DNA from: an uncultured Pseudomonadales bacterium
GTDB lineage: Bacteria; Patescibacteriota; Microgenomatia; UBA1400; PJMF01
Length of the DNA: 64,000 nt
Reading direction: 5' to 3'
Assembly (NCBI GenBank): GCA_964607285.1
Contig: CAZSJW010000004.1
Span: forward strand, 7,063-71,062
Below the pieces are notes generated by a model, which saw nothing but the letters and a program-made list of their open reading frames with translations, was not told where the DNA came from and did no database searches. The position numbers and the translations under genes are program-made. Below are positions 1 through 64,000 of this stretch, one piece after another (positions within the stretch are counted from its first letter, which is position 1; each line of letters begins with the position of its first letter).

Positions 1-401
1 TAATCGCAGAACACCAGGGCAACAGAACTGAGCAAGAAACAGCGGTGCGAGCTCTCCTGCATAAACAGTTTAGACCTGAGTTCCTAAACCGCCTAGATGA
101 CGTCATCATCTTTCAGCCACTCACTGAAGAGCAACTAACAAAAATTGTATCTATTCAGCTGGAAGAAGTACGCCACCGCCTAGCTGCTAAACAAATCAGC
201 ATTGAGTTCACTGAGGCACTTGTCTCACACCTGGCAAAAGCGGGGTATGATCCAACCTTTGGTGCTAGACCTCTGAAACGACTCATCCAGACTGAAATTC
301 TTGATGAGCTGGCACTGCAGATCGTAGAAGGCAAAATTCCAGAAAACTCATCACTAAAACTTGATTACCTCAATAACACCCTCCAGATTGAAAAAAAGTA
401 G
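1..401 (+). CDS. clpB: ClpB-type AAA+ chaperone, C-terminal fragment (5' end outside window; reading frame continues from nt 3)
   Basis: FRPEFLNRLDDVIIFQPL and the C-terminal small D2 domain are typical of the ClpB/ClpA C-terminus; the frame is open to the window start. Confidence 0.8.
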   Translation, partial: IAEHQGNRTEQETAVRALLHKQFRPEFLNRLDDVIIFQPLTEEQLTKIVSIQLEEVRHRLAAKQISIEFTEALVSHLAKAGYDPTFGARPLKRLIQTEILDELALQIVEGKIPENSSLKLDYLNNTLQIEKK

Positions 402-460
402 CTACTGCCTGTACTATGCAAATGTGTTAGAATAGCACCCTCGCCAATCAGCGAAACTAA

Positions 461-534
461 GGGTGACTAGCTCAGGTGGTTAGAGCGCTATCCTGATAAG
501 ATAGAGGTCCATGGTTCGAGTCCATGGTCACCCA
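461..534 (+). tRNA. tRNA-Ile (anticodon GAT)
   Basis: Cloverleaf: acceptor GGGTGAC/GTCACCC, D-stem GCTC/GAGC, anticodon stem CTATC/GATAG with loop CTGATAA, T-arm CATGG-TTCGAGT-CCATG; no encoded CCA. Confidence 0.85.
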
Positions 535-564
535 CAAAATTAATAAACTTCTCCTCTTTCGCGT

Positions 565-644
565 GCTTCGCCAACGCTCTTTCGGAAAAGTTTATTAATT
601 TTTAGAATTTTGGGTGCTGCGCCAATGCTCTTTCGGAAAAGTTT
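565..644 (+). repeat. Two 29-nt direct repeats (565-593 and 616-644, 27/29 identical, period 51 nt) containing a TTTCGGAAA core; the first lies inside a long AU-only hairpin (536-550 / 588-602) directly after tRNA-Ile
   Basis: Read directly: gcttcgccaacgctctttcggaaaagttt versus gctgcgccaatgctctttcggaaaagttt. Confidence 0.5.
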
Positions 645-722
645 TTAAATCTTTTATAGCCGTTTTGCATTTTGGTTGCGAAACAATTTATTGTCCTAAT
701 CTTTGTAATCTCCGCTTGTTTT

Positions 723-749
723 TTAGCAGTCAATCGCTTAGAATGCTAA
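723..749 (+). promoter_or_regulatory. CIRCE-like inverted repeat (candidate HrcA operator) immediately upstream of the lon ORF
   Basis: TTAGCAGTC-N9-GAATGCTAA versus the CIRCE consensus TTAGCACTC-N9-GAGTGCTAA (16/18 match, correct 9-nt spacer); ends 4 nt before the first ATG of the lon ORF. Confidence 0.4.
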
Positions 750-753
750 CTGT

Positions 754-3438
754 ATGATTGATACACCTTTTGACCCAAACAAGCTCGATGATACTACTCC
801 TGAGTCCAAAAAAGAGCAAAACTCTGAAAGTACAAAGCCCGAGAGTACCTCTGAGGCACTACAGGGAACCGAACTTACCGAATCTTTTGAACAACTCAGA
901 GATATGTTGAAGGGTTTGACAAAACATTCTGAGAAGGCAGGCACATCCGTGAGTACACCTAAACTCCAGCCAACAACTCCAGCTTCTAGTGAAGCTGCTT
1001 CCTCAGAAACCACAGAACTACTTGATCCAGAAATTGCTCAAACCTTAGTGTTGCCCGCTATTCCTATACGAGAAGGAGTACTGTTTCCTAGTACGGAATC
1101 CGTTCTCACTTTTGGCAGGAAGCTATCACTTAATGCCATCAAAGACGCGTCTAACACTAAAAAACTAGTAGTTCTGGTCACACAACTTGACCCCAAGGTA
1201 GATAGTCCTGAGGGCAAGGACATGTACCGTATTGGAACCCTGGCATTGGTTGAAAAAACTCTCAAAACTGATGACAGTGTTAATGCACTGGTCCGTGGTT
1301 TAGGCAGAGTCCGCATCATCCGCTACGTAAGTACGTCTCCTAAACTGACTGTTGAAGCAGTCAAACTAGAAGAAGTAGACGCAACAGATGAAGAGACAAT
1401 AGCACTAGTTTCACACTTACAAAAAGAGTTCCGCAAAGCTGTCCACATGGGCAAAGCTGTGGAGTTCTTAAACTTTATGAAGCTCATGGGTGGAGTGACA
1501 AATGGTGAACTTGTCGATCAAATTGCTAGTACCCTCAGCATTACAACCAAACAAAAACAAGAAATTCTTGAAGAGCTCTCAGTTAAAGATCGGCTGACAC
1601 TAGTTGTGGATCACCTTGCCCGAGAAATGAAAGTGCTTGAAATTGAAAAAGATGTGGTCCACAAGACACAAGAAAAATTTGATAAACACATGCGAGAGAA
1701 CATTCTCCGCGAACGCATGCGCACAATCCAAAAAGAACTGGGAGACATCGAGGATGAAGAAGAAGTGGTGGAAGATTACGAGAAGAAACTAAAAAAACTA
1801 CATACTACTCCAGAAATTACCAAAAAGATAAAGCGCGAGATAAAACGCTTGCGCCAAATGTCTGTCAGCAATCCTGAAGCTGGCTACATCCGCACTTGGT
1901 TAGACACCGTGTTTGAACTTCCTTGGAACAAAGCAACTAAAGGCAATTTTGACTTAAAAAAAGCAGAGAAAGTTCTGGATAGAAATCACTATGGTCTTAA
2001 AGAAGTGAAAGATCGTATTCTTGAATATATTGCTGTTCTGCAGCTCAAACAAAAACAGTCCACAGAAGGCAAAGGCAGATTACCTACCATTATTTGTTTT
2101 GTAGGACCACCGGGTGTGGGAAAAACAAGTATTGGACGATCAATTGCAGAAAGCTTAGGTCGAAAATTTGTAAAAGTATCCCTGGGTGGCGTTCGTGATG
2201 AAGCTGAAATCCGTGGACACAGACGAACATATGTAGGCGCAATGCCAGGCCGCATTATCAATGGAATGAAGCAAGCCGAAAGCATGAATCCTGTTTTTAT
2301 GCTTGACGAAGTAGATAAACTTGGCAATGACTTCCGTGGCGATCCTTCAGCTGCTTTACTTGAGGCATTAGACCCTGAGCAAAATAACACATTCGAAGAT
2401 CATTACTTAGATATGCCATTTGATCTCTCCAATGTCATTTTTATAACCACCGCAAATACACTTGACACGATCCCACCAGCACTAAAAGATCGTCTGGAAA
2501 TTATTCGCTACTCTGGGTATACCCAAGAAGAGAAGTTTCACATTGTAAAACGACACTTGTTTAAAAAAGTGATGGACGTAAATGGAATCAGTGCGACTCA
2601 GTTCACTCTAACTGACAAGACCCTCGCAGTGATCATTGAACGCTATACAAGAGAAGCAGGAGTTCGCTCACTGGAAAGAACACTAAGCAAAATCATGAGA
2701 AAAGTTGCCCGAGAATTACTTAGTGCACAAACTGAACCTGATGTCATCTCTGATCTAAAAAAAATAACGGTAGACTCCAAAAAATTATTAGAGTACCTGG
2801 GACCAGAAATGTTTGATGCCACAGTTTCAGACGATGAAAATATTGTTGGGCAAGCTACAGGACTAGCCTGGACTTCTGTAGGTGGTGATATGCTGTTCAT
2901 TGAAGTAGCCCTAACCGCTGGGAAGGGTGGAGTAAAATTGACAGGTGCCTTGGGTGACGTGATGAAAGAGTCCGCTCAAGCAGCATTGACGTATGTCAAA
3001 GCAAATGCCACACGACTCGGAATCGATCCCGAAGAACTGCAAAAAACTGATGTACACATTCACGTTCCCGAAGGTGCAGTACCTAAAGACGGACCATCCG
3101 CTGGCGTGACACTCACAACAGCTATCGTGTCCGCTTTTACTAAGATCCCAGTGAGGCGCGATGTCGCAATGACTGGTGAAGTTACCTTACGTGGCAGAGT
3201 ACTGAGAATTGGCGGGCTAAAGGAGAAAAGTATTGCAGCACATCGAGGTGGCTGCACCACAATTCTCATACCCAAAGATAATGAAAGAGATCTTACTGAA
3301 ATTCCCAAAAGTGTCTCTGATGTCATTACGTTTAAACCGATGGCGCATGTTGATGAAGTACTCAACTTGGCACTAGTCAAGTCACCATTCATTTCTGCAA
3401 AACTAAAAGCTCCAGCTGCGAAAATTAAGCAGAAGTAA
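754..3438 (+). CDS. lon: ATP-dependent Lon protease with a ~95-aa low-complexity N-terminal extension (true start uncertain)
   Basis: Lon N-domain, Walker A GPPGVGKTS, and the S16 protease motif PKDGPSAGVTL (Ser-Lys dyad); lon-typical domain order. Confidence 0.9.
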   Translation: MIDTPFDPNKLDDTTPESKKEQNSESTKPESTSEALQGTELTESFEQLRDMLKGLTKHSEKAGTSVSTPKLQPTTPASSEAASSETTELLDPEIAQTLVLPAIPIREGVLFPSTESVLTFGRKLSLNAIKDASNTKKLVVLVTQLDPKVDSPEGKDMYRIGTLALVEKTLKTDDSVNALVRGLGRVRIIRYVSTSPKLTVEAVKLEEVDATDEETIALVSHLQKEFRKAVHMGKAVEFLNFMKLMGGVTNGELVDQIASTLSITTKQKQEILEELSVKDRLTLVVDHLAREMKVLEIEKDVVHKTQEKFDKHMRENILRERMRTIQKELGDIEDEEEVVEDYEKKLKKLHTTPEITKKIKREIKRLRQMSVSNPEAGYIRTWLDTVFELPWNKATKGNFDLKKAEKVLDRNHYGLKEVKDRILEYIAVLQLKQKQSTEGKGRLPTIICFVGPPGVGKTSIGRSIAESLGRKFVKVSLGGVRDEAEIRGHRRTYVGAMPGRIINGMKQAESMNPVFMLDEVDKLGNDFRGDPSAALLEALDPEQNNTFEDHYLDMPFDLSNVIFITTANTLDTIPPALKDRLEIIRYSGYTQEEKFHIVKRHLFKKVMDVNGISATQFTLTDKTLAVIIERYTREAGVRSLERTLSKIMRKVARELLSAQTEPDVISDLKKITVDSKKLLEYLGPEMFDATVSDDENIVGQATGLAWTSVGGDMLFIEVALTAGKGGVKLTGALGDVMKESAQAALTYVKANATRLGIDPEELQKTDVHIHVPEGAVPKDGPSAGVTLTTAIVSAFTKIPVRRDVAMTGEVTLRGRVLRIGGLKEKSIAAHRGGCTTILIPKDNERDLTEIPKSVSDVITFKPMAHVDEVLNLALVKSPFISAKLKAPAAKIKQK

Positions 3439-3459
3439 GTGGTACACTATCGGTAAGGA

Positions 3460-4383
3460 ATGTGTATGAAAGTGAAATGGATTGTCGCGGTATTGCTGAT
3501 CTTGATCCTCACCGTTGTTGGAACTTTACTTGCAAATCGATTTTTAGAAAAGAAAAATAGAGCTGGTTTGCAAGTCATTACACCAGACGTACCTAGTACT
3601 GTGTTTATTAACGGCCAGTACTTAGATAAGACACCCTTAGTTGAAAAAACACTTAAACCTGGAAACTATACACTTCGTATCGTCCCAGATGACGCTTCAC
3701 TTGTTGGTTACGATACAACAATTCACCTCAGATCAGGCGTTCTCTCTGTAGTTACTTGGAAAACTGCAAGTAGCCCTGAGCATAGTGGGGGAGTCATCAT
3801 CGAGATGGAGCCGTTGCCGTCTGGCAAAGAGTCTGAAGTTTCTATTATCTCCATTCCAGATTCGGCAATCGTCAGTTTAGATGGTGGTGGAAAGGAGTTT
3901 GCACCAATAAAAATTGCAAATGTAGCTCCTGGACCACATGAGTTTGAAGCCACATTACCCTCGTATGAAACACAGCGACACACAATTGATGCTGTTCCTG
4001 GGTACAGACTGTTAGTCACTGTAAAGCTAGCTAAACTTCTAGAGACAGGTACGGAGGAGAAAACTGCTACAGCAGCAGCGATATCACCAACATTGTCTGC
4101 AACACAGAGTGCTACGGTTGCTACTCAAAGCGCCCGTGCTCACTCTGCCACCACCTCTGCTCAAACAACTAAACAAGTCAAAATACTGCCGACCAATTTT
4201 TTCCAAGATGGTAAAGAAGTATTGCGAGTTAGAAACAATCCTGGCACGCTAGGCTCTGAAGTCGGCTTTGTAGAAGTGGGCAAACTCTACCCATACTTGG
4301 AAAGTACTGCAAGTGGGTGGATTAAGCTGCACTTTGAAAGCATAGAAGGTTGGGTTAGTGGAGAATATACGCAGTTACAATAA
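3460..4383 (+). CDS. Membrane-anchored PEGA-domain protein with a Thr/Ala/Ser-rich linker and a C-terminal SH3-like segment
   Basis: N-terminal TM helix and two PEGA-like repeats (VFINGQYLDKTPL..LKPGNYTLRI; SLDGGGKEFAPIKIANVAPGPHEFEATL). Confidence 0.55.
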   Translation: MCMKVKWIVAVLLILILTVVGTLLANRFLEKKNRAGLQVITPDVPSTVFINGQYLDKTPLVEKTLKPGNYTLRIVPDDASLVGYDTTIHLRSGVLSVVTWKTASSPEHSGGVIIEMEPLPSGKESEVSIISIPDSAIVSLDGGGKEFAPIKIANVAPGPHEFEATLPSYETQRHTIDAVPGYRLLVTVKLAKLLETGTEEKTATAAAISPTLSATQSATVATQSARAHSATTSAQTTKQVKILPTNFFQDGKEVLRVRNNPGTLGSEVGFVEVGKLYPYLESTASGWIKLHFESIEGWVSGEYTQLQ

Positions 4384-4438
4384 TATTCAGGTATTCTCGC
4401 TTGCAACTTGATCAAAAAATCGTCATGATAACTGACGT

Positions 4439-6178
4439 ATGTCTTTTCGTTTTTTCAGCTCAAAATCACCAACACTTACACTATTTTTTCGACATCTTTG
4501 CTCATTTTGGCACCTGTACCTTTTCTTTCTATTCTGGATAAGTTATTTCGCAGTTTTTTGGTCCAACGCAATTTGGCTTGATGAAGTTGGCAACCTAATT
4601 GTGGGGCACATCAATATGTGGGGAGACTGGGCTGTTCACTTTACCATGGGTTCAAGCATGGCATATAAACAATTACTTCCCAGTAGCAGTCCTTTACTGC
4701 TTGGGGAGTCGTTCACCTACCCATTTGGTGCAAACTTCATTTCTGCAGTACTAATCAGACTGGGAATGCCATTCTTCACCGCCTTTCTATTTCCCAGTTT
4801 CCTTGGATCGTTAGCAATTGTCTTTCTGCTGTATGTACTATATTTACAAGTATTTCGCTCATCGGCTACTGCGGTCATAGCCGCTACACTCTTCTTACTG
4901 AATGGAGGTTTAGGTTTTACTAATTTCATTCGAGATGTTTCAAACGCACCAGAACCAATGCAGGTATTACTGCATCCCGAAAAAACCTATTCTGGAGACG
5001 CTGAAAAAAATATTCGCTGGGTGTCCGTGATTGAAACAATGATCATTCCACAGCGTGCATTTGCCATTGGTTTTCCAATTGCCTTGAGTGTATTGGTAGG
5101 ATTTTTCCCACTATTTTTAGAGAGGAAAAAAAGCACAAACCTTCTGAATTCCAAGCAAAAATGGCTTTGGATAGGTCTAATAGTCAGTAGTCTTGGTATA
5201 TTACCTATATTTCATGCCCACTCATTTCTTTCTGTTGTAGTAGTTCTGTTTTTTTGGGGTATCTCTGCAATTGCGCAATCAACACACAAGTCACTGACAA
5301 TTCGCGGGCTTGTCATTACTGCAGTCATGTCCGCAGTGCTTGCCACTCCACTGCTTTTTGCATTTGTTCTTGGCAACTCAACAACAAGTTTTCAAGAGTG
5401 GTTTCCAGGCTGGTATGCCAAGGAGACAGGTGAAAATTTGTTGGCATTCTGGATAAAAAACTGGAGCATCACCCCTATATTGGCAATCAGTGGGTATTTT
5501 TTCACAGTTCGTACTGAAAAAAAACACAAACTATCAATTATTTTGCTTTTCGCTCCTTTTTTCTTGCTTTTCATCCTGGCGAACCTAATCAAACTACAAC
5601 CATTTCTTTGGGACAATACGAAAATAATCGCATGGAGCTCAGTAGGTTTTTCGGGTTTGGCTGCTTATGCATTAGTCCAACTGTATCAAAAAATTTCAGA
5701 CCGAGTAGGCAAGAGGGTTGCCACAACAGTAGTTGCACTACTTTTCCTTTCAATGACGCTAACTGCAGGTATAGACACCTACCGAATACTCCGCGTTTCT
5801 GACCACTCGTACCAAATGTACTCTGCTGATGACTTACTGTTAGCTAATTGGGTACACCAGAATACCGATCCTCAATCAGTGTGGCTAACCGCCGATAATC
5901 ATAACAACTGGCTGTACAACCTGACAGGAAGACAGCCAATCATGGCATATCGTGGTTGGTTGTGGACACATGGTTATTCTTACGAACGGCATGAGCTGTT
6001 GGTAAAAAATCTGTATGCACACCCAGAAAAAACTGCAGATTTTTCTGCTGCAGGCATTCAGTATGTTGTAGTTGGACCCGCGGAAGAATATGACTGGAAG
6101 GCAAGTTCAGCATTGTTCAGTCAGTATTTTGAACCTGTTTTTCGATCTGAACAAACAACTATATTTAAAGTGCCATGA
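4439..6178 (+). CDS. Polytopic integral membrane protein, putative GT-C-type glycosyltransferase; paralog of the 51755-53788 protein
   Basis: >10 predicted TM segments and a C-terminal extracytoplasmic domain; shares a D..H...S....P...P..G....Y pattern and a TGRQ..Y.GWLWTHGY C-terminal motif with ORF 51755-53788. Confidence 0.5.
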   Translation: MSFRFFSSKSPTLTLFFRHLCSFWHLYLFFLFWISYFAVFWSNAIWLDEVGNLIVGHINMWGDWAVHFTMGSSMAYKQLLPSSSPLLLGESFTYPFGANFISAVLIRLGMPFFTAFLFPSFLGSLAIVFLLYVLYLQVFRSSATAVIAATLFLLNGGLGFTNFIRDVSNAPEPMQVLLHPEKTYSGDAEKNIRWVSVIETMIIPQRAFAIGFPIALSVLVGFFPLFLERKKSTNLLNSKQKWLWIGLIVSSLGILPIFHAHSFLSVVVVLFFWGISAIAQSTHKSLTIRGLVITAVMSAVLATPLLFAFVLGNSTTSFQEWFPGWYAKETGENLLAFWIKNWSITPILAISGYFFTVRTEKKHKLSIILLFAPFFLLFILANLIKLQPFLWDNTKIIAWSSVGFSGLAAYALVQLYQKISDRVGKRVATTVVALLFLSMTLTAGIDTYRILRVSDHSYQMYSADDLLLANWVHQNTDPQSVWLTADNHNNWLYNLTGRQPIMAYRGWLWTHGYSYERHELLVKNLYAHPEKTADFSAAGIQYVVVGPAEEYDWKASSALFSQYFEPVFRSEQTTIFKVP

Positions 6179-7866
6179 AAAATACTGGCTTCATACTCAG
6201 CGCAATTAGTGTACTTGCAGTTGCATTTCTCCTAAGATCCATCGCCCTCACTAGTATTCCATACGGTTTGAGTTGGGACGAGGCTGCGTATGCAGCAAAT
6301 GCCCATTCACTTCTGATGTCTGGTGCTGATGAGTGGGGAGTTTCATTTCCTGTGTTTCTCAAATCCTTTGGTGAGTACAAACCAGCTGGGCTTTCATACC
6401 TCATTGCCAGTTTTCTGCTGATATTTAGAAACCCCGAACTGGCTACTAGACTCTCCGCTGTTTTTTTAGGAATTGTCAGCATTGTAGGCAGCATGATCAT
6501 CACTCGTGTTGTGTCGAGATCTTCAGTACTAGCCATAATTGTAGGGGCACTTCTGGCCACATCACCGTGGCACATTCACTACAGTAAAACAGCTACAGAT
6601 CCCATTGTAGGCCTAGCGTTGCTTTGTCTTGGTTTATCAGCATGGCTGAAGCCAAACAAATGGTTGCAGATTGGGGGAGCAATTTTGTTAGCTTTAAGTA
6701 TGTATGCGTACAATGCTGAACGGGTTTTTGTGCCTATATTTCTCTTACTCTGGGGTATCTACGAAGTTTCGCACAGCAAGAAGCTCACAGGTTCTAAAAT
6801 AGCAAGTTATGCAGTCGTGTACACAGCAAGTATGGGACTCATACTTGCCACTATCCTCACTCCAATTGGCACTAGAGCAAAAGAGACATCTCTATGGCAC
6901 AGCTCGATTATCAAACAACCCCTTGCAGATAGAACTGCTGTTTCCGCTAAGTCAAACATGCAGCTGTACTGGATCATAAATAACAAGTTCGTTGAGTTTA
7001 GTCGTGCTGCAGGTGAAAGATATGTAGCGCAACTAAGGCCAGATTTCTTATTTTTTTCTCAGCAAGGTTTCTTTGCTGACTTAGGTTTTTCTCGTCACGG
7101 CAACATGCTGTTTGTCACCTTGCCATTTTTTGCGATTGGCCTGTTTTTTTCAATACGCGCAATGCATAAATCAGGTGTCTTTTTTTTACTCTGGCTGCTA
7201 GTCAGCCCATTACCTGCAGCACTTACTATTGATGGACCACATACTGGTAGATCATTAGCACTTGTTGTGCCACTTTGTTACTTTTCAGCATACGGTATTA
7301 CTGTATGTGTACAAGCACTACAGGCTGCTGCAACTGCACAACGAATTGCAATGGTTGGGATAGCTACTGCACTCGTATTTTCCGCAGGTCTTTGGTTTCA
7401 AGACTACTTACTGTTTGGTCCCAAAGAACTGAACCGAGAGTACCAAGGATACAGTCCTGAGCTCAGCCGCACTTTATCTGATGCTCGGAGTACATACAAA
7501 CAGGTGTTTGTGAGTGGAAGTGAGCGTGGCAGACATCAATTGCTGTATATGTTGTTATATGAAAAATTGGATCCGAAACCACTGCAATCTGAAATTAACC
7601 ACGAGTCAATCCATACAGTGTATGAAAACATTTCCCTGACACAGTCGCACTCTGATCTAGCCTGCGCTTTGCTGCAACCAAACTCATTGGTTATCATGCT
7701 ACCTAATGAGTATGCAGAGCTTGGGATATCAGTGCCACAAGCTACAGTGCTTGTTTCTCCCGAAAACAACTTGCCACAATATGTGAAAATGGAAAGCTCG
7801 CAAGTTACCACAGTAAGCCAACAGATACTGAAAAAAACCTGCCAGAGTGTAAGTACTTACAACTGA
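6175..7866 (+). CDS. GT-C fold glycosyltransferase (GT39/ArnT/PMT-like)
   Basis: N-terminal TM, then the YGLSWDEAAYA first-loop DE motif typical of ArnT/PMT-type GT-C enzymes; many TM helices plus a C-terminal soluble domain; start overlaps the previous gene (ATGA). Confidence 0.6.
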   Translation: MKNTGFILSAISVLAVAFLLRSIALTSIPYGLSWDEAAYAANAHSLLMSGADEWGVSFPVFLKSFGEYKPAGLSYLIASFLLIFRNPELATRLSAVFLGIVSIVGSMIITRVVSRSSVLAIIVGALLATSPWHIHYSKTATDPIVGLALLCLGLSAWLKPNKWLQIGGAILLALSMYAYNAERVFVPIFLLLWGIYEVSHSKKLTGSKIASYAVVYTASMGLILATILTPIGTRAKETSLWHSSIIKQPLADRTAVSAKSNMQLYWIINNKFVEFSRAAGERYVAQLRPDFLFFSQQGFFADLGFSRHGNMLFVTLPFFAIGLFFSIRAMHKSGVFFLLWLLVSPLPAALTIDGPHTGRSLALVVPLCYFSAYGITVCVQALQAAATAQRIAMVGIATALVFSAGLWFQDYLLFGPKELNREYQGYSPELSRTLSDARSTYKQVFVSGSERGRHQLLYMLLYEKLDPKPLQSEINHESIHTVYENISLTQSHSDLACALLQPNSLVIMLPNEYAELGISVPQATVLVSPENNLPQYVKMESSQVTTVSQQILKKTCQSVSTYN

Positions 7867-9254
7867 TTCCAATACGATCCATCACTCCAATAGAGTGAGC
7901 TATCCATAGTTGCTATAACCAGCAAGTTACAGATAGCTACAACACAAACCAGTCCGACTACCACTGCTCGTGGCCACTTACGAGCTAAGAGTAGCGAAGA
8001 AAACACTCCCGCCATCACTAAAGCAATCAAGAGTTTTGGGAAAAGGTATTCAGTAGGAACAGTACCAGAAAAACCATAGTACGCCAAACGAACTACAGGT
8101 ATAGCAAGAACTATTAGTGGTAGGCACATTGCAGTGGACAGAAGCTTTTGTAACCCTGCCTCTACTGCGCGTGTTATGCCTAACACAAAAATCGGTAGCA
8201 GTGGATACCAGTACCATCCATACAATGAGCCTCCACGGGTGCCGTGCAGCTCATTAAGTGTAGTCTCGCCAGCTGCGTAGAAAATAAATGCACAAAAAAA
8301 AGCAACGATCAACGACATTCCCTGCCATACAATTGGTTCTTTAGTTCGCCAAAACTGCGAAAAGATACTGAGTACACCCGTCAAAAACAAACCATCAAAG
8401 AAGACGCTATTAACTAATTCTGGCCTAAATAGTAGTCCCATGAAGCTTGAAAGTAGTCCTGGGTACCTCCAACTCTGTTGCTGTGCTTGAATGTGTAAAA
8501 ACAATGCGAAGTCATACTGCATGGCATACAGCAGTATTCCACAAAAGCCAAGCACTAGACCAGCAAACATATATATGCTCCGCCTACGCTGTCCCAGTAA
8601 CCATGCAATCACGAGTAAACTGAACCCAAGCACAATCCCTGAAGCTTTGGTAAAAACTATGGCCATACTCAATAAGCCAAGCACAACGCCATCGTACCGA
8701 TGCTTCTTTGCCCGCACTACCCACCATACCAAGAGCAAGAGGAACGTTGTAAGCAGTTGTTCAGCCACAATAACTCGTCCAGAAAAAACCACCATAGGAG
8801 ATGTTGCATACAAAGTAAACCCAATTAGCTGTAGTAACTTGTCCTTAAAAAGAACTCTCAACACCAGAGCAAAAATTACCAGGTTAAGACAAGAAAGCAA
8901 CACAACAGGAAAGCGAAGTGTTCCAACAGGCAGGACGTCTGCCCAATCTCGGCCAGACAATACTTGCATCGAACCAGGAATAAAACCAAAGAGCGGAGGG
9001 TGATCAAGATAGGGTCGAACAATTGGCAGTTCGTTCCCATGTATTTGTTGCAAAACTTTTTGTGGATACTCAAAGTATGACCAAGAGCTGGGTACACCCG
9101 TTTGCAGTAAGCTTGCTCCTACCATAGTCCAAGCTAATTCATCCGCTGATTCACCAACAGGCGGGAACACCCCATATTGCCAGAAACGTAGTCCGCAACC
9201 TATCACAAACACCGCGGAAAACAAACATAAGTACAATCGCCAACCGTGCTGCAT
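7857..9254 (-). CDS. GT-C fold glycosyltransferase-like membrane protein (GT39/PMT_2-like)
   Basis: First-loop ADELAW motif after TM1 and 10+ TM helices; convergent with and overlapping the previous gene. Confidence 0.5.
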   Translation of the reverse strand: MQHGWRLYLCLFSAVFVIGCGLRFWQYGVFPPVGESADELAWTMVGASLLQTGVPSSWSYFEYPQKVLQQIHGNELPIVRPYLDHPPLFGFIPGSMQVLSGRDWADVLPVGTLRFPVVLLSCLNLVIFALVLRVLFKDKLLQLIGFTLYATSPMVVFSGRVIVAEQLLTTFLLLLVWWVVRAKKHRYDGVVLGLLSMAIVFTKASGIVLGFSLLVIAWLLGQRRRSIYMFAGLVLGFCGILLYAMQYDFALFLHIQAQQQSWRYPGLLSSFMGLLFRPELVNSVFFDGLFLTGVLSIFSQFWRTKEPIVWQGMSLIVAFFCAFIFYAAGETTLNELHGTRGGSLYGWYWYPLLPIFVLGITRAVEAGLQKLLSTAMCLPLIVLAIPVVRLAYYGFSGTVPTEYLFPKLLIALVMAGVFSSLLLARKWPRAVVVGLVCVVAICNLLVIATMDSSLYWSDGSYWNQL

Positions 9255-9260
9255 ATGTTG

Positions 9261-9953
9261 CTATGAGTGAATATTGGTAAGCAAATCCATGAAACTTTCG
9301 ATACTTAAACTTGCGCCACCCACCAATGCTCCATCTGATACTAGTAAGTACTCGGCTATATTCTCAGCAGTTACACTGCCTCCATACAGTACAGGAATAT
9401 CTCCGAATGTTTGGCGAATAAGCTTTATCACCTGCTTCACAGCGTCCACAGGTGCATTGTTACCTGTGCCGATCGCAGAAAGGGGTTCATAGGCAACAAC
9501 GCATTTCTGTAGGAGATCGGGAGCGATTGCTGCAGCTTGCGCGGCCATATACTCACTATCAACACAAACAACAGGGGTGATGCCAGCATCGAGAGCCTGA
9601 GTAACCTTAGCAGCAACATCTGCATGCGTCTCATGGAAATAGCGTCTTCGTTCTGAATGACCAACTAGCGCGTAGCGCACAGGTAAGCCCGTTAGATTTG
9701 CTACACTGACTGCTCCTGTATAACTCCCTGCAGGAAATTGACTAATATCCTGAACTGCAAGAGAACAGTTTTTTATCCCAGCGATTCTGTCTGCTACTGT
9801 TGCTACCATTGAAAGCGGCGGGGCTATCACTGCTTCTATATTCTCTGAAAGTGGGTGAGTCTGGATCATTTCTTTGAAGTCATCTACCCAGTCAGTAGCC
9901 TGATCAATTGATTTATTTGATTTCCAGTTGGCAACAATTCTGATCTTGTGCAT
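9261..9953 (-). CDS. tpiA: Triosephosphate isomerase
   Basis: VANWKSN, AYEPLSAIGTG and YGGSV motifs. Confidence 0.9.
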   Translation of the reverse strand: MHKIRIVANWKSNKSIDQATDWVDDFKEMIQTHPLSENIEAVIAPPLSMVATVADRIAGIKNCSLAVQDISQFPAGSYTGAVSVANLTGLPVRYALVGHSERRRYFHETHADVAAKVTQALDAGITPVVCVDSEYMAAQAAAIAPDLLQKCVVAYEPLSAIGTGNNAPVDAVKQVIKLIRQTFGDIPVLYGGSVTAENIAEYLLVSDGALVGGASLSIESFMDLLTNIHS

Positions 9954-10054
9954 AGTACTGCCACTATACCATTTTTACTCAAGCTGCACAGAAGTGGTTT
10001 GACCTGTCATATCCTGACTTAGTAATACACACACTCTGTGATAAGATTGATGAC

Positions 10055-11986
10055 GTGTTTGATCTACTCGAAACCCTTAATCCAGAACAACAAACTGCAG
10101 TAATACACCCTAGTGGCCCAGCAATGGTCTTGGCGGGTGCAGGTTCTGGCAAGACAACGGTGCTAACTACACGAGTAGCTTGGTTACTTTCTGAAAAAAA
10201 AGTCCGCCCAGAAGCGATTATGGTAGTTACGTTTACCAATAAAGCAGCAGCTGAGATTCGCCAAAGAATTCTTACTTCTACAGGTCAATCGTTATCGCTT
10301 TCTGGGACATTTCACAGCCTTTGCGCCCGCATTTTACGCAGAGATGGTAGTCATATTGGTCTCATCCCAGATTTCGTTATATATGACACTGATGATCAAA
10401 CTGCACTGTTCAAGGAACTGTACAAACAGAACAATATCGATGTAAAAGAGTATCCAATTAAAATGGTCCAGAGCATTATTTCTGGCGCGAAAAACCAAAC
10501 TCTCACACCAACTGCCTTCGCAGATAAAGCTCAGGGTAGTAGGCAAGTTGAAATCGCTAGAATTTACAAACTGTATCAACACATGCTTCGCACCGCACAT
10601 GCCCTGGATTTCGATGATTTACTGCTCCGAACCTTGGAGCTCTTTGCAGAACATGAACCCACACTCCATCGCTATCAAAATTTGCTAGAACATGTACTTG
10701 TTGATGAGTACCAAGACACAAATACTGTGCAATACACCCTAACAAAACTACTCGCGAATCCCCATGACAATCTGTATGTAGTAGGAGATTTTAGTCAAAG
10801 CATTTACTCTTGGCGCGGTGCAGATTACCGCAACATGATGACACTAAAAATCGACTTTCCCAAACTTGTAGAGTACAGACTTGAACGTAACTATCGGTCC
10901 AAACAAAATATACTGGATGCAGCCACAAGTATAATTTCGCATAACACCTCACATCCCATTTTAGAACTCTGGACTGAACAGACTGGTGGTGAGCACATCA
11001 TCTCCTACGAAGCAGAAAGTGCAAGTGATGAAGCAGCGCAGGTCAGCAAATACATTCGGCAACTTCGAGGTGAGTACGACTATGATGACATGGTTATTTT
11101 GTACCGAACAAATGCGCAATCCCGAACATTTGAAGAGGCGTTTATCCGTTCATCAATTCCATATCGATTAGTTGGTGGGACTAAGTTCTATGAGCGAAAA
11201 GAAGTAAAGGATGTGCTCTCATATATCCGATACATGGTAAACAGAGCTGATATTGTCAGCTACCAGCGATTACTAAAACTAGGGAAGCGAAATTTCTCCA
11301 GTTTTTCTACCTGGATTGACACCGATGCGGGAAAGTTTGCACTTTCTGAGCAGCCAGCCGTACTCCTGCGTTCTGTTTTAGAACATACAAACTACTTAGA
11401 CAAATACAGCAAGCAAACTGAAGACAATTTACAACGCACTGCAAACGTATATGAGCTGGTAAACGTTGCTGCACAGTTTGAGACCGTAACGCAGTTTCTC
11501 GAAAACGTAGCACTCATTCAAAATGACACCTTTAGCGATGTCCAAAACTCGTCCGATATGCAACATGCTGTGACTCTGATGAGCATCCATGCCGCCAAAG
11601 GACTCGAGTTTTCCGTGGTTTTCTTGGTGGGCTTAGAGGAAGGATTGTTTCCACACACAAGGTCATTTCTCGATAAGGATCAGATGGAAGAAGAGCGAAG
11701 ACTTTGTTACGTAGCGATCACTCGAGCCAAAGATCGTTTGTACCTCACACATGCACGCAGTCGTTTACAGTATGGGATGAGTACAAATAGTTTGCAGAGC
11801 AGATTTGTCGCAGACATCCCAGAAGAACTACTCACTAAAGAGCCCAGTGGACTAAGCAGGTGGAGTAGTGATTCAAGAAAAAGTTCCGCCAGTTCTTCAG
11901 GCCGCAGATATGTCCCTATTGATGATGGGATGCTAGAGGGTGTCCTGAGCGGGGAGTTTGATATCGATGCCTTTATAGATAGTTAA
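10055..11986 (+). CDS. uvrD: UvrD/PcrA-family ATP-dependent DNA helicase (GTG start)
   Basis: Motif I AGAGSGKTTVLT and VDEYQDTN; full set of SF1 helicase motifs plus the UvrD C-terminal region. Confidence 0.85.
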   Translation: MFDLLETLNPEQQTAVIHPSGPAMVLAGAGSGKTTVLTTRVAWLLSEKKVRPEAIMVVTFTNKAAAEIRQRILTSTGQSLSLSGTFHSLCARILRRDGSHIGLIPDFVIYDTDDQTALFKELYKQNNIDVKEYPIKMVQSIISGAKNQTLTPTAFADKAQGSRQVEIARIYKLYQHMLRTAHALDFDDLLLRTLELFAEHEPTLHRYQNLLEHVLVDEYQDTNTVQYTLTKLLANPHDNLYVVGDFSQSIYSWRGADYRNMMTLKIDFPKLVEYRLERNYRSKQNILDAATSIISHNTSHPILELWTEQTGGEHIISYEAESASDEAAQVSKYIRQLRGEYDYDDMVILYRTNAQSRTFEEAFIRSSIPYRLVGGTKFYERKEVKDVLSYIRYMVNRADIVSYQRLLKLGKRNFSSFSTWIDTDAGKFALSEQPAVLLRSVLEHTNYLDKYSKQTEDNLQRTANVYELVNVAAQFETVTQFLENVALIQNDTFSDVQNSSDMQHAVTLMSIHAAKGLEFSVVFLVGLEEGLFPHTRSFLDKDQMEEERRLCYVAITRAKDRLYLTHARSRLQYGMSTNSLQSRFVADIPEELLTKEPSGLSRWSSDSRKSSASSSGRRYVPIDDGMLEGVLSGEFDIDAFIDS

Positions 11987-12046
11987 AAAATCATTCTAAA
12001 CTTTTCACTCTAGAGCTTCTAGGCCAAAATCGCGTATAATGAGTGT

Positions 12047-13078
12047 ATGCTATACCGTCAACTTCGAGAAGATGAACAACAACTGTACAACTCTGTGGTG
12101 CACCATCCCTTGCAATCCTGGGAGTGGGGAGAGTTTCGCAGACAAACAGGTTTGAACGTGGAGAGAATTGGCCTGTTTGATAATAAAAAACTAGTCAGTG
12201 CACTGCAAATCACCTTTCACCCAGTTCCACTCTTAGGCAGAAATGTTGGATACTTGCCAAAAGGTCCAATGCCTGATGAAGATCAGCTCTCAATTCTCAC
12301 ACAGCTTGGTAAAAAACACTCCGCACTTTTTATCAAACTCGAACCCAACATCGCCCAAAAAGTTGATGCTCCATCTGGGCATAAGCAAATTCATGAGTTT
12401 ATGATAAAAAATGGGGCTGTTCCAGGTAAACCACTATTTACCAAGTACACGTTTCAACTCAATCTCAACCAATCTGAAGAGAAACTTTTTGAGAATTTAA
12501 GCAGTAAAACTAGATACAACGTCAATCTCGCCTACAAAAAAGGGGTGAAGATATTTGAAAACACATCTGAAGCTGGTCTTGAAGAGTACTTGGCCATCTT
12601 AAAAGAAACAACAAAACGACAAGGCTTTTATGCCCATGAACCTGAATACTTTCGTAAGCTTTGGACAACTCTTGGCTCAAGTGGAATGATGCGCATTTTC
12701 ACCGCTGTACACGAAGACAAAGTTCTAGTTTCTTGGATCATGTTTATCTTTAATGGTGTGTTGTACTACCCATACGGAGCATCAAGAAGTGAGTCTCGTG
12801 ATGTTATGGCCAGCAACTTGCTGATGTGGGAAATGATCAAGTTTGGTAAGGAGCAAGGGTGTACTTTGTTTGATATGTGGGGTTCACTCGGACCAGAACC
12901 AAATGAGAAAGATCCGTGGTATGGATTTCACCGCTTTAAAAAAGGCTATGGTGGAGACCTCTTAGAGTTTCTAGGCACGTATGACCTAGTCATTGATCCT
13001 CCAATGTACAAAATTTTCAATATCGGCGAAAGTCTCAGGTGGAAGTGGTTGCGATTTAGAATGAAGCTACCATTTTAA
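12047..13078 (+). CDS. FemAB-family peptidyltransferase (peptidoglycan interpeptide bridge formation)
   Basis: FemAB-like N-terminal SWEWGEF..YLPKGP pattern and length; TATAAT 10 nt upstream. Confidence 0.6.
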   Translation: MLYRQLREDEQQLYNSVVHHPLQSWEWGEFRRQTGLNVERIGLFDNKKLVSALQITFHPVPLLGRNVGYLPKGPMPDEDQLSILTQLGKKHSALFIKLEPNIAQKVDAPSGHKQIHEFMIKNGAVPGKPLFTKYTFQLNLNQSEEKLFENLSSKTRYNVNLAYKKGVKIFENTSEAGLEEYLAILKETTKRQGFYAHEPEYFRKLWTTLGSSGMMRIFTAVHEDKVLVSWIMFIFNGVLYYPYGASRSESRDVMASNLLMWEMIKFGKEQGCTLFDMWGSLGPEPNEKDPWYGFHRFKKGYGGDLLEFLGTYDLVIDPPMYKIFNIGESLRWKWLRFRMKLPF

Positions 13079-13484
13079 TCTAAAGCAACTTCCCTATAAC
13101 TACTTTTTGCAGCATGAGCGCGTATTGACTGCTGCATTTTTTATTGAGTCTTTTGTATCTCAAAGTTACTCCTATTTCAGCTACTATCAAAACAGTTGCA
13201 CATATAATAAACGAAAGTAGAAATGCAAAAGCTTCAGCTTCTACAGCAGATAGATCCCAAAAGGTAGTCATACCATTTGCCAATTTTGAAGTCCAACATC
13301 TAAGGGGTTTCTAGTGTGTTGATCATTTTCAGCTTTCATGCAATTAAGATCGTAAAAAAATAAGTGAAAACCGTGTAAAATATCAGTAAGAAAAACTGTT
13401 TGCAAATTTTACAGATATCCGATTGTCATAACTCATCAGACTCAGTATGATACACACTAGTTACGTTTTATCCTGAAAGGCTCT

Positions 13485-14225
13485 ATGTCCAAACTCCGCT
13501 TCAAACGAATCCTACTTAAGGTTGGTGGGGAGTCACTAATTGGTGATCGCCCCTATGGTATCGACCCAGAAGCAGCACTTGGTGTTGCCAATCAAATCAA
13601 AGAACTATACGCCGAAAACGTACAAATCGCCATTGTTATTGGTGGGGGAAATATCTTCCGCGGCATATCAGGTTCAAAGCACGGTATAGACAGAGCAACT
13701 GCAGATTACATGGGTATGCTTGCTACTGTCATGAACGGCTTAGCACTGCAAGATGCGCTTGAAAAAGCAGGTATTCCTACTCGCATGCAGTCTGCGCTGC
13801 AGATGCCTGCTGTAGCAGAGAACTTCATTCGCCGCCGTGCTATGCGTCATATGGAGAAGGGTAGAGTGGTGATTTTGGCTGCAGGCACTGGAGTACCATA
13901 TGTGACAACAGACACTGGGGCATCATTGCATGCACTGGAACTACACTGTGATGTACTCATGAAAGCTACCAAGGTGGACGGTGTGTATGATAAAGATCCG
14001 ATGAAGTTCAAAGATGCTAAACGCTTCAAAACCCTCAACTTTAAAGACGCAATTGAAATGGATGGTGTAGAAGTAATGGACACAGCCGCTCTAGCAATGT
14101 CAAAAGAAAATAATATGCCTGTTATGGTTTTTGAACTTTTCAAAGAACAGAATTTGCTCAAAGCAGTCATGGGTGAGGATATTGGTACGTTTGTCAGCAA
14201 TGATGTAAAGACCGAGTTTGCGTGA
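13485..14225 (+). CDS. pyrH: UMP kinase
   Basis: ILLKVGGESL and GGGNIFRG motifs. Confidence 0.9.
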   Translation: MSKLRFKRILLKVGGESLIGDRPYGIDPEAALGVANQIKELYAENVQIAIVIGGGNIFRGISGSKHGIDRATADYMGMLATVMNGLALQDALEKAGIPTRMQSALQMPAVAENFIRRRAMRHMEKGRVVILAAGTGVPYVTTDTGASLHALELHCDVLMKATKVDGVYDKDPMKFKDAKRFKTLNFKDAIEMDGVEVMDTAALAMSKENNMPVMVFELFKEQNLLKAVMGEDIGTFVSNDVKTEFA

Positions 14226-14262
14226 TATAGTTACAATACCAATACAGTGATAGTGAAAAATC

Positions 14263-14619
14263 ATGCTTGAACAAGAATCAGTACATCAAAATGTGTATGA
14301 AAGACATATAAAGAGGATGGTCGGCGCATTTTATCCTGACGTTTACAAATTGTATAAAAAAGTTTTTTTGGTTCGTGCTGAAAATGTAAAAAGAAACATT
14401 CCCGTTGAAGTAGATAATATGGATAGTGCTGAGATGCTGGCTAGACTTGCAGTGCTTGATGTTCAAACCACAATACAAGCAGACTGTGCGGCCATTGAAT
14501 TACCATCCGCTCATGCTGGAAGAGAATACACGATTCTTACAGCAAGGATGCACCTAATGCATGCCCGAGAAAAAATTATTAAAACCATTGATATTGGTAG
14601 CTGGAGTATCAATTTTTAA
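14263..14619 (+). CDS. Hypothetical protein (not ribosome recycling factor, despite sitting in the pyrH-downstream position)
   Basis: Clean ORF in the pyrH-gapA gap; no recognisable motif. Confidence 0.4.
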   Translation: MLEQESVHQNVYERHIKRMVGAFYPDVYKLYKKVFLVRAENVKRNIPVEVDNMDSAEMLARLAVLDVQTTIQADCAAIELPSAHAGREYTILTARMHLMHAREKIIKTIDIGSWSINF

Positions 14620-14647
14620 TTAAGCCAGGAGCTAGAAACACACAACT

Positions 14648-15688
14648 ATGCACACATTCGGCATCAACGGCTTCGGCCGCATTGGACGTACAAGTTTCAG
14701 AGTGTGGTGGTTGTATCACCATGAGGCAATGGATCTCAAGGTCATTAATACTTCTGGTTCTATGGAAATTGCGGACTGGGCACACTTGCTCAAGTATGAT
14801 AGTAACTACGGCCCATTCACTGAAACAATAACTGTAACTCAGCAACAGTCCACCAAAGATGTTACGGATAGTAACCCTGTGCTAGGTACACTACAAATCG
14901 GGGACCGCACTATTATTGTCACGGCTCAACGCGACCCTGCAAAAATCCCTTGGGGAACACACGGGGTCCAAACAGTCATAGAAAGTACTGGCGCATTCAC
15001 AAGTCAAGAAAAAGCCCGTCTGCACCTGCAAGGAGGAGCACAAACCGTTGTTATCTCCGCACCTGCAAAAGGTGGTAGCGTAAGCTCAAGTGTGATTGGT
15101 GTCAATAACTTTGATGCCAGTAACCCAATTCGCTCCAACGCATCTTGTACAACAAACTGCATCGCGCCGGTGGCCCAAATAATGGTACAGCAATTTGACG
15201 TACAGAACGCTATGTTGAACACAATCCACTCGTACACAGATGACCAAAATTTACATGATAACTCACACAAAGATATGCGGCGCGCCCGTGCTGCAGGCCT
15301 GAACATTGTGCCCACCTCCACAGGAGCGGCAATAGCTGTGGGTGAAGTCATCCCCGAGCTCAAAGGTATTTTTGATGGTTTAGCAGTGCGCGTTCCCACA
15401 GCAACGGGTTCATTGTCTGACATGGTATTTGTAGTCAAACGACCAACGACAGTTGCAGAAGTCAATCAAGTGTTGACTAACGCTTCCCAAGAAGACCGTT
15501 GGCGTGGCATCCTGGCTGTGACTAACGAACCTCTTGTCTCTTCAGACATCAAAGGTCGGCGGGAATCTTCTATCGTTGATCTCTCACTTACGATGGTGCT
15601 CGGTGGCACTATGGTAAAAGTTGTCAGCTGGTATGACAACGAGTGGGGGTACTGCAATCGACTGATTGAGCAAGTACTGCCAAGATGA
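14648..15688 (+). CDS. gap: Glyceraldehyde-3-phosphate dehydrogenase
   Basis: GINGFGRIGR and active-site SNASCTTNC; AGGAG RBS upstream. Confidence 0.9.
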   Translation: MHTFGINGFGRIGRTSFRVWWLYHHEAMDLKVINTSGSMEIADWAHLLKYDSNYGPFTETITVTQQQSTKDVTDSNPVLGTLQIGDRTIIVTAQRDPAKIPWGTHGVQTVIESTGAFTSQEKARLHLQGGAQTVVISAPAKGGSVSSSVIGVNNFDASNPIRSNASCTTNCIAPVAQIMVQQFDVQNAMLNTIHSYTDDQNLHDNSHKDMRRARAAGLNIVPTSTGAAIAVGEVIPELKGIFDGLAVRVPTATGSLSDMVFVVKRPTTVAEVNQVLTNASQEDRWRGILAVTNEPLVSSDIKGRRESSIVDLSLTMVLGGTMVKVVSWYDNEWGYCNRLIEQVLPR

Positions 15689-16556
15689 ATGCAGCATTGA
15701 AATCATCTCACAAAAATCTTTTTTAGCTTTTTTACTTGTTGTATTTTTTTTGACAGCAATCTTCTTTTGTTGGCAATCTCTTTGGTTACTGGCTCAACTT
15801 CAGTCTATGCAGCTGCAAGGTACTGTTTATTCAGATGAAATCCAAAACTGCCAAACAAATATCAATTGCAACCCCATCACGGTTCCTGAGAAAAAAGCAG
15901 AGTCACACTATAAAATTATAGACGGTATAACATACATGGTTGGACCTAGCAATCAGTATACAAATACTAACTATATAAGTTTTGGAACGATACATAAATC
16001 TGGTACTTTTCAAGAATACACCCCAATTAACTTTGAAGCATATTTAGATACATCTATTCAAGATTTTTGGTTTGATGATGAGAGTCAGAGTCTAATTTTA
16101 CTCCAAAGCCCAGGCAAGGGGGATGGTGCAGCTGTAGAAATTTTTTCTAAAGTATCTGGCTCTACACAAAAACGCAGTTACCCACTTGATTACTCAATCC
16201 TCTTTGCGAATCAAGTGCTAGAGATATATGCACGATCACGAATCATTGACTATGATCCTGAATCACAACAGTTACTTGTGCTGACAATGGTAGGGGATGC
16301 ATGCGCTGGTTGGGGTAGCGTATGGAAAGTACTCCCATCTACGGCTACCAAAGTCAATATTTCCCAAGTTAGTTCGGGCTGTCATGACACAAACCCGCGC
16401 TTTGCTGGATACCTGAACGGAAAACTGTACATTATAAACGCTGACTCTGAGTTCATTGAACCTGGTGAGTATTACACCCGAGACACAGTCCATGAATTTT
16501 TTACCATTGATCCTAAAACACTAGTTCGCGAAACTGTTTCAGTAGATCTAGCATAG
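15666..16556 (+). CDS. Hypothetical membrane-anchored or secreted protein (TTG start; start uncertain)
   Basis: N-terminal TM helix FLAFLLVVFFLTAIFF followed by a soluble domain; overlaps the gap 3' end. Confidence 0.4.
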   Translation: MSKYCQDECSIEIISQKSFLAFLLVVFFLTAIFFCWQSLWLLAQLQSMQLQGTVYSDEIQNCQTNINCNPITVPEKKAESHYKIIDGITYMVGPSNQYTNTNYISFGTIHKSGTFQEYTPINFEAYLDTSIQDFWFDDESQSLILLQSPGKGDGAAVEIFSKVSGSTQKRSYPLDYSILFANQVLEIYARSRIIDYDPESQQLLVLTMVGDACAGWGSVWKVLPSTATKVNISQVSSGCHDTNPRFAGYLNGKLYIINADSEFIEPGEYYTRDTVHEFFTIDPKTLVRETVSVDLA

Positions 16557-16806
16557 TTCAACGGATTGACTGCAGTTTGGCCGTTACAGACGAAACTGCA
16601 ACATGCAGTAATCACCGATTTACAATCTACAGAACTTTTGTTCGCTAGATACTCAAAAGCCGAAGCTGAATACTATGGATATGATAGCTACTCTGCGACC
16701 TTACGGAAGTTGCAGTAACTCTTCTTTTTGAACCGCAGAGAAAGATGTGCTACGTCTCTGCCAAAACAGCACGCTTCTTGTAAGCTTCCTGCCATACACT
16801 ACAAGT

Positions 16807-18312
16807 ATGGCAGTCACCATCTCTACAATCGGCTACACGGGGTGGCAAACACACAAAGTACTGCTCACGGGGGAGAGCACTAGAGGAAAGCCAGGACTTC
16901 AATTGATCGGTTTCCCAAGCCAAGTCTCTACCCAGCTCAAATCCCTCATTCCTACCGCATGCAAAGTCCAAGGCATTTCCTTACCTGCGCGCAAAATTGC
17001 AATTACTATCCAGCCATCTATTTCTAAAGTAGCTCATTTGTACTCCCTCAGCTTTCCCGTTGCTGTGCTGCTCCTTGCATTAGCAAACCATATCCCAATA
17101 CCTAGTTGTAATCGGGTGTTTGTGGGAGAAGTTACACTGGATGGATCGCTGACTGCCCCAATGCCCCTGGAATCATACCTAGCAGCAGCACGAGCACTTG
17201 GGTGCACAGATCTCACCATTCCTCAGGCAGTACTTAGTTCATTGTTCTCATATCTAAGTACAAATCTGAAAATCTCCTGCCCAACTACCTTGTTAGACTT
17301 CTGCACGCATGAGCGCCTCAATCAGTCACATCCACTGCTAAACATAGCACCCACTATCCTACCGAAGCGAATCGCCGAACCTGGTTTTGAGTCAATTCGC
17401 GGTAGGTGGCAAGTAAAGCGAGCACTGACCCTAGCTGTTGCAGGTAGACATCACACGCTGTTGGTTGGACCACCAGGAGTGGGAAAAACACAGATTGCGC
17501 TAGTTGCACAAACCTTACAACCAGATCTCACACCTCCTGAACAAGTCACCAACTCAACCCTTTCTGCACTAGCAGGAGAGCCAAAAGCTGCAAGTGTCCA
17601 ATCACCTTTCCGTACGCCTACTCACCGATCTAGTCTAACCCAACTGCTTGGCAGTGGGATTACTGCCACACCAGGAGAGATAAGCCTAGCAAATGCAGGT
17701 ATTCTGTTTTTGGATGAGTTATCTGAGTTCTCGAACTCTGTCTTAGCAGGACTTAGGCAACCAATGGAAACTGGCACAGTTCCTGTGCTATCAAACTCAA
17801 CATACCCCGCAAGTGCCACTATCATTGCGGTCACTAACCCTTGTCGCTGCAATCAAAAGCAACAAGACAAAGACGTTTGCTCATGTGACAAGTCCAACCT
17901 AGCTTATCGAAGAAAACTTGGTGGCGCATTACTGGATCGTTTTGGGTTGCACTGCATACTTACGCCAAACAAAGCTACCGAGTTGATCACTTTCCCACCT
18001 GATAAATATAGTACCACTGACCTACAATCACACATCCTATCTGCACGACAAAGACAGCACGAACGCTACCATTCGCTCCCCTGGCAAACAAATGGTTGGG
18101 CATCAGCACACTACTTGCTTGATCACTGCCTGAAAAATTCAGAAACCAAAGAGTACTACATGCTTGTCACCAAAAAACATAGCGGTTCTGTGCGCTGGCA
18201 CAGACACTTATTGTCTATAGCTAGGACCATTGCTGATCTGGAATCAAACCCTATCGTACTTCCTGACCATATTGCTGAAGCACTGCAGTACCGTCCTGAG
18301 CTAGAATACTAG
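16807..18312 (+). CDS. comM: Mg-chelatase-like AAA+ protein ComM/YifB
   Basis: Lon-like N-domain, Walker A LVGPPGVGKTQ, ILFLDELSEF, and the LDRFGLH C-terminal region. Confidence 0.75.
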   Translation: MAVTISTIGYTGWQTHKVLLTGESTRGKPGLQLIGFPSQVSTQLKSLIPTACKVQGISLPARKIAITIQPSISKVAHLYSLSFPVAVLLLALANHIPIPSCNRVFVGEVTLDGSLTAPMPLESYLAAARALGCTDLTIPQAVLSSLFSYLSTNLKISCPTTLLDFCTHERLNQSHPLLNIAPTILPKRIAEPGFESIRGRWQVKRALTLAVAGRHHTLLVGPPGVGKTQIALVAQTLQPDLTPPEQVTNSTLSALAGEPKAASVQSPFRTPTHRSSLTQLLGSGITATPGEISLANAGILFLDELSEFSNSVLAGLRQPMETGTVPVLSNSTYPASATIIAVTNPCRCNQKQQDKDVCSCDKSNLAYRRKLGGALLDRFGLHCILTPNKATELITFPPDKYSTTDLQSHILSARQRQHERYHSLPWQTNGWASAHYLLDHCLKNSETKEYYMLVTKKHSGSVRWHRHLLSIARTIADLESNPIVLPDHIAEALQYRPELEY

Positions 18313-18313
18313 T

Positions 18314-18862
18314 ATGACTTCTCACCACATGTGGATTGTTGGAATTGTTGCCGTGAGTTTGTTGTTGCTACCTTGGTGGGCAGCAAATAAGTCAAAGCAG
18401 CAACTACATAGTCCCTTGGCATCACTATCGCCGAGCAGTGCTCCCTCACCAACAGGCATCTCTGGGTTTACCAATGATGCACTCTACCTGCTCATCAATG
18501 CATACCGCTTAGAAAACAAGCTCTCACCACTACACATCAACCCTGAACTCGAACAAAGCGCACAGTACAAACTTCAGGACATGGTCACTAATAAATACTA
18601 TCGTCATACAGATCGTGCCGACACACTACCCTGGCCGTTTTTCTTACAAGCCAACTACCAATACCAGCGAGCGGGAGAAAATCTTTCATTTGCCATCAAT
18701 ACACCGTGGCAAGTACAAGAGGCTTGGATGCAAAGCCCCAGTCATAATAGACAATTGTTAGAAAAAGAATATCAAGATATGGGACTTGCACACGATTGTA
18801 AAACGTTCAAAGAGTATCCAGACGGCGGCTGCATCGTAGTGCTACATTTGGGTAGAGAGTAG
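18314..18862 (+). CDS. Secreted or TM-anchored CAP (SCP/PR-1-like) domain protein
   Basis: N-terminal TM/signal and CAP signatures (YRHTD, GENLSF, WMQSPSHNRQLL). Confidence 0.6.
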   Translation: MTSHHMWIVGIVAVSLLLLPWWAANKSKQQLHSPLASLSPSSAPSPTGISGFTNDALYLLINAYRLENKLSPLHINPELEQSAQYKLQDMVTNKYYRHTDRADTLPWPFFLQANYQYQRAGENLSFAINTPWQVQEAWMQSPSHNRQLLEKEYQDMGLAHDCKTFKEYPDGGCIVVLHLGRE

Positions 18863-19630
18863 CACAGCACCACCCAACAACACACAGTACCACCCAAATA
18901 TATCTAAGTGACCTTTACGAATAATCAATGCAAAAAGTGAAAGACTAGCAAAGCCTACCAAACCAGCGGTCAAGCCGCCAGCTGCTAACACAGATGGAGG
19001 AAATGATCCTAACCCAGCGGTATATAACTCATACCCTTGCAAAAGTGATGCACCAAAAATTGCTGGTAAACCAAGTAAAAACGAAAAACGAAACGCTTCA
19101 ATGCGTGACATTCCAACAAATGATCCACCTGCTACTGTGCTCCCCGAGCGAGAAACACCAGGTAAAATGGCGATTGATTGCAACACGCCAATTCCTAGAG
19201 CATGCACATAAGAAACATCTTTGGGCAAAAAATGATCGCCTTGCTCTGAGTGAGCTCCCGACTGCTTCTTGAACCGAGCATGTGCCATAAAATTGAGCAC
19301 ACCCGTCACAATGAGCGCACCCCCCACAAAGGCAGTAGAAAGTAGTAGTTGTTCAACAGTGTCCTTAAACAACAGACCCACAATAACAGCTGGTACTGTA
19401 CCAACTGCCAAAACCATGTAATCCTTGACCCGCAATCGAAAAATATCACGAATGAAAAACAATACCACTGCCAAAAATGTAAAGAAGTGTAGAAAAACAT
19501 CAAAAGTCAATAAATTTTCTGTGAGCCCAAACCACTGCTGTACTAAACTCAAGTGACCGTCACTAGAAATCGGCAAAAACTCCGACACACCCTGCACAGC
19601 CCCAAGAATAATCGCTTGTGGAATTGTCAT
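18842..19630 (-). CDS. uppP: Undecaprenyl-diphosphatase
   Basis: SEFLPISSDGHL and GVSRSGSTVAGG motifs. Confidence 0.85.
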   Translation of the reverse strand: MTIPQAIILGAVQGVSEFLPISSDGHLSLVQQWFGLTENLLTFDVFLHFFTFLAVVLFFIRDIFRLRVKDYMVLAVGTVPAVIVGLLFKDTVEQLLLSTAFVGGALIVTGVLNFMAHARFKKQSGAHSEQGDHFLPKDVSYVHALGIGVLQSIAILPGVSRSGSTVAGGSFVGMSRIEAFRFSFLLGLPAIFGASLLQGYELYTAGLGSFPPSVLAAGGLTAGLVGFASLSLFALIIRKGHLDIFGWYCVLLGGAVLLSTQM

Positions 19631-19642
19631 GCAGTACCTACT

Positions 19643-20326
19643 TTACTTGATTTCTGTATCAATCCGTTTGTACCAATCAAGCAACATTTTCCGCACAACG
19701 TCCTGACCACCCAGACCCAGTGCTAATCCAACACCTAGCGCAGTGCTCCCCACAAAACCGATAAATAAAATCAAGATAAACTCACGAGCAATACCTAGCT
19801 CTGAGAGAGAGGCTAAAATGGCTACAGTAATTACTCCATAACTGGTAGCTTTGCCAAATGCCCGAGATAAACGGACACTAACTGATCGCATCATAGCTTT
19901 TGCTACATTCTCTAAAATTCCAGCAAAAAAGACACCAATAAGGAGCACAACTCCAGCACTTAACAAATGAGGCAGAATTGTGAGCACTTGTTCTAGCAAC
20001 AGGGCAATTGGCGTGAGCCCTAACATAGAAGCAACGGTCTCAAAAACTACTAGCATAATCAGCCAATAGCAAATAAGCGCAACTCCCTTCTCAAGTTGTT
20101 GCTCACGATTCGACTCTTTGACAAAGTGTTCTAATGGGGTTTTCTCAAACGCTTGAGCTAAATGTAGCTTACTTAGCACACGCAGAATCAGCTGTTTCAA
20201 TGCTCCAGCGACAATCATGCCACCAAATAACACAATGGCCGCCCCAGTTATTCGAGGAAGTGCTGCTAAAAATGCTGCAGCACTATATTCAAATACACGA
20301 AGTAACGGAGAATAGGAATCTTGCAT
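19643..20326 (-). CDS. Integral membrane protein (TM-helix repeat type); start trimmed to the Met preceded by AAGGAG
   Basis: The ORF-track N-terminus overlaps the RNase P RNA; the internal ATG at 20326 has a GCAAGGAGTTA RBS; 5-6 TM segments. Confidence 0.5.
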   Translation of the reverse strand: MQDSYSPLLRVFEYSAAAFLAALPRITGAAIVLFGGMIVAGALKQLILRVLSKLHLAQAFEKTPLEHFVKESNREQQLEKGVALICYWLIMLVVFETVASMLGLTPIALLLEQVLTILPHLLSAGVVLLIGVFFAGILENVAKAMMRSVSVRLSRAFGKATSYGVITVAILASLSELGIAREFILILFIGFVGSTALGVGLALGLGGQDVVRKMLLDWYKRIDTEIK

Positions 20327-20367
20327 GTAACTCCTTGCACAAATGCCAAGTATTCTTGGCTTACCAG

Positions 20368-20758
20368 AGTATACATGGTTTTGTGTAAAAGCTCCACCCC
20401 TCCTATAAGCCAGATTCTGTTCAGAATTTGCCCGAAAGACAGATTCTTTGACCATGATTTGTCTAATGCCTGGAACACTATCACCATCTTTGCGAGCAAG
20501 CTCGCAGAGAGCGGAAGCACGTCCAATGTGGTGAAGATCGCCAGTTGCAGCGGGGAGGATTGCCCGTTTCACCCTCCCTCACCTTTTTATCTGGACTACT
20601 GTCCAGAACAAAAGGTGAGGGAGACTCGTCTCTGTTGCTCTAACTGTTGTCACACTTGCGCATGACCCCCTCACTTTCGTGAGGCACCCTGTGCTTTGCT
20701 GTCCGGACTTTCCTCATCCTGCCAGAGGCAGAACGCCATGATCCAGAGGAATGGAGCT
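20368..20758 (-). ncRNA. rnpB: RNase P RNA, bacterial type A
   Basis: Minus strand carries GAGGAAAGTCCGGAC (P4 5' strand/CR-I), CAGGGTGCC..GAAA..GAGG (P8/P9-like), GTGACAACAG, and ACAGAATCTGGCTTATAGGAGG (CR-V/P4 3' strand); GC-rich and structured; spurious ORFs 20134-20388 and 20321-20665 overlap it. Confidence 0.75.
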
Positions 20759-20798
20759 GGTATATTGTAGCATGTAGGCAACTGCTATACTTGCCGCT

Positions 20799-21509
20799 AT
20801 GTCTCAAATCCTTTTCCATAGCTATGGAAATGCTCAGAAAGTAATTATTATGCTGCCGGGATGGAAATATCCGCCAGAAATGGAACCAAAGTTTATCAAA
20901 CTATTGAGTGAAAAGTACCGTTTGGTTACGGTCCAGCTACCGGGTTATTGGGATAATCCAGATGCATCTACATTTCTGGATTTTTCAGAGCTTGCAGAAA
21001 TGATTTTGCACGAACTCAATACCCAAAAAATTGTGCCTTCTGCTTGGGTTGGATTTTCAATGGGGTGCAAACTTTTTATGGAAATTGAACACTGCAAACC
21101 AAACATAGTTCCGAGTATTTTTGTCGGTTGTCCGCAAGGTAAATATCAAGTGCCATCTTGGGGACGAGTCTTGCTTACAAGTAAAAGAATAGTTTTGTTG
21201 CTTCGAAAAAACCCTATGAGTAAAAAGTATATCGTGCGTATGGCACTTAAAACGTTGAAAAACCACGATTTAGATCAGGTAACAGTTACAGGTGCTTTTG
21301 ATTCTTTACTAGGACTCCTTCGCTCAACAGTACGACCCACGCCAAAAACCTTACAGTCTCTATACATCTATGGAAATCGAGACAGGTATTTGAGCATTGC
21401 GCAAGAAAAGTGTCTTCCCAACCTCGCAATTATTCCCAATGCAGACCACAATTGTGTCAGAGATCATGAGCCAGAAGTAGTCGCACTTATTGATAAAGCA
21501 CTTACGTAA
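20799..21509 (+). CDS. Alpha/beta-hydrolase fold protein
   Basis: Nucleophile elbow GFSMG and a C-terminal ..ADHNCV.. His region. Confidence 0.5.
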   Translation: MSQILFHSYGNAQKVIIMLPGWKYPPEMEPKFIKLLSEKYRLVTVQLPGYWDNPDASTFLDFSELAEMILHELNTQKIVPSAWVGFSMGCKLFMEIEHCKPNIVPSIFVGCPQGKYQVPSWGRVLLTSKRIVLLLRKNPMSKKYIVRMALKTLKNHDLDQVTVTGAFDSLLGLLRSTVRPTPKTLQSLYIYGNRDRYLSIAQEKCLPNLAIIPNADHNCVRDHEPEVVALIDKALT

Positions 21510-22530
21510 CTATATATTTCTGAAACACAACTTTATATAGTGTCCGAGTAATTATATAAATCGGTACTGCGAGCAAAGCGCCAATCACTCCGCCAGTTTT
21601 TAGACCAATCAAAATCGCCACAATTGTCACCAATGGATTAACCTCGGCATGCTTACTCATGATTTTTGGCACAATGATGTTATTCTCGAGCTGCTGGATC
21701 ACGATGTACAGCAATAAAGTTATACCAGCCATGAGCGGATTAATTGCAACTAAAGCAATGAGTACGGCTGGAACAGCGGCAACAGTAGGCCCAATGTTGG
21801 GAATAATTTCCAACAAACCAGCAATGATTGCCAATGGCAGAGCATAGGGAACTCGCAGAAGGAACAACCCCACATACGTCAATAGACCAATGACAAACAT
21901 TAGGATGAGCTCGCCTCGAACCCAACCACCAAGCTGACGTTCAATTGAGTTGAAAACTTCCTTAGCCATTTGAATATGTTCGCGCTTTCTGGTGAACCAC
22001 TGCACTTTGAGGGGTAAGCGAAAACGCTCAACCATCAAGTAAAAAGACAACACAAACAAAGTGAAAATGGTGAAAATGCCACTAAAGGTAGTATTCACAA
22101 CCGTGAATAAAAATCCAACCGAGTCTCCAATACGATCAGCAAGTGCCCCTAGTTCTTGAACTGAAAAGCTAAAGTCCCGCAATTCCTGTACCAGTGGTAG
22201 TTCTGGAACATTAATATTCATGTTTTTGATGAGCTGATAGCCTTCCGAAGCGAGTGGGGGCAACAAGAAAGCAGCTAAGATCAACAAAAATGCTATCAAG
22301 GAAATATATGCAAAAAATATACTCACGCCCCGAGGCACTTTTAATCTGCGCTCAAAAAACTCAACCACTGGTGTCAGACCAACCATGATTATGAATGCTA
22401 ATAGGATAAGCACTAAGATCGAACGAATTTGAAACAAAAAATAACTGCCGGCCACCAAACCAATTGTAGCCAAAATTGATCCTGGAGAAATGGTGACGTC
22501 CTGTTTGTTGGAAGTGAAGAGTGCGAGCAT
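21502..22530 (-). CDS. AI-2E family (UPF0118/PerM-like) transporter
   Basis: 8 TM helices and typical AI-2E topology and length. Confidence 0.65.
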   Translation of the reverse strand: MLALFTSNKQDVTISPGSILATIGLVAGSYFLFQIRSILVLILLAFIIMVGLTPVVEFFERRLKVPRGVSIFFAYISLIAFLLILAAFLLPPLASEGYQLIKNMNINVPELPLVQELRDFSFSVQELGALADRIGDSVGFLFTVVNTTFSGIFTIFTLFVLSFYLMVERFRLPLKVQWFTRKREHIQMAKEVFNSIERQLGGWVRGELILMFVIGLLTYVGLFLLRVPYALPLAIIAGLLEIIPNIGPTVAAVPAVLIALVAINPLMAGITLLLYIVIQQLENNIIVPKIMSKHAEVNPLVTIVAILIGLKTGGVIGALLAVPIYIITRTLYKVVFQKYIVT

Positions 22531-22598
22531 AGTTATATTGCTATACAGATACTAAATAAGTATAGCGTATTTTTGACTAATCAGGGAGAAGGAGGATG

Positions 22599-23573
22599 CT
22601 ACTGCTTCGCCAAAATTTCGAGAATTGTTCGATCATTCTCTCTATCTGTTTGCGTGACCCAAGTGATGGGCTCACGCTTCAGCCACGTCAACTGTCGCTT
22701 GCAGTACTGTTGTTCGGCCAAGGACCAAGCAGCAATCAATTCATTCTCAGTAATTTCTGCTCGCAAAAATTGCTGTATTTGTGGCACCCCCAACGTACTC
22801 CATGCAGGTAGCCGCTGATCTGAAAACATGCGAGTCAGGTTTTCTACCTCTAGAATTGCTCCAGATCGTAGACGCTTAACAACTCGATTCTGGATTCGCT
22901 CAGCGCGCTTAGTTGGATCATCTTCTAATCCAATCCAAGAAATGTTGTGCGATTGTTGTTGTCGTTTTTCCGGTGAATTACCTACCCGTGCTCGCTCAAT
23001 CGCCCGTATCAGCCGACGGGGATTTAGTTGGTCCGATTGATTAAGCGCTGAAAACCACTGTGCTGACTCTGCGCGTAAACGACTTTGTAGATCTTCAACA
23101 GAAGCTTCAGATAGTTCCTGGCGTAATGCAATATCTGGCTCGACCGGTTGCCATGCCTCATCCTGATATAGCCACCTATGATATAGACCTGTGCCACCTA
23201 CAATCAGAAATGCAGTGCGAGTACTCTCAAACTGCTTGCGAACGCTTTCAACTAGCTCCTTAAAATGTGCCAAAGACCACTGAGTATTCGGCTCAACGAT
23301 GGATTGTCCGTGTAAGCTAATTGTTTTCTGCGGAGAAACATAATAGGGATACAGAGCAACATCACCAGATTCAACATTCTGCTGCACGTAGCTTTCAGGA
23401 ATATCTGCACCAGAAATCACCTCCAAACCTTTGTAAACCTGACGAGAATCTGCTGAAATTAATACAACGTGGTCAAACCTTTGTTCGGACAATAGTTGCT
23501 CAGCAATATGCAGTGCAAACTCTGTTTTGCCTGAGCCAGTGACACCAACGATGGAGAGCGTATTCTTAAACAT
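22599..23573 (-). CDS. miaA: tRNA dimethylallyltransferase
   Basis: P-loop GVTGSGKT..LISADSRQVYKG and C-terminal KRQLTWLKRE. Confidence 0.8.
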   Translation of the reverse strand: MFKNTLSIVGVTGSGKTEFALHIAEQLLSEQRFDHVVLISADSRQVYKGLEVISGADIPESYVQQNVESGDVALYPYYVSPQKTISLHGQSIVEPNTQWSLAHFKELVESVRKQFESTRTAFLIVGGTGLYHRWLYQDEAWQPVEPDIALRQELSEASVEDLQSRLRAESAQWFSALNQSDQLNPRRLIRAIERARVGNSPEKRQQQSHNISWIGLEDDPTKRAERIQNRVVKRLRSGAILEVENLTRMFSDQRLPAWSTLGVPQIQQFLRAEITENELIAAWSLAEQQYCKRQLTWLKREPITWVTQTDRENDRTILEILAKQ

Positions 23574-23628
23574 GTGTGAAGATCAATTCAGATAACACAT
23601 CGCTTTATTAGCAATAAAAAATTGTGTG

Positions 23629-24348
23629 CTATAAAAGCTGCCGTTGGCTACTGTTACTATTGTGTAACGAAGAATTACTGTGTACACCCCAAGCGGCCAA
23701 GCGTTTTCCAATAGAACTTCCTCTGCTGGGTTGTTGCGCATATTCCTTAGTCACAAATTCGAATACTTCTCGTGCGCGAATTTCGGAAACTTCCAGCATA
23801 TCCATCCTTCGTCTCCGCTCATTGAGCGAAGGTGTCAGGAGTGGCACCAAGCCTGCCAACATATTTAGCGGAGTAGATAGTGAAACATGATTTCTCGGAT
23901 TGCGCCTTTCGGCTTTGTGCAAAATTTCTTTGAAGAATGTAATGAGCATTTGCAGTCGCTTAGCACTGACTTGTTCCTCCCTCTTAAGATGTGAGGCACG
24001 CGCAATCTGTTCAACTCGTTTTTTTTCAGAAATGGTTTCTTTATCGGAATAGCCACCCAATCTCACTTCTTTTGCACTCAAAAACAGTGCCCTTTGTAAA
24101 GCATCAAAATACTGACCAACCAGCTCTCTGGTCGGAAAAGGTCCGACGGTAAGTCCGCCCGGTCCGTAGAGATTTGGTTCAGCATTCATAAGTGCTTTAA
24201 CATGATCCTCAACACCGAACAGCTCTCTGTGTAATCTTAAAAAATTTTCTAGTTCAGCTCTATTTTTCTCAGGAAGAATACTCGCTTCTTCAGGCACAAC
24301 AACCGTATCAGAATATAAGCGCGCTGCAGAATCAATGTTTGAACCCAT
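23629..24348 (-). CDS. Hypothetical protein inserted between the miaB-like gene and miaA
   Basis: Clean 239-codon ORF on the same strand as its neighbours; no recognised motif. Confidence 0.4.
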   Translation of the reverse strand: MGSNIDSAARLYSDTVVVPEEASILPEKNRAELENFLRLHRELFGVEDHVKALMNAEPNLYGPGGLTVGPFPTRELVGQYFDALQRALFLSAKEVRLGGYSDKETISEKKRVEQIARASHLKREEQVSAKRLQMLITFFKEILHKAERRNPRNHVSLSTPLNMLAGLVPLLTPSLNERRRRMDMLEVSEIRAREVFEFVTKEYAQQPSRGSSIGKRLAAWGVHSNSSLHNSNSSQRQLL

Positions 24349-24357
24349 ATCAGTATA

Positions 24358-25518
24358 TTACACCACCACCGGCCGCTCATGCAGCGTGTCTTTATTAATA
24401 ATCTTGTCCAACACTTCCCAACGTTTCTTCTTGATAACATGTGGAATATCGTCAGGGTAAATCCGCCAACTAGCAGTCCCAGGTCGGGGAGAGTACATAG
24501 CTACAAATCCAACTTTCCAGTTCATTTGCTCCGCTAATTCAACTGTTTCCAAAAAGTCATCATGCGTTTCTCCAGGGAAGCCCACAATAATATCAGTACC
24601 GATCACAATCTCTGGATCAGCCGCTCGCAACTTTTCTACAACTTCAACATATCGCTCACGAGTATACCCTCGGTTCATACGATACAACACATTGTTGCTA
24701 CCAGACTGAATGGGAAGATGCACATAGCGATCAATTTTTTTATTGATGCCAATTTCAGCAATCAGTTCATCATGAAAGTCCCATGGATTACTCGTCAAAA
24801 ACCTAATTTTCTCGATTTGTTCAAACGCAGAAATTGCCTGCAGCAACTTCACAAACGGTGGTGTCTCTTTTGGCTTGAGGTACTGCGTTTGGTTATCAGG
24901 CAAGTCTTCACGAGTAAACTTTTTGTTCTCCATCATGAGCTTGCGAAACCCAATGCCAAGTTTTTCTAAACCCCAGGAATTTACGTTCATTCCCAATAAC
25001 GTCACTTCGGTAAAACCTTCTGAAACCAACTTCTCAACTTCTGTAATGATCGACTCCAACGAGCGAGACTGCTCCCGACCCCGAGAGTAAGGAACGATAC
25101 AGTAGGTGCAGTACGAATTGCAGCCAGTGGAAATTGGAATCCAGGCGTGCTTGCGATCTCTTCGAACAGCAGCGGTGTTAAAACCCACTTCATTGATCGG
25201 CAAAATCTCATCCACAATTGGCAACATTTCCAGCAGTTTTTCATTCCCGTGATGCGTCATACAACCCGTGAGAATTACTTTTGGCCGCTGCTTGCCTATA
25301 GTGTTGAAGTGCACAGCGACATTGTGCAGAAATCCTTTTGCGCGATCTTCAGCTCGCTGTCGAATAGCACAGGTGTTGACGATTAGCTCATCACAGCTTC
25401 GCCAGTCCTCAGCTTCTGTATATCCACGTGCCGTATAGTCACCAGCAATGCGTTCGGAGTCGCTCTTGTTGGACTGGCAGCCAAAGGTATGAATGAAGTA
25501 AGTTTTTGGAGTTGGCAC
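24358..25518 (-). CDS. miaB: Radical-SAM methylthiotransferase, MiaB-like (tRNA ms2i6A37), without a clear TRAM domain
   Basis: N-terminal MTTase cysteines FGCQSN and radical-SAM CNSYCTYC; adjacent to miaA. Confidence 0.7.
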   Translation of the reverse strand: MPTPKTYFIHTFGCQSNKSDSERIAGDYTARGYTEAEDWRSCDELIVNTCAIRQRAEDRAKGFLHNVAVHFNTIGKQRPKVILTGCMTHHGNEKLLEMLPIVDEILPINEVGFNTAAVRRDRKHAWIPISTGCNSYCTYCIVPYSRGREQSRSLESIITEVEKLVSEGFTEVTLLGMNVNSWGLEKLGIGFRKLMMENKKFTREDLPDNQTQYLKPKETPPFVKLLQAISAFEQIEKIRFLTSNPWDFHDELIAEIGINKKIDRYVHLPIQSGSNNVLYRMNRGYTRERYVEVVEKLRAADPEIVIGTDIIVGFPGETHDDFLETVELAEQMNWKVGFVAMYSPRPGTASWRIYPDDIPHVIKKKRWEVLDKIINKDTLHERPVVV

Positions 25519-25525
25519 AGGGGTA

Positions 25526-26227
25526 TTATACCTGAGGAAGTTGCGGGGTGGGGGATGGAAGCGGTTGGAGCTGCTGGTTTTGCTTCTGGCGTCGCCAATG
25601 TACTAACCATGACACTAACTCAGCTCCTAACAATCCAGCTGTCAGTATTTTCATACTTAGTTCCCCACCTAAAAGCACTATATGTCCGAAAATAAATAAC
25701 AGTGCAATATAAGTCAATTTGTGCACCAGGCTCCACCAGGATCCAAGTTTTCGCACCGCTAGATCGTTGGATGTTATAAAGAGTGGGAATAGCACAAACT
25801 CGGCGATCGTACCAAAAATTTCTCTAGTTGAAAGTTTGATTGGCAATGCACCCGTCAGCGCTAGATTTGGGAACAGCAAGCTATACCCAGAGTGATTGAC
25901 TGCAAACAAAAACATAAAAATGCCAAACTGCCTGCGAAACAGCATGAGTGTAACTTGTGTGATAGGAAATATTTGCAAGCGTTTTAGGATTCCTGGCAGG
26001 AGTGTTAGAGCGTAAAAGAGCAAAGATATAGTGCCAAACTTGTTTCCCAACTCTAGCAGCACAGCGAAATTTTTGGGGAATGCCAAAAATGCTGGCAAAC
26101 CGACCAAATATACTAATCCCAAGAGTAAAAAACTGGCGAAAGAAAACTTCAAAATAAGTGGTTTTTTTTGAATCAAAAGAATCTGAATTGGTCGAAGAAA
26201 TGTGTCAGAAAACATGTTTGACCTCAC
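25526..26227 (-). CDS. Ferric-reductase-like transmembrane (MsrQ/YedZ-type heme b) protein
   Basis: 6 TM helices with paired conserved His in TM segments (FAVNHSGY; IFGHIVLLGG). Confidence 0.4.
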   Translation of the reverse strand: MRSNMFSDTFLRPIQILLIQKKPLILKFSFASFLLLGLVYLVGLPAFLAFPKNFAVLLELGNKFGTISLLFYALTLLPGILKRLQIFPITQVTLMLFRRQFGIFMFLFAVNHSGYSLLFPNLALTGALPIKLSTREIFGTIAEFVLFPLFITSNDLAVRKLGSWWSLVHKLTYIALLFIFGHIVLLGGELSMKILTAGLLGAELVSWLVHWRRQKQNQQLQPLPSPTPQLPQV

Positions 26228-26249
26228 CGCATACTAGTTCAATAGTAAC

Positions 26250-26323
26250 AAAAAACCTGAGGCGCGAGCGGGATTCGAACCCGCGAATCGAAGGTTTTGC
26301 AGACCTCGCCATTGACCACTCTG
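26250..26323 (-). tRNA. tRNA-Cys (anticodon GCA)
   Basis: Minus strand: acceptor GGCGCGA/TCGCGCC, anticodon stem GAGGT/ACCTT with loop CTGCAAA, T-arm GCGGG-TTCGAAT-CCCGC; TATAAT about 10 nt upstream on the minus strand. Confidence 0.75.
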
Positions 26324-26604
26324 GTATCGCGCCAGTGCCTGCTGATTATAATACAGTATTCAAGAAGTTAGGAGATTAACTTGTTAGTTTATATGCTGGT
26401 TTGCTACCCACAGTGCATAGTGGTGTATGGCTTAGCATAACCAGGGATTCTCGTACCTGGTTTACGACTTTCTGCTTGCCTTTTGGCCTTCTTGTACGAT
26501 CTTCATGCTAGAATAATCGAGCACAAACTTGAGTAAGTTTTAGGGATTATAGCATACATACTCAGCTACAAAAAAAGTGTACTGACCCATTGCAGTAACA
26601 AAAT

Positions 26605-26994
26605 TTACGATTTTTTCTTCAAAATATGTGGTGCAACCACATATGCAATAAGTAGAGCGGCAACATACTCCACAAAACTTATGTACTGCGCGATAGGCTG
26701 TATTGCTTCGAATATGCCTGCAACACGAGCTTTGAGCAATGCTTCTACCAAAATATCTTCGAGTAATTCAATACCCACATACACTGCCAGCGAAATACAA
26801 AAAGTAACAGCGACAGTCACGATCAACTCTTCACTACTTGAATGGTTTTCAGGTTCTGAATTCTCAGCCTTTTCCTCAGCTGTAGATGAGTTTCTTAGTC
26901 TCCATCTAGGAAATTTTAGGCGTCTTGTAATTCTTCTATCACGTTCACGATCAAAAGGCATAACTGCGGTTAGTATACAACACTGTTCACTCAT
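26605..26994 (-). CDS. Small hypothetical membrane protein
   Basis: ORF with 2 TM helices. Confidence 0.35.
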   Translation of the reverse strand: MSEQCCILTAVMPFDRERDRRITRRLKFPRWRLRNSSTAEEKAENSEPENHSSSEELIVTVAVTFCISLAVYVGIELLEDILVEALLKARVAGIFEAIQPIAQYISFVEYVAALLIAYVVAPHILKKKS

Positions 26995-27390
26995 TTTTTA
27001 AGGTTATATGCTCAGTAATAGATATCACAGTACTATGCAGAGTTGCACAGGCAGATGGATTATAACCTGAGAATCAGTAGTACAAATACTGTTTAGAGGA
27101 CAACTCAATCATGATAATCTGTTTCTATATATCAAGGCAGCAGAAAGTGCAGTAACAGTTAGTCCTGAAAGAACTAGTGCGCAACCACCGATTAAAAAGT
27201 AAAACTGAGGATCAGCACAAGTGACTCTATCTAATACGTCCAAAGTATCACATATTGCACGAGCAGTTGGCTGACCACAGAAAGCGTTTGTCAAAATAAG
27301 TATGCATGGAAAAGCTAACACTTAGAAACAGGAAATTTTTTTTCACCTCTTTGCTGTTCAACCTTTGTCGGCAAATAGCACGAGATTATA

Positions 27391-28209
27391 TCAAAGTGCC
27401 CTAATGACGAACTTTGTCCCACCGGCAGGATAATCAAATCGCACAGCCGCAGTTTTCTCCCGCAGTTGGTGCACCCGCAAAAACAGCTCGACAAACGGAT
27501 CTTCGTATCCAGATGACCCAGCATTCACTGCTAGCACTCCACGCTCAACTGTGAATCCACCGGTAGCAATCACCCCAAGCATACTGACACCATTCAAAAT
27601 CACTTGCACGGACTGCCCCTGTTTGAGTCCCATCTTGTCCAAGTCAGATTTGCGCATAGTGGTCTTGATGTTGCCGAATCCATCTGTCCATGCAATTTCA
27701 TCATGTGGGATCTCAGGAATATCGTTTACATCAAGTTCGGCAGTCAAAATACTGCGGTCGCCATTTATTAAGCGAGCAACACTTTCAGGAAAGAAGTCTC
27801 GAGATCTAAACTGAGAACCTTCGTTCGGACAATCAATATCACGAAACTCAACAATATCTTTTTTGACGAATCCAAACGCATATTCTGACCACACATTTAC
27901 AATTTCTACCCCATTGGAGAGGCGAGCATACTTAATTCCATGATCTATGTTGTTTTTCTGGGCAGCAGCACTGTCTCGGCGAGGAGCAGCATTGCCATAA
28001 ATAAACATTTTGCCTTCGCAGGGAGCATAGGAATATTGTGCTGTGACAAAACCAATCGCCATGGTGTCGAGCCCAGGGACAGAAGTAGGGTGAATTCGCA
28101 CCCCATGTGGATTTTGCAGATGAAACTGGAGTCTATTGGTGATCTCACCAAACTCCATGCCACCAGCTACATAATCGCAAATAACATGTAAAAGGGTAGA
28201 TTGTTGCAT
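27391..28209 (-). CDS. SAM hydroxide adenosyltransferase family (DUF62) protein
   Basis: FRSRDFFPESVARL and DGFGNIKT resemble the DUF62 motifs FHGRDIFAPVAAHL and IDxFGNLITNI. Confidence 0.5.
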   Translation of the reverse strand: MQQSTLLHVICDYVAGGMEFGEITNRLQFHLQNPHGVRIHPTSVPGLDTMAIGFVTAQYSYAPCEGKMFIYGNAAPRRDSAAAQKNNIDHGIKYARLSNGVEIVNVWSEYAFGFVKKDIVEFRDIDCPNEGSQFRSRDFFPESVARLINGDRSILTAELDVNDIPEIPHDEIAWTDGFGNIKTTMRKSDLDKMGLKQGQSVQVILNGVSMLGVIATGGFTVERGVLAVNAGSSGYEDPFVELFLRVHQLREKTAAVRFDYPAGGTKFVIRAL

Positions 28210-28301
28210 ACTGTTTGATTGGTATTGGTGATTCTACATGAACCACAACAGACAATTATACCACTCCACTCCACATATTTTTGAGGTATAATCGAGACCT
28301 T

Positions 28302-29216
28302 ATGCCAACTACTAAACCAAAATCCAAAGAGTCTAATGAAAAGCCACTTATCATTGATAACACAGTTATCGAGCTAACCGTGGATGCCAAAACCGCTTCC
28401 CATGCCTACGATGAAGCTGTGGAGCACATGGCTAAAAACATCAAAACTGCAGGTTTCCGCAAAGGAAAAGTCCCAACAAAAGCAGCAGAAGCTATGCTCA
28501 AGCAAGAAGATATCATTCAGCATGCCCTCGAACACGTTGTTCCTACTATCTATAAAACAGCAATTGAAAAAGCCAAAAAAGAACCTTTGACACAACCAGA
28601 GTTCAAAGTCATTTCAGCCATAAAAGGCCAAGAATGGAAACTGGAAGCATACATTGCTGAAGCCCCAAGTATTGACCTAAAAAATCACAAAAAAATTGTT
28701 GCTGAAGCAAAGAAACTAGCAGACAAACAACTTGCCGAACAAGAGAAGAAAGCTAAAGCTGACAAAAATACAGAATACAAAGCACCATCAAAAGAACAAA
28801 AGGAGGGAGTAGTTGTCCAAAAGATCTATCAGCAGCTACTTTCGGACATCAAACCACAAATTGCTGAGTTATTGGTAAAAGAAGAAATTCGCGCTGATTT
28901 CGGAAACTTACGCCGACAACTGGACCAGATGAAAATTCCATTGGAGAAGTTTCTTGAATTGAGAAAAATAACTATTGATGATCTCACAAATCAACTAGCT
29001 GCAGAAGCACTTGGCAGATTACAACTGTCTTTCTTAATTGCAGCTATCGCTCGTGAAGCAAAAGTAACTGTGGAGCAAACTGATCTCGAAAAAGCAATGG
29101 CAAAAGTCACTGATGCGGAACTTAAAAAGCAACAGACAGCGGATCCAATGTACCGCCAACTACTAGCGCAAACAATTTTACGAAGAAAAGTTGCTGAGTA
29201 CCTCTTAGGATTGTAG
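28302..29216 (+). CDS. tig: Trigger factor, short form lacking a clear PPIase domain
   Basis: Ribosome-binding signature GFRKGKVP in the N-domain; TATAAT at 28287, so a near-leaderless transcript is possible. Confidence 0.7.
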   Translation: MPTTKPKSKESNEKPLIIDNTVIELTVDAKTASHAYDEAVEHMAKNIKTAGFRKGKVPTKAAEAMLKQEDIIQHALEHVVPTIYKTAIEKAKKEPLTQPEFKVISAIKGQEWKLEAYIAEAPSIDLKNHKKIVAEAKKLADKQLAEQEKKAKADKNTEYKAPSKEQKEGVVVQKIYQQLLSDIKPQIAELLVKEEIRADFGNLRRQLDQMKIPLEKFLELRKITIDDLTNQLAAEALGRLQLSFLIAAIAREAKVTVEQTDLEKAMAKVTDAELKKQQTADPMYRQLLAQTILRRKVAEYLLGL

Positions 29217-29241
29217 GCCAGCACTCTAGCTATAATTCAGG

Positions 29242-30834
29242 TCATTCCCACCGTCTCCCCACCATATCTCGGATCATCTGACTGGTTGCAGATAGTGTAG
29301 TTTTGTCAAAGATATCATGAAGTAGATATCGCAACTCAGTGTCATTTAGTATTTCCATAAGTCTGAGACTCCGCAACAAGTTAAGGTATTGATATTCGCT
29401 GGCTTCGTTTCTTTCTTCAAATATCAATTTAAGCCTGAGCGACATCAGAGTGGGATATCGTTCTGCGAGTGTTTTATTAATGGCGTATACGCTGTTGATT
29501 GTGGAACGAACTTTTATACCTAAACTGTCATCTTTAACACTAACTAGAACAGCCTCGAGAAGTCTCACAAACTGCCGCTGCGTGAGCCGTTCTGACACAT
29601 ACATCCTAACCAATTCTGCATGATAGTCCTTAAAACTTTGGAGAGGATTTTCTGACAAACTAAGTAGATTTCTCAATCTATAAGCAATCGCACTGTGATT
29701 CAATCGAAAACCAAGCTCGAGTGCCACTTCAATTATTTGTTTTACTTCCACAGTCAGTGCGTATACCTCGGGCTGGTACTGAAGTACGAGGTGAAGCATT
29801 TCCGTGGCGATTGGTACAGTCAAAGTCTGATTTGTCAAATGAGTAGTTATACCCACAATATATTTTTGCGCTCCTGCAACCTCCATACCCACATAGGGAC
29901 CAATATAGAGGAGTAGTCTTGCCGCTGGCGATACCCGTGAAATTCGATGCGCATTCATGAACTGTAATGCTATGTACAGCCTTCCCGCAGCTCTGGACTC
30001 CGAAACGTCTGCCGTGTATAAACTAGGCCTCACCAGTTCAAGTGCACCAGCTGTATCTAACCGACCTGAGAGAACTCCAGTAATTATGCTGTTGACAGGC
30101 CACTGCCACTCTGTGCGTTCGTGAGGAACAACGGTAGGCGGCATACCCGACTGAGTTTGATCGGCAAATCTTACCGCAGTGGTTGAAGTCGGATCATCTG
30201 CAAGATCAGCATGTGTTAGTACCAAATGATTAGGTGTGGTAGGAGCAACTGTGGGTTGCGGAACAGGAACTGAGAGCAGGTGCAGCAAACTATCAATATC
30301 TGGTGAGATTGCTAAGTAATTGATCACGCGCACGGCATCCTGAGCAACGTCATACCTGAGTAAATCTAGCAGTGTTCTTGAGTGGTCCGAAAGCCTAAAT
30401 GAAGCCGAGTCTAACTCGAACAGTAAATCTTTCTCAAACAAGTTGAAGAGTAGTATCCCTATGGTCACAGAGTCAGGAGCCTCATTTGTACTGCATTCCC
30501 GCACCAACTCTTGCCATTCAGACTCAGCAATGCCAAGTTGCTGTCCTGATTCACGCAGTAGCCTAGTTCTCGCGGGTTCACCCATAGCCAACACAATGTG
30601 TTTCCAAGCATTTTCATCAGTGTGATCAAAAAGCGATTCTCCTATAACTATCTCGTCCTGAAGAGCTAAGGGTGCTGTGGGTCGTACACTAGAGGGTCGT
30701 AGTCTGCGAATAATCTGGCCAAGCTCATGCACAAATCTGCTTGATACACTTGACACATGATCTCCTAGAGACAAATCACGTCCATATCTAATTCTCAGCT
30801 GATCAGGGATTGAAATCTCGGCAATATTGACCAT
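29242..30834 (-). CDS. Large hypothetical cytoplasmic protein (530 aa)
   Basis: Long clean ORF; no recognisable domain. Confidence 0.45.
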   Translation of the reverse strand: MVNIAEISIPDQLRIRYGRDLSLGDHVSSVSSRFVHELGQIIRRLRPSSVRPTAPLALQDEIVIGESLFDHTDENAWKHIVLAMGEPARTRLLRESGQQLGIAESEWQELVRECSTNEAPDSVTIGILLFNLFEKDLLFELDSASFRLSDHSRTLLDLLRYDVAQDAVRVINYLAISPDIDSLLHLLSVPVPQPTVAPTTPNHLVLTHADLADDPTSTTAVRFADQTQSGMPPTVVPHERTEWQWPVNSIITGVLSGRLDTAGALELVRPSLYTADVSESRAAGRLYIALQFMNAHRISRVSPAARLLLYIGPYVGMEVAGAQKYIVGITTHLTNQTLTVPIATEMLHLVLQYQPEVYALTVEVKQIIEVALELGFRLNHSAIAYRLRNLLSLSENPLQSFKDYHAELVRMYVSERLTQRQFVRLLEAVLVSVKDDSLGIKVRSTINSVYAINKTLAERYPTLMSLRLKLIFEERNEASEYQYLNLLRSLRLMEILNDTELRYLLHDIFDKTTLSATSQMIRDMVGRRWE

Positions 30835-30888
30835 TTATGCAGAGTATTATACGGTACAGACCCACCGTACAGCTACCTCAAAAAGTAC

Positions 30889-30916
30889 TTGACTTCCTCA
30901 TAAAACAGCCTATAAT
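30889..30916 (+). promoter_or_regulatory. Sigma70-like promoter TTGACT-16-TATAAT
   Basis: Perfect -10 and 5/6 -35 with 16-nt spacer, about 80 nt upstream of ORF 30996. Confidence 0.4.
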
Positions 30917-30995
30917 TATTAGGTTAGGTTAGTACCTTCTTACTTGACAGTGCTATACTACATTTCAAATATGAAGGTACCTAGTAATTACAGAT

Positions 30996-31679
30996 ATGTT
31001 CACGACCGTTTCGGGTCAAAAACCAGCGACTAATTCTAGCCCGCAATCAAACCAGGCGGTCAATCCTTTTGCGCGTGCTCTAGCAGAAACTGAAAAACAC
31101 TCACCAGATAGCAATTCTCCACACTCAGCCATCAATCCATTTAGTGAAGCGTTAGCCCGAACGGGTGGGGGATACGCGGACTCACCAGTTACCCAGTTTG
31201 ATCCCAAATTTATCGAGAAGCAAAAAAAAGAAGCAGAAGATACAGCCAGACTGGAAGCATTACGCAAAAAAAGACATGATGAAATCAATCCTGTAGACAG
31301 AACACAACTGTTTGACGCTCGCAGAAAACAAGAACTCAAAGAAATTGAAAAAATCCGCCAAGAGCTTAAAATGCTCTCCCACGATATTGTGAAGTTCAAT
31401 AAAGAAGTAGACATCACTTTGTTTGGTTCTGTAGCAGATGCTGGTCAAGAAGGTAGCTATCACAAAAACTTTTTCCAGCAACTACGAGCGATCATTTTGC
31501 TACTACGCCAACGCGTGAAAAGTGCTCAAACATGGGCAACTCAAATGCAACAAAAACAAGCCAAGAAAAAAAGACGCAAAGGTTCTGCTGGAATAATGAT
31601 TGATGGTGCAAGTCACGAGCAAACAAAATCAGTGTATGACATGATGCACCACGAGCGATCAAATGCATATGGTGGGTAA
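30996..31679 (+). CDS. Hypothetical protein with NPF..ALA repeats and a basic C-terminal tail
   Basis: ORF with an upstream promoter; no known domain. Confidence 0.4.
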   Translation: MFTTVSGQKPATNSSPQSNQAVNPFARALAETEKHSPDSNSPHSAINPFSEALARTGGGYADSPVTQFDPKFIEKQKKEAEDTARLEALRKKRHDEINPVDRTQLFDARRKQELKEIEKIRQELKMLSHDIVKFNKEVDITLFGSVADAGQEGSYHKNFFQQLRAIILLLRQRVKSAQTWATQMQQKQAKKKRRKGSAGIMIDGASHEQTKSVYDMMHHERSNAYGG

Positions 31680-31883
31680 GCTTTTTGCGCTTTGATTTAT
31701 TCATTCACCATGTGGGAATCTTTCAAACCTGCTTCACAAGTAGAACAAGGCAAACTACCTTGGGCATGTTTGTTGACACGCATTTAGTCTGTCATTGGTA
31801 CAAGTCGAATCCTGGATCGCTGCTTTATAAACCTGTGTTGAGAAAAAAACTGATTGATTTGTATGGAAAAGAAAACATCTGAA

Positions 31884-32552
31884 TTACTGAGAAAACTCAG
31901 AAGAACTTTCCAAAACAACTGGCAACTGTGTAGGCTCAGGACTTGGGCTAACCTCAGGCACAGTTTCAATCTTTTTTGGCAACACTTCTAAATCAGAAGC
32001 ATTAGTAACTATTAACACACGAGTCGCATCATTGTACTTACCAGTTGCAAAAATTCTCCTAGATATCAGTCCGCTGAGATCAACCGTCTCTGGAACTTCC
32101 AAAGTAATCGCCTCCGAAGCCGAAGTAGTCATATAATACAAATTGTCGACTACGGAAAAGTGCAGATTGCCAGAAAAAGCTGTGTTTCTCCATGGATCAG
32201 GGGTTGGTAGCACCATCGGCAGGGGAGTCACGACTGGAACATACTGGATAAATGGTTTCTGTGTAGTAAAGGAAAATCGACCCACCCCGAACCCAACAGT
32301 TGCAATAATGAACGTGATAGCAATTGCAGTTAGTGGCTTAATTTTGAAATGCAGGTCAACGCCTTCGCCGCTCATCACCCGTTTCCACCAACTTTTCAGG
32401 TATGTGACAGGATTAGACACCTGCAAATTCACCAACGGCGGCTCTTTTTTTCGCAAGTCAGTTTTGATCTCCTCTACAGAAATAAGTGGGATCTCAGGTG
32501 TTTTTTCTTCACTCATTGTTTGAGCATAAAACAAAATGGGGGTGGAATGCAA
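31884..32552 (-). CDS. Hypothetical single-pass membrane protein
   Basis: One TM helix (AIAITFIIATVGFGVG) and a C-terminal Pro/Ser-rich tail; TTG start, uncertain. Confidence 0.35.
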   Translation of the reverse strand: MHSTPILFYAQTMSEEKTPEIPLISVEEIKTDLRKKEPPLVNLQVSNPVTYLKSWWKRVMSGEGVDLHFKIKPLTAIAITFIIATVGFGVGRFSFTTQKPFIQYVPVVTPLPMVLPTPDPWRNTAFSGNLHFSVVDNLYYMTTSASEAITLEVPETVDLSGLISRRIFATGKYNDATRVLIVTNASDLEVLPKKIETVPEVSPSPEPTQLPVVLESSSEFSQ

Positions 32553-32565
32553 TGGGTGGCAAAAA

Positions 32566-33939
32566 TTATGCCAGCGTCACTGTCTTCAGCTGCGCAAACT
32601 CCCTGAGTCCTACCAACCCATATTCCCGACCCATACCACTTAACTTGTACCCACCAAATGGACATTCAGGTTTAAAGAAATCGCTAGTATTTACCGCCAC
32701 AACCCCAGCCTGGATTTGGCGAGCAACTCGTTGTGCCTTGGTTGCGTCGGTGGTGTACACTTCAGCACTCAATCCATACTCTGTGTCATTTGCCATCTTG
32801 ATTGCTTCCTCTTCAGTGCTGAAAGGCAGAATTGGCAGGACTGGACCAAATACTTCATCGGTCAATACTTGCATGTCCGCCGTTACTTTAATCAGCAGTG
32901 TTGGTTCAAAGTATGCACCGTTTGCGAGTGCGGCATCCTCTGGTCGCTTACCACCAATCACCACTGTTGCACCTTTTTCTACAGCGTCAGCTACCTGAGC
33001 TTCCAATATTTCCCGCTGTTTGAGTGTCACCAATGGTCCAATGTCTGAGTTTTCCAGAGGATTGCCAAGCTTCAAATCCGTCAGCCGTTGCTTCATTTTC
33101 TCCACGAATGCATCATACACACTGGCTTCAACCAACAAACGCTTTACCGCAGTGCATACTTGTCCGCAATTTAAAAACCGTGACCAATACACATTTTCCA
33201 CAGCTGCATCCATGTCAGCATCGGCAAATACAATTGCGGGACTACTGCCACCCATTTCCAGCAGCGACTTGACAAACTTTTTACTGGCTTGCTCGATAAG
33301 CATGCGGCCAGTCCGTGTGCTACCCGTGAACCATAACAAATTAATATCTTGTTTCATGAGTTCTGCGCCAACATCACCTGCACCAACAGCTACTTGCACC
33401 ACACCTTCTGGCAAACCAGCTTCGTTGAGCAGATCAATTACCATTTTTTGGCTGAGTGTTGTGTACTCCGAAGGTTTCAGAATCACCGTGTTACCTGCCA
33501 AAAGTGCGGGCAAGACTCCAGAGTTTGCCATGGAAAGTGGGAAGTTCCAGGGTGCGATGCACAAGCACACACCGTATGGCTCATGGAAAACGGTGAAAGT
33601 TGCCCCATTCTTTTCTAGGACAACTTCTGGTTTAAATGCGGTAGGCGACTGAGCAATGTAGTAGTCGACAAACTCTAGTTCTGATTGTATTTCATCCTGG
33701 GATTGTTGTAGGGGCTTACCCATTTCTTGGGAGATAATTTTCGCCATTTTCTCACTGTTTTTCTCGAGCAAATCTCGAAACTTTTGGATGTACTTCGCTC
33801 GCTCCTCCACTGTTGTGAACTGCCAATTTTGGTATGCTTTTTTTGATGCCTTGACCATGGTCTGCACTTCTGTGGGTGTGGTAGTGGGTAGTTCTGCGAG
33901 TAAGCTTTGATCGTGAGGGTTGATGATTTGGAGTTGCAT
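32566..33939 (-). CDS. NAD(P)-dependent aldehyde dehydrogenase
   Basis: ALDH motifs FTGST, ELGG (LEMGGSSP) and catalytic Cys in CGQVCTA. Confidence 0.85.
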   Translation of the reverse strand: MQLQIINPHDQSLLAELPTTTPTEVQTMVKASKKAYQNWQFTTVEERAKYIQKFRDLLEKNSEKMAKIISQEMGKPLQQSQDEIQSELEFVDYYIAQSPTAFKPEVVLEKNGATFTVFHEPYGVCLCIAPWNFPLSMANSGVLPALLAGNTVILKPSEYTTLSQKMVIDLLNEAGLPEGVVQVAVGAGDVGAELMKQDINLLWFTGSTRTGRMLIEQASKKFVKSLLEMGGSSPAIVFADADMDAAVENVYWSRFLNCGQVCTAVKRLLVEASVYDAFVEKMKQRLTDLKLGNPLENSDIGPLVTLKQREILEAQVADAVEKGATVVIGGKRPEDAALANGAYFEPTLLIKVTADMQVLTDEVFGPVLPILPFSTEEEAIKMANDTEYGLSAEVYTTDATKAQRVARQIQAGVVAVNTSDFFKPECPFGGYKLSGMGREYGLVGLREFAQLKTVTLA

Positions 33940-33970
33940 GGGCTTATTTTAGCACTGATATACTACCTGC

Positions 33971-34465
33971 ATGGAACACATAGACCAAATCAAAGAAGTT
34001 CTCAACCGAGTACACTACGCCAGCATGGCCACAGTCAATGAGGATGGCTCACCACATAATTCCCCATTAGTATTTTTGTATGATCAAAGCCTAAAATACT
34101 GCTATTGGGGTTCACATCCCAATTCGCAACATTCCCAAAATATCGTGCGAACAGGTCAAGCCTTTTTTACAGTCTTTGATAGCATTGCGGGAAGTGTGGG
34201 TGTCTACATTCAAGCAGTTGATGCCAAAGTGGCAGTGGGAAAAGAATTACCTGAAGCCCTCCAGATTCACAATCGTTTCAGAGAAAAAGCTAACAAGAAA
34301 GCTTTAGACATTTCCTACTACCAGGGCACGAATCCACAAAGAATGTGGCGGGCGAAAACAGAAACTGTTTGGATAAATGCCTATGAGCGCGATGAAAAGG
34401 GGAGGCTACTGAGCGATTACAAAATTCAGATTGACCTTGAAACGCTAGATGGTCTTTGGAATTGA
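33971..34465 (+). CDS. Pyridoxamine 5'-phosphate oxidase-like FMN-binding protein
   Basis: Split-barrel PNPOx-like N-terminus (ASMATVNEDGSPHNSPLVF). Confidence 0.5.
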   Translation: MEHIDQIKEVLNRVHYASMATVNEDGSPHNSPLVFLYDQSLKYCYWGSHPNSQHSQNIVRTGQAFFTVFDSIAGSVGVYIQAVDAKVAVGKELPEALQIHNRFREKANKKALDISYYQGTNPQRMWRAKTETVWINAYERDEKGRLLSDYKIQIDLETLDGLWN

Positions 34466-34588
34466 TGGGGTACCACAGCTAAGGTAGCATACCAACCTCT
34501 TGCACGTATATATCCGACAACATCTCGGGAATGTATTGCAGCACACGACCCTGTCCATCTAAGGTCTGGTCCATTACTTTGACTAGTT

Positions 34589-35611
34589 TCATGCCTCTAG
34601 GTAGGATCGGATGTCTACCCGACTGGTGGTTTTCCACTGCACCATATCGGCTAATTCATACAAAGCTTTTACTTTCGCTTCACCATACTTTTCGACTAGC
34701 TTAGCTTGTTGCTCCGCAGATAAAGGTTGTCTAGAATGGAAAGCTGGAAATACCACTCTAATTTCTAGAGGAATACTGGCACCTGTAGAATAATTACGAG
34801 TAGTGTTATAGCCACCAACACTCACACCCTTTGCCGTCAATTCATCCAACTCTTTCTGTCTCTCATCCTGTTCAGCCTTATCAACTGTAGATAACCCTAG
34901 GCCTTTGACCTCCAGAACATCGGCGTCTAGTTGTAGGCTGCCAGAATCTTGCCATTCAGATTTGTCTAGGTTTGAACCATGCACAAGGAACGTCCAATGT
35001 TTAGGCAAGGGTACCTCTTGAATTTTATATTTTTCAGCTTCTCTGAGTAACTGCAAACTTAGTTCCCTTGCGGGTGTAAGTACTGAAGAAATTGGGTACC
35101 TATTTCCCCCAATTGTTGTATAGGCAACGGGGTTGCGATCAACTTCATCTTCCCACTCAGAAATTCGTTGCGTTAAAATGGCCTCTTGCTGTAAGGCACT
35201 GGCATATACAATTTTCTTTCTGACTTCTTCGCGAGTGTCAACCGATCCCGCTTGTTGCGATAATTCACGATTCATTGCTTCATCTAATTCCTGCAGTAAA
35301 GAATGTTTCAGCCTAAAACTACCTATCAGCTCAGCAGCTCTTGTATTGTTTGGATCTTTTTCTAGTGCTTCTTCCTGCAACAGACGAGCATTGCGGATCT
35401 CATACCACACTTTTTGAGCAGTACCGGGCTGAGCGTCTTTTGGAATAGCATACTTTCGTTCTCTATCCGCTCTGCGTTTCAGCTCAACTGTTTGCGCAAC
35501 TATCGCCATAGATCCATCATGGTCTTGAACTCTTACGGCACTAGAATAGTCCCATGTACCATCAGATTTCTTCTTCGCTCCAAAAATTAATCCTGATTCA
35601 CTACCTGACAT
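34589..35611 (-). CDS. Hypothetical protein (340 aa)
   Basis: Clean ORF; no motif. Confidence 0.4.
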   Translation of the reverse strand: MSGSESGLIFGAKKKSDGTWDYSSAVRVQDHDGSMAIVAQTVELKRRADRERKYAIPKDAQPGTAQKVWYEIRNARLLQEEALEKDPNNTRAAELIGSFRLKHSLLQELDEAMNRELSQQAGSVDTREEVRKKIVYASALQQEAILTQRISEWEDEVDRNPVAYTTIGGNRYPISSVLTPARELSLQLLREAEKYKIQEVPLPKHWTFLVHGSNLDKSEWQDSGSLQLDADVLEVKGLGLSTVDKAEQDERQKELDELTAKGVSVGGYNTTRNYSTGASIPLEIRVVFPAFHSRQPLSAEQQAKLVEKYGEAKVKALYELADMVQWKTTSRVDIRSYLEA

Positions 35612-35910
35612 AAACTGAGTATATCAGAAGTTACTTTGAGCTTACATATTGTTTGTTTTGCTTGTTGTACAAATGAGACTTAGTGCAACAACAAGCTCAT
35701 TTTCTAAATATGTTTTTGTGCACTGTCTTGGTGAGAATGAAGGTAGCTAATAGCTACAACACCGGCTTTATGTAAATAACTCTTATAAACCACTTCAAAT
35801 CTAGTAAAAATAGCATACATTGAATAAAGCTTGCTAAATCTTTAAATACGAAAAGAGCCCCAGTTTTTTAGGCTGAGGCTCAGTTCTGTCACTCGGTTTT
35901 TTTGCGAGGC

Positions 35911-36234
35911 TTACACCTCGCGGAAGTTTAGAAAGGAGTCGCGGTCGTACCACGCCCCCTTAAAAAACATATTAATGCGTTCGTTTCCGTCCGCATCACA
36001 AACTATTGTCCAGTAACCCTGTGTGGTCTTCGTCCAACCCAGGGGTGGGGTGACACTGTAGAACAGGTCATCATTGGATGCGCTGACGGTGAAGCCAAGC
36101 GTTTCCAGTTGTGCACGGGTGTCATTCGTGTCAAGATAACGACCATTGACCTTGCGAGCCAACAGCCACTGTTCGCTTTCGGCGACAGAGCGTTGCGCTC
36201 TTTCTTCTATGTTAATGTTTTGGCTTGGTGACAA
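35911..36234 (-). CDS. Small hypothetical protein
   Basis: ORF adjacent to tRNA-Val. Confidence 0.35.
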   Translation of the reverse strand: MSPSQNINIEERAQRSVAESEQWLLARKVNGRYLDTNDTRAQLETLGFTVSASNDDLFYSVTPPLGWTKTTQGYWTIVCDADGNERINMFFKGAWYDRDSFLNFREV

Positions 36235-36333
36235 TCCACTGATGTTCGGAACTTGTGACTCAAGTAATGAAAATCTTCCAAAACCTCAAACGTGTGAAGA
36301 AAAAACTAAAACCACTTAAGTGATTCAATATCT

Positions 36334-36407
36334 GTGAACCTTGCTGGACTCGAACCAGCGACCTCTTCAATGTCAATGAAGCGCTCTAACCAACTGAGCT
36401 AAAGGTT
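36334..36407 (-). tRNA. tRNA-Val (anticodon GAC)
   Basis: Minus strand: acceptor GAACCTT/AAGGTTC, D-arm GCTC-AGTTGGTT-AGAGC, anticodon stem CTTCA/TGAAG with loop TTGACAT, T-arm GCTGG-TTCGAGT-CCAGC. Confidence 0.8.
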
Positions 36408-36491
36408 CGCAACTCTGTAAGACAGATTGGTATTATATCAAGCGAACTGCTCCAACACAATTGGACCAAGCCATCCTGCAACTGTGACAAT

Positions 36492-36956
36492 CTACTTCTG
36501 CATAAGTGGCAAAATCCCAAACTCTGCCATAATTTTGTCTACCTGCTCAAAAGTTGCGGCCTGCTGATCATCTTGATTAAGTACCGTGTGCGTAGCTTTC
36601 TTCCTGGCTGCCTCTATTCCCGCGCTTTCCCGCTCATCTAGTTGCCTAAACCTCTCAAACTCCTCTGGAGTGTCCTGCTTGGGATCTTTATCACCACCCC
36701 GTATGAGTGCACGCTGGAAACGAATCCTAAGATCCTCATCTGCATGTTCGCTCGCCACCACGCTTATGCAAATCGTAGGAGTATTCTGATTTCGCACGGT
36801 AGCGATAAAACAGTTTTGCGCCCTCTGAGTCTCAGTACTTTTCTGACTTTCAAGATGTCGGGCCGCCATTGATAGAGCAGAGAAGAGTTGAAATTGTGAA
36901 ATTATTGCAGGTACTGGCTCTTTTTCCCAATCTGCCCGTATAGAGAATAACTCCAA
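36492..36956 (-). CDS. Hypothetical protein
   Basis: ORF only. Confidence 0.35.
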   Translation of the reverse strand: MELFSIRADWEKEPVPAIISQFQLFSALSMAARHLESQKSTETQRAQNCFIATVRNQNTPTICISVVASEHADEDLRIRFQRALIRGGDKDPKQDTPEEFERFRQLDERESAGIEAARKKATHTVLNQDDQQAATFEQVDKIMAEFGILPLMQK

Positions 36957-37049
36957 AAATCTTGATGCTTTCCCAACAGCATGAAAGTGTAAAAAAACCC
37001 TTCTTAGGGTGATGGCAGCTTGTAGCGATAGCTCCTGGAGCTCTAGATG

Positions 37050-37373
37050 CTAGACTTCCTCCTTTGTACTGTTCGCAAGTACCTTCTGTGCCTCCCGAAA
37101 TAAATGGGCTGCCCCGATCGCCGAGTCAATGTTGTACTGCAAGTATGAATTCTTTGGATTCTCTTGAGGTATTTCAAGTGCACTTCTGATGTGTAGTAAG
37201 ATTTGCATTTTGGCTTCATCATCTACGTGATCAAATGCCAGCAGTGACAACTCATCATCAGTAAGCGCTTGCTCAGTACCCAACTCCCGGATCAGTACGA
37301 TGCTTTGCCCACTTTTCACAAAGCTTCTCAGGACTAATAGAAAATTTGGGTGACTGCGAAGTGACTCGTTCAA
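37050..37373 (-). CDS. Hypothetical protein
   Basis: ORF only. Confidence 0.3.
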   Translation of the reverse strand: MNESLRSHPNFLLVLRSFVKSGQSIVLIRELGTEQALTDDELSLLAFDHVDDEAKMQILLHIRSALEIPQENPKNSYLQYNIDSAIGAAHLFREAQKVLANSTKEEV

Positions 37374-37781
37374 CTCGACAACTAAAGGCCATCCGAAAAA
37401 AACTCAGTGCCCTTATTTCTCCACACCGGCTTGCCTACCTCATCGGGAAACTCCACAAGATGCCGTTCTCTAAAGATGGAGGGGGAATCACTCATAGTCG
37501 TACATATAGCATATGCTATCAATACTAGTGTATATAGCTCAGTTCTAGAACTTGATTCAACATACGATTTAAGTAGTCGTTTTGAGATGCAAGCGCTTCA
37601 CTTACAGGTGAAGAATCAAACCTACTAGTCTCACAGCTCGCAGCAAGATATGACGTTCCCGTTACGAAGCTTTTATCAACACTAATCAGTGCAGGTGCCC
37701 CACAACGAGCAATAGACTTTGTGCGGGGGTATGAAGCAATCAACGGCGCGAGCTGATTATTGGATAGTAAGTAGATCTGAT

Positions 37782-38759
37782 CTATCTTTTCTTGAGGGCA
37801 CGAATGCCTTCAGTTACCAACGAGGGCTGGGCGACAATAGTGCGTATCATAGCTTTAGCAAGCTTCAGCTGATGAACAGCAGGGTAAAAAAGTACTGAGT
37901 ATACCAGAGGTGGCAAAGTCGACCGAGTGCCTAGCAATCTTGAGAAATTTCTGTAAAGTGGATATGGATACGAAGAATCATAACTGATTAGTGCCAGGTT
38001 TATATAGTTGATTATTTCAGTATTACCTAAATCAGGCAAAAGAGTAATACCTTGTCTACGTAGCTCCCTGATACACTCAATAGCATACCTCCAAGCATCA
38101 CGTTCTAAATGCACATTGTTTTGGTTTCTGTTGAGTTGCAGTCGATCAGGCTGAGTACCATGTGCACGTTTCATTACCTGGAAAACATTTTGCTTGCAAT
38201 GCGCTACTTCATGAAAAATAATTAACGGCTCAATCCTTTTATAATAGTGTCGAATAAACTTGAGAAGTAGGTTTTGCTTATACAATATCTCTCCGGGGGG
38301 AACTAGCTCAATCTGCTCATCCAGGGTGTTCGACCAAGCTGCTACTAAACTATTGTCAACAACTATGTTTCCTGTATGTAAATTCTTCAGACTAAATGTC
38401 TTTCCAGTATCTTTTGAGATGAATAACAGATCTAGAATTTCAACTTGATCATTAGAGTCGTCAATATTTTGGTCGGTTCTTGCCTCAGTAATTTGCAAAA
38501 CATCAACACCTTCTCGAAAAACAGATTTTACAAATAAGAATCCTTTTTTTTCGGCAGACGCTATTCGTGTTTCGACAGTTGTTGGCAAAAGACCCAGCTT
38601 ATTGAGTAACTTTGAGTAATTTCTAGCATGGACATGTTCTGCATTCTGATAGGAAATACCTAGAGGTGACAGTGCTGCATCTATTGAGTCGAATGTTACA
38701 ATTTCTGGAGTGGACGAAAAGAATTCCTCCTCAGCACCAGTAAGAATTTTTTCTGACAT
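37782..38759 (-). CDS. Hypothetical protein with a SprT-like/zincin motif HEVAH-x12-HG
   Basis: IIFHEVAHCKQNVFQVMKRAHG matches the SprT-like HExxH...HG zinc-binding spacing. Confidence 0.4.
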   Translation of the reverse strand: MSEKILTGAEEEFFSSTPEIVTFDSIDAALSPLGISYQNAEHVHARNYSKLLNKLGLLPTTVETRIASAEKKGFLFVKSVFREGVDVLQITEARTDQNIDDSNDQVEILDLLFISKDTGKTFSLKNLHTGNIVVDNSLVAAWSNTLDEQIELVPPGEILYKQNLLLKFIRHYYKRIEPLIIFHEVAHCKQNVFQVMKRAHGTQPDRLQLNRNQNNVHLERDAWRYAIECIRELRRQGITLLPDLGNTEIINYINLALISYDSSYPYPLYRNFSRLLGTRSTLPPLVYSVLFYPAVHQLKLAKAMIRTIVAQPSLVTEGIRALKKR

Positions 38760-38826
38760 TGAAAAAATTATATCCTACCCTGGAGGCACTTGGTGAGCAA
38801 GCAGAACGCACCTTGCGTCCTGAGAG

Positions 38827-38855
38827 TTCTCACTCGACAAAAAAAGTGGTATAAT
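38827..38855 (+). promoter_or_regulatory. Sigma70-like promoter with extended -10 (TTCTCA-17-TGgTATAAT) for infC-rpmI-rplT
   Basis: Perfect TATAAT with TG at -14/-15; about 90 nt upstream of the infC start. Confidence 0.4.
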
Positions 38856-38942
38856 TGCCATCTCGTAAAAAACGAGCCTGTACGGTACAATACCCTGCAG
38901 TGCCTTCAGAAATTGAAGACTAGTACAAATAGTTAGAAAAGC

Positions 38943-39533
38943 GTGAGAAAGAAACCCACAAAAAGTTTCAAAGCCAAACAGCCCTTCATAGTTGCGAATC
39001 ACAACATTCGCGCCAGTGAAGTCAGGGTGTTATCGGCAACCGGCGAAATGATCGGCGTCATGTCGACTTCAGACGCCCTCATGCAAGCCAGACAGGCAGA
39101 AAAAGACTTGGTGTTGGTGACAGCCTCCGCTAACCCACCAGTTGCCAAGATCATTGAGCTAGCTAAGTACAAGTACCAGATACAGCAGCGGGAATCCGAG
39201 AATCGCAAGCGATCAAAAGCCCAGGATTTGAAAGAAGTCCGCTTCACACCATTTTTGAGCCAAGGAGACTTTGACTCAAAAATGAAAAAAGTACTGCAGT
39301 TTTTAAAAGGCGGTGATAAAGTTCGGCTATCTTTACAATTTAAAGGTCGGGCCATCACCAAAAAAGAGTTCGGCTTTGATGTGTTTGCTCGAGTGTTTGC
39401 AGCAACGAGCGATATAGCAGTAGTCGAAGTCACACCAAAATTGATGGGCAAAAAACTGCTCGCGCAGCTGATGCCAATGAAAAAAAGTAAACCAACACAG
39501 GATTCGGAGCAACCACAAGGAAGCCAGGAATGA
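38943..39533 (+). CDS. infC: Translation initiation factor IF-3 (non-ATG start, as is typical)
   Basis: IF3 N and C domain conservation (KDLVLV..NPPVAKI; EVRFTP..D). Confidence 0.85.
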   Translation: MRKKPTKSFKAKQPFIVANHNIRASEVRVLSATGEMIGVMSTSDALMQARQAEKDLVLVTASANPPVAKIIELAKYKYQIQQRESENRKRSKAQDLKEVRFTPFLSQGDFDSKMKKVLQFLKGGDKVRLSLQFKGRAITKKEFGFDVFARVFAATSDIAVVEVTPKLMGKKLLAQLMPMKKSKPTQDSEQPQGSQE

Positions 39534-39733
39534 AAAAAATTAAACAAAAAACCAGATCAGGTGTAGCAAAACGCTTCAAAGTAACTGCTACCGGTAAGGT
39601 GTTGCGCCGTTCACAAAACATGCGTCACATCCGCCGCCGCAAGAGTAAAAAAGCAATTCGCGCATATGGCGTTCCAAAACAAGTAATGGGAAAGTGGGCA
39701 CGCAAAATCAAGCGAATGCTCGGTTTAGCATAA
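39530..39733 (+). CDS. rpmI: 50S ribosomal protein L35
   Basis: MKKIKQKTRSGVAKRFKVTATGK; ATGA overlap with infC. Confidence 0.9.
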   Translation: MKKIKQKTRSGVAKRFKVTATGKVLRRSQNMRHIRRRKSKKAIRAYGVPKQVMGKWARKIKRMLGLA

Positions 39734-39758
39734 CTGAACGCAACACAAGAAAGTACCT

Positions 39759-40112
39759 ATGCCAAGAGTAAAAACAGGAATCACCCGCCGAAAACGCCAC
39801 AAGAAAGTTCTCAAACTTGCTAAAGGTTTCCGCGGAGCAAACAGCAGACTCTACAAACGTGCTCATGAAGCCGTCATGCACTCAGGCATGTACGCCTACA
39901 TCGGCCGCCGCTTGCGCAAACGCGACATGCGCTCACTTTGGATTGTCCGTATCTCTGCAGCTCTCAAAGAAGCTGGTAGTGAACTAAACTACTCCAGATT
40001 CATCAACGCCCTCAAAAAAGCTGACATCGCCCTCGACCGAAAAGTCTTGGCTGAGTTGGCAGTAAATCACTTTGAGTCGTTTAAAACCGTTTTAAACCAG
40101 GCGCGGGGCTAA
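39759..40112 (+). CDS. rplT: 50S ribosomal protein L20
   Basis: MPRVKTGITRRKRHKKVLKLAKGFRG. Confidence 0.9.
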   Translation: MPRVKTGITRRKRHKKVLKLAKGFRGANSRLYKRAHEAVMHSGMYAYIGRRLRKRDMRSLWIVRISAALKEAGSELNYSRFINALKKADIALDRKVLAELAVNHFESFKTVLNQARG

Positions 40113-40141
40113 CGAATCACCAAGTACTTATAGAAATAGAT

Positions 40142-40170
40142 AACCCCCGCCTAAGACGGGGGTTTTTAGT
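40142..40170 (+). terminator. Rho-independent terminator after rplT
   Basis: AACCCCCG/CGGGGGTT 8-bp stem with loop CCTAAGA, then TTTTTAGTTTT. Confidence 0.6.
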
Positions 40171-40212
40171 TTTGGAAAAAACAAGATACAATACGGAAAT
40201 TAGGGAGTTTAT

Positions 40213-41241
40213 ATGAATGAAGTATCACAGAATTCTGATGCGATCCTATTTGCTATCATTGAGCGTTCCTTACAACAACAACTAACAAACGATGAGCTGC
40301 GCAATCTAGCTGAACAACTGTTTATTGGTGACCTTACCACTGAGCAAATACTGGCAAACATACAAACTACCACTGAGTACTACCAAAAGTTACGCAATGT
40401 ATTTGAAAGCACAACTAGCCCGCATCAAATGATTGTACGACTTAAGGAGTATTTCTTGCATAAAGCAGCAACCCAACTTATTGTTGCTGAAACAAATGAA
40501 GAGTCGCATATGGCTAAAATGCCTAGCATTTACGCTAGTATCCCTATACAACCAGTGATGCAAGCAGAGCAAAGAAAAAAAACTGAGAATCTAAGAACAT
40601 TAAACGTTATAAACCTGTTTACTAAGTTAGTATCACTAATAAGACCAGATATGAACGAATTGGCTGATCTTCTCAACTCAGATGAAGCTCATCAGAGTGA
40701 TCCAACTTGGTTCAGAAAAGCGGTAGAACACCATCCGCAGTTATCACCAATCCTTTGGCTACTTCCCACTGACCTAACGTACGCAGACTTAAACAAACTC
40801 TGTGAAGCAACTGAGTACAGTTCTACAGGCAAAAAAATCAGGAGATTTGGTGATCGTCAAGTTGCATTTACTACCCCGAGTTTACAAACTATTAATCTCT
40901 CCGGGCCACTGCCCAAAGTGGAGCCCAGTCATGATGAGGAAGAAGTGAGATTTTGGGAAAAATCAGTACCTGAATTGCTCGGTGAGGAGAAGACGCTCAC
41001 AACCCTAACACTTAACCTGGAAGAAACTGAACTCGATGAGCTTTACAATAGTATTCTACTTCCATTTTTACAGAAAAGAATGTTGGCTCAGGTAGCAATG
41101 ACTGCGATATATAGCAGCAAATATTACCATAAAATCTCAGAATTGATTGACCCCGATCCGATAAAGGCAGAGCGCGCAATTAGATTTATAGGATTAGTAC
41201 TTACACAGAAAGTCCTAGGAACTCAACAACATGAAAACTAA
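40213..41241 (+). CDS. Hypothetical protein (342 aa) in the position E. coli uses for the pheM leader
   Basis: Strong RBS AGGGAG; 11-nt overlap with the pheS start. Confidence 0.5.
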   Translation: MNEVSQNSDAILFAIIERSLQQQLTNDELRNLAEQLFIGDLTTEQILANIQTTTEYYQKLRNVFESTTSPHQMIVRLKEYFLHKAATQLIVAETNEESHMAKMPSIYASIPIQPVMQAEQRKKTENLRTLNVINLFTKLVSLIRPDMNELADLLNSDEAHQSDPTWFRKAVEHHPQLSPILWLLPTDLTYADLNKLCEATEYSSTGKKIRRFGDRQVAFTTPSLQTINLSGPLPKVEPSHDEEEVRFWEKSVPELLGEEKTLTTLTLNLEETELDELYNSILLPFLQKRMLAQVAMTAIYSSKYYHKISELIDPDPIKAERAIRFIGLVLTQKVLGTQQHEN

Positions 41242-43015
41242 CCTCATTTACCTCTCAGAGTCATATACTAAACATACAACAGCAAAAATAGTGACAGTCG
41301 ATACCTCGGGAAACCAACCATTCATCATCCTCAACCAAACAGTTTTCTACGCCCAGGGCGGGGGACAACCAGCTGACAACGGAACCATCACCGGGAAAAA
41401 TGGTGTCATGGCTGTAACCCATGTGTCATACAACGGAGGAGAGCTGCAACACAAAGGCACAATCACTGGAACACTGGCAGCAGGAGACACTGTTGAACTA
41501 GAAATTGACTGGGAGCGCAGATATCGCCACATGCAACTACACACTGCAGGTCATATCTTAGATCAGGCAGTAAAAAATGCAGTGCCAAACTGTAAGGGTG
41601 TGGACGGCAATCATGGGTTGAGCAAAAAACCGTATGTTGAGTTTGACGCTGCTATTCAAGCATCGGACATCCCTGCAATTCAAGAGCAACTAGATGCAAT
41701 CAGAGTAGCTAATCTGCCTATCACTGCTGAGATGGTTACATATGACCAATTGGTGGCTCGTAATATTACGCTCCCTTTTGATTTGCCGAAGAACAAAGAA
41801 CTCCGCATTGTCCAAATTGGCGAGTATCCAACCATGCCTGACGGCGGTACTCAACTCAAGACTACTAGCGAATGCTTGCCTATTACAGCAACAGGCGTGG
41901 AAGCAGTACAAACAGAAACTGGCGACCGTTGGCGCGTCTACTACTCAGTTGGAGAGACAACTGCGGTGCAAGCCTCCAAACCACAATCCAGTGACAACAC
42001 AGTGCCTGAGGAATTTCAAACAGCCGTCCAAGCATTCATCACACAAAGCGCAACAGATACCACCCCCGCAGCAATTACCAAAGCTTTCAAGGCACTGACA
42101 ACGCAACTCAAATCAGTCCCCAAAGACCAAAAACCTGCCGCAGGCAAACTCCTAAACCAAGCCAAAGAAGCCATGGAAGCCCGCATCGCCGCCCTCGCCA
42201 GTAACCCAACAACCACCCAAACCTGGCAAGACCTAACCATGCCAGGCATCGCCCCAGCAATTGGCCACATCCACCCTGTCTCACAGGCCATGGAAGAAAT
42301 CACCCATATCTTCGAGCAAATCGGCTTCACCAGAGTTCGCTATCCAGAGGTAGATTGGGATTGGTATGTGTTCGAGAGTCTCAACATGCCACCCAGCCAC
42401 CCTGCTCGTGATGAGTGGGAGACGTTTTGGGTAGACTTGCCACCAAACAACGAAAAGGGGACAGTAGTTTTGACAACCCACACCTCCAATGGCCAAGTAC
42501 GGGAGATGGAGAGACTGAACAGCAAGCCGCCGATCCGCATGATCAACATCGCCCGCTGCTACCGCCGCCAGCAAGATGCCACACACACCCAAATGTTCCA
42601 CCAATTCGAGGGTTTGGTTGTGGACAAAGGCATCACCATTCAGCACCTCAAGGGAACGTTAGATTATTTCGCCAAAGAATTTTATGGTGAAGGTGTCAAA
42701 TCCCGTATCCGTCCGTTTCACTTTCAGTTTACTGAGCCGTCATTTGAGGTAGATTTCTCGTGTACCGTTTGCGATGGCACGGGCAAGGTTGGAACCGACA
42801 AATGTAAGTTCTGCAAATCGGGTTGGCACGAAGTCGGGGGCGCTGGCATGGTGCACCCTAATGTGCTCAAGGCTGGTGGCATAGACCCAGAGGAGTACAC
42901 TGGATTTGCTTTCGGATGGGGAATAGAGCGAACATACACGCTCAAACCAGGTTTGCATATCGATGACATTAGACAATTTTATAGCTCAGACCTCAGGTTC
43001 CTGCGCCAATTCTAA
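41231..43015 (+). CDS. pheS: Phenylalanine-tRNA ligase alpha subunit with an N-terminal AlaX-like (AlaRS editing-type, tRNA_SAD) domain
   Basis: C-terminal half has PheS class-II motifs (FTEPSFEVD, GWHEVGGAGMVHPNVL, GFAFGWGIERT); N-terminal ~250 aa has TVFYAQGGGQPADNGTI and HTAGHIL (HxxxH), as in AlaX/AlaRS editing domains. Confidence 0.8.
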   Translation: MKTNLIYLSESYTKHTTAKIVTVDTSGNQPFIILNQTVFYAQGGGQPADNGTITGKNGVMAVTHVSYNGGELQHKGTITGTLAAGDTVELEIDWERRYRHMQLHTAGHILDQAVKNAVPNCKGVDGNHGLSKKPYVEFDAAIQASDIPAIQEQLDAIRVANLPITAEMVTYDQLVARNITLPFDLPKNKELRIVQIGEYPTMPDGGTQLKTTSECLPITATGVEAVQTETGDRWRVYYSVGETTAVQASKPQSSDNTVPEEFQTAVQAFITQSATDTTPAAITKAFKALTTQLKSVPKDQKPAAGKLLNQAKEAMEARIAALASNPTTTQTWQDLTMPGIAPAIGHIHPVSQAMEEITHIFEQIGFTRVRYPEVDWDWYVFESLNMPPSHPARDEWETFWVDLPPNNEKGTVVLTTHTSNGQVREMERLNSKPPIRMINIARCYRRQQDATHTQMFHQFEGLVVDKGITIQHLKGTLDYFAKEFYGEGVKSRIRPFHFQFTEPSFEVDFSCTVCDGTGKVGTDKCKFCKSGWHEVGGAGMVHPNVLKAGGIDPEEYTGFAFGWGIERTYTLKPGLHIDDIRQFYSSDLRFLRQF

Positions 43016-43034
43016 ACTACACCGAAAGAAACTT

Positions 43035-45023
43035 ATGAACATCCTCATCCCACACTCTTGGCTCGCAGAACATCTGGAAACCGACGCCACCCCAGAAGAA
43101 CTCCAAGCCAACCTCTCCCTCTGCGGCCCATCCGTGGAGCGCATTTACGATCGCCAAGGCGAGCCTGTCTATGACATCGAAGTCACCACCAACCGTGTTG
43201 ACAGCATGTGCGTGCGTGGCGTTGCTCGTGAAGCAGGGGTTATCCTCAAGCAGTTTGGCAAACAAGCCAAGTTCTTGGAGAGAGCAGACCTCAGCCAAAA
43301 ACCACAACCAACTGGCGAGACGCTGCCTCTACCAAAAATCGTCAACAACCCCAAACTCTGCAAGCGGGTGTTGTGTGCAGTCCTAGATGGAGTAGAGCGA
43401 ACACCTACCCCCGCATGGATGGCCAAACGTCTCGAGCAAACAGACCAAAATGTCCACGACAGCGTCATTGACATCACCAACTACATTACGCACGAACTCG
43501 GACATCCTTGTCATGCGTTCGACTACGATGCAGTGATGGCATCTGGCGGCGTGATTATCGTCAAGGAAGCCGCACCTGACAAGAAGTTCAAAACCCTGGA
43601 CGGCCTAGAGTTCACCACCGTGGGTGGGGAAGTAGTGTTCGAGAATGAAGCAGGAGAAATTATTGATTTACCAGCCATAAAGGGCACAGCAAACACCTCG
43701 ATTTCTGACAAAACCAAGCGAGTGCTGCTCTGGATTGAGAACTTAGACGCCGAAAAAGTTCGGTTTGCCTCCATGACACATGCTATTCGCACGGTGGCGG
43801 CTCAGCTATCGGAGAAACATGTGGATCCAGCTTTGGGTGAAATCGTGTTATACCGTGGGATTCAACTCTATCAAGAACTTTGCAATGCCAGACTAGCCAG
43901 CCAAATATTTGACGAGTTCCCTGGCAAAGCTTCACCCACCACAGTTGAGCTTTCCCTTGAAAAGGTCAAACAGTACCTCGGACTAGAAATCCCATCCGAT
44001 CGCATCGAGGAAATCCTAAGAGACCTCGGTTGCCAAGTTCAGCTGAAAGGCAGACAACTTTCGGTCACACCGCCAACCTTTCGTCATGATTTAGCAATTC
44101 CTGCAGACATAATCGAGGAAATTGCTCGAGTCTACGGCTATCACATGCTACCAAGCACCTTGATGGATTCAAAAATCCCACTGGAGAAACCTCAGGGCTT
44201 TGATAGCTACCTCGAGTCTCGGCTGAAACGCTTCCTAGCAGCCATCGGCATGCAAGAAGTCTACACCTACTCGATGGTAAGTGAGGAAATTGCTCGGCAG
44301 TCAGGCTATGCTCTGAATGAGCAACTTAAACTTAAGAATCCGCTCACCGATGATCGGCTCTATTTGCGCCGGTCGCTTATTCCTTCCCTGGAGGAGGTGT
44401 TCACCAACAATCCGAATGATCAGCAGACCTCAATCTTCGAGTTTGCGAATGTGTATCATCCTCGCAAGGATGATCTGCCAGATGAGACAACACAGATTGG
44501 TATGCTGGGTACGGCAGGATATCGCTCATTGCGTGGGCAGGTGGAAGCATTGCTGGCACAGATGTTCTTGCTTGCAGTTGTCATCACTCCTCACGAGACT
44601 GCGCTACCTGACTTTTCGCAATCTGGCAACATCGTTACTACAGATGGCGTAGAGCTGGGTCACATAGGTGTTACTAAGCAGGGGAGAGCAGCTGCATCGT
44701 TGTCGCTGTCTGCTTTGACACAACATGCAAAGACGCACCCAACGTATGAACCACTGCCAAAAGCTGCTCCTGTTATTGAAGACTTGACCTTCACTTTGCC
44801 AGAAAAAACCCCAGTCGGAACAGTCTTGCAAACTATGCGCTCCGCCGATGCATTAGTGCATTCAGTTGATCTGGGCAGCGTGTACAATCAGAACTACAGT
44901 TTTCACATTGTCTATGCCGAACCAGAAGCCACACCAGCACCAGAAAAAATTGAAGCAATCAGAAAAATCTTGGTTACCCAAGTGGCTACAAAGCACCAAG
45001 GTACCTTGGTTGGCACAGTCTAG
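43035..45023 (+). CDS. pheT: Phenylalanine-tRNA ligase beta subunit (short form without the OB-fold tRNA-binding domain)
   Basis: B3/4 domain (YDIEVTTNRVDSMCVRGVARE..HPCHAFDYD), B5, and a C-terminal FDX-like domain; the N-terminal region jumps directly into B3/4. Confidence 0.8.
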   Translation: MNILIPHSWLAEHLETDATPEELQANLSLCGPSVERIYDRQGEPVYDIEVTTNRVDSMCVRGVAREAGVILKQFGKQAKFLERADLSQKPQPTGETLPLPKIVNNPKLCKRVLCAVLDGVERTPTPAWMAKRLEQTDQNVHDSVIDITNYITHELGHPCHAFDYDAVMASGGVIIVKEAAPDKKFKTLDGLEFTTVGGEVVFENEAGEIIDLPAIKGTANTSISDKTKRVLLWIENLDAEKVRFASMTHAIRTVAAQLSEKHVDPALGEIVLYRGIQLYQELCNARLASQIFDEFPGKASPTTVELSLEKVKQYLGLEIPSDRIEEILRDLGCQVQLKGRQLSVTPPTFRHDLAIPADIIEEIARVYGYHMLPSTLMDSKIPLEKPQGFDSYLESRLKRFLAAIGMQEVYTYSMVSEEIARQSGYALNEQLKLKNPLTDDRLYLRRSLIPSLEEVFTNNPNDQQTSIFEFANVYHPRKDDLPDETTQIGMLGTAGYRSLRGQVEALLAQMFLLAVVITPHETALPDFSQSGNIVTTDGVELGHIGVTKQGRAAASLSLSALTQHAKTHPTYEPLPKAAPVIEDLTFTLPEKTPVGTVLQTMRSADALVHSVDLGSVYNQNYSFHIVYAEPEATPAPEKIEAIRKILVTQVATKHQGTLVGTV

Positions 45024-45075
45024 GTCTGTACTTGGAAACCGCCATGTATCGTATAAGGTACTGCTAGCGGCTATA

Positions 45076-46269
45076 GTGTTTCTTGCTCCTTCCAACTTGT
45101 TCTACAAGTTCTGGGAAACTGGATCATACATCCACGGCTTGCAAATTGACTACCTCATTGGCAAGGTATACCTAAGTCAAATTCCTTTGTTGCTGCTGCT
45201 CATTTTGTGGTTGAGCGAAAAAATCACCTGGAGCAAGCTAAAAAAATACTGGCAAAGTTCCTATACCAAATATTTTATCATTTTGTTTCTGATACTCGGG
45301 TTTCGACAGCTCTTTACTCCTGAACCAATTGTCAGCCTTTGGCAGTGGTTCTCCCTTGGAACAGTAGGTCTATTTGGTTTGTATGTACATGAAAGATATA
45401 AAACACTAGGCAAGTCTGTAATTCCCTGGGCACTGGCTGCCACCATCGTGTTTCAATCTATTGTTGGACTTGTCCAGTACACCGTGCAACATGAACTAAT
45501 CGGCTACCAATTTTTGGGCGAACCAACATTGTCAAGATCTATTGGAATAACTACTGCAACTGTAGCGGGGGCAGAGCGCATCTTGCCGTACGGCACCACT
45601 GCACATCCCAATGTGTTAGCAGGCTTTTTAGCCATCTACTCACTGTTGCTACTCCGTACTAGTCACTCAAAACTGCACACCCTCCCAATTATCCTGCTTG
45701 GAACAATCACTGTTTTCATCACAACTTCTGTAAGTGGAGTACTCACCCTATGTTTTGGGCTCCTGCTGACTATGCTACCAAACAAAATACTACCTGGTTC
45801 ACTATCTCAAAAGGTGCTACTTGTACTGCTTCTAGTGGCTGTCCCCATACTAATTGCAAGTGTGGCCACAACAGCACCTAAAAATCTCTCAGTCGTCCGC
45901 CGTGCGTATCTACAACAATCTGGGCTGCGTATCTTTGCCCAATACCCAATCTTTGGAACGGGTATACAGACAGTGACCAGATACATTGAGTCTTACTCAC
46001 CTTCACCAGAGGTAGTAAGATTTACTCAACCACCACATCATGTAGGAGTTTCACTTCTGGCTGAGACGGGCATATTTGGTTTGGGTATACTGGTAGTTCT
46101 ACTTCACAGCTACAAGCACTCTGCAAAACTACTTGCAGCAGCACCAATTTTAGTTCTTGATCACTATATATGGACTATATTGCCTGGAACGTTCTTGATT
46201 TTTTTATTCATGGCAGTAGTCTCCAATGAACAAAAAAACCTCGCAGAGTCAGAAAAACTAACTACTTAG
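45076..46269 (+). CDS. O-antigen ligase-like (Wzy_C domain) polytopic membrane protein; start uncertain (GTG at 45076 or upstream non-ATG)
   Basis: Wzy_C-like loop YPIFGTGIQ...HHVGVSLLAETGIFGLG with about 10 TM helices; the maximal ORF (from 44866) overlaps pheT. Confidence 0.5.
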   Translation: MFLAPSNLFYKFWETGSYIHGLQIDYLIGKVYLSQIPLLLLLILWLSEKITWSKLKKYWQSSYTKYFIILFLILGFRQLFTPEPIVSLWQWFSLGTVGLFGLYVHERYKTLGKSVIPWALAATIVFQSIVGLVQYTVQHELIGYQFLGEPTLSRSIGITTATVAGAERILPYGTTAHPNVLAGFLAIYSLLLLRTSHSKLHTLPIILLGTITVFITTSVSGVLTLCFGLLLTMLPNKILPGSLSQKVLLVLLLVAVPILIASVATTAPKNLSVVRRAYLQQSGLRIFAQYPIFGTGIQTVTRYIESYSPSPEVVRFTQPPHHVGVSLLAETGIFGLGILVVLLHSYKHSAKLLAAAPILVLDHYIWTILPGTFLIFLFMAVVSNEQKNLAESEKLTT

Positions 46270-48025
46270 TTTGATCTGGGGGAGCAATACTAACCCGCAC
46301 TCCTGGGAACTGTGCTCTCAAGTTATTTAGAATTACTTCTCCCTCTGTTGGGGTAATCACAGACTCACCTCGGGCAACAATTTGATCTAAGCTATCATTG
46401 CCTCGTATATACGCTAGTAATCTATGCAACAATCCCTTCCTGGGAGGTGTATTCAGTTCATCCAAAGGTATAACCTCAAGTAAATCTACGGTTTTCACAC
46501 TAGCAATCTGCTCTACAGGAAACTGGACTGATGCGGGTAAATGCAGGTTTACTTTTCCTTCCCAAGAAAGCCTGGCATATCCGTCATCACGTTCGGTGAT
46601 TGCGGTGGCTTTTACAATTTTTTGCTCTGGGTTTGCTGACTGCATAAACACCGCTAGCTCTGACGAGCTTAGCTTGCTCCTTTTTTGGAAGTCACTCATC
46701 ACTGGTCCTAACTCCTCTAGAAGTTGATCAATGCTATAAGGATTTGCCTTGCTGAAACTCTCCAACCAAGCAGGAAATAACAGCTCCAGTGCTTCAATTT
46801 CACTCGCTGCTGGTTCAATTATTTCAAGTATCTCCTGTAGTTCTGACTGCATCCAGTAGGGAAGGGAGTATCTCTCAGTGATCAGCTGTTTTTTTTCAAC
46901 AAGACTTACTGACTCTTGCTGAGCGTCATTGCGCAAATACCAATACCCAGAATGAGACAAAAGTTCGCTAATGACACTATTGTTTTCTGCACCGACAGAA
47001 TTAAATGGAATATGTGCACTGAGCTGCAATGTCTCCATCACGCAAGCAAAAAGGTACAACCTAGCTCTATCTTTATTCATCTCTCCAAGTGGTATACGTA
47101 GTTTGTTCTTGTCCAGCATAAGCATATACAACCCTTTTACTTGCTCATGTAGCTGAAGAATAGGACTTTTTTTGCTTCTTCTCAATCCAGCTGGATTATC
47201 TGAATCAACTGAGTTTGGTACATCGGGCTTAAAAGCATTCGGCAGGCGCAGTGCAAATAGGTACCGAAGAAAAGTGTCTTCTGCTGTACGTTCTGGAAAA
47301 ACTGGATGTTCCTGAGTATATTTTTGTGAATACGCTGGCAACGAATTGAAAAAAGCGTTCCAGTTAAGTTTGAGTACTTTGAACTGCTCTAATGACTGAT
47401 TAGCAAAGTAACCCCCAAATTCTGTGCCACCAATTCCCAGCGTCTGGACTGCGACAAGCGCACGGTCCGATGCACTATACATGACTGGAAAGGCAACTTT
47501 TTCACCCAAAGCCACTGAGGCTACTGCAATACACTCATGGAATTTTCGACTCAATTGCTCAAAGCTGGGTCTGAGTGGGTCAGTTACTTCATTAGCTCTC
47601 TCTGCTAGTATGAACTCTGCCATTTTTCTAAGTTCAGACACAGAAACAACCTCGCTTTCGGCATTTTCTTGGTGCGCTGCCTCTAAACCCTTATGTATTA
47701 CGTTGGCCAACTGCGCTACAGGCAAAGAATGCAGTGAAAGTGTCAGACGTTTAGTCAGCACAGCAAAACCCAGTCGAGGCTTCCACCTGGTAGCTTCTGA
47801 CTCCATTTCGACTCTAGGTCTGAGTGCAACTTCAGCAGTTGTTCCATGCAGAAGTTGCTGAAGTCCTGTACTATCTTCTGGCGACTGCAACTCTAAAAGA
47901 GGATCTATGACACCAAGAATGGTTGCCAGTCGTAATCGAGCAGCAATCTCACTTTCTGTCTCTGTGCGAATTATGTAATCGAAAGTCTGTTCGTATGCAT
48001 CAAGTTCTTTCACCATACCTACCAA
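46262..48025 (-). CDS. Large hypothetical cytoplasmic protein (587 aa)
   Basis: Long clean ORF; no recognisable domain. Confidence 0.45.
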   Translation of the reverse strand: MVGMVKELDAYEQTFDYIIRTETESEIAARLRLATILGVIDPLLELQSPEDSTGLQQLLHGTTAEVALRPRVEMESEATRWKPRLGFAVLTKRLTLSLHSLPVAQLANVIHKGLEAAHQENAESEVVSVSELRKMAEFILAERANEVTDPLRPSFEQLSRKFHECIAVASVALGEKVAFPVMYSASDRALVAVQTLGIGGTEFGGYFANQSLEQFKVLKLNWNAFFNSLPAYSQKYTQEHPVFPERTAEDTFLRYLFALRLPNAFKPDVPNSVDSDNPAGLRRSKKSPILQLHEQVKGLYMLMLDKNKLRIPLGEMNKDRARLYLFACVMETLQLSAHIPFNSVGAENNSVISELLSHSGYWYLRNDAQQESVSLVEKKQLITERYSLPYWMQSELQEILEIIEPAASEIEALELLFPAWLESFSKANPYSIDQLLEELGPVMSDFQKRSKLSSSELAVFMQSANPEQKIVKATAITERDDGYARLSWEGKVNLHLPASVQFPVEQIASVKTVDLLEVIPLDELNTPPRKGLLHRLLAYIRGNDSLDQIVARGESVITPTEGEVILNNLRAQFPGVRVSIAPPDQTK

Positions 48026-48257
48026 GTATACTTCAGAAAGGTCAATACAACTATCTGAGAGTATGTGTATACTGAGTACATGCTACGACTTATCCAATTA
48101 CTCCTGGTACTGAGCTTCATTGCACTTGCAGGATACTATCTCATCAATGCATTTGGCGTGCAGCTATAAATATTCAGTTTAGGTACTTTCCCACTTGCGA
48201 ACAACATTCTTGCGTTGTACAGTACATCACTCGTTTAAAAATACATATTAAATACGT

Positions 48258-48788
48258 ATGAATAAAGATAGAGAACCCAAAACTGGATCAACGATACTTC
48301 GCCTGTTACTCTCCTGTACCACACTAGCATCTGTGTTTCTGGCAGGATGCAGAGGTGATCAAGAAAGAAATGTTTCACTCAAAGCACTGGAAGTATTCTG
48401 CAAGGATCCCCAGAATAGTGAAGTTTGTACCTTTGAAACCTACGGGAGTGTGGGACTACAGGCCTGGCCTCATGCCGCTATTGTGTTATTTACATCAGAT
48501 CTCACAGTAAATGAATCTCATATATACCTGCCAAATGCAGGGGGTGATTGTGGATTTACAGACACGTACGATCCAAGTAATTACTTGATTAATACAAATG
48601 GTGGTCTATATTATCGTGCTGTGCACGATACTAATGGAGATGGTATAGCTGACCCGGCTCTCACGACCATTTCAGAAAATGATTTAACACCTATACCAAG
48701 TCCTATACCTCCAAGACCTGGACACAAAGGAACAGATATCTCAGTGCATTTCCTCTGTGCAGAAAACTTAACTACAATTGATCAATAA
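48258..48788 (+). CDS. Putative lipoprotein
   Basis: Signal peptide with lipobox LAGC. Confidence 0.5.
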   Translation: MNKDREPKTGSTILRLLLSCTTLASVFLAGCRGDQERNVSLKALEVFCKDPQNSEVCTFETYGSVGLQAWPHAAIVLFTSDLTVNESHIYLPNAGGDCGFTDTYDPSNYLINTNGGLYYRAVHDTNGDGIADPALTTISENDLTPIPSPIPPRPGHKGTDISVHFLCAENLTTIDQ

Positions 48789-48823
48789 TTCTTTTCTGCG
48801 AGAATGGATTCTGAAATAATGCC

Positions 48824-51607
48824 TCAGGGCAAATCAATAATTGGAGTGGCTTCAGGGGTTGGAGTTGGAGTAGGTGCTATGCTGGGTGTAGGACTCGGAT
48901 CTGGCTGATTCCACTCCACACCACCAGTACCAATGCGCACCGAACCACTCTCCTTTGATTTTCCTGATCTGGAGTAAGCTTTTGCTTTAAGTTCATACCG
49001 ACCCGCAGGTAAGTTTAAGGTGCCAGAATACTCACGATTATTGATTGTTTCTCGTAAACTACCGTTGACAAACAGTTCTATCTTCTCGATACCATCGCCA
49101 GCATCAGCTACTACCTTAACTTCAATATTTGTACCACCGTGGTTGCTCTCATTGCCTGGTTTATCAACTTTTACAAACACTTCATTTTGCTCACCACAAT
49201 ACTCTGTAGGAATTTTGAAACGACCGTCTTCCTGACCACCAATCCAGGCATCAATTGCCTCTTGCCAGCGATTTTTATCATCCTGACTGACAGGGTCGTT
49301 TTCGCGAATCACAACGAACTCTCTCTCATCAAAGTCTCCTGCTGCAATGCGAGCATCATTTGCTAGCTTGTTCTCACCACGACATAGTTTGAGCTTGACA
49401 TGAATTGGATCGGGTGGAGCAGGGACAGTGCCTTTCAACACATACGTCTCAACTGAAGGAAAATCATCATGGGCACCATACCCAGAGATAGTGTCCAGTG
49501 CTATGCTCTCCACTTCACTTGGAGGTTCCCACGCAGGGGTTTTATATCCTGCTTCTTGTGCAGCCAGCAGGATACGTCTCCAAATTGGTGTAGCTCCAGA
49601 AACGCCTGATGCTACTTGTTTCATCGCACTATTATCATTATTTCCTACCCAAGCGGCTACCAACACCTCCTGACCCCAACCAACTGCCCAGTTGTCACGC
49701 TGATCGTTAGTGGTTCCAGTTTTGACAGATACACCTGCACCCATGTTGAGCAGTGAGTTTGCTCCAAATGCCATGAGCCGAGCATTGTTGTCCGAAAGAA
49801 TGTGATTGATCAAAAAGGCTTCACCTTCGGTCATCACTTGTTTGCCTTGGACAGGTCTGTGTTCAAAAATTGTCTTACCGTCTTTGTCCTGCACTTTGAG
49901 GATAGAAACTGGTTCAACTTTGACACCACCATTAGCAAAAGAGGAGTACGCAGTGGCAGTATCCAGCATGTGTACTTCAGCACCACCGAGCGTCACAGCA
50001 AGCCCAAATCTACGCATATTTTCCGCAGTTGGTTCAAACGTGACAAAACCCATGTCATACGCTGTTTGTAGAAACTCATCCACACCAACCATTGCCAAAG
50101 CTTTGACGGCTGGAATATTTAAAGAACTACCGAGCGAGTTGCGCACAGAAACGGGCCCTCGGAACTTGCCATCGTAGTTTTTTGGTTCGTATGGCTTATC
50201 AACATCATGCCCAGTTGCAAAAGTAGTAAGAACATCCATTATCATGCTCTGCGGGGTATACCCTTTGCGCATGAGTGCTAAATAGGTGACGGGCTTGATC
50301 GATGATCCTGGCTGGCGAAGTCCATCCACGACCACATTGAACTGGCCTGAACCAGACGCATCAAAAAAGTCACGACTTCCCACCATACTTAACAACTCAC
50401 CAGTGCGAGGATCTACCACAACTGCTGCTCCATTGGTAATGTTTAGGTTTAAGACTTTGTTTACTTCTTCACTGACGATTTCTTGTGCTTTTAGATGAAG
50501 GTCTAGATCAAGAGAGGTTGTGACACTAAATCCACCTGTCTCTAAAACATCCTCTCCGTACATTTCAGCCAACTGATCACGGATGTAAAACACAAAGTGA
50601 GGGGCTTTCATGTCATTGGCTGCACGCTGAAACTGCATAGTTTCCAACTCTGACATTGCTTGATCAAATGACAACTGGGTCAAATAACCATCTTCACGCA
50701 TGCGAATCAAGACACCTTTTGCACGCACTTTCCAAAGCGGCGTACCGTCATCATCTGTGCCACCTGTATAGGGTGAGTATGCAGATGGCCGCTGTGGCAA
50801 TCCAGCTAAAATTGCTGACTCAGCAACAGTTAAATCCTTGAGTGGTTTATTAAAATAAATTTCTGTGGCAGTACCAACACCCCAAGCTGTCCCGCCATAC
50901 GGAGCTTCATTCAGATACATTTCTAGAATCTGGTCTTTGGTAAACGTGCGTTCGATCTGGAGTGCTAAAACAAACTCTTTAAACTTGCGTGTCAGACTGC
51001 GTTCATTAGTCAGCAAAGCGTTTTTAACTAACTGCTGAGTGAGAGTAGAGCCACCAACTACCCGCTGCCTAAACACTATGTTGTAGGGAATACGAAGAAC
51101 TGTCAGGTAATCAAAACCTTGGTGGTTATAGAACTCTTTATCCTCGATAGCCACCACTGCATCTTTGAGGTGCTGAGGAGCTTGATCTATGGTGATAGGA
51201 TTTCTGCGTTCATCCCCATACAAATCATTGAGCAACTTACCATTCCTATCATAAATTTTGGTACTGAAGCCTGTCCTGCGAACCACTTCTCCAGGTTTTG
51301 GTAAATCACGGGAAAACCAGGCAAACAAGACAAAGAAGCCAACCACACCCGCCAAAATACAACCAAGTGCACCTAAGGCCGCCAAGCGGATTAGCTTTAT
51401 TATTCTCAGTCGCCGCTGCGCTTCAGATACTGTGCTGCCAGCTAACCGAGAGCGAGCTTGTTTTTGGAGTTTACGTTTGAAGATCATAATTGGCTCAACC
51501 ACCCGCTGTACTCTGGGGTGAGACTCAAGAAATAGCTCAGTGCGAGCAATCAAGGACAGGATGTGTGGCTCAAGAGCAGCCCAAGCACGAGCTAGTTTGT
51601 CTCGCAT
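48824..51607 (-). CDS. mrcA: Class A penicillin-binding protein (transglycosylase + transpeptidase) with a C-terminal beta-rich domain and a Pro/Thr-rich tail
   Basis: GT51 motifs (RIPYNIVFRQRVVGGSTLTQQL) and transpeptidase SSIKP (SxxK), SLN (SxN) and KTGTT. Confidence 0.85.
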   Translation of the reverse strand: MRDKLARAWAALEPHILSLIARTELFLESHPRVQRVVEPIMIFKRKLQKQARSRLAGSTVSEAQRRLRIIKLIRLAALGALGCILAGVVGFFVLFAWFSRDLPKPGEVVRRTGFSTKIYDRNGKLLNDLYGDERRNPITIDQAPQHLKDAVVAIEDKEFYNHQGFDYLTVLRIPYNIVFRQRVVGGSTLTQQLVKNALLTNERSLTRKFKEFVLALQIERTFTKDQILEMYLNEAPYGGTAWGVGTATEIYFNKPLKDLTVAESAILAGLPQRPSAYSPYTGGTDDDGTPLWKVRAKGVLIRMREDGYLTQLSFDQAMSELETMQFQRAANDMKAPHFVFYIRDQLAEMYGEDVLETGGFSVTTSLDLDLHLKAQEIVSEEVNKVLNLNITNGAAVVVDPRTGELLSMVGSRDFFDASGSGQFNVVVDGLRQPGSSIKPVTYLALMRKGYTPQSMIMDVLTTFATGHDVDKPYEPKNYDGKFRGPVSVRNSLGSSLNIPAVKALAMVGVDEFLQTAYDMGFVTFEPTAENMRRFGLAVTLGGAEVHMLDTATAYSSFANGGVKVEPVSILKVQDKDGKTIFEHRPVQGKQVMTEGEAFLINHILSDNNARLMAFGANSLLNMGAGVSVKTGTTNDQRDNWAVGWGQEVLVAAWVGNNDNSAMKQVASGVSGATPIWRRILLAAQEAGYKTPAWEPPSEVESIALDTISGYGAHDDFPSVETYVLKGTVPAPPDPIHVKLKLCRGENKLANDARIAAGDFDEREFVVIRENDPVSQDDKNRWQEAIDAWIGGQEDGRFKIPTEYCGEQNEVFVKVDKPGNESNHGGTNIEVKVVADAGDGIEKIELFVNGSLRETINNREYSGTLNLPAGRYELKAKAYSRSGKSKESGSVRIGTGGVEWNQPDPSPTPSIAPTPTPTPEATPIIDLP

Positions 51608-51754
51608 AGACCACTATTGTAGCGGAAATGATGGAAATTGCTACTTCTCAAGCAGTTATGCTATTTTGATTCTTGAAAAAACCTCCTTCATGGATCTGTT
51701 TCGTCCAGTCCTGCATTGAAACAGTGTTTGCACTCATTGCTAAGTATGTCCTAT

Positions 51755-53788
51755 CTAGTCCAACTCCTGCCCGACCCAACCCTCCGGAATAACCCGTTCA
51801 AGCAATACAACTTCAGGATTATTCACCACTCGCAACCAATGTGGGATAGCTGACAACGTAGCTGAAAATGTGGCAGAGTTCATAAACACATCCTCCAAAA
51901 GCTCGCCCTTGCGCAACAACAGATGGGTGACTGTAAGGTCCTGTGCCAGCTCAGCCGATCTTGTGGGGTCCAAAGCAAGCATCCGATCAACAGCAACTTT
52001 TCGTGCCGCCGTATCTTGGTTATGGCTATCTAAAATTCCTACACCACCCAAGTACGTTCGCCGACCAGTAAAAAAGTATATGTAGGGAGTAACTTTTTCC
52101 AATACATGATTCGGGTGTGTTTGAAGGACCTCGCCAGCATACTGCCGATCAGCCATATATGTCAGTGCTTCCTCATGCGAAGCTGAAATGCTAAATCCAT
52201 CTGTTCCCCGTAAGTAGTTTTTAAAGTAAAAATACTGCATGAAACCCGTTTGCACCACTGTGACTGCCAACAACACGCCAACCCCAAACTGCACAAATCG
52301 CTGACCCCGCAGAGCTCCAAGCACTACAGCTGTAATTGGATTTAATATAGCAATCGCAACCACCATAAAGTTGAAGCTATTTGATCCACCAGAGGTTTGC
52401 AAAAAATTACTCCCAATGAGTGTGAAAACCAATGCTGGCACGAGGAGAAAAAGCAGTTCCTGTCCCGCTAGTTTCTGCCTCAATCGCGGAAATACTGCCA
52501 AAAAACCAAGTAGACGAAGATGGTAAATTGCAGCCGCAAAAATGCCAGCGGCTAATGAGTACCATACAACTAGCGCACGAGTATTTCCTGCAGCTTGGTA
52601 CACTTGCAACCTCAACCACCACTCATTCCAGTTGAGTTTTTGCACCCCAAGCAGTAGTTTTGGCCAGGTTAGAAAATCGAAAAACAAGCCACCTGCAGCA
52701 GCATTGGCTGGTAAATAAATGGCAGCACCCAAAACAGCAGTCACGACTCCCATAACTAAAAATGGTACAAGTGTCTTGCGCCATACAAATGGTTTTCGTA
52801 GTTCCAATGCTGCAGTCATCCCAGCAACTATCACCATCCCCAATCCAGCAGCTAAGCCAAAATACACCTTGAAACCTAACAAACATGCTGTGAGCACGCC
52901 GATGCAGAAGGCAGTCATCAAGCTCCGTTTCTGCCAAAACTCGTGCCATAGTAGTAGCACTGAAAAAAACACTAGTTTTGCAAATGCCTGCGGCGGATTG
53001 AGAAACTGCAGAACACCGTGATCTACAAATACCTCAAAAGGTTCTGGTGCGTTTCCACCCAGCACAATATCGATGAGCCAGGTCAGCTCGCCAGCGACAT
53101 AAAAAAGCACAAGCCCAAACACAACTGTGCGAGTATTTTTGCTCCAACCCTGTAGAAGAGCAGTCAGAACAAGCCCCATCCATGTTGCCAAAAAAAGTGG
53201 CACAAAGTGAAAATGCACGTGATTAAGTGGCAGTAGCCAAACGCGACTCAACTCCGCCACAACCAAGTTGGACAAATAATGGTAGTTGGTCACTACCATG
53301 CCAGCTGCACCTGGCTGATATGGAGGGACACTTTCTACCAAAGACCTACTTAATGAAAGATGGAAAATTCCGTCATAAATATTCACAAAGTAGTAGGTTG
53401 GACCAAGAGCTGTTCGCCAACCAGATCCCAACACCGGTACTAACTGCAAAAAAATTCCAAAAAAAAGCACTATCCAAACGACTCTCGGCCATTTTGGCGT
53501 CCAACGCAGTGGAAGTATCTCATGTCGCACTTTCCAGGCTAGAAAAGCAAATAGCAACAAAAGTGGGTACGTCATCCACCGCAGCTGCAACCATCCCAGC
53601 AAATACCCTTGCAATGCCCAGAAACAAATACCGAACACTGGTGCAAGCAAAAACTGGATTCGTTGGGAAAAACTTGTGTATCGTGCTAGTAACCAGCCAG
53701 GAACAAACCAAGAGATGCCGACTGCTACCAAAAACCAGATCAGCGATGCCCACCACTGCCACATCCAAATGCTATAAATCTCCCACAT
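51755..53788 (-). CDS. Large polytopic membrane protein (677 aa), putative GT-C-type glycosyltransferase; paralog of ORF 4439-6178
   Basis: 14+ TM helices and a C-terminal extracytoplasmic domain; shared motifs with 4439-6178. Confidence 0.5.
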   Translation of the reverse strand: MWEIYSIWMWQWWASLIWFLVAVGISWFVPGWLLARYTSFSQRIQFLLAPVFGICFWALQGYLLGWLQLRWMTYPLLLLFAFLAWKVRHEILPLRWTPKWPRVVWIVLFFGIFLQLVPVLGSGWRTALGPTYYFVNIYDGIFHLSLSRSLVESVPPYQPGAAGMVVTNYHYLSNLVVAELSRVWLLPLNHVHFHFVPLFLATWMGLVLTALLQGWSKNTRTVVFGLVLFYVAGELTWLIDIVLGGNAPEPFEVFVDHGVLQFLNPPQAFAKLVFFSVLLLWHEFWQKRSLMTAFCIGVLTACLLGFKVYFGLAAGLGMVIVAGMTAALELRKPFVWRKTLVPFLVMGVVTAVLGAAIYLPANAAAGGLFFDFLTWPKLLLGVQKLNWNEWWLRLQVYQAAGNTRALVVWYSLAAGIFAAAIYHLRLLGFLAVFPRLRQKLAGQELLFLLVPALVFTLIGSNFLQTSGGSNSFNFMVVAIAILNPITAVVLGALRGQRFVQFGVGVLLAVTVVQTGFMQYFYFKNYLRGTDGFSISASHEEALTYMADRQYAGEVLQTHPNHVLEKVTPYIYFFTGRRTYLGGVGILDSHNQDTAARKVAVDRMLALDPTRSAELAQDLTVTHLLLRKGELLEDVFMNSATFSATLSAIPHWLRVVNNPEVVLLERVIPEGWVGQELD

Positions 53789-53908
53789 GGATTGATTGTA
53801 TCATCAGGCTGACACACCTAAACGTACATATGGATCACTATTTGACTCACCTATTGTCTATACCGTATGCAATTTTTGTGCAGTTGTAGTAATCTTCTGC
53901 TTTTTCAA

Positions 53909-54358
53909 TTAATTCCGACCAAAAGCTGGTGAAAGCTTTACACAGAGATCGGCTTCTTCGTCTTTTTTATCAGTATCATCGATAGCCTCAGCCACTGCGC
54001 CCTCCAGGTTCAAATGTGTCGAAGAATCAATCACTATTCGTGTAGACTGATCAGATCCAATAACCAGTGCTGTTATTCCCTTTTCAGCGAGCAGATCCGT
54101 TGTACATTCAGGCATTTGCTCTTTACTAGCAACAGACCACTCATATAAAGCCCCTTCACCCCAACTTGGACTCATACCTGTGCCAATGCGTATACCCATA
54201 CCTTGCGTATCGTAGAAGATAGGACTAAACAATAAATACGTTATCCCATCCTGATGAATCACCATGCATCGCTCACCGCTTGCCCAACCCTGAGTATTTT
54301 GCTCACAAACATCAACAATCGCTTGCAATGTTATCACAGGTGGCAAGTTATCATACAC
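53909..54358 (-). CDS. Hypothetical protein
   Basis: ORF only. Confidence 0.35.
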   Translation of the reverse strand: MYDNLPPVITLQAIVDVCEQNTQGWASGERCMVIHQDGITYLLFSPIFYDTQGMGIRIGTGMSPSWGEGALYEWSVASKEQMPECTTDLLAEKGITALVIGSDQSTRIVIDSSTHLNLEGAVAEAIDDTDKKDEEADLCVKLSPAFGRN

Positions 54359-54498
54359 AAAGGCGCTTGAATTCGGTGTGGTATTATATTTTCAACAAGC
54401 TCACAGCCTATAAGCGAGAGAGCCAGCAGACTGCGACCAACGAATCTCTTTGTTCTTGTGTATCGTTCATTCGATCTCATAAGATTGTCATATACTTA

Positions 54499-55278
54499 TT
54501 ACTCCTCGAACTTTGCAAATATCTGCGCACAACTATTGCCCTTACATGCAATACAGGTGTGCGTGTAATTCGGCGATAGTATAGCAGCATGATGTACTCT
54601 AGAGCGCAACCACCAGCCAACTGCAGCTTCCTCAGTTCCAAAGTGGATCATGTTCTCCACAGCCTTATACGGTCTCTGACGAGCATAGAATCCAGCATGC
54701 ATGTTGTTAGTCACAAAGATCTCACTGTACAACTCAGGAGCACGCTCCTCAGCAGCCGAACACACCTTAGCACTAGCCAGCAACGCAGGAAGCTTGCGCT
54801 TAGCACGGTATGCATTGATCATTTCAAATAAGCGAGTAGGGTTTAAACCACTAATCAATTGACCAGCATCTGCCTGCTTCAGCTCGTTTGCAGCGTCAGT
54901 TTCAGCTGTCAGTGAACCTATGTGCTCATTGAAGAGAGCAGCAGTATTGTCAATAGTTTGGGCACCTGGAGCGGCCTCGGGGGCAACTTCTGGGATATCC
55001 ATAACAACAACTGGTTGCTTGTCTGTGTTTTTACTGACAGGGACAGCTGAAAAGCTAGCCATCTCAGTTTCAAAGATGTTGGCTGTATCACTTTGCTTAC
55101 AATCAGTTGAGACTGTGTTTGCGTCGGTGACACATGGCTGTGTAGCCTGTTTGAGATTTGCAACTCCCAAAGAAAGGCTGAGGGGAGCGGCGCTGACCGG
55201 TTGAGCGGTCTTGAGCAGTGTGACAGCAGCAATTGCCAAGGTGGCAAGAGTGCGTCGCACTGTGTTTTTTTGTTTCAT
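54499..55278 (-). CDS. Secreted CAP (SCP/PR-1-like) domain protein
   Basis: Signal peptide MKQKNTVRRTLATLAIAAVTLL..AAP and a C-terminal CAP core (NAYRAKRKL..ENMIHFG..HHAAIL..YTHTCIACKG). Confidence 0.55.
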   Translation of the reverse strand: MKQKNTVRRTLATLAIAAVTLLKTAQPVSAAPLSLSLGVANLKQATQPCVTDANTVSTDCKQSDTANIFETEMASFSAVPVSKNTDKQPVVVMDIPEVAPEAAPGAQTIDNTAALFNEHIGSLTAETDAANELKQADAGQLISGLNPTRLFEMINAYRAKRKLPALLASAKVCSAAEERAPELYSEIFVTNNMHAGFYARQRPYKAVENMIHFGTEEAAVGWWLRSRVHHAAILSPNYTHTCIACKGNSCAQIFAKFEE

Positions 55279-55452
55279 AACGGTCGTTATTATATCATTA
55301 TAACGCTGAAATGTCAATGTTATGGGATGTTATTAAACAAATAATCAAACACTCTTTAAAATTCGAAAACACCTATTTTCTCTCTGGTGAAATGAGAATA
55401 TGTTGAAATGCAAAGTACAACCAGCACCTCACATCTGCGACCAATTTGGGTA

Positions 55453-55974
55453 TTAGTTTTCGATTGCTAGCCAGTTAGCGCCAAATGTTTTTCCATCGTT
55501 TGTTACTGCGCGAATCTGAACCCCACTAGATTCCATTAAAAAAATATAGTCATCAGGATCTGGCAAGTTTTGCTTGGTAAAAGATGTATGTACAATGACA
55601 CGTCTTCCATCAGGTAAATAAACATTGCCTATGTCTACTGCCACCATACAGGTTTCGACATTAGTATCACCTACTTTTTCTCGTGTGACTGTAATGCCTT
55701 CTACATCCAGATCGCCTGAAAGAATCAGTATGCATAAGTCTTCTATTCGTTCAAACTCAAACTTTTCTTCTACATTTACCAGACCGTTTCCTTGGATTTC
55801 CTGATCAACTGTACTATCAGCTTCCGCATTACCTCCAACGCAACCCACACCGAGCAGCAAAATTAAACACGCCGCCCAAGGTCTTAGTGATGTAAAAATG
55901 TCTCTAAGCGAACCGCGAAGCAGCTCTAGCTTGGGAACTCGCAATTGTTTTTTTTCTTGAGAATTTATTTGCAT
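55453..55974 (-). CDS. Hypothetical secreted or membrane-anchored protein
   Basis: N-terminal hydrophobic segment followed by a soluble domain. Confidence 0.4.
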   Translation of the reverse strand: MQINSQEKKQLRVPKLELLRGSLRDIFTSLRPWAACLILLLGVGCVGGNAEADSTVDQEIQGNGLVNVEEKFEFERIEDLCILILSGDLDVEGITVTREKVGDTNVETCMVAVDIGNVYLPDGRRVIVHTSFTKQNLPDPDDYIFLMESSGVQIRAVTNDGKTFGANWLAIEN

Positions 55975-56052
55975 ATCTCCTTTTAGGTGATTTTTGCGAA
56001 TTATAAGCCACTAATATACTGTTGGCAAGTTGCCAATGAAGTCAGCTTTCCC

Positions 56053-56080
56053 TTGCAAACCAAGCTTTTTCCGCTATACT
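56053..56080 (+). promoter_or_regulatory. Sigma70-like promoter TTGCAA-16-TATACT driving the tyrA-tyrS leader
   Basis: Good -35 and -10 with 16-nt spacer; predicted TSS about 7 nt before the leader ATG. Confidence 0.4.
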
Positions 56081-56093
56081 TGTTTCGAACGAA

Positions 56094-56162
56094 ATGAAAA
56101 CCAAGCAACAAAACACCAGCTACTATTACACCTACTCCACACTCGTCGAGGCAGGTTTGTAA
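56094..56162 (+). CDS. Putative 22-aa Tyr-rich leader peptide MKTKQQNTSYYYTYSTLVEAGL
   Basis: ATG..TAA ORF with four Tyr codons in five consecutive codons (TAC TAT TAC ACC TAC), between the promoter and the terminator upstream of tyrA. Confidence 0.45.
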   Translation: MKTKQQNTSYYYTYSTLVEAGL

Positions 56163-56187
56163 GTACGCTCCCTATATAGTAAATAAC

Positions 56188-56213
56188 AACCTCCGCCGAG
56201 ACGGGGGTTTTTT
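56188..56213 (+). terminator. Intrinsic terminator/attenuator hairpin immediately upstream of tyrA
   Basis: AACCTCCG/CGGGGGTT stem with loop CCGAGA followed by TTTTTT; near-identical to the rplT terminator. Confidence 0.5.
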
Positions 56214-56245
56214 GCATCTCGAAAGTAATTCATACGAAAGCATCT

Positions 56246-57040
56246 ATGTCCAACACAAGTAAACACAACACCAGACTGGCAATTGTCGGCTTCGGTAAGT
56301 TTGGGCAACTTCTACATCACCTTTTTAGCCAAATACCATGGCTTGAGTTGGTAGTTGTTTCTGGCCAGAAGCTAAAACAACCGATTCACCAGATCTCCTA
56401 CTCAGAACTCGGTGCAGTTGACATTATCATACCCTGTGTGCCGATTCGAGCCTTTCGCCCGGTAGTTAAGCAAATTATGCCACACTGCAAACCTGGAGTA
56501 ACTATCCTTGATGTTTGCTCAGTCAAGGTTTTTCCTACGCAGATTCTCCTAGATCATGCAGCACTAGATACTTACCTTGTTACCTGCCACCCAATGTTCG
56601 GTTCGACAACGATTGCAGAACAAGGATCGGCTGAAGGGTTGCCAGTCACTATTTGGAATGTTCGCTCTTCCAAACATGCGTACTCCCAAGTTAAGCGAAT
56701 TTGGCAAGAACTGGCGGTGCGGCTAGTCGAAATCTCTCCAGAGGAGCACGACCAGCAAGCTGCGCGATCTCAGGCATATGCGCAGCTGATTGGCAAATTG
56801 GGAGCACGTATGCAGCTGAACGCTTCACCTCTGGACACAGTTTGGTTTACCCGGCTACTAGAAATTCAGTCTACAGTCGAGCAGAACACCCAAGAGCTAT
56901 TTATGGATACCCAGGTCTTTAACCCTTACGCCAAGCAGATGCGAGCAGAACTACAAACGAAGCTCGTGCAGCTCGAAACGGACATCCAAGCATTTGCCAC
57001 CACCCAAGTATCGAGTACAATACAGAAGGAGATCCTATGA
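56246..57040 (+). CDS. tyrA: Prephenate/arogenate dehydrogenase (TyrA family)
   Basis: N-terminal Rossmann AIVGFGKFG, CHPMFG, EEHD; stop overlaps the tyrS start (ATGA). Confidence 0.65.
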   Translation: MSNTSKHNTRLAIVGFGKFGQLLHHLFSQIPWLELVVVSGQKLKQPIHQISYSELGAVDIIIPCVPIRAFRPVVKQIMPHCKPGVTILDVCSVKVFPTQILLDHAALDTYLVTCHPMFGSTTIAEQGSAEGLPVTIWNVRSSKHAYSQVKRIWQELAVRLVEISPEEHDQQAARSQAYAQLIGKLGARMQLNASPLDTVWFTRLLEIQSTVEQNTQELFMDTQVFNPYAKQMRAELQTKLVQLETDIQAFATTQVSSTIQKEIL

Positions 57041-58941
57041 AATTCACAATATCCGAGTCAGTTTTTTCCCGTTTATCAAACTATACTGTTGGGGTGCTTA
57101 TTCTTGATGGGCTGAGTCAAAACGAGCATGATCAGGCTGCATTATCAGATTTGACGGCAAAACTGATCAACGAAGCCAAGCCACATTCATCAAGTGACGA
57201 ACGCATCACAGACTGGCAAACTGCTTTCAAAGCAGCTGGCGTATCTGGAGATGTCAAACCAGCCCATCAGACTCTACTCGAGCGTCTGCAGAAAACTGGC
57301 TCACTACCAAATGTTCTGCCGCTAGTAAATCTAACCAACGCACTTTCAGTCAAACATTTAGTCCCGATCGGAACACACACACTGGATATGCTCGATGGTG
57401 ACCTAGAGGCTCGACTCACTGAAAATTCGGATTCATTTATCCCCATAAACGCAACTCAAAGAGAGCAAATCCCTGCAGGCGAACTGGCTCTTACCTCCGA
57501 TAATACCATTTTAACCAGAAATCTAGTTTGGCGCCAAGGTGAGACTTCTAAAATCACCGACCACTCTCGATCTGTTGCTATACTTATTGATGCAGTCGGC
57601 TCACAGGCAGAAGAAGTAGTGCAAAAGGTTCTGAATGAGATCAAAACAGCAATTAGTGTTGTTTTTGGTATCACGGAAAGTAAGTCGTCTATTCTTTCCC
57701 TGTCAAACCCTGAGTTTTCCTGGACTGATACCAGCAATCCAGAGGAGAAAAAACAAAATCAAAAATTGCATTCCGTTCTCACCAGAGGAGTCTCCGAAGT
57801 TCTCCCCAGCAAAGATGGCCTGGCAGCCATCATGCATAAAAAGAAAATCCGAGTTTTCCTAGGCATTGACCCTACTGGCTCACTCCTAACCCTCGGCCAC
57901 AGCGTAGTTCTGCGTAAACTCCAGCAGTTTGCAGATCTGGGCCAGGAAGTAATCCTCCTCATCGGCAGCGGCACAGTCCGCATCGGTGACCCAACCGGCA
58001 AGGACTCCACCAGGCCAGAACTAACCGATGAGCAAATTCAAGCAAACTTCAAGAACTGGAAAGAGCAGGCCAGCAAGATCTTGGATTTCGACAAGATCAA
58101 AATAGTCTACAACGGTGACTGGCTTGATGAGCTCACCTACGCTGATCTGGTCAAGCTCATGGCAAAAACTACTGTTCAACAGCTTATCGAGCGAGATATG
58201 TTCCAAGATCGCCTCAAAAACGGCAAACCTATCTTTGGTCACGAGATCATGTACCCTTTACTCCAAGGCTACGACTCGGTACACATGGATGTAGACCTGG
58301 AAATTGGGGGTACTGACCAGACCTTCAACATGATGATGGGTCGCCACCTGCAAAAAGCCTACAACAACCACGAAAAATGGGTGCTAACTACCCCCATCAT
58401 CAACGGTACAGACGGCCGCAAGATGAGTAAGTCATACGGCAATTTTGTGGCAATCACAGAAGAGCCCAGGCAAATGTACGGCAAACTGATGTCGATTGCT
58501 GATGACATGATCCTAGAGTACTTCACACTTCTGACGGACACCCCAGAGACTGACCTTGCAACCATAGCGGCAAACATGGCTGCGGGGGACAATCCCATGG
58601 AGTTTAAAAAGCGCTTAGCCTTTACCATCACCGAGCAGTACCACACCACTGCTGCAGCAACCGACGCGGCTGAGTTTTTCACCAGCACTGTGCAAAATAA
58701 ATCAGTGCCAGATGATGTTCTAGAAGTACAGCTAGAGTCTTCAGATAAGACCGCTTTGGATGTGCTGAAACGGGCTGTTCCGGAGCGCAGTAATACTGAG
58801 TTACGACGGTTGGTAGAGCAGGGGGCTGTTACGATTTTGCCAGGTGATCAAAAAATTACGGACGCAACACAAGAGTTAGACATTGCGGATGGTACAGTCA
58901 TCAAAATTGGCAAGCGTAGGTTTGTCAAACTGCGTAAGTAA
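57037..58941 (+). CDS. tyrS: Tyrosine-tRNA ligase with an N-terminal B3/4 (PheT editing-domain-like) domain fusion
   Basis: Residues ~1-235 show the B3/4 pattern (LPNVLPLVNLTNALSVKHLVPIGTHTLDML.GDLEARL..); the C-terminal ~400 aa is TyrRS (GIDPTGSLLTLGH, KMSKS, S4-like C-terminus). Confidence 0.8.
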   Translation: MKFTISESVFSRLSNYTVGVLILDGLSQNEHDQAALSDLTAKLINEAKPHSSSDERITDWQTAFKAAGVSGDVKPAHQTLLERLQKTGSLPNVLPLVNLTNALSVKHLVPIGTHTLDMLDGDLEARLTENSDSFIPINATQREQIPAGELALTSDNTILTRNLVWRQGETSKITDHSRSVAILIDAVGSQAEEVVQKVLNEIKTAISVVFGITESKSSILSLSNPEFSWTDTSNPEEKKQNQKLHSVLTRGVSEVLPSKDGLAAIMHKKKIRVFLGIDPTGSLLTLGHSVVLRKLQQFADLGQEVILLIGSGTVRIGDPTGKDSTRPELTDEQIQANFKNWKEQASKILDFDKIKIVYNGDWLDELTYADLVKLMAKTTVQQLIERDMFQDRLKNGKPIFGHEIMYPLLQGYDSVHMDVDLEIGGTDQTFNMMMGRHLQKAYNNHEKWVLTTPIINGTDGRKMSKSYGNFVAITEEPRQMYGKLMSIADDMILEYFTLLTDTPETDLATIAANMAAGDNPMEFKKRLAFTITEQYHTTAAATDAAEFFTSTVQNKSVPDDVLEVQLESSDKTALDVLKRAVPERSNTELRRLVEQGAVTILPGDQKITDATQELDIADGTVIKIGKRRFVKLRK

Positions 58942-59106
58942 GTTGTACAATGCGCTCAAACACACAAACAAATATATGAAAAAAAGATTTCGCAAAGGAT
59001 TACTCACTGCATTTGTTATTATTGCTATAGTTGGACTCGTTTTGAGTACTTTCCTTGGCAGCTTACTACTGTTAGTATAATCACTTCGCCTAATACTATG
59101 GGCGGT

Positions 59107-59140
59107 TAGCAGAGCAAAGCTTTGTCTGCTAATTTTACCC
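59107..59140 (+). terminator. Putative rho-independent terminator after tyrS
   Basis: TAGCAGAGCAAAG/CTTTGTCTGCTA hairpin followed by a T-rich tract. Confidence 0.4.
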
Positions 59141-59202
59141 CGTTTGATTTTTTCCCGCTATATCGATATATTTTGGTTCTGTTAAATATAGTCTGAATAA
59201 TA

Positions 59203-59231
59203 TTGATTCCTTTGTGCGTAACAGATATAAC
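59203..59231 (+). promoter_or_regulatory. Sigma70-like promoter TTGATT-17-TATAAC upstream of recG
   Basis: Predicted TSS coincides with the start of the long inverted repeat. Confidence 0.35.
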
Positions 59232-59330
59232 TCTTTTTCTGAGTGTGTCCTCGTGCGTCCCTGAAGGCCCACTGAGCATGATCGCAAATGTGGGGACTTC
59301 ATTCCACGAGGACTCACTCAGAAAAAGAAG
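59231..59330 (+). repeat. 23-bp near-perfect inverted repeat (22/23) with a ~50-nt structured spacer in the recG 5' leader
   Basis: ctctttttctgagtgtgtcctcgtg ... cacgaggactcactcagaaaaag; an inner GTCCC/GGGAC stem extends it; ends 18 nt before the recG ATG. Confidence 0.6.
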
Positions 59331-59348
59331 CGAGGTATACTAATACAC

Positions 59349-61436
59349 ATGTACACGTTCGCCACTCCACTGGAAACCGTCAAAGGCATTGGTCCTAAGT
59401 TACAGCAACTACTTGTTGATGCAAGCATTTTCACCGTTGGTGACCTACTTAAAACCGTACCGCTTGGCTACGACGATCGATCACAGTTGCTACCTGTTGC
59501 AGAACTCAAAACACAAGAACCAAACGCACCATGCAGCATCAAAGCGCAGGTGTTCAACACCAGTATGGTTCGCAGACCTGGACGCACAATGCAGACTGCT
59601 ACGGTCAAAGATGAAAGTGGCAGCACCAAGCTGCTGTGGTTTAACAACTCCTTTGTAATCCCATCTCTCAAACGGGGGGAGTGGTACTACTTTGCAGGTA
59701 AAATCAGCAAAACTGGCACTCTAATTCAACCAACTTTTGAACGCGCAACTGGAGAGACTCTTCACACAAATCGCCTTGTACCAAGGTACACCGGTACGCT
59801 CCTACTCAAACAAGGCTCACTGCGACGAATTCTCAAGCATATTTTGGATGACTTACTCAAGAATGATGTGCCTGAAGATGACGAACTTACTCAAGTAGCA
59901 GCAAAACTATCCTATAGCGTTCCTACAATACTACAAAGTCTATCAATCTTGCACTTTCCCGACTCGCAAGAGGCTGTTCCTGCGGCACGAGAACGCTTAG
60001 CCCTAGAAGAACTGATCTCACTCATCAAAGAATCGAAACGCCTAAAACTCGAGTGGCAGGAAATGAGTACGCCCAGTGCGCAACTCAAGCAACTACCCGA
60101 ACGTCACGAATCCGAGCAGAGTATTACAACAATTCTAGGCACTTACAATCTACCGACCTTACCATTTTCCCTGACTGCAGCACAGCAAAAAAGCCTGACA
60201 GACATCCTCAACGACCTGAGCAACACGCAACCCATGAATAGACTCCTAGTGGGCGACGTGGGATCTGGTAAAACAATTGTCGCATTCCTCGCACTCGAAG
60301 CAATCATTCTATCAGGTTCGCACGCTGTCCTGATTGCGCCTACTCAGATCTTAGCGGAACAACACGCTCGAAAATTTGTCGAGCAGTTTCCCCAGATTCC
60401 AAGCATGCTCATAACAGGCAAGTCACTCCGAGAAACCCCAGAAACACCCACCTGCCTGATTGGAACACATGCTATCCTCAGTCGCTGGGAACAACTATCC
60501 GAACATGCCTCGGTGGGATTAGTAGTCTTTGACGAGCAACACAGATTCGGGGTAGGACAGCGTTCTGAACTCTTTGCGCATACCAACGAAACAATTCCAC
60601 ATCGCCTAACGATGACTGCTACACCAATCCCCAGAAGCTTGATGCTAACGATTTTTTCACACCTCTCACTCTCTGTGATAGATGAGCTACCAGCTAACCG
60701 CTTGCCCACGAAAACATGGCTGCTGCCAGAGAAGAAGCGTGAAAACTTTCACGAGTGGCTTGCAACCGAGATCAAGACAGGAAAGTCCCGTGAAAAATTA
60801 TTCCAGGCTATAATTGTCTGCCCTTTCATTGATAAATCGGAGCAGGAAAGTCATGAGCATATTCCAGCAGCCACGGATCGCTTTGCCGAGTTGCAATCAT
60901 GGGCTTCACAAAACCAGATCAAGATTGCACTCCTGCACAGTAGACTGCCCGCCAAACAGAAACAAACAACCATAACAGCTTTGTTTGCCGGTGAAATTGA
61001 TGTGCTGGTTACCACCCCAATTGTTGAGGTTGGTGTGGATATTCCCCAAGCCAGCGCCATGGTTATAGAAGCTGCCGAACGATTTGGCTTGGCAAGTCTC
61101 CATCAGCTTCGGGGTAGAGTAGGAAGAGCAGGACAGCAGGGGTACTGTGCTTTGTTTCGCTCGCCAGATTCACCCAGCACACCCAATAAACGACTCAAGT
61201 TATTCACTGAGACAAACTCAGGGCAAGAGTTAGCAGATCTAGACTTACAATTCCGAGGTCCAGGCGATCTTTTTGGCACCCAACAAAGCGGCTTTGATCA
61301 CCTGCAGTTTGCCAGCTGGACAAACTTTGAGCTAATTGGCAGAGCAAAGCACATCGCCGATCATCTTTCTCCCGATTGGCAATCGTTCTTGACTACGCAT
61401 AATACAGGACGTGACTTTACGCTGCTCGCAAACTAG
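59349..61436 (+). CDS. recG: ATP-dependent DNA helicase RecG
   Basis: N-terminal wedge region (TPLETVKGIGPK), helicase motifs GDVGSGKT and DEQHRFGV, TRG motif region. Confidence 0.85.
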   Translation: MYTFATPLETVKGIGPKLQQLLVDASIFTVGDLLKTVPLGYDDRSQLLPVAELKTQEPNAPCSIKAQVFNTSMVRRPGRTMQTATVKDESGSTKLLWFNNSFVIPSLKRGEWYYFAGKISKTGTLIQPTFERATGETLHTNRLVPRYTGTLLLKQGSLRRILKHILDDLLKNDVPEDDELTQVAAKLSYSVPTILQSLSILHFPDSQEAVPAARERLALEELISLIKESKRLKLEWQEMSTPSAQLKQLPERHESEQSITTILGTYNLPTLPFSLTAAQQKSLTDILNDLSNTQPMNRLLVGDVGSGKTIVAFLALEAIILSGSHAVLIAPTQILAEQHARKFVEQFPQIPSMLITGKSLRETPETPTCLIGTHAILSRWEQLSEHASVGLVVFDEQHRFGVGQRSELFAHTNETIPHRLTMTATPIPRSLMLTIFSHLSLSVIDELPANRLPTKTWLLPEKKRENFHEWLATEIKTGKSREKLFQAIIVCPFIDKSEQESHEHIPAATDRFAELQSWASQNQIKIALLHSRLPAKQKQTTITALFAGEIDVLVTTPIVEVGVDIPQASAMVIEAAERFGLASLHQLRGRVGRAGQQGYCALFRSPDSPSTPNKRLKLFTETNSGQELADLDLQFRGPGDLFGTQQSGFDHLQFASWTNFELIGRAKHIADHLSPDWQSFLTTHNTGRDFTLLAN

Positions 61437-61583
61437 GGAAGTCAAGTGCGCTGCTCACCGATCATCTATATAAGTATTTTATGTTGTTGGTTTTTCAAGC
61501 CTTTTGTGGTATCATAGCAACTTCTGCTCAGCAGGAATTACATACAGAATACGTACAAACTACTATTACAGGGCACTGAGCCC

Positions 61584-64000
61584 ATGCCACTGCCACCAAT
61601 CACAATCATTATTCCGGTTAAAAATGAAGAGCGGTCACTGACACCGTTGGTTGCTCGTATTGATGCCGCACTAACTGCTCGAAAAATCAAATACTCAGTC
61701 ATCGTCATAGACGATCACTCCACTGATGATACAGAAAAAGTTCTCAATCGGCTTGCAAAAAACTTTCCCCTAACCTGGCGTGTCAAACAAGGCAAACCTG
61801 GCAAAGCATTTTCCATCCTGGAAGCTGCAGAGATCGCTACCACTCCGTACCTAGCGATGATCGATGCAGACTTGCAGTACCCCCCAGAAGTCATCCCTGA
61901 CATGCTGGAGTTGACCCAACAGTTTGGAGTCGTGGTGGCCCGACGCAAAATTCAAGAAGAAGGCTTTTTGCGTAAAGTAACTAGTACTGGTTTTCGATTC
62001 TTTTTTGGCAGAGTGCTGTATGGTTTAACCGTTGACGTTCAATCTGGACTCAAAGTGTTTCGCCGAGACATCATTCAGCATGTACTTACCGAAGACGTTG
62101 GTCCTTGGACAATTGACATTCCATTATTAAATACCGCGCTTGAACTTGGCTACACCATTGGTGAAGTTGAAATTGATTTTGCCGCTAGAGAGTTTGGCGA
62201 GTCAAAAATCAAACTGTTCCAAAGCATTCGCGACATTGGTGGACATGCCATAACCTACAAACTTAAACAACGAGCACCGCTTCAAATTCCACCAGAGTCT
62301 CCCGATACCATGACTGGTGCAGGTGTGATTCTGAAAAAAACTGAGTTCGTCACCCACACAACGCTGGAACACGAAAACTCAGCAGTGTACACCGTGACAC
62401 CAAAACAGAAGCTGACGGTATTGGCGTTGCTCGCCATAATTATTTTGGGAGTATCATTTAATGCGCTCGAGACTGCCAAAGTCCTCGTTGCCATCCTAAG
62501 CTTCATTTACTTTATAGATGTATTGTTTAATCTATTCCTTATTGTCCGCAGTCTACGCAACCCACCCGAGCTGGTAGTTTCAGATGCCGAACTAGCCAAA
62601 CTTCGTGACAAAGACTTACCAACCTACACAATTCTTTGCCCACTATATAAAGAAGCGCACATCCTGCCAATGTTCTTGGAATCAATCAGCAAAATGGATT
62701 GGCCAAAAAATAAACTCGAAGTGTTGCTGCTCTTAGAAAAAGACGATCGAACAACTGTTGAAGCTGCATACGCAATGAACTTGCCAAAGTATGTCAAAGT
62801 TCTCGTCGTCCCTGACTCACAACCAAAGACCAAACCAAAAGCATGCAACTATGGACTCAACCATGCGCATGGTGAGTACCTTGTAATCTACGACGCAGAG
62901 GACATTCCTGATCCACAGCAGCTCAAGAAAGTCTACGCAGCATTCCAAAGTGTGCCAAGCAACATTCGTTGTATTCAAGCTAAACTCAACTACTTTAATC
63001 CTAATCAAAACTTGTTAACTCGTTTCTTCACTTCAGAGTACTCGCTGTGGTTTGACGTGATCTTAACTGGTTTGCAGTCCATCAATACAACAATTCCCCT
63101 TGGTGGCACCAGCAATCACTTCCGCACCCAAGACTTATTAGAACTCAAAGGCTGGGATCCGTTCAATGTTACGGAAGATGCAGACCTTGGTATTCGTTTG
63201 TTCAAGCTCGGTGCCAAAACCGCCATCATTGACTCCATAACCCTCGAAGAAGCAAATAGTAGTTGGACCAACTGGCTGCGCCAGCGCTCCCGCTGGATCA
63301 AGGGATACATGCAGACGTACTTGGTACACATGCGCCACCCAATCACCTTCATGCGCGAGAACGGTATTCATGCTCTGGTGTTCCACCTGACCATGGGTGG
63401 CAAAATTGCCTTTTTGTTCATCAATCCACTTATGTGGTTTTTGACTATTGGGTACTTTGCGGCATACGCTTGGGTTGGACCCACGATCGAAGAATTGTAT
63501 CCATCTATTGTTTTCTACATGGCCGGTAGCTCACTGGTCTTCGGCAACTTCATGTTCATGTACTACTACATGATTGGCGTTGCCAAAAGAGAGCAGTGGC
63601 AACTAATGAAATTTGTGTTATGTATTCCTTTTTATTGGTTGATGGTTAGTGCTGCCGCATGTATTGCTTTACAGCAGTTAATTTTCAAACCACATTATTG
63701 GGAAAAAACTATTCATGGGCTGCACCTCAAAAAAGAAAAACTAGAAGAAGAATTGCAGGAGCAGCAGGAAGCGGTGATTCCAGCGTTGGCGGCCACGCAT
63801 ATTCCGACTGAAAAACCATCTCGGTGGTGGAGTCCAGGACGCTTAACCAATCTCATGAAGCAGCGCAAAGTCTATGTTAGCGGAACAATTTTAGTGGGAG
63901 CTTCGTTGGTTGCAAGTTTGATGAACTTAGCACTTAGTGCCTATTTGGGTCGCACGCTTCCATTAGCAACTTTTGGACTTTTGAACCTAGTCAATAGTTT
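61584..64000 (+). CDS. Multidomain membrane glycosyltransferase: GT2 (DPM1-like) + TM + processive GT2 (D, DxD, TED, QRSRW motifs) + C-terminal TM region; runs off the 3' end of the window
   Basis: Manual translation is open from the ATG at 61584 to the window end: IIIPVKNEE..VIVIDDHSTDDT, then YDAEDIP..TEDADLG..QRSRWIKG; the ORF track has no entry because no stop codon falls in the window. Confidence 0.7.
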   Translation, partial: MPLPPITIIIPVKNEERSLTPLVARIDAALTARKIKYSVIVIDDHSTDDTEKVLNRLAKNFPLTWRVKQGKPGKAFSILEAAEIATTPYLAMIDADLQYPPEVIPDMLELTQQFGVVVARRKIQEEGFLRKVTSTGFRFFFGRVLYGLTVDVQSGLKVFRRDIIQHVLTEDVGPWTIDIPLLNTALELGYTIGEVEIDFAAREFGESKIKLFQSIRDIGGHAITYKLKQRAPLQIPPESPDTMTGAGVILKKTEFVTHTTLEHENSAVYTVTPKQKLTVLALLAIIILGVSFNALETAKVLVAILSFIYFIDVLFNLFLIVRSLRNPPELVVSDAELAKLRDKDLPTYTILCPLYKEAHILPMFLESISKMDWPKNKLEVLLLLEKDDRTTVEAAYAMNLPKYVKVLVVPDSQPKTKPKACNYGLNHAHGEYLVIYDAEDIPDPQQLKKVYAAFQSVPSNIRCIQAKLNYFNPNQNLLTRFFTSEYSLWFDVILTGLQSINTTIPLGGTSNHFRTQDLLELKGWDPFNVTEDADLGIRLFKLGAKTAIIDSITLEEANSSWTNWLRQRSRWIKGYMQTYLVHMRHPITFMRENGIHALVFHLTMGGKIAFLFINPLMWFLTIGYFAAYAWVGPTIEELYPSIVFYMAGSSLVFGNFMFMYYYMIGVAKREQWQLMKFVLCIPFYWLMVSAAACIALQQLIFKPHYWEKTIHGLHLKKEKLEEELQEQQEAVIPALAATHIPTEKPSRWWSPGRLTNLMKQRKVYVSGTILVGASLVASLMNLALSAYLGRTLPLATFGLLNLVNS

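Follow-up and report, generated by a model that had tools for sequence, protein, structure and literature searches.

An Asp-type AlaX-M-like module fused to PheS in Patescibacteria, and a remodelled editing pocket in the partner PheT

Phenylalanyl-tRNA synthetase (PheRS) is the textbook example of a synthetase that edits with a dedicated fold of its own (B3/4), and AlaX-fold editors are, to our knowledge, known so far only for the alanine and threonine systems. Why, then, does a pheS gene begin with an AlaX-like domain? The gene lies in a 64-kb stretch of DNA, called the window. A reading of the sequence alone (the sequence-only reading) had proposed the fusion, a degenerate zinc site within it, a PheT lacking its OB-fold, and a genome that had reshuffled such modules. 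We suggest that the module is a tethered second deacylase of PheRS that shares or takes over proofreading of tRNA-Phe, a plausible reading to which we give nearly even weight. No prior description of an AlaX–PheS fusion, or of an AlaX of the Asp type discussed below, was found in the published literature.

Architecture of the fused pheS gene

The pheS open reading frame is continuous and single and encodes 594 aa. A protein identical to it is already on record (P0001).

41231..43015, + strand: pheS fusion gene, with AlaX-M-like module, tether, PheS arm and class II catalytic core in that order
41231..41515, + strand: AlaX-M-type N-terminal β-barrel, residues 1–95 (C-terminal part of Pfam tRNA-synt_2c at residues 18–96)
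41357–41368, + strand: Gly-rich GGGQ of the β-barrel, residues 43–46, near-invariant
41516..41959, + strand: AlaX/AlaRS-type editing domain, residues 96–243 (NCBIfam AlaXM, HMMER alignment, Foldseek)
41540..41554, + strand: HTAGH, the HxxxH motif (H104, H108), with both His in 120/120 family members
41840..41854, + strand: DGGTQ at the place of CxGxH, residues 204–208, aligned to PCGGTH
41960..42088, + strand: low-complexity flexible tether, residues 244–286 (pLDDT < 50 at 245–255)
42089..42205, + strand: PheS N-terminal helical (tRNA-binding) arm, residues 287–325 (Pfam Phe_tRNA-synt_N)
42275..43012, + strand: PheS class II catalytic core, residues 349–594 (Pfam tRNA-synt_2d, Foldseek)
42761..42823, + strand: Cys4 knuckle CTVCDGTGKVGTDKCKFCKSG inserted in the PheS core, residues 511–531, with the four Cys in 120/120

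The sequence-only reading had likened residues ~1–250 to AlaX, and Pfam and NCBIfam searches together with Foldseek identify a full AlaX-M module there. NCBIfam AlaXM (NF040865) aligns residues 3–239 with profile positions 1–232 of 234 (E 4.8e-39), its score of 134.4 bits lying far below the curated equivalog cutoff of 300. By Foldseek the module matches 2zzf with an rmsd of 2.5 Å over 250 columns and 3kew with a TM score of 0.84. Coverage runs end to end, from the β-barrel with its GGGQ loop (pLDDT 93–98 for the barrel in the predicted structure) through the editing fold, and both HTAGH, which supplies the HxxxH of AlaX-M, and TVFYAQGGGQPADNGTI were found in the module where that reading had placed them.

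The remainder of the protein is bacterial PheS with a canonical catalytic core, as had been proposed: TIGR00468 covers residues 287–594 at 257.1 bits (curated cutoff 237.45), tRNA-synt_2d covers residues 334–594 (E 6e-82), and the best Foldseek matches of the core are PheRS α chains. The helical region noted ahead of the core is also present, with helices at 260–324 in the predicted model, but what had been taken for a coiled-coil linker is the normal PheS arm (PF02912, 31.6 bits against a cutoff of 22.3), which follows a disordered tether of ~40 aa. Mean pairwise identity in the fusion family is 0.44 for the editing domain, 0.44–0.49 for the whole module, 0.17 for the tether and 0.75 for the PheS core. 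The predicted structure combines a high mean pLDDT (90) with a low whole-chain pTM (0.49), which would fit a mobile tethered domain. The Cys4 knuckle occurs in PheS of L011, L088 and L082 as well and is absent from E. coli PheS. Databases at present label the fused proteins simply PheS or 'hypothetical'.

The same architecture recurs in 10 species-representative genomes and, at 100% coverage, in at least 120 protein clusters, 46–80% identical, drawn from NCBI, JGI, ENA and Logan assemblies; the named members among the clusters are Patescibacteria. The fusion is therefore lineage-wide rather than peculiar to the window genome, and module reshuffling can no longer be read as a trait of that genome, in which the B3/4–TyrRS fusion reported alongside it is nevertheless real (57037..58941). 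The 64-kb window contains no AlaRS editing domain, free AlaX or DTD. That a frameshift, a lost stop codon or a chimeric assembly joined alaX to pheS has a vanishingly small probability. Two-gene arrangements do exist in relatives, at L019 with a TAA stop and at L011 with a 525-nt spacer, but here the ORF is continuous, and its architecture is repeated in the species-representative genomes and, across the four data sources, in over 120 independent clusters. L019 and L011 were also considered as code-25 (UGA = Gly) fusions and rejected, given the TAA stop in L019 and the L011 spacer full of stops.

An Asp-type motif within a conserved pocket

In the sequence-only reading the second zinc motif, CxxxH, was replaced by DGGTQ and the site was called degenerate. 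The replacement stands: in alignment to AlaX-M, HMMER places PDGGTQ of the module on PCGGTH of 2e1b and 9iuw, and of AlaRS 2zze, so that D204 corresponds to C182 of PhoAlaX-M and Q208 to the last His of CxGxH. The degeneracy does not. Across the fusion family D204 is kept in 119/120 sequences, G205 and G206 in 120/120 and T207 in 119/120, with Gln (94) or His (26) at position 208, and this family-wide retention argues that DGGTQ is a selected alternative motif and not decay. Residues G44, Q46, D49, G51, R97, H104, G107, H108, R192, G205 and G206 are invariant in 119–120 sequences down to 46% identity, and G43, G45, D204, T207 and Y238 are nearly so. The GGGQ loop is near-invariant in Asp- and Cys-type representatives alike, and the other residues of the AlaX pocket (GGGQ, D49, H74, R97, R192, Y238) are conserved to the same degree as in canonical AlaX. 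Within the fused module, purifying selection falls mainly on the AlaX pocket. In rare fused proteins the usual motifs give way to CGGTH or QxxxH/CGATH, which weighs against the second-deacylase reading.

The closest known proteins are AlaX-M of P. horikoshii (PH0108, PDB 2e1b) and P. furiosus (9iuw), which share the two-domain layout, approximately the same length, HxxxH, an aliphatic shell residue and conserved equivalents of R97, R192 and Y238. They differ in being free-standing (~230–250 aa) with CxGxH, whereas the module makes up the N-terminal part of a PheS of 594 aa, has D-G-G-T-Q/H and is tied genomically to PheRS and not to the alanine system. Compared with the canonical Ser/Gly-specific pocket, that of the module is nearly the same apart from W94, M101, D204 and Q208. 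Shell residue V194 corresponds to T172 of PhoAlaX-M and has an aliphatic side chain almost throughout the family, and Tyr is never among the five commonest residues at its position (117 of 119 rows). A pocket so near to canonical AlaX-M gives no sign of enlargement for tyrosine, which again counts against our preferred reading.

We know of no misactivation of small amino acids by PheRS, and this, together with the almost identical pocket residues and a V194 of the AlaRS-Ed type, favours an ordinary AlaX that still edits Ser- and Gly-tRNA-Ala in trans and whose attachment to PheRS serves, in a reduced genome, only to secure co-expression, stability or nearness to the translation machinery, the PheT changes described below being unrelated. 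AlaX-M acts as a deacylase on Ser- and Gly-tRNA-Ala and recognises G3:U70 (PMC11295145). We regard this explanation as unlikely but credible; a tether to the arm that binds tRNA-Phe would make tRNA-Ala harder, not easier, to reach, and further evidence on it comes from gene neighbourhoods.

The HXXXH/CXGXH motif is said to be universal in the AlaX/AlaRS editing family, with Zn2+ dispensable for editing and protecting the catalytic Cys against ROS, and that Cys is crucial by mutagenesis (PMC12003907). It is the residue replaced by Asp here, a further point against the module as a deacylase. An invariant Asp at the 'crucial' position contradicts the stated universality, and the Asp-type site offers a natural test of the model in which zinc protects Cys from oxidation (PMC12003907).

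The loss of the catalytically crucial Cys could also mean that the module is an inactive tRNA-binding or chaperone appendage, helping a PheRS short of tRNA-contacting parts to capture tRNA-Phe. Its precedent is the AXD of apicomplexan cytosolic TrpRS, likewise an AlaX-derived module on a long linker at the N-terminus of a synthetase other than those for Ala and Thr; in Plasmodium it sits on a 72-residue linker and is needed for tRNA binding and aminoacylation (PMC3680381). That domain, however, resembles AlaX-S, none of its four zinc/catalytic ligands survives (Asp, Ser, Asn and Val stand in their place), and it is regarded as a tRNA-binding aid (PMC3680381), whereas the PheS module is AlaX-M-like with a strictly conserved pocket: instead of losing the HxxxH and CxxxH ligands as in AXD, it keeps H104, H108, G205 and G206 invariant, and D204 and the GGGQ loop nearly so, in more than 100 sequences. 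A surface role in tRNA binding would not impose such a constraint, and we consider the appendage explanation fairly improbable.

PheT without the B2 OB-fold

43035..45023, + strand: pheT, 662 aa, with B1 remnant, B3/4, B5, catalytic-like module and weak FDX-ACB, without the B2 OB-fold

From its ATG at 43035, pheT encodes 662 aa plus stop. The bacterial profile pheT_bact (TIGR00472) matches over positions 152–795 only, with 340.9 bits against a cutoff of 402.65, and alignment to T. thermophilus PheT covers residues 3–35 and then 153–763, leaving Tth residues 36–152 without a counterpart. No match to tRNA_bind (PF01588) was found in the window PheT. Within the full B1–B8 architecture of bacterial PheT, the missing part coincides precisely with the B2 OB-fold, an insertion in B1, which bears out the absence that the sequence-only reading had noticed. 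Its implied link between this loss and the fusion fails, since each occurs without the other in relatives. B2-less PheTs of relatives pair with ordinary PheS of 332–342 aa, and a B2-less PheT accompanies an unfused PheS at L087, L089 and L090; conversely, a Dojkabacteria genome has the PheS fusion alongside a PheT whose length, 820 aa, is canonical and whose alignment offset implies that B2 is retained. Loss of B2 is widespread and does not depend on the fusion.

We therefore rejected the idea that the AlaX module compensates for the lost OB-fold. The missing B2 and weak FDX-ACB match would suit an appendage that assists tRNA capture, but B2 loss does not track the fusion, and L009 combines the fusion with a PheT of canonical length.

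A remodelled B3/4 editing pocket

43359..43886, + strand: B3/4 editing domain of PheT with remodelled pocket, by alignment to E. coli residues

A changed editing pocket in PheT was missed by the sequence-only reading. In the PheT editing site, Glu334 (E. coli numbering) recognises the hydroxyl of Tyr and Arg244 contacts C75 (PMC8599791). The window PheT has neither: N139 stands at R244 (nt 43449–43451) and W233 at E334 (nt 43731–43733). It retains T148/N149, H160 and the equivalents of G318, T354 and A356, and the catalytic residues N254, H265, G318, T354 and A356 are invariant in 120/120 PheT homologues. Throughout the PheT of the fused clade, position 334 is Trp in 75, Leu in 42, Phe in 2 and Glu in 1 (W/L/F in 119/120), and position 244 is Asn in 100 and never Arg. 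Glu334 is kept in 123/124 other PheTs, 73 B2-less ones among them. The pairing of fused PheS with altered PheT was confirmed in 15 contig-matched pairs and at 10 loci, and loss of Glu334 is confined to cases with a fused or neighbouring AlaX gene. With the Tyr-hydroxyl reader and the C75 contact both lost, proofreading of tRNA-Phe is probably redistributed between two sites.

The module is no simple replacement for B3/4, since Glu334 is intact in L088, where the fusion is present, in L085 and in the PheT-fused lineages described below; strict one-to-one replacement of B3/4 editing was rejected on this ground. No covariation of module position 208 (Q/H) with PheT position 334 (W/L) was found in the 15 matched pairs.

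Mycoplasma PheRS, in work ascribed to Li et al. in PNAS in 2011, is reportedly editing-defective by nature, and like the window PheT it represents natural editing-site substitution in a lineage with a reduced genome. Here, in contrast, substitution is confined to the specificity and tRNA-contact residues E334 and R244, the catalytic residues showing no variation, and it goes together with the acquisition of a putative second editing module. The B3/4 domain fused to TyrRS in the window has no BLASTP similarity to that of PheT and matches it at the Pfam level only.

Hydrophobic residues at 334 beside intact catalytic residues suggest altered rather than lost B3/4 specificity. They would also suit a module that edits another error class (non-protein amino acids or D-aminoacyl-tRNAs) on tRNA-Phe or other tRNAs, with Asp marking the new specificity and B3/4 retuned in parallel. 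The Asp type is in addition a conserved variant in its own right, found also as free-standing proteins in Chlamydiae, DPANN archaea and CPR, and one Asp-type gene adjoins radical-SAM and tyrosine-decarboxylase-like genes. Against this stand the few pocket differences from canonical AlaX, and we judge it very unlikely.

Distribution of Asp-type modules

Among the representatives of the two types, 16/25 Asp-type modules and 1/119 Cys-type modules are fused to a PheRS subunit. The long proteins in the set of the 150 best representatives comprise five Asp-type PheT fusions (5/5) and a single Cys-type PheS fusion; no fusion to another synthetase was identified in it, 300–405-aa Cys-type proteins with extensions having been left unscanned.

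The attachment takes several forms. A second fusion, not noticed by the sequence-only reading, places the Asp-type module on the C-terminus of PheT (P0130, P0143, P0179, P0220 and P0132), where the PheS encoded by the operon is an ordinary one of 327 aa. At L011 it is a separate gene upstream of pheS–pheT, and L085 has the cluster alaX, tRNA-Phe, pheS–pheT, the only free Asp-type locus with alaX beside tRNA-Phe; at one Cys-type locus tRNA-Phe is 2.7 kb away. Proteins of 318–322 aa with AlaX and arm only were rejected as a separate architecture, P0125 being a contig-end fragment.

Other observations point away from the second-deacylase reading. About 9/25 Asp-type representatives are free-standing, most of those examined lying away from Phe genes, which speaks for an ordinary AlaX. 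A Cys-type alaX adjoins pheS at L019. A rough, uninformative NJ tree recovered the Asp type not as a single clade but as several scattered ones. An ordinary AlaX nevertheless accounts poorly for the repeated and varied attachment to both PheRS subunits, with no other synthetase fused among the 150 best representatives, and for a loss of Glu334 nested within AlaX-associated lineages only.

Possible role in proofreading

On the second-deacylase reading, the module would add to PheRS a second, active site of hydrolysis. The flexible tether of ~40 residues would allow it to reach the aminoacylated CCA end and deacylate a mischarged tRNA there, either with tRNA-Phe still bound to the PheS arm and PheT or just after release, so that proofreading would be divided between module and B3/4. 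With Asp in place of Cys the site may be insensitive to oxidation and independent of protective Zn2+; having no need for the metal would explain the relaxed fourth ligand position.

Such an arrangement would resemble the cis-editing domains of AlaRS and ThrRS (N2), in which an AlaX-fold hydrolytic domain is covalently attached to a class II synthetase and proofreads the CCA end; Foldseek aligns the P. horikoshii AlaRS editing region with the module at 2.5–2.9 Å rmsd. The differences are that the host here is PheRS (subclass IIc), which already has the unrelated B3/4 domain, that a long disordered tether at the α N-terminus (or β C-terminus) replaces an integrated domain, and that the family motif called universal (PMC12003907) is altered. 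The ProRS INS domain and free YbaK/ProXp, of another fold and serving another synthetase, illustrate one editing fold used interchangeably as cis-domain, trans-factor or differently placed fusion (PMC3973320).

More tentatively, and on balance doubtfully, an oxidation-proof, zinc-independent Asp-type AlaX/AlaRS editing site may have been captured by PheRS at least twice, on both subunits, as a cis-editing domain, and in one large Patescibacteria clade may have taken over Tyr or near-cognate proofreading, after which the B3/4 specificity residue was lost. If true, this would document a case in which a synthetase has exchanged one editing domain for another that is unrelated to it, and if Asp supports catalysis, neither metal nor thiol would be needed. 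An AlaX-type module on PheRS together with loss of the B3/4 Tyr reader would show that editing modules are exchangeable between unrelated synthetase systems. A two-site PheRS would offer a natural system for how proofreading is divided, and bears on translational fidelity in ultra-small, host-dependent bacteria.

Operon and architecture of the fused PheS

The fused pheS lies in the window between an ORF without assigned function and pheT, in an operon that also includes infC and rplT.

38943, + strand: infC, the first operon gene listed
39759, + strand: rplT, following infC
40213-41241, + strand: ORF without assigned function between rplT and pheS, 342 aa, no Pfam match
41231-43015, + strand: pheS fusion gene, a single unbroken ORF of 594 codons
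43035-45023, + strand: pheT, 662 aa, the last operon gene listed

The 342-aa ORF overlaps the start of pheS by 11 nt; the rplT-pheS gap of relatives with the same operon contains either no ORF or one of at most 90 aa. GC content reaches 0.512 over 42001-44000, a stretch running from the PheS core into the first part of pheT, versus 0.42-0.47 in the flanks.

An AlaX- or AlaRS-editing-like N-terminus of PheS had been proposed in the sequence-only reading, and family searches and structural alignment agree with it. Pfam matched residues 18-96 to its AlaRS family model (C-terminal part), residues 286-322 to the PheS N-terminal arm, and residues 334-594 to the class II PheS core (E 6e-82). NCBIfam matched residues 3-239 to positions 1-232 of the 234-position AlaX-M profile (E 4.8e-39) and residues 287-594 to TIGR00468 pheS above its curated cutoff. 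The N-terminal part, hereafter the module, is alignable to solved structures of Pyrococcus AlaX-M (2e1b, 9iuw) and of the archaeal AlaRS editing region (2zze, 3wqy), with PDGGTQ of the window protein falling exactly on PCGGTH. An AlphaFold2 model built with 119 family sequences as input (mean pLDDT 90.4, pTM 0.49) has low-confidence stretches only at 245-255 and 326-330. Foldseek matched its C-terminal half to PheRS α chains; for the N-terminal half the matches were 2zzf, an AlaRS editing region (rmsd 2.5 Å, 250 columns), and 3kew, a free AlaX (TM 0.84).

The catalytic core also contains a Cys4 knuckle (CxxCxGxG…CxxCKxG; residues 511-531, window 42761-42823) where E. coli has MGKNGK. It gives a weak DnaJ_CXXCXGXG match, and its four cysteines are invariant in 120 of 120 members of the family of PheS fusion homologues. 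The unfused PheS of one other locus (L011) shares the knuckle, and a shorter form of it occurs at two more (L082, L088).

Loss of the OB-fold from PheT

The sequence-only reading had further described a PheT without the OB-fold tRNA-binding domain (B2). This is borne out, and its statements on the PheS and PheT sequences were all correct by ORF inspection, Pfam, NCBIfam, structure alignment and PheT alignment. B2, normally inserted in B1, is cleanly absent from the window PheT, as the match to the bacterial pheT profile begins only at position 152 and the T. thermophilus PheT counterpart runs from 3-35 directly to 153-763. A wider set of 124 PheTs includes 73 that lack B2. Its loss is independent of the fusion: at three loci of the same synteny (L087, L089, L090) PheT is B2-less and PheS ordinary (332-342 aa), and a Dojkabacteria locus (L009) has both the fusion and a canonical-length PheT (820 aa) in which, judging by the alignment offset, B2 was kept.

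Distribution of the fusion

A search space of 5.8 billion proteins contained at least 120 clusters homologous to the window PheS at 46-80% identity, these being sequence clusters and not independent evolutionary events. Query coverage was 99-100% in nearly all of the 120 clusters listed (92% for one partial sequence), and in all 120 an AlaRS-family domain precedes the PheS core, with the PheS arm scored in nearly all. Sources named among them are Woesebacteria, Microgenomates, Pacebacteria/Paceibacterota and 'Patescibacteria group', as given in the records, where several TPA MAGs are evidently mislabelled. With the module alone as query, ten fused loci were found in species-representative genomes (Paceibacterota, Amesbacteria, Dojkabacteria and others); pheT lies downstream in nine, which are all whose contig reaches far enough. 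The AlaX-PheS fusion is real, old and kept under selection.

The many clusters and species-representative loci of like architecture rule out an assembly error. They also place the fusion across the lineage, and not, as had been supposed, within a reshuffling of synthetase modules peculiar to this genome. Database labels call the fused proteins PheS or hypothetical, and full-text literature searches yielded no account of AlaX fused to PheRS.

Other genes in the window

57037-58941, + strand: TyrRS, 634 aa
4439-6178: large ORF
29242-30834, - strand: large ORF
46262-48025, - strand: large ORF
51755-53788, - strand: large ORF

The B3/4-TyrRS fusion noted from the sequence alone was recovered by Pfam, with B3_4 at residues 72-188 (E 2.4e-17) ahead of a class I core at 268-550. 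The TyrRS at the syntenic position in two unfused relatives (L089, L090) has 391-394 aa and no B3/4, and BLAST found no similarity between the TyrRS-fused B3/4 and that of the same genome's PheT. The four large ORFs (530-677 aa) matched no Pfam family at E ≤ 0.001-0.01.

Altered zinc motif of the module

Conservation of motif residues in 120 family members
H104, H108: invariant
D204: 119 of 120, one Cys
G205, G206: invariant
T207: 119 of 120
Position 208: Gln in 94, His in 26

The replacement of the second CxxxH motif by DGGTQ stands as first read; the description of the site as degenerate does not, given the conservation of D204, G205 and G206, and the site is a conserved variant. D49, G51, R97 and R192 are likewise invariant in the family, the GGGQ loop invariant or nearly so, and Y238 nearly so. 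Mean pairwise identity is 0.49 in the barrel, 0.44 in the editing domain, 0.17 in the tether and 0.75 in the PheS core.

AlaX-M-like representatives were drawn from an exhaustive HMMER search (8048 matches at E ≤ 1e-3). Those with Asp at the first position of the CxGxH motif (Asp-type, 26) and those with Cys (Cys-type, 119) differ only at W94, M101, D204 and position 208, and share the remaining pocket residues. Zinc competence is set by a hydrophobic-shell residue (T172 in PhoAlaX-M); domains of the AlaRS type have an aliphatic side chain there, and those of the ThrRS type a Tyr (Gogoi et al., PMC12003907). The module is of AlaRS type, because this residue is V194 in the window protein and nearly always V, L, M, I or T in the family. 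The same study attributes both HXXXH and CXGXH to every member of the AlaX-like family. [quoted passage not shown] A near-invariant Asp with a relaxed fourth ligand would be expected if a carboxylate replaced the thiol and zinc protection were unneeded. The Cys motif is treated as universal in a 2025 paper, and full-text searches found no description of the Asp-type motif.

Alternatively, the module might lack catalytic activity and serve as an aid to tRNA binding, on the pattern of Plasmodium TrpRS. The AlaX-like domain of that enzyme has lost all four ligands (PMC3680381), whereas the window module keeps H104 and H108, and we regard this explanation as distinctly unlikely.

The Asp-type is not confined to fusions. 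Free proteins of ~245 aa with D-G-G-[TVI]-[QH] occur in Roizmanbacteria, other CPR, Parachlamydiaceae and Micrarchaeota. Two rare fused PheS proteins differ in their motifs: P0087 (601 aa) has a canonical CGGTH, and P0129 (607 aa) has QxxxH as QSAGH plus CGATH, and gave no match to the pattern used for the Cys4 knuckle.

Remodelled B3/4 pocket of PheT

In the B3/4 editing domain of PheT (E. coli numbering), Asn254 and Thr354 position catalytic waters, His265 stacks on the substrate, Gly318 and Ala356 are implicated in proofreading, Glu334 reads the Tyr hydroxyl, and Arg244 contacts C75 (PMC8599791).

Pocket residues in 120 window-PheT homologues
Asn254, Thr354: invariant
His265: invariant
Gly318, Ala356: invariant
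Glu334: Trp 75, Leu 42, Phe 2, Glu 1
Arg244: Asn 100, never Arg
Arg359 (role not assigned): Leu 115

The window PheT has W233 at Glu334 and N139 at Arg244. Partnership of these PheTs with Asp-type fused PheS was seen at ten loci and in 15 contig-matched pairs. Glu334 is kept in 123 of 124 other PheTs and in all PheT-fused proteins, and alaX is fused or adjacent for every Glu334-less PheT with an inspectable neighbourhood. The pocket change tracks the fusion in a nested and not a one-to-one relation: at one locus (L088, Microgenomates GW2011_GWA2_44_7) PheS is fused to an Asp-type module and Glu334 is retained.

Other associations between the module and PheRS

Five long Asp-type proteins (P0130, P0132, P0143, P0179, P0220) carry the module at the C-terminus of PheT, after FDX-ACB. 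This class is rare, and the nearest PheT relatives of P0130 are unfused. The P0179 locus has the operon synteny of the window, but its pheS is ordinary (327 aa). P0220 (1089 aa, a JGI metagenome protein) has a tRNA_bind OB-fold after FDX-ACB, not inside B1, and the Asp-type module follows.

Unfused neighbours were also found. L011 has a free Asp-type gene upstream of pheS (352 aa) and pheT, and L019 a Cys-type gene whose TAA stop lies one codon ahead of the pheS ATG. A third locus, L085, of 56% GC and with a fully canonical PheT, has a free Asp-type AlaX (DGGVH) followed 8 nt on by tRNA-Phe(GAA), with pheS-pheT 3 kb downstream.

L085, 4821-5635 and 8715-11552: free Asp-type AlaX, tRNA-Phe(GAA) and pheS-pheT

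Its tRNA-Phe(GAA) has a G:C pair at 3:70 and an apparent G73 discriminator. Among the loci inspected, tRNA-Phe adjacency was confined to L085, and no Phe genes were seen near other free Asp-type loci. The free Asp-type AlaX P0136 is flanked on two contigs (L083 6001-10236; L084) by radical-SAM and pyridoxal-dependent tyrosine-decarboxylase-like genes.

PheRS-fused modules make up 16 of 25 Asp-type versus 1 of 119 Cys-type representatives (Fisher p ≈ 5e-14, kinship and query bias uncorrected). A rough NJ tree of the modules did not resolve the number of independent fusion events.

Putative role of the module

In the T. thermophilus PheRS-tRNA complex (1eiy, 2iy5), each tRNA body is touched by two parts of the enzyme, the N-terminal arm of α and the C-terminal B8 domain of β, so attachment at either the N-terminus of α or the C-terminus of β would put the module near bound tRNA-Phe. 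We tentatively prefer to read the module as a second, functional deacylase site. Several features count against this: the pocket looks Ser/Gly-size and AlaX-like, the replaced residue is the key Cys, and several lineages have the module alongside an intact B3/4. That an ordinary AlaX merely rides on PheRS is possible though rather unlikely, and action on a new substrate class is quite improbable.

The system joins a known editing fold, altered in its catalytic motif, to a synthetase that is a new host for it and whose own editing site is remodelled too. As a second deacylase site, the module would be held by its flexible tether beside the tRNA-Phe-binding arm. In one large clade, the B3/4 pocket may have lost its tyrosine-specific and C75-binding residues once the module had been acquired, a loss that would imply a redistribution of proofreading between the module and B3/4.

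Follow-up and report, generated by a model that had tools for sequence, protein, structure and literature searches.

A candidate tyrosine-specific leader-peptide attenuator ahead of a tyrA-tyrS operon in Patescibacteria

The locus described here raises the question of whether the short stretch between a promoter-like site and a tyrA-tyrS operon serves as a tyrosine-responsive switch. Leader-peptide attenuation is a textbook mechanism, and an earlier note, made from the sequence alone, had read this stretch as a candidate ribosome-mediated attenuator and had set it against the T-boxes of Gram-positive-type bacteria. The organism is a Patescibacteria (CPR) bacterium, not a Gram-positive. The attenuator reading itself is supported by the leaders of relatives, by the alternative RNA pairing found in every leader that was modelled, and by the absence of a T-box. 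Based on these data, we consider it highly probable that the stretch is a ribosome-mediated (leader-peptide) attenuator, modelled here as sensing charged tRNA-Tyr and controlling the tyrA / B3/4-tyrS operon. Positions refer to the window, which is the whole 64,000-nt stretch of DNA that was analyzed, and the features described are located on its + strand.

Leader ORF, operon and terminator in the window

The first gene of the operon, tyrA (56246-57040, 264 aa), encodes a member of the prephenate/arogenate dehydrogenase family (Pfam PDH_N, E 2.4e-15) that falls below the NCBIfam equivalog cut-offs. Its homologues combine PF02153 with PF26213 (TYRAAT1_C), and some are named prephenate dehydrogenase by their sources. 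The tyrA stop codon overlaps the start codon of tyrS (57037-58941) as ATGA, as originally described. The second gene had been taken for a plain tyrS; the TyrRS body is present (TIGR00234, 318.9 bits against a cut-off of 113.8, residues 240-633), but the 634-aa tyrosine--tRNA ligase is a fusion with an N-terminal B3/4 (CtdA-like deacylase) domain. This domain is matched by Pfam B3_4 over residues 72-187 and by the CtdA canavanyl-tRNA deacylase (PDB 9f7e_A, E 7.6e-11). If placed under a Tyr switch as modelled here, the B3/4-TyrRS would suggest a combined tyrosine supply-and-fidelity module.

Upstream of tyrA is a leader ORF of 22 codons (56094-56162), which starts with ATG at 56094, ends with TAA at 56160-56162 and encodes MKTKQQNTSYYYTYSTLVEAGL. 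Codons 10, 11, 12 and 14 encode Tyr, and the stretch TAC TAT TAC ACC TAC (codons 10-14, 56121-56135), which the earlier note had located at these same positions, is the proposed ribosome stall site. The two strands of the window together contain 684 small ORFs that start with ATG and have 8-45 codons, and this one alone has four Tyr within five consecutive codons. The clustered codons match the products of the downstream genes, TyrA and TyrRS, as is characteristic of attenuators.

The claimed sigma70-like promoter is also present, with a -35 hexamer TTGCAA (56053-56058), a 16-nt spacer and a -10 hexamer TATACT (56075-56080). Its score of 9/12 in the promoter scan is unexceptional alone, with 10 such sites in the region compared to 6.4 expected. 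The -10 hexamer ends 13 nt before the leader ATG, implying a 5' UTR of approximately 6 nt, and no Shine-Dalgarno-like (SD) motif was found for the leader ORF or for any of the 14 leaders inspected; a clear SD sequence was likewise not found for tyrA. The -10 hexamer lies 0-13 nt 5' of the ATG across the 14 leaders, eight of which have a good -10 (at least 5/6) ending 6-10 nt before the ATG. The position of the -10 thus suggests leaderless or near-leaderless initiation in these leaders, and the leader ORF of the window probably has little or no 5' UTR, although with a 13-nt spacing it is probably not strictly leaderless. With such a short 5' UTR and no SD motif, the only ground for regarding initiation on the leader as plausible is the analogy to leaderless leader ORFs (PMC4007540).

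The leader ORF is followed by an intrinsic terminator (56188-56213, -11.5 kcal/mol) with an 8-bp GC-rich stem (AACCTCCG/CGGGGGTT), a 6-nt loop and a T6 run. The hairpin itself spans 56188-56209, and the T6 run consists of its final two T's and four further T's up to 56213. The distance from there to the tyrA ATG at 56246 is 32 nt, which agrees with the spacing of about 30 nt first estimated. This is one of only two strong intergenic hairpin+T-run sites on the + strand of the window that are located directly 5' of a + strand gene. It lies between the promoter and tyrA, the place expected of an attenuator, and does not end an upstream + strand gene since the neighboring gene (55453-55974) is divergent. 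A near-identical hairpin at 40141-40163 was considered as a second attenuator and rejected, being located directly 3' of rplT, without a leader ORF and followed by a promoter-like site of its own.

A second structure is predicted to compete with the terminator. The 5' strand of the putative antiterminator, CTCGTCGAGGCAGGTTTGT (56142-56160), runs through the final six sense codons into the first base of the TAA stop, and pairs with 56186-56205. The pairing of 56152-56160 with 56185-56192 that was originally proposed is real and represents a subset of this longer helix. Folding of the leader, which the earlier note had listed as a check for mutually exclusive structures, gave -21.1 kcal/mol for the antiterminator helix compared to -11.5 for the terminator alone, and the helix is part of the minimum free energy (MFE) structure of both the whole leader and the segment 56139-56213. 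The duplex of antiterminator and terminator 5' arm has an energy of -11.1 kcal/mol, as compared to -7.2±2.3 for shuffled sequences. Left untranslated, the window RNA folds into the antiterminator, so that, unlike in trp, read-through would be the default in the absence of translation. A ribosome placed in silico on the stop codon masks 56142-56160. When the ribosome is instead stalled on codon 14, the last of the four Tyr codons, with a 12-nt downstream mask, the MFE structure is the terminator rather than the antiterminator. The single-sequence folding z-scores of the window are weak and not significant (-0.9, -1.4 and -1.9), so that single-sequence thermodynamics was rejected as proof of a switch and the significance rests on other genomes.

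Conservation and recurrence of the leader in Patescibacteria

No tyrA orthologue was detected by tblastn beside tyrS in 80 loci from related genomes, so the tyrA-tyrS pairing is rare. The comparison therefore used the architecture of the leaders together with separate loci anchored on TyrA. The metagenome relatives of TyrA, some of them from other phyla, were found with a 27-sequence alignment, a query with the single TyrA protein having found none. Three close relatives were analyzed: L081 (sample ERZ27275081) and L082 (sample JGI 3300005126), in which TyrA is 81% identical, and L083.

The promoter, ATG, Tyr run, antiterminator segment and terminator are all kept in the three close relatives. 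Both promoter hexamers are unchanged in L081. In L081 and L083, the terminator differs from that of the window only in its loop, and the leader ORF differs at codons 4, 5, 7, 8, 13 and 15 but at none of the Tyr codons; the orthologous leader ORF of L081 encodes MKTSHQTSSYYYGYPTLV. The leader stop is located four codons farther upstream in the close relatives, still adjoining the antiterminator, and the peptide varies except at the Tyr codons and where its codons overlap the antiterminator. Identity between the window and L081 is 91.7% from the Tyr run to the T-run, compared to 58.9% at third codon positions of tyrA and 43.8% in the intergenic DNA 5' of the -35, which is unalignable. The leader is thus, as judged from the sequence comparison, under purifying selection in the close relatives. 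The test that had been set beforehand, whether orthologous leaders lack the Tyr run or the ORF, was passed by the leader, as both are kept.

These patterns bear on the idea that the ORF is no regulatory leader but encodes a functional Tyr-rich micropeptide, for instance one that matures into a modified peptide. Conservation of the ORF and of its Tyr run is what such a peptide would show. However, conservation is limited to the Tyr run, the length and C-terminus are variable, and the stop shifts by four codons between relatives at 81% identity. Modification or export genes are not adjacent, and the invariable partners of the ORF are the terminator and Tyr-related genes. We consider a micropeptide very improbable.

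A comparable leader was identified ahead of tyrS in 12 of 80 species-level Patescibacteria loci (L001, L003, L007, L008, L009, L012, L031, L037, L047, L050, L056 and L063), the other 68 having no Tyr-run leader. Each of the 12 has, on the tyrS strand, a mini-ORF of 16-23 codons that starts with ATG and carries a Tyr run, and, 16-30 nt past its stop, a GC hairpin followed by at least four T's. The Tyr runs of these 12 other tyrS-linked leaders are found at codons ~5-17, with a run of two Tyr codons in L063. The distant leaders look non-homologous but share the same architecture and precede tyrS or operons of a Tyr gene and tyrS. Another three loci (L020, L029 and L045) contain a small ORF and a terminator 5' of tyrS with aromatic codons only scattered, and were left unclassified.

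The association is also evident from broader counts. Small ORFs with at least three Tyr in five codons occur 21 times in 2 x 648 kb, and 10 of these fall in the approximately 10% of this space that lies on the same strand as tyrS and no more than 1.6 kb 5' of it. Of 84 small ORFs linked to a terminator, 14 have a run of Tyr, more than of any other amino acid. In the metagenome loci related to TyrA, at least three aromatic residues in six were observed in 18 of 62 small ORFs linked to a terminator.

The genes located between leader and tyrS are Biopterin_H phenylalanine hydroxylases in L003, L008 and L009, chorismate mutases in L012, L031 and L047, and TyrA in the window, all of which produce tyrosine or its precursor. 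Tyr-only leaders have tyrS or Tyr genes downstream, whereas Phe+Tyr leaders precede PDT-TyrA operons (L087 and L090), a Phe+Tyr+Trp leader precedes a DAHPS-TyrA-PDT operon (L091; DAHPS, DAHP synthase) and Phe-rich leaders precede pheS-pheT-tyrS (L013, L014 and L017). Tyr is encoded by both TAT and TAC. Across these loci, the codon content of the leader tracks the content of the operon.

The comparative data also make it very unlikely that an ordinary terminator or insulator and a spurious Tyr-rich small ORF have met by coincidence. Such a reading would fit the promoter score, which is common in the region, and the weak folding statistics of the single sequence. It does not fit the lack of a + strand gene ending 5' of the hairpin, the presence of the architecture in 12 other species-level loci where it tracks Tyr-related genes, or the finding that, in close relatives, conservation of the leader far exceeds that of neutral sites.

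Predicted switch and alternative modes of control

The geometry of the putative switch was compared across the leaders. In all 13 leaders compared, the best complement of the terminator 5' arm falls between -19 and +11 nt, counted from the first base of the stop codon, and the complementarity exceeds that of shuffled sequences with a combined Stouffer z of -7.3, which is still -7.3 after removal of two near-duplicates. For the earlier note, the lack of a stable alternative pairing with the terminator arm would have refuted the attenuator, and such a pairing was obtained in all 14 modelled leaders, in every case within the same range around the leader stop. In the stall model, the ribosome occupied the second Tyr codon of the main run, and the transcript extended no farther than the loop. 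In this state, all 14 leaders pair 3-7 nt of the terminator 5' arm with upstream sequence, at energies of -11 to -22 kcal/mol. With the ribosome modelled at the stop codon, upstream pairing is reduced to between 0 and -2.2 kcal/mol and the terminator forms in all 14 leaders, complete in 13 and partial in L087. In full-length MFE structures with a stalled ribosome, the terminator persists in 6 of 14 leaders (five wholly, L008 mostly), and these leaders would thus need kinetic, co-transcriptional trapping in the model.

The sequence elements are observed, as are their conservation and their association with Tyr genes, and the structures are obtained in silico; from these we infer that the leader is translated, that the ribosome stalls, and that this is coupled to transcription and responds to tyrosine. 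The transcript would begin only a few nucleotides 5' of the leader ATG, and a ribosome would start to translate the 22-codon leader. When Tyr-tRNA(Tyr) is plentiful, the ribosome would run to the stop and cover 56142-56160, so that the nascent RNA would form the 56188-56209 hairpin and the polymerase would terminate at T6. When Tyr-tRNA(Tyr) is scarce, the ribosome would stall when codon 10, 11 or 12 occupies its A site, leaving 56142-56160 free to pair with the emerging 5' arm of the terminator and later with its 3' arm. The terminator would then be blocked, and the polymerase would read into tyrA (tyrosine synthesis) and tyrS (tRNA charging).

Translation of the leader could also act without conditional termination, by affecting mRNA stability or Rho access or by opening the tyrA ribosome-binding region, with the hairpin serving as a constitutive leaky terminator or a stabilizer. 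This would be consistent with the lack of a clear SD sequence for tyrA, with the in silico nature of the structures on which the attenuation model is built, and with the relatives in which the terminator is thermodynamically favored under stalling. Nevertheless, a T-run follows the hairpin in every case, the antiterminator complements the 5' arm of the terminator specifically, and the hairpin is located 30-60 nt from the next start codon, which suggests that the downstream start is not occluded. Thus, we regard this explanation as unlikely.

In another scenario, a protein or RNA factor picks the terminator or the antiterminator without any stalling, and the ORF is incidental. Candidate factors include TyrRS itself, a TRAP-like protein, and uncharged tRNA-Tyr acting on an unrecognized T-box-like element. 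ThrRS acts on the thrS leader, for example. The terminator/antiterminator pair would exist whatever controls the choice, and the ORF has no SD sequence, both of which would agree with such a factor. In contrast, the ATG, the frame, the Tyr codons and the stop position relative to the antiterminator are conserved in distant relatives, which share no conserved primary sequence or extra structure. Moreover, the use of TAT and TAC alike, and a codon mix that shifts with the operon (F, F+Y or F+Y+W), are not predicted by a fixed ligand-binding RNA.

Searches for known RNA families likewise speak against a factor. At the gathering score, Rfam matches in the whole window were RNase P and three tRNAs, with no T-box. 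A permissive scan of 55900-56400 (E<=10) detected neither the T-box (RF00230) nor an amino-acid leader family; the matches obtained, PyrD_leader (E=10), mir-9847 and istR, were all far below their gathering scores, and none of them overlies the stretch from leader ORF to terminator on its strand. No T-box was found at the gathering score in 16 related tyrS loci, where the Rfam search was null. The T-box 12-mer is absent from the window leader and was observed in five loci at 0.7-2.4 kb 5' of tyrS, never within a leader; L018 has no Rfam T-box. A T-box or other known RNA family was ruled out on this basis, and the failure of the earlier note to find the T-box consensus is borne out by both scans. 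Taken together, control by a factor is improbable, and ribosome-mediated attenuation is the reading that we retain.

Relation to known attenuators and implications

The E. coli pheM leader/pheST attenuator (Springer et al. 1985, as cited in PMC11802643) resembles the window leader in having a run of cognate codons in a leader peptide, followed by an intrinsic terminator, ahead of an aminoacyl-tRNA synthetase operon. The window leader differs in being specific for Tyr rather than Phe, in lacking an SD sequence, in its predicted very short 5' UTR, in the joining of TyrA to the synthetase in the operon, and in its phylum (CPR). Neither sequence similarity to the pheM leader nor a match to an Rfam leader family was found. 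True Phe counterparts in Patescibacteria are found in L013, L014 and L017, where an FF..FFF leader and a terminator precede pheS-pheT-tyrS. The E. coli pheL/pheA and trpL/trp systems follow the same logic, in which an antiterminator, released by a stall at the regulatory codons, competes with the terminator 5' arm, whereas the untranslated RNA of the window favors the antiterminator and the specificity is for Tyr. A strong 1:2 "protector" hairpin is not part of the window MFE structure; a 1:2-like hairpin and a terminator are seen in L001, L007, L009, L012 and L056.

In Corynebacterium glutamicum, the aroR leader 5' of aroF contains Phe-Tyr-Phe (Neshat et al. 2014, summarized in PMC11802643), and the summary reports a response to Phe limitation and no effect of Tyr availability. 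It is a Tyr-containing leader that attenuates an aromatic biosynthesis operon, and it resembles the mixed F/Y(/W) leaders of L087, L090 and L091, whereas the window leader has Tyr codons only, with Tyr-specific genes downstream. The leaderless leader peptides of Deinococcus deserti (PMC4007540) and the polycysteine leaderless short ORFs of mycobacteria (bioRxiv 10.1101/834739) are similarly SD-less regulatory mini-ORFs at or near the 5' end of the transcript, ahead of aminoacyl-tRNA synthetase or amino acid genes. They concern other amino acids and other phyla, and the start in the window, at a 13-nt spacing, is predicted from sequence. The Bacillus subtilis tyrS T-box riboswitch (Henkin et al. 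1992, as cited in PMC1262725) serves the task proposed here, using antitermination to increase the transcription of tyrS when charged tRNA-Tyr is in short supply. However, a T-box reads uncharged tRNA directly through a structured leader of ~200 nt, while the window leader is ~120 nt and contains an ORF.

Leader-peptide attenuation is described for Trp, Phe, His, Thr, Leu and Ile/Val in the sources searched, and for Cys in some groups, while Tyr genes are described as controlled by T-boxes or TyrR (PMC1262725). We found no description of a Tyr-only leader peptide in the literature searched, outside of which lies subscription-only work such as Vitreschak 2004 and later Russian-language attenuator surveys. 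Nor did we find leader-peptide attenuation described for CPR within the same limits, which leave out subscription-only papers. The Tyr leader would thus represent a new amino acid specificity for a known set, recurring in an uncultured, genome-reduced radiation. With moderate confidence, we propose that Patescibacteria (CPR) have lineage-wide SD-less, probably (near-)leaderless leader peptides with a Phe/Tyr/Trp mix matched to the operon. These would include the first Tyr-only attenuators, governing tyrS and the sole retained Tyr-producing enzyme (TyrA, phenylalanine hydroxylase or chorismate mutase).

For annotation, the gain is in mini-ORFs and attenuators that have no Rfam family, and such short ORFs are likely missed by most gene callers. 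The switch is small and modular, and potentially a Tyr-responsive genetic part. For the biology of these bacteria, the Tyr leader provides indirect evidence of transcription-translation coupling and of the sensing of tRNA charging in CPR. If the model is true, this coupling would be at work in CPR, which would actively manage their tyrosine supply. Single Tyr-producing steps (TyrA, phenylalanine hydroxylase and chorismate mutase) would be kept under demand-driven control with tyrS, which bears on how CPR acquire amino acids from hosts or the environment.

The tyrA-tyrS leader and its locus

The promoter, short ORF, Tyr codons, hairpin with T6 tract and ATGA overlap described in the earlier note were all present at their positions on the forward strand. 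A sigma-70-like site (TTGCAA-16-TATACT, 56053-56080; 9/12 in a promoter scan, a match unremarkable on its own) is followed by an ORF with an ATG start (56094-56162; product MKTKQQNTSYYYTYSTLVEAGL), whose codons 10-14 are TAC TAT TAC ACC TAC. This ORF is unique among the window's 684 small ATG ORFs in having four Tyr within five codons. Past the leader stop, from the 26th nt on, an 8-bp GC-rich hairpin (56188-56209) adjoins a T6 tract ending at 56213, ahead of the tyrA ATG at 56246. The 264-aa tyrA product belongs to the prephenate/arogenate dehydrogenase family (Pfam PDH_N, E 2.4e-15), and the tyrA stop shares ATGA with the start of tyrS (57037-58941, 634 aa). The gene upstream of the leader (55453-55974) is divergent on the opposite strand, and thus the hairpin terminates no upstream gene but lies between the promoter and tyrA. 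Single-sequence folding energies of the leader were unremarkable (z between -0.9 and -1.9).

The TyrRS body occupies residues 240-633 (TIGR00234, 318.9 bits versus a cut-off of 113.8) and is fused to an N-terminal B3/4 domain (residues 72-187), whose closest PDB entries are 9f7e_A (E 7.6e-11), a stand-alone deacylase of aminoacyl-tRNA named CtdA, and 9mkl_A. This fusion was found in just two of 80 related tyrS loci (L001:4001-5902 and L003:4001-5905), and may provide TyrRS with a cis-editing domain; the CtdA family paper does not mention a TyrRS fusion (PMC12449066). Relatives of the TyrRS are found in metagenome-assembled genomes labelled Patescibacteria, Paceibacterota or Pacebacteria, and the window has a G+C content of 44%. 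Judged from sequence, the host is a member of the Patescibacteria (CPR) rather than a Gram-positive bacterium.

Elsewhere in the window, the rplT terminator AACCCCCGCCTAAGACGGGGGTT (40141-40163, forward strand) is nearly identical to the leader hairpin AACCTCCGCCGAGACGGGGGTT and has the appearance of an ordinary terminator. It is followed by a 342-aa gene of unknown kind (40213-41241) and a long pheS (41231-43015, forward strand, 594 aa), whose N-terminal extension gave a match to the C-terminal portion of the class II core profile for AlaRS (tRNA-synt_2c, residues 18-96). Upstream of this pheS there is no Phe leader.

Conservation and codon content of the leaders

TyrA homologs at 81-89% identity were identified in three contigs (L081, L082 and L083), and comparison of the same intergenic region showed that all three have the same leader, with the ORF and Tyr run kept. 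The window/L081 alignment starts abruptly at the -35 hexamer, the DNA farther upstream being practically beyond alignment at 43.8% identity. The stretch that begins with the Tyr run and ends with the T-run is 91.7% identical in the two, as compared to 58.9% at tyrA third codon positions. Among these close relatives, amino acid changes fall at leader codons 4, 5, 7, 8, 13 and 15, the four Tyr codons are unchanged, and the sole terminator difference is in the loop. In L081 the leader is MKTSHQTSSYYYGYPTLV*, codon 19 having turned into a stop, and this shift gives a stop-to-hairpin gap of 37 nt (25 nt in the window). The L081 stop lies directly 5' of the antiterminator core GGCAGGTT and the window stop just 3' of it; with either stop position, the core would lie under a ribosome that is terminating. 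At the sequence level, this pattern is as expected for a regulatory leader and not for a functional peptide.

None of 80 species-level Patescibacteria tyrS loci contained a tyrA homolog, showing that the tyrA-tyrS pairing is unusual. A scan of 2 x 648 kb yielded 21 small ATG ORFs in which three or more of five consecutive codons encode Tyr; 10 of these were on the tyrS strand and no farther than 1.6 kb from tyrS on its upstream side, a region that makes up about one-tenth of the search space. Inspection revealed a single recurring architecture in 12 loci: an ORF of 16-23 codons, a GC hairpin with at least four T's located 16-30 nt past the stop, and then the downstream genes. A generic scan of every terminator-like hairpin in the tyrS loci gave 84 leader-like small ORFs, among which the runs were most often of Tyr (14/84), a residue that is normally rare.

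Genes between leader and tyrS were assigned with Pfam. The leaders are Tyr only where tyrS stands alone (L007, MKHHCFSASYYYRSQYAW; L037, MFKHSYYYYVYCNFVKGRMVS; L056, MELSTRAFIYYYTYHQM), in the window with TyrA and tyrS, and where tyrS follows a gene of the phenylalanine-4-hydroxylase family (E 1e-33 to 1e-36; L003, MMNKLIIRTTGYYYYQLLY; L008, MSKHYLNPSYCYYALYYGGL; L009, MRIKVTKNTAYYYVSQERGRIF). With chorismate mutase and tyrS, the leader is Tyr only in L012 (MTHTAICANYYAYPLK) and Tyr plus Phe in L031 (MRKYTTYSPNFFSCIHS) and L047 (MRTYTQFSSYSYNLSNS). The other three leader peptides are MHKISVCASYYYSSPTLGE (L001), MLMKLFSTNYYYYKSYLATRADL (L050) and MQLSTHISSYHYQPNT (L063). Phe plus Tyr leaders precede operons including prephenate dehydratase and TyrA (L087:95-145, MKNTTINKFYSYFYPE; L090:~3069-3134, MSQAVKFFSFYFNFQKGGGLT), and a Phe, Tyr and Trp leader precedes DAHP synthase, TyrA and prephenate dehydratase (L091:~3709-3789, MFNSTANKFYFWFYSSQPAGNLLYLN). 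Mixed leaders with terminators also occur at L003:2394-2456, L009:2724-2792 and L084:3282-3356 (reverse strand), and the operons behind mixed leaders are those of aromatic biosynthesis (DAHP synthase, prephenate dehydratase, TyrA). In L003 and L009, the mixed and the Tyr-only leader form a tandem, the mixed one lying a few hundred nt farther upstream. A Phe-rich leader with a terminator behind it stands ahead of a pheS-pheT-tyrS operon at L013:722-772 (MLSNNFFSSYFFNFQK), L014:495-545 (MTNNKFFSSFFFYFQK) and L017:763-813 (MFTNKYFTGFFFNFQK), an equivalent in Patescibacteria of the E. coli pheM-pheST arrangement. Among 62 mini-ORFs linked to a terminator in another 80 metagenome loci, these anchored on relatives of TyrA, 18 had at least three aromatic residues in six (for example MIKNITKGFYFFWFYFFSKETNLL and MKTMITKGYKYYYRYFTRRELILRP). 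The hallmark of ribosome-mediated attenuation is codon content that tracks what the controlled operon produces, and an RNA with a fixed ligand or protein partner would hardly account for the match seen in these sequences.

The hydroxylase family genes (Biopterin_H; L003:3168-3875, L008:3497-4210, L009:3240-3950) are short, about 235 aa, and lie directly 5' of tyrS in genome-reduced Patescibacteria, which implies that these hosts would make tyrosine from phenylalanine. A gene with an NYN domain (predicted RNase) adjoins tyrS upstream in two unrelated leader-controlled operons (L050:3405-3947 and L087:3818-4345). On the metagenome contig L091, a Cas12a (Cpf1)-type gene (7336-10738) is located about 1.6 kb 3' of TyrA in the operon of DAHP synthase, TyrA and prephenate dehydratase, and about 0.45 kb past the last forward-strand gene of that operon.

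The predicted switch and leader translation

A folding check confirmed the alternative pairing suggested in the earlier note as the core of a longer helix. In the leader minimum free energy (MFE) structure (-21.1 kcal/mol; terminator alone -11.5 kcal/mol), 56142-56160, comprising the last six sense codons and the first base of the stop, pairs with 56186-56205, which spans the terminator 5' arm, the loop and most of the 3' arm. With a ribosome modelled on the window stop codon by masking through +12 nt, the terminator was the only structure able to form. Placing the A site on Tyr codon 10 or 12 made the antiterminator the MFE structure, and placing it on codon 14 restored the terminator.

In 13 of 13 leaders, the best complement to the terminator 5' arm lies -19 to +11 nt from the first base of the stop, and its pairing exceeds that in shuffled sequences (individual z -0.2 to -3.6; Stouffer z -7.3, unchanged without two near-duplicates). 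The antiterminator of several leaders visibly repeats the terminator 3' arm, as in L008 and L012, where ACGGTGGG and AAGAGGGGC, respectively, are present twice. In a co-transcriptional model where the RNA ended after the loop and the ribosome sat on the second Tyr codon of the main run, the 5' arm paired upstream at -11 to -22 kcal/mol in 14/14 leaders. Once the ribosome was moved to the stop, upstream pairing was just 0 to -2.2 kcal/mol and the terminator formed in all 14, in full in 13 and partially in L087. For full-length RNA with stalling, the terminator was wholly displaced by the antiterminator in seven of 14 leaders, shared its 5' arm in L063, and was still in the MFE structure in six (wholly in five, mostly in L008). 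These six would depend on kinetic trapping.

No SD-like motif was found in any of the 14 leaders, although neighboring genes such as tyrS have one (GAAGGAG). In eight of the 14, the ATG follows 6-10 nt after the end of a good -10 hexamer (TACAAT, TATAAT or TATACT; at least 5/6); for the window and L081 this spacing is 13 nt. The missing motif and the proximity of the -10 hexamer to the ATG suggest that translation of the leader ORF is leaderless or near-leaderless, which is the weakest link for the window. Such translation has been documented for leader peptides in Deinococcus deserti (PMC4007540) and for mycobacterial Cys ORFs (10.1101/834739).

Relation to known regulatory systems

The earlier note had found no T-box consensus in the leader, and likewise no Rfam T-box was found in the window or in the 16 related tyrS loci scanned. 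Since the window leader had no match to any Rfam family, T-box identity was rejected. A T-box-like 12-mer, GGTGGNACCRCG, occurs at L018:3027-3038, L030:1547-1558, L041:3250-3261, L058:1659-1670 and L066:2473-2484, in all five cases on the tyrS strand and 0.7-2.4 kb upstream of tyrS (chance expectation below one by a rough estimate). L018 contains no Rfam T-box, and the 12-mer therefore probably lies in a conserved coding region.

By mechanism, the closest system is the aminoacyl-tRNA synthetase-linked leader-peptide attenuator of E. coli pheM-pheST, with pheL-pheA also among the closest. Attenuators have been reported for Trp, Phe, His, Thr, Leu, Ile/Val and Cys, and tyrosine genes have been assigned to T-boxes (PMC1262725). 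The Corynebacterium glutamicum aroR leader has a Tyr codon (Phe-Tyr-Phe) and reportedly shows no response to tyrosine (PMC11802643). In the searchable literature, outside which many subscription papers fall, we found no other leader with a Tyr codon and no description of leader-peptide attenuation in Patescibacteria, and a phrase search of it returned no tyrosine leader peptide.

The recurrence in relatives, the operon-matched codons and the modelled switch support the ribosome-mediated attenuator put forward in the earlier note. We consider it very probable that the window element is a Tyr-specific leader-peptide attenuator, with translation, stalling, conditional termination and tyrosine response as predicted steps. 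As judged from the related leaders, it belongs to a wider set of leaders for aromatic amino acids, apparently unannotated, that extends over Patescibacteria and related metagenomic lineages.

What the first reader, a model, noticed from the sequence alone, without database searches (positions are those of the whole stretch)
57037..58941. TyrRS carrying an N-terminal B3/4 (PheRS editing-type) domain
The 634-aa ORF is about 200 aa longer than a normal TyrRS. The C-terminal ~400 aa are a clear TyrRS (GIDPTGSLLTLGH HIGH region, RKMSKSYGN, S4-like tail). The first ~235 aa show the B3/4-domain pattern seen in the PheT editing module and in free-standing B3/4 proteins (LPNVLPLVNLTNALSVKHLVPIGTHTLD..GDLEARL..E.F). 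In PheRS, B3/4 hydrolyses Tyr-tRNAPhe, so a B3/4 module fused in cis to TyrRS suggests a Tyr/Phe proofreading or tRNA-handling role that I do not know to be described. The gene sits in a tyrosine locus: leader attenuator, tyrA, tyrS.
Basis: partly seen in the sequence, partly recalled or inferred. Interest (0 to 1): 0.6.

Follow-up and report, generated by a model that had tools for sequence, protein, structure and literature searches.

The report
TyrRS fused to CtdA-type deacylase domain
A candidate-phyla-radiation bacterium's tyrosyl-tRNA synthetase carries a conserved N-terminal domain of the family that strips the toxic amino acid canavanine off tRNA, which suggests a proofreading module on a synthetase that normally has none.

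Summary
Window 57037..58941 (+) is one 634-aa ORF. Residues 1-~228 are a B3/4 domain (Pfam PF03483, E=1e-16). Residues ~246-634 are a complete bacterial TyrRS (TIGR00234, 319 bits). It is not an assembly artefact: the same fusion occurs in 15 close protein clusters and about 20 distant ones.

The N-domain is not the PheT editing type. It is a full-length copy of the free-standing CtdA fold (canavanyl-tRNAArg deacylase; Foldseek TM 0.83, against ~0.5 for PheRS beta). Residues shown by mutagenesis to be needed for CtdA activity (N, G, Q) are kept. Three pocket residues differ (E118->H, C166->T, I189->L).

Across 168 relatives the pocket residue tracks the fusion partner: His with TyrRS (38/40), Glu with ArgRS (11/11), and Asp, Gln or Tyr with LysRS.

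Most likely function, inferred and not shown: a cis post-transfer editing domain that removes a tyrosine-like non-cognate amino acid from tRNATyr. The substrate is unknown.

The idea that the domain compensates for a defective PheRS editing site was tested and is not supported. The domain is dispensable: syntenic relatives with 82% identical cores lack it.

A Tyr-codon leader peptide plus terminator precedes tyrA-tyrS. I found no publication describing this fusion.

The parts
56094..56162 (+). Leader peptide ORF MKTKQQNTSYYYTYSTLVEAGL* (4 Tyr codons, 3 of them consecutive)
   Evidence: Translation, sequence. Equivalent Tyr-rich leaders occur upstream of tyrA-tyrS in L001-L003 (MRSCLRISSYYYYTSPDLVAS) and directly upstream of a fused tyrS in L085 (..ASYYYSSPTLGE).
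56188..56215 (+). Intrinsic-terminator-like hairpin (AACCUCCGCC-GAGAC-GGGGGUU) plus U-run, between the leader ORF and tyrA. Its 5' arm can pair instead with the end of the leader ORF.
   Evidence: It is the only terminator-like site in 55900-59400. The MFE fold shows the alternative pairing. The same arrangement is seen in L001 and L085. No Rfam family matches.
56246..57040 (+). tyrA-like prephenate/arogenate dehydrogenase, 264 aa. Its stop codon overlaps the tyrS start (ATGA).
   Evidence: Pfam PDH_N E=2.4e-15. The best NCBIfam prephenate dehydrogenase model gives E=3e-26 but scores below its curated cut-off. ORF coordinates.
57037..58941 (+). tyrS: the whole fused gene, 634 aa plus stop
   Evidence: AF2 full-length model has mean pLDDT 88.6 and pTM 0.70.
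57037..57720 (+). CtdA-type B3/4 domain (aa 1-228). Pocket positions are N101, G112, H114, T160, Q167 and L183. The R161/W165/R166 motif is conserved.
   Evidence: Pfam B3_4. phmmer to CtdA 9f7e E=8e-11 and 9mkl E=8e-9. AF2 N-domain model has pLDDT 94.3 and pTM 0.92. Foldseek TM 0.83 to 9f7e over 227 columns. Conservation analysis.
57721..57771 (+). Inter-domain linker (aa ~229-245) running into the first TyrRS helix
   Evidence: The pLDDT block for residues 231-240 is 72, and a helix spans 235-249. Unfused relatives start about 10 residues before the conserved VLTRGV.
57772..58695 (+). TyrRS class I catalytic domain plus the helical region that follows it (aa ~246-553). TLGH lies at 285-288 and KMSKS at 462-466.
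   Evidence: Pfam tRNA-synt_1b E=5e-65, TIGR00234, invariant columns in A1.
58696..58938 (+). C-terminal S4-like tRNA-binding domain of bacterial TyrRS (aa ~554-634)
   Evidence: TIGR00234 alignment runs to aa 633. Pfam SYY_C-terminal is weak here, 16.3 bits against a cut-off of 27. It is recorded among the precomputed domains of P0005, P0009 and P0014, and P0183 scores 47.5 bits. The AF2 model is folded here at pLDDT ~88.

Best explanation
The N-terminal 228 residues are a CtdA-family aminoacyl-tRNA deacylase domain recruited as a cis-acting post-transfer editing module of TyrRS.

Proposed mechanism, inferred by analogy with CtdA and the PheRS B3/4 domain:
1. TyrRS charges tRNATyr.
2. If the attached residue is a tyrosine-like non-cognate amino acid, the 3' end is captured by the B3/4 pocket. 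This could be the pocket of the same polypeptide or of the partner subunit of the dimer.
3. The ester bond is hydrolysed, with the conserved Asn (N101) placed next to the scissile ester.
4. Pocket residues H114, T160 and L183 select the side chain.
5. Correct Tyr-tRNATyr is spared by pocket discrimination and by release to EF-Tu.

The actual substrate is unknown. Candidates are L-DOPA, meta/ortho-tyrosine, halogenated or nitrated tyrosine, and D-tyrosine.

The module is accessory. It is present in a minority of related TyrRS genes and has been repeatedly lost or gained at an orthologous locus. The gene is co-transcribed with tyrA behind a tyrosine-codon leader-peptide attenuator, so its expression should rise when charged tRNATyr is scarce.

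What is shown: domain identity, fold, conservation, co-variation with the fusion partner, and synteny. What is inferred: catalysis, the tRNATyr target and the direction of regulation.
For: (1) Family and fold. The only PDB sequence hits are CtdA. Foldseek gives TM 0.83 at 2.5 A over 227 of 231 residues of CtdA 9f7e, while PheRS beta chains reach only ~0.5, using a high-confidence model (pLDDT 94.3).

(2) Catalytic competence. The equivalents of CtdA N105, G116 and Q173 are kept (N101, G112, Q167). Mutation of each of these inactivates CtdA (PMC12449066). In the 16 close fused sequences, whose N-domains are only 32-42% identical to the window's, 29 columns are invariant. They include G112, H114, T160, W165, R166, Q167 and D185; N101 is conserved in 15 of 16. 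Against the 94-member H/T subfamily the window keeps 16 of 20 residue positions that are at least 80% conserved.

(3) Rosetta-stone co-variation. The position aligned to the CtdA pocket residue E118 is His in 38 of 40 TyrRS fusions and Glu in 11 of 11 ArgRS fusions and in CtdA. In the five LysRS-type fusions it is Asp in 3, Gln in 1 and Tyr in 1. Four of these five partners were confirmed as LysRS with NCBIfam; the fifth, P0223, is a fragment. A neighbour-joining tree groups the sequences by this signature.

(4) The same H/T-type domain is also found fused to a tRNA_bind domain (P0122, L054). It also occurs together with a YbaK-type tRNA_edit domain on TyrRS (P0123, L058). This fits a role on aminoacyl-tRNA.

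(5) N-domain divergence scales with core divergence just as in other fused pairs: 37% against 40 +/- 4.5% at ~66% core identity. The domain therefore co-evolves with its TyrRS.

(6) PMC12449066 states that CtdA-like proteins lacking C166 probably have a deacylase activity of undetermined specificity.
Against: - There is no biochemical evidence for any H/T-type member.
- TyrRS is classically regarded as accurate enough to need no editing (background knowledge).
- A domain that binds a Tyr-like moiety and is tethered to TyrRS risks futile hydrolysis of the correct product.
- The closest relatives (82% identical core, same PBP-CAP-tyrA-tyrS-recG synteny) lack the domain entirely, so it is not essential.
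- Fused forms are only 16 of the 120 nearest TyrRS clusters.
- The window protein differs from its subfamily at two well-conserved positions: Y152L, and P183L at a pocket position.
- The association between pocket residue and partner rests on a limited number of independent fusion events, and two TyrRS fusions carry other signatures (Y/C and D/C).
- I could not inspect model coordinates, so the geometry between the pocket and the synthetic site is unknown.
Confidence: 0.55

Rival explanations
1. The domain is a tyrosine-specific deacylase that works in trans like the PheRS editing site. It would clear Tyr (or m-Tyr) from tRNAPhe or other wrongly tyrosylated tRNAs, compensating for a weak PheRS editing site.
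For: The B3/4 superfamily ancestor is thought to have had Tyr/mTyr-tRNA hydrolytic activity (PMC12449066). The conserved His and Thr in the pocket could hydrogen-bond a phenol. The window PheT has Trp where E. coli has E334, the residue I recall (not checked in a paper here) as contacting the Tyr hydroxyl. It also has N for R244 and D for A312.
Against: All 120 nearest PheT homologues keep the equivalents of N254, H265, F267, G318, T354 and A356 invariant, and Y255 in 119 of 120. All have W/L/F at the E334 position except one, with a conserved Glu or Asp two residues later. The pattern is the same on contigs with fused TyrRS (window; P0368 with P0011) and on many with unfused TyrRS. There is therefore no correlation with the fusion, and the PheRS editing domain looks selected. 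None of the top 150 relatives is fused to PheRS, whereas fusions are to TyrRS, ArgRS and LysRS, each with a matching pocket residue. CtdA did not rescue a PheRS editing mutant. A Tyr-specific hydrolase tethered to TyrRS would destroy the enzyme's own product.
Confidence: 0.12
2. The domain is not catalytic. It would be an appended tRNA-acceptor-binding or dimer-stabilising module, an amino-acid-binding regulatory module, or a decaying relic in this lineage.
For: Many synthetases of candidate-phyla-radiation (CPR) bacteria carry appended RNA-binding domains, for example B2-TyrRS (PMC5370408). The domain is dispensable in the nearest relatives. The window copy carries Y152L and P183L. In the same genome an AlaX-like domain on PheS has lost part of its zinc motif.
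Against: Conservation is concentrated on the residues that line the CtdA aminoacyl pocket and that are required for CtdA activity, rather than spread over a surface. The window keeps 16 of 20 subfamily-conserved residue positions. Its N-domain divergence is within 1 sd of the trend for other fused pairs. The pocket residue co-varies with the amino-acid class of the partner.
Confidence: 0.2
3. The fusion is an assembly, frameshift or gene-calling artefact, and the B3/4 protein is really a separate upstream gene.
For: Free-standing ~233-aa homologues are the majority form of the family.
Against: The frame is open throughout, with no stop or alternative start pattern. The identical architecture appears in dozens of independent assemblies from four sources. 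The linker and the first TyrRS helix are modelled continuously.
Confidence: 0.01

Closest known systems
CtdA, canavanyl-tRNAArg deacylase (PDB 9f7e, 9mkl; PMC10018355, PMC12449066)
   Same: The fold matches over the whole length, including the CtdA-specific helical insert (TM 0.83). The size is the same, ~230 aa. The conserved Asn, Gly and Gln, the W-R-Q motif and the D/E of the pocket are shared.
   Different: This copy is fused to a synthetase instead of free-standing. Pocket positions differ: E118->H, C166->T, I189->L (P in most TyrRS fusions). The partner is TyrRS, not ArgRS, so canavanine is not the expected substrate. It probably belongs with the uncharacterised non-C166 branch ('CtdA-2'), but I could not verify that assignment.
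B3/4 editing domain of the PheRS beta subunit
   Same: Same superfamily (Pfam PF03483) and the same general chemistry, hydrolysis of a mis-acylated tRNA. The catalytic-site Asn is shared.
   Different: TM is only ~0.5 and identity ~10%. The topology inserts differ, and the other PheRS editing residues are not shared. The genome has its own normal PheT B3/4 domain.
B2-TyrRS fusions of CPR bacteria (Mukai et al. 2017, PMC5370408)
   Same: A PheRS-beta-derived domain is fused to the N-terminus of a TyrRS in candidate-phyla-radiation bacteria.
   Different: That domain is the OB-fold B2 RNA-binding domain, fused to an archaeal-type TyrRS. Here a B3/4 deacylase-type domain is fused to a bacterial-type TyrRS (TIGR00234 319 bits against 83 for the archaeal-type model NF006330).
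Cis editing domains of other synthetases, and D-Tyr-tRNA deacylase (DTD)
   Same: The proposed role is the same: post-transfer clearance of a wrong aminoacyl group. DTD is the known factor that clears D-Tyr from tRNATyr.
   Different: The folds are unrelated (CP1, INS/YbaK, N2/AlaX, DTD). As far as I know, no canonical TyrRS has an editing domain.

Membership tests
Bacterial tyrosyl-tRNA synthetase (class Ic) | Rossmann-fold catalytic domain with HIGH-type and KMSKS motifs, scoring above the curated family cut-off | tested here: met
   PF00579 E=5e-65. TIGR00234 scores 318.9 bits against a cut-off of 113.8. TLGH at 285-288 (clade-wide variant) and KMSKS at 462-466.
Bacterial tyrosyl-tRNA synthetase (class Ic) | C-terminal S4-like tRNA-binding domain | tested here: inconclusive
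   The TIGR00234 alignment extends to aa 633 and the AF2 model is folded there. Pfam SYY_C-terminal scores only 16.3 bits against a cut-off of 27 in the window protein.
Bacterial tyrosyl-tRNA synthetase (class Ic) | Tyrosylation of tRNATyr | not testable with these tools
   Needs an aminoacylation assay.
B3/4 domain superfamily (Pfam PF03483) | Profile match above the gathering threshold | tested here: met
   61.5 bits against a cut-off of 29.3, aa 72-187.
CtdA family (canavanyl-tRNAArg deacylase) | CtdA-type B3/B4 fold including the family-specific helical insert | tested here: met
   Foldseek TMq 0.83 and TMt 0.84 over 227 columns to 9f7e. Helices at residues 33-107 of the model correspond to the insert.
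CtdA family (canavanyl-tRNAArg deacylase) | Activity-critical residues N105, G116, Q173 | tested here: met
   N101, G112 and Q167 are present. Their roles come from PMC12449066.
CtdA family (canavanyl-tRNAArg deacylase) | Canavanine-pocket residues E118, C166 (strictly conserved in CtdA-1) and I189 | tested here: not met
   The window has H114, T160 and L183. H/T is the rule in TyrRS fusions (38 of 40).
CtdA family (canavanyl-tRNAArg deacylase) | Free-standing ~230-aa protein | tested here: not met
   It is fused to TyrRS in one ORF.
CtdA family (canavanyl-tRNAArg deacylase) | Hydrolysis of canavanyl-tRNAArg | not testable with these tools
   Needs a deacylation assay. Not expected, given the pocket and the partner.
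PheRS beta-subunit editing domain | Editing-site residue set (E. coli R244, N254, Y255, H265, F267, A312, G318, E334) and a position between the B1/B2 and B5 domains | tested here: not met
   The domain is at the N-terminus of TyrRS with no B5 or CLM domains. The CtdA branch, to which this domain aligns, shares only the Asn with PheRS. TM to PheRS beta is ~0.5.
Leader-peptide transcription attenuator (trp/pheA/pheST type) | Short ORF enriched in codons of the regulated amino acid, followed by a terminator with a competing alternative pairing, upstream of the operon | tested here: met
   A 22-codon ORF with YYY-Y, then a hairpin plus U-run 26 nt downstream, with an alternative pairing in the MFE fold. 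It is conserved in L001-L003 and L085. Function was not tested.

The most novel reading that the evidence does not exclude
The CtdA-like B3/4 scaffold is a general, re-programmable post-transfer editing module. It has been recruited in cis by synthetases that have no canonical editing domain: TyrRS, ArgRS, and class I and class II LysRS. One pocket position (114 here, E118 in CtdA) encodes the side-chain class: His for tyrosine-like, Glu for arginine-like, Asp for lysine-like. The fusions would then act as Rosetta stones. They would assign the many uncharacterised free-standing H/T-type proteins (Thermodesulfobacteriota, Ktedonobacterales, Gemmatimonadota, Actinomycetota, some Bacillota) to quality control of tRNATyr against a natural tyrosine analogue. 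That would reveal a proofreading step for tyrosine that textbooks say does not exist.
Probability: 0.35. Interest if true: 0.8.

Novelty: new variant of a known kind. Interest (0 to 1): 0.66.

Why it matters
As far as I know, TyrRS, ArgRS and LysRS are synthetases without a dedicated post-transfer editing domain. A conserved, apparently intact deacylase domain fused to TyrRS suggests that some bacteria do proofread tRNATyr. The parallel fusions to ArgRS and LysRS have pocket residues that match the charge or polarity of the partner's amino acid.

This gives a concrete, testable handle on a question the CtdA literature leaves open: what the CtdA-like proteins lacking the canavanine-specific Cys act on (PMC12449066). 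It also points to an unknown tyrosine analogue as a selective pressure in the habitats of these organisms. A naturally modular editing domain could also be useful for engineering orthogonal TyrRS/tRNA pairs.

Tried and rejected
- The word-indexed homologue search with the N-domain alone found nothing. The exhaustive representative search was needed.
- An exact look-up of the window protein's contig failed, so the source genome could not be named. The best relatives are annotated Patescibacteria or Woesebacteria.
- The afdb50 fold library was unavailable.
- Rfam found no T-box or other known leader upstream of tyrA.
- The gene neighbourhoods of 34 free-standing homologues gave no neighbour conserved across phyla. 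Judged by eye from their sequences and not scanned, the neighbours look like oxoacid:ferredoxin oxidoreductase subunits, a sigma-54 regulator, 5-oxoprolinase-like genes and similar. This gave no functional clue.
- The PheRS-compensation hypothesis was tested and rejected.
- The idea that the window copy is a decaying relic was examined. There are only two notable substitutions and divergence is on trend, so it is not favoured but not excluded.
- Supplementary tables of PMC12449066 are not held, so I could not check whether the H/T subfamily equals 'CtdA-2'.
- Co-occurrence with dtd could not be tested, because only +/-10 kb around hits can be fetched.
Full report
**1. Observation**

Window 57037..58941 (+) is a single 634-aa ORF.
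- Pfam finds a B3/4 domain (PF03483, aa 72-187, E=1e-16, 61.5 bits against a cut-off of 29.3).
- Pfam also finds a class I W/Y synthetase core (PF00579, aa 268-550, E=5e-65).
- NCBIfam's bacterial tyrS equivalog TIGR00234 covers aa 240-633 at 319 bits against a cut-off of 113.8.
- KMSKS is intact. The HIGH region reads TLGH, a variant shared by all 43 aligned relatives.

The fusion is not an artefact. A search of 5.8 billion proteins returns 15 further clusters of 616-638 aa with precomputed PF03483+PF00579, at 51-58% identity over 99-100% of the query. They come from NCBI, JGI, ENA and Logan assemblies. An exhaustive HMMER search with the N-domain finds about 20 more full-length B3/4-TyrRS representatives at the 50%-identity clustering level.

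**2. What the N-domain is**

Against PDB sequences, the N-terminal 240 aa hit only two proteins: CtdA of Pseudomonas canavaninivorans (9f7e, E=8e-11) and the CtdA entry 9mkl (E=8e-9), which I take to be the Salmonella enterica structure of PMC12449066.
- An AlphaFold2 model of aa 1-235, built on 16 fused homologues, is very confident (pLDDT 94.3, pTM 0.92).
- It superposes on CtdA over essentially the whole chain: TM 0.83, rmsd 2.5 A, 227 columns of 231 residues.
- PheRS beta chains reach only TM ~0.5 at 8-12% identity.

So the domain belongs to the free-standing CtdA-like branch of the B3/4 superfamily, not to the PheT editing module. CtdA is an experimentally proven canavanyl-tRNAArg deacylase (PMC10018355, PMC12449066). 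Its aminoacyl pocket is lined by N105, G116, E118, C166, Q173 and I189. N105A, G116H/W and Q173G inactivate it, and C166 tunes specificity.

In the window protein the equivalents are N101, G112, H114, T160, Q167 and L183. The residues needed for activity are kept, and three pocket positions, including the specificity-tuning C166, are changed.

**3. Conservation**

The N-domains of the 15 close fused homologues are only 32-42% identical to the window's, while the cores are 63-70% identical. Even so, 29 columns are invariant across the 16 sequences, among them W60, H77, R83, G112, H114, T160, W165, R166, Q167, G168 and D185. N101 is conserved in 15 of 16.

Against the 94 sequences that share the H114/T160 signature, 20 residue positions are at least 80% conserved. 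The window keeps 16 of them and departs at Y152 (L), pocket position P183 (L), S76 (A) and A79 (T). Its N-domain divergence lies within one standard deviation of the trend set by other fused pairs. The domain is therefore under constraint and co-evolves with its TyrRS.

**4. The wider pattern**

Among the best 150 relatives of the N-domain most are free-standing proteins of about 230-240 aa, but many are fusions:
- TyrRS: about 20 full-length representatives plus fragments.
- ArgRS: 11 representatives. One has a tandem B3/4.
- Class II LysRS: P0148 and P0225, both above the NCBIfam lysS cut-offs.
- Class I LysRS: P0174 with the domain N-terminal, P0216 with it C-terminal.
- A tRNA_bind domain: P0122 and L054.
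- A GNAT domain: P0164.
- Two TyrRS proteins that also carry a YbaK-type tRNA_edit domain: P0123 and L058.

In a MAFFT alignment of 166 N-domains plus the two CtdA structures, the scaffold residues (N101, G112, R161, W165, R166, Q167) are conserved throughout. The position equivalent to CtdA E118 follows the partner:
- His in 38 of 40 TyrRS fusions.
- Glu in 11 of 11 ArgRS fusions and in CtdA.
- Asp in 3, Gln in 1 and Tyr in 1 of the five LysRS-type fusions.

The C166 position is Thr in 38 of 40 TyrRS fusions and Cys or Thr in ArgRS fusions. The I189 position is Pro in 35 of 40 TyrRS fusions and Ile or Val in ArgRS fusions.

A neighbour-joining tree groups the sequences by these signatures. 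Free-standing proteins are interleaved with the fusions in each group.

An acidic residue opposite basic side chains and a histidine opposite a phenol is chemically sensible. The ArgRS fusions carry the same Glu as CtdA, the one member with a known substrate, and about half also carry its Cys. This is the main argument that the TyrRS-linked domain recognises a tyrosine-like aminoacyl group on tRNATyr.

The caveat is that the number of independent fusion events is small and was not corrected for phylogeny. Two TyrRS fusions have other signatures.

**5. Distribution and dispensability**

In GTDB species representatives, the exact motif scan recovered TyrRS fusions only in Patescibacteria (L006, L032, L045, L058). 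It recovered free-standing H/T-type genes in several other groups:
- Thermodesulfobacteriota and Syntrophaceae
- Ktedonobacterales and Thermogemmatispora, including the cultured strain T81
- Gemmatimonadota
- Actinomycetota
- Melghirimyces algeriensis

One fused representative (P0162, L084) sits on a 60.5% GC contig next to MurT/GatD genes, so the fusion probably also exists outside the candidate phyla radiation (CPR).

The nearest TyrRS cores (P0013 and P0015, 82-83% identical) are about 400 aa and lack the domain. Their loci (L001-L003) show the same gene order as the window: PBP, a 210-aa ORF, CAP, a 164-aa ORF, tyrA, tyrS, recG. A fused relative (P0003, L085) has PBP-PAP2-tyrS-recG. Presence or absence is therefore a property of one orthologous locus.

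On a neighbour-joining tree of the cores, fused genes are scattered among unfused ones. Only 16 of the 120 nearest clusters are fused. The module is accessory and has been repeatedly lost, or less likely regained. This fits a conditionally useful detoxifying or proofreading function, as for CtdA.

**6. Rival tested: compensation for PheRS**

The window also contains pheS (41231..43015) and pheT (42963..45023). PheT has its own B3/4 (E=4e-38), B5 and CLM domains.

Aligned to E. coli PheT, it keeps N254, Y255, H265, F267 and G318. It has N for R244, D for A312 and W for E334. T354 and A356, read from the T. thermophilus alignment, are also kept.

In the 120 nearest PheT homologues:
- The equivalents of N254, H265, F267, A312 (as D), G318, T354 and A356 are invariant, and Y255 is kept in 119 of 120.
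- The E334 column is W in 75, L in 42, F in 2 and E in 1.
- A conserved Glu or Asp lies two residues later.
- The pattern is identical on contigs that carry fused TyrRS (window; P0368 with P0011) and on many that carry unfused TyrRS.

The PheRS editing domain is thus conserved, and its peculiarity is clade-wide and unrelated to the TyrRS fusion. The compensation idea is not supported.

**7. Regulation**

Between the divergent upstream gene and tyrA lies a 22-codon ORF, MKTKQQNTSYYYTYSTLVEAGL (56094..56162). It is followed by the only terminator-like hairpin of the region (56188..56209, plus a U-run). The 5' arm of that hairpin can pair instead with the end of the leader ORF.
- L001-L003 have MRSCLRISSYYYYTSPDLVAS plus a terminator at the same place.
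- L085 has ..ASYYYSSPTLGE plus a terminator directly in front of its fused tyrS, with no tyrA.
- No Rfam family matches.

This has the anatomy of a classical ribosome-mediated attenuator responding to charged tRNATyr. The tyrA stop overlaps the tyrS start (ATGA), so the two genes are probably translationally coupled. The function is inferred, not tested.

**8. Literature**

- The CtdA papers do not mention synthetase fusions.
- They state that the non-C166 branch ('CtdA-2') probably has an undetermined deacylase specificity.
- Mukai et al. 2017 describe a B2 (OB-fold)-TyrRS fusion in CPR bacteria, which is a different domain.
- Searches for B3/4, COG3382 or PF03483 with TyrRS, and for Patescibacteria with editing domains, found nothing relevant.
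- The architecture is visible in precomputed Pfam annotations, and NCBI simply names the proteins 'tyrosine--tRNA ligase'.

The sequences are therefore in databases, but the feature appears not to have been described or interpreted.

**9. Verdict**

The interpretation needs correcting: the domain is CtdA-type, not PheT-type, and there is no link to PheRS. With that correction the core idea survives and is strengthened: this is a proofreading-type deacylase module on TyrRS.

Best explanation: a cis post-transfer editing domain for a tyrosine-like non-cognate aminoacyl-tRNATyr, confidence about 0.55. The substrate is unknown.

It is a new variant of a known kind. It makes an explicitly open question, the specificity of CtdA-like proteins, directly testable.

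Noticed in passing
window 41231..43015 (+), pheS: PheRS alpha is 594 aa, with a ~280-aa N-terminal extension that is an AlaX-M-type editing-domain homologue. Pfam matches the tRNA-synt_2c tail (aa 18-96, E=1.6e-15) and weakly tRNA_SAD. PDB hits include AlaX-M 2e1b at E=5e-16. The HxxxH zinc motif is kept (HTAGH), but the CxxxH motif reads DGGTQ, so it may be inactive or re-purposed. This is a second synthetase with an appended editing-type domain in the same genome.
   Followed up: partly
window 56094..56215 (+); also L001 ~5017..5130, L085 ~4676..4790: A conserved Tyr-codon leader peptide (S-Y-Y-Y-x-S/T) plus intrinsic terminator lies upstream of tyrA-tyrS, or directly upstream of tyrS in L085. 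It looks like a ribosome-mediated attenuator in Patescibacteria and has no Rfam match. I did not search the literature for this.
   Followed up: partly
window 56246..57040 (+), tyrA: A lone prephenate/arogenate dehydrogenase is translationally coupled to tyrS. Among the roughly 40 window ORFs scanned with Pfam, no other aromatic amino-acid biosynthesis gene was found; the hits are housekeeping genes. The more distant fused relative L085 has no tyrA at this position.
   Followed up: partly
proteins P0121, P0181, P0192, P0193, P0199, P0211, P0215, P0231, P0238, P0248, P0265 (ArgRS); P0148, P0225 (class II LysRS); P0174, P0216 (class I LysRS): CtdA-like B3/4 domains are fused in cis to ArgRS and to both classes of LysRS. 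All ArgRS fusions carry the Glu found at CtdA E118, and about half carry its Cys. P0121 carries two tandem B3/4 domains. The CtdA papers I read do not mention these fusions.
   Followed up: partly
L058:216-2672 (Patescibacteria MAG JBDRHZ010000036.1) and P0123: These TyrRS proteins carry two different editing-type domains. L058 has B3/4, then YbaK-type tRNA_edit, then TyrRS. P0123 has tRNA_edit, then B3/4, then TyrRS.
   Followed up: partly
L054:4001-5125 (Dojkabacteria) and P0122: An H/T-type B3/4 domain is fused to a tRNA_bind (EMAP/Trbp111-like) domain. It looks like a self-contained trans-editing factor with its own tRNA handle.
   Followed up: no
window 42963..45023 (+), pheT, and 120 homologues (P0271-P0390): In this clade the PheRS editing-site Glu (E. 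coli E334) is replaced by Trp or Leu, with a conserved Glu two residues downstream. R244 is mostly Asn and A312 is always Asp. The B1/B2 region is shortened, so the B3/4 domain starts at aa 133. The editing pocket may be re-wired.
   Followed up: partly
window 28281..29216 (+): The trigger factor is only 311 aa, with Trigger_N and Trigger_C Pfam hits and no hit or room for the central PPIase domain.
   Followed up: no
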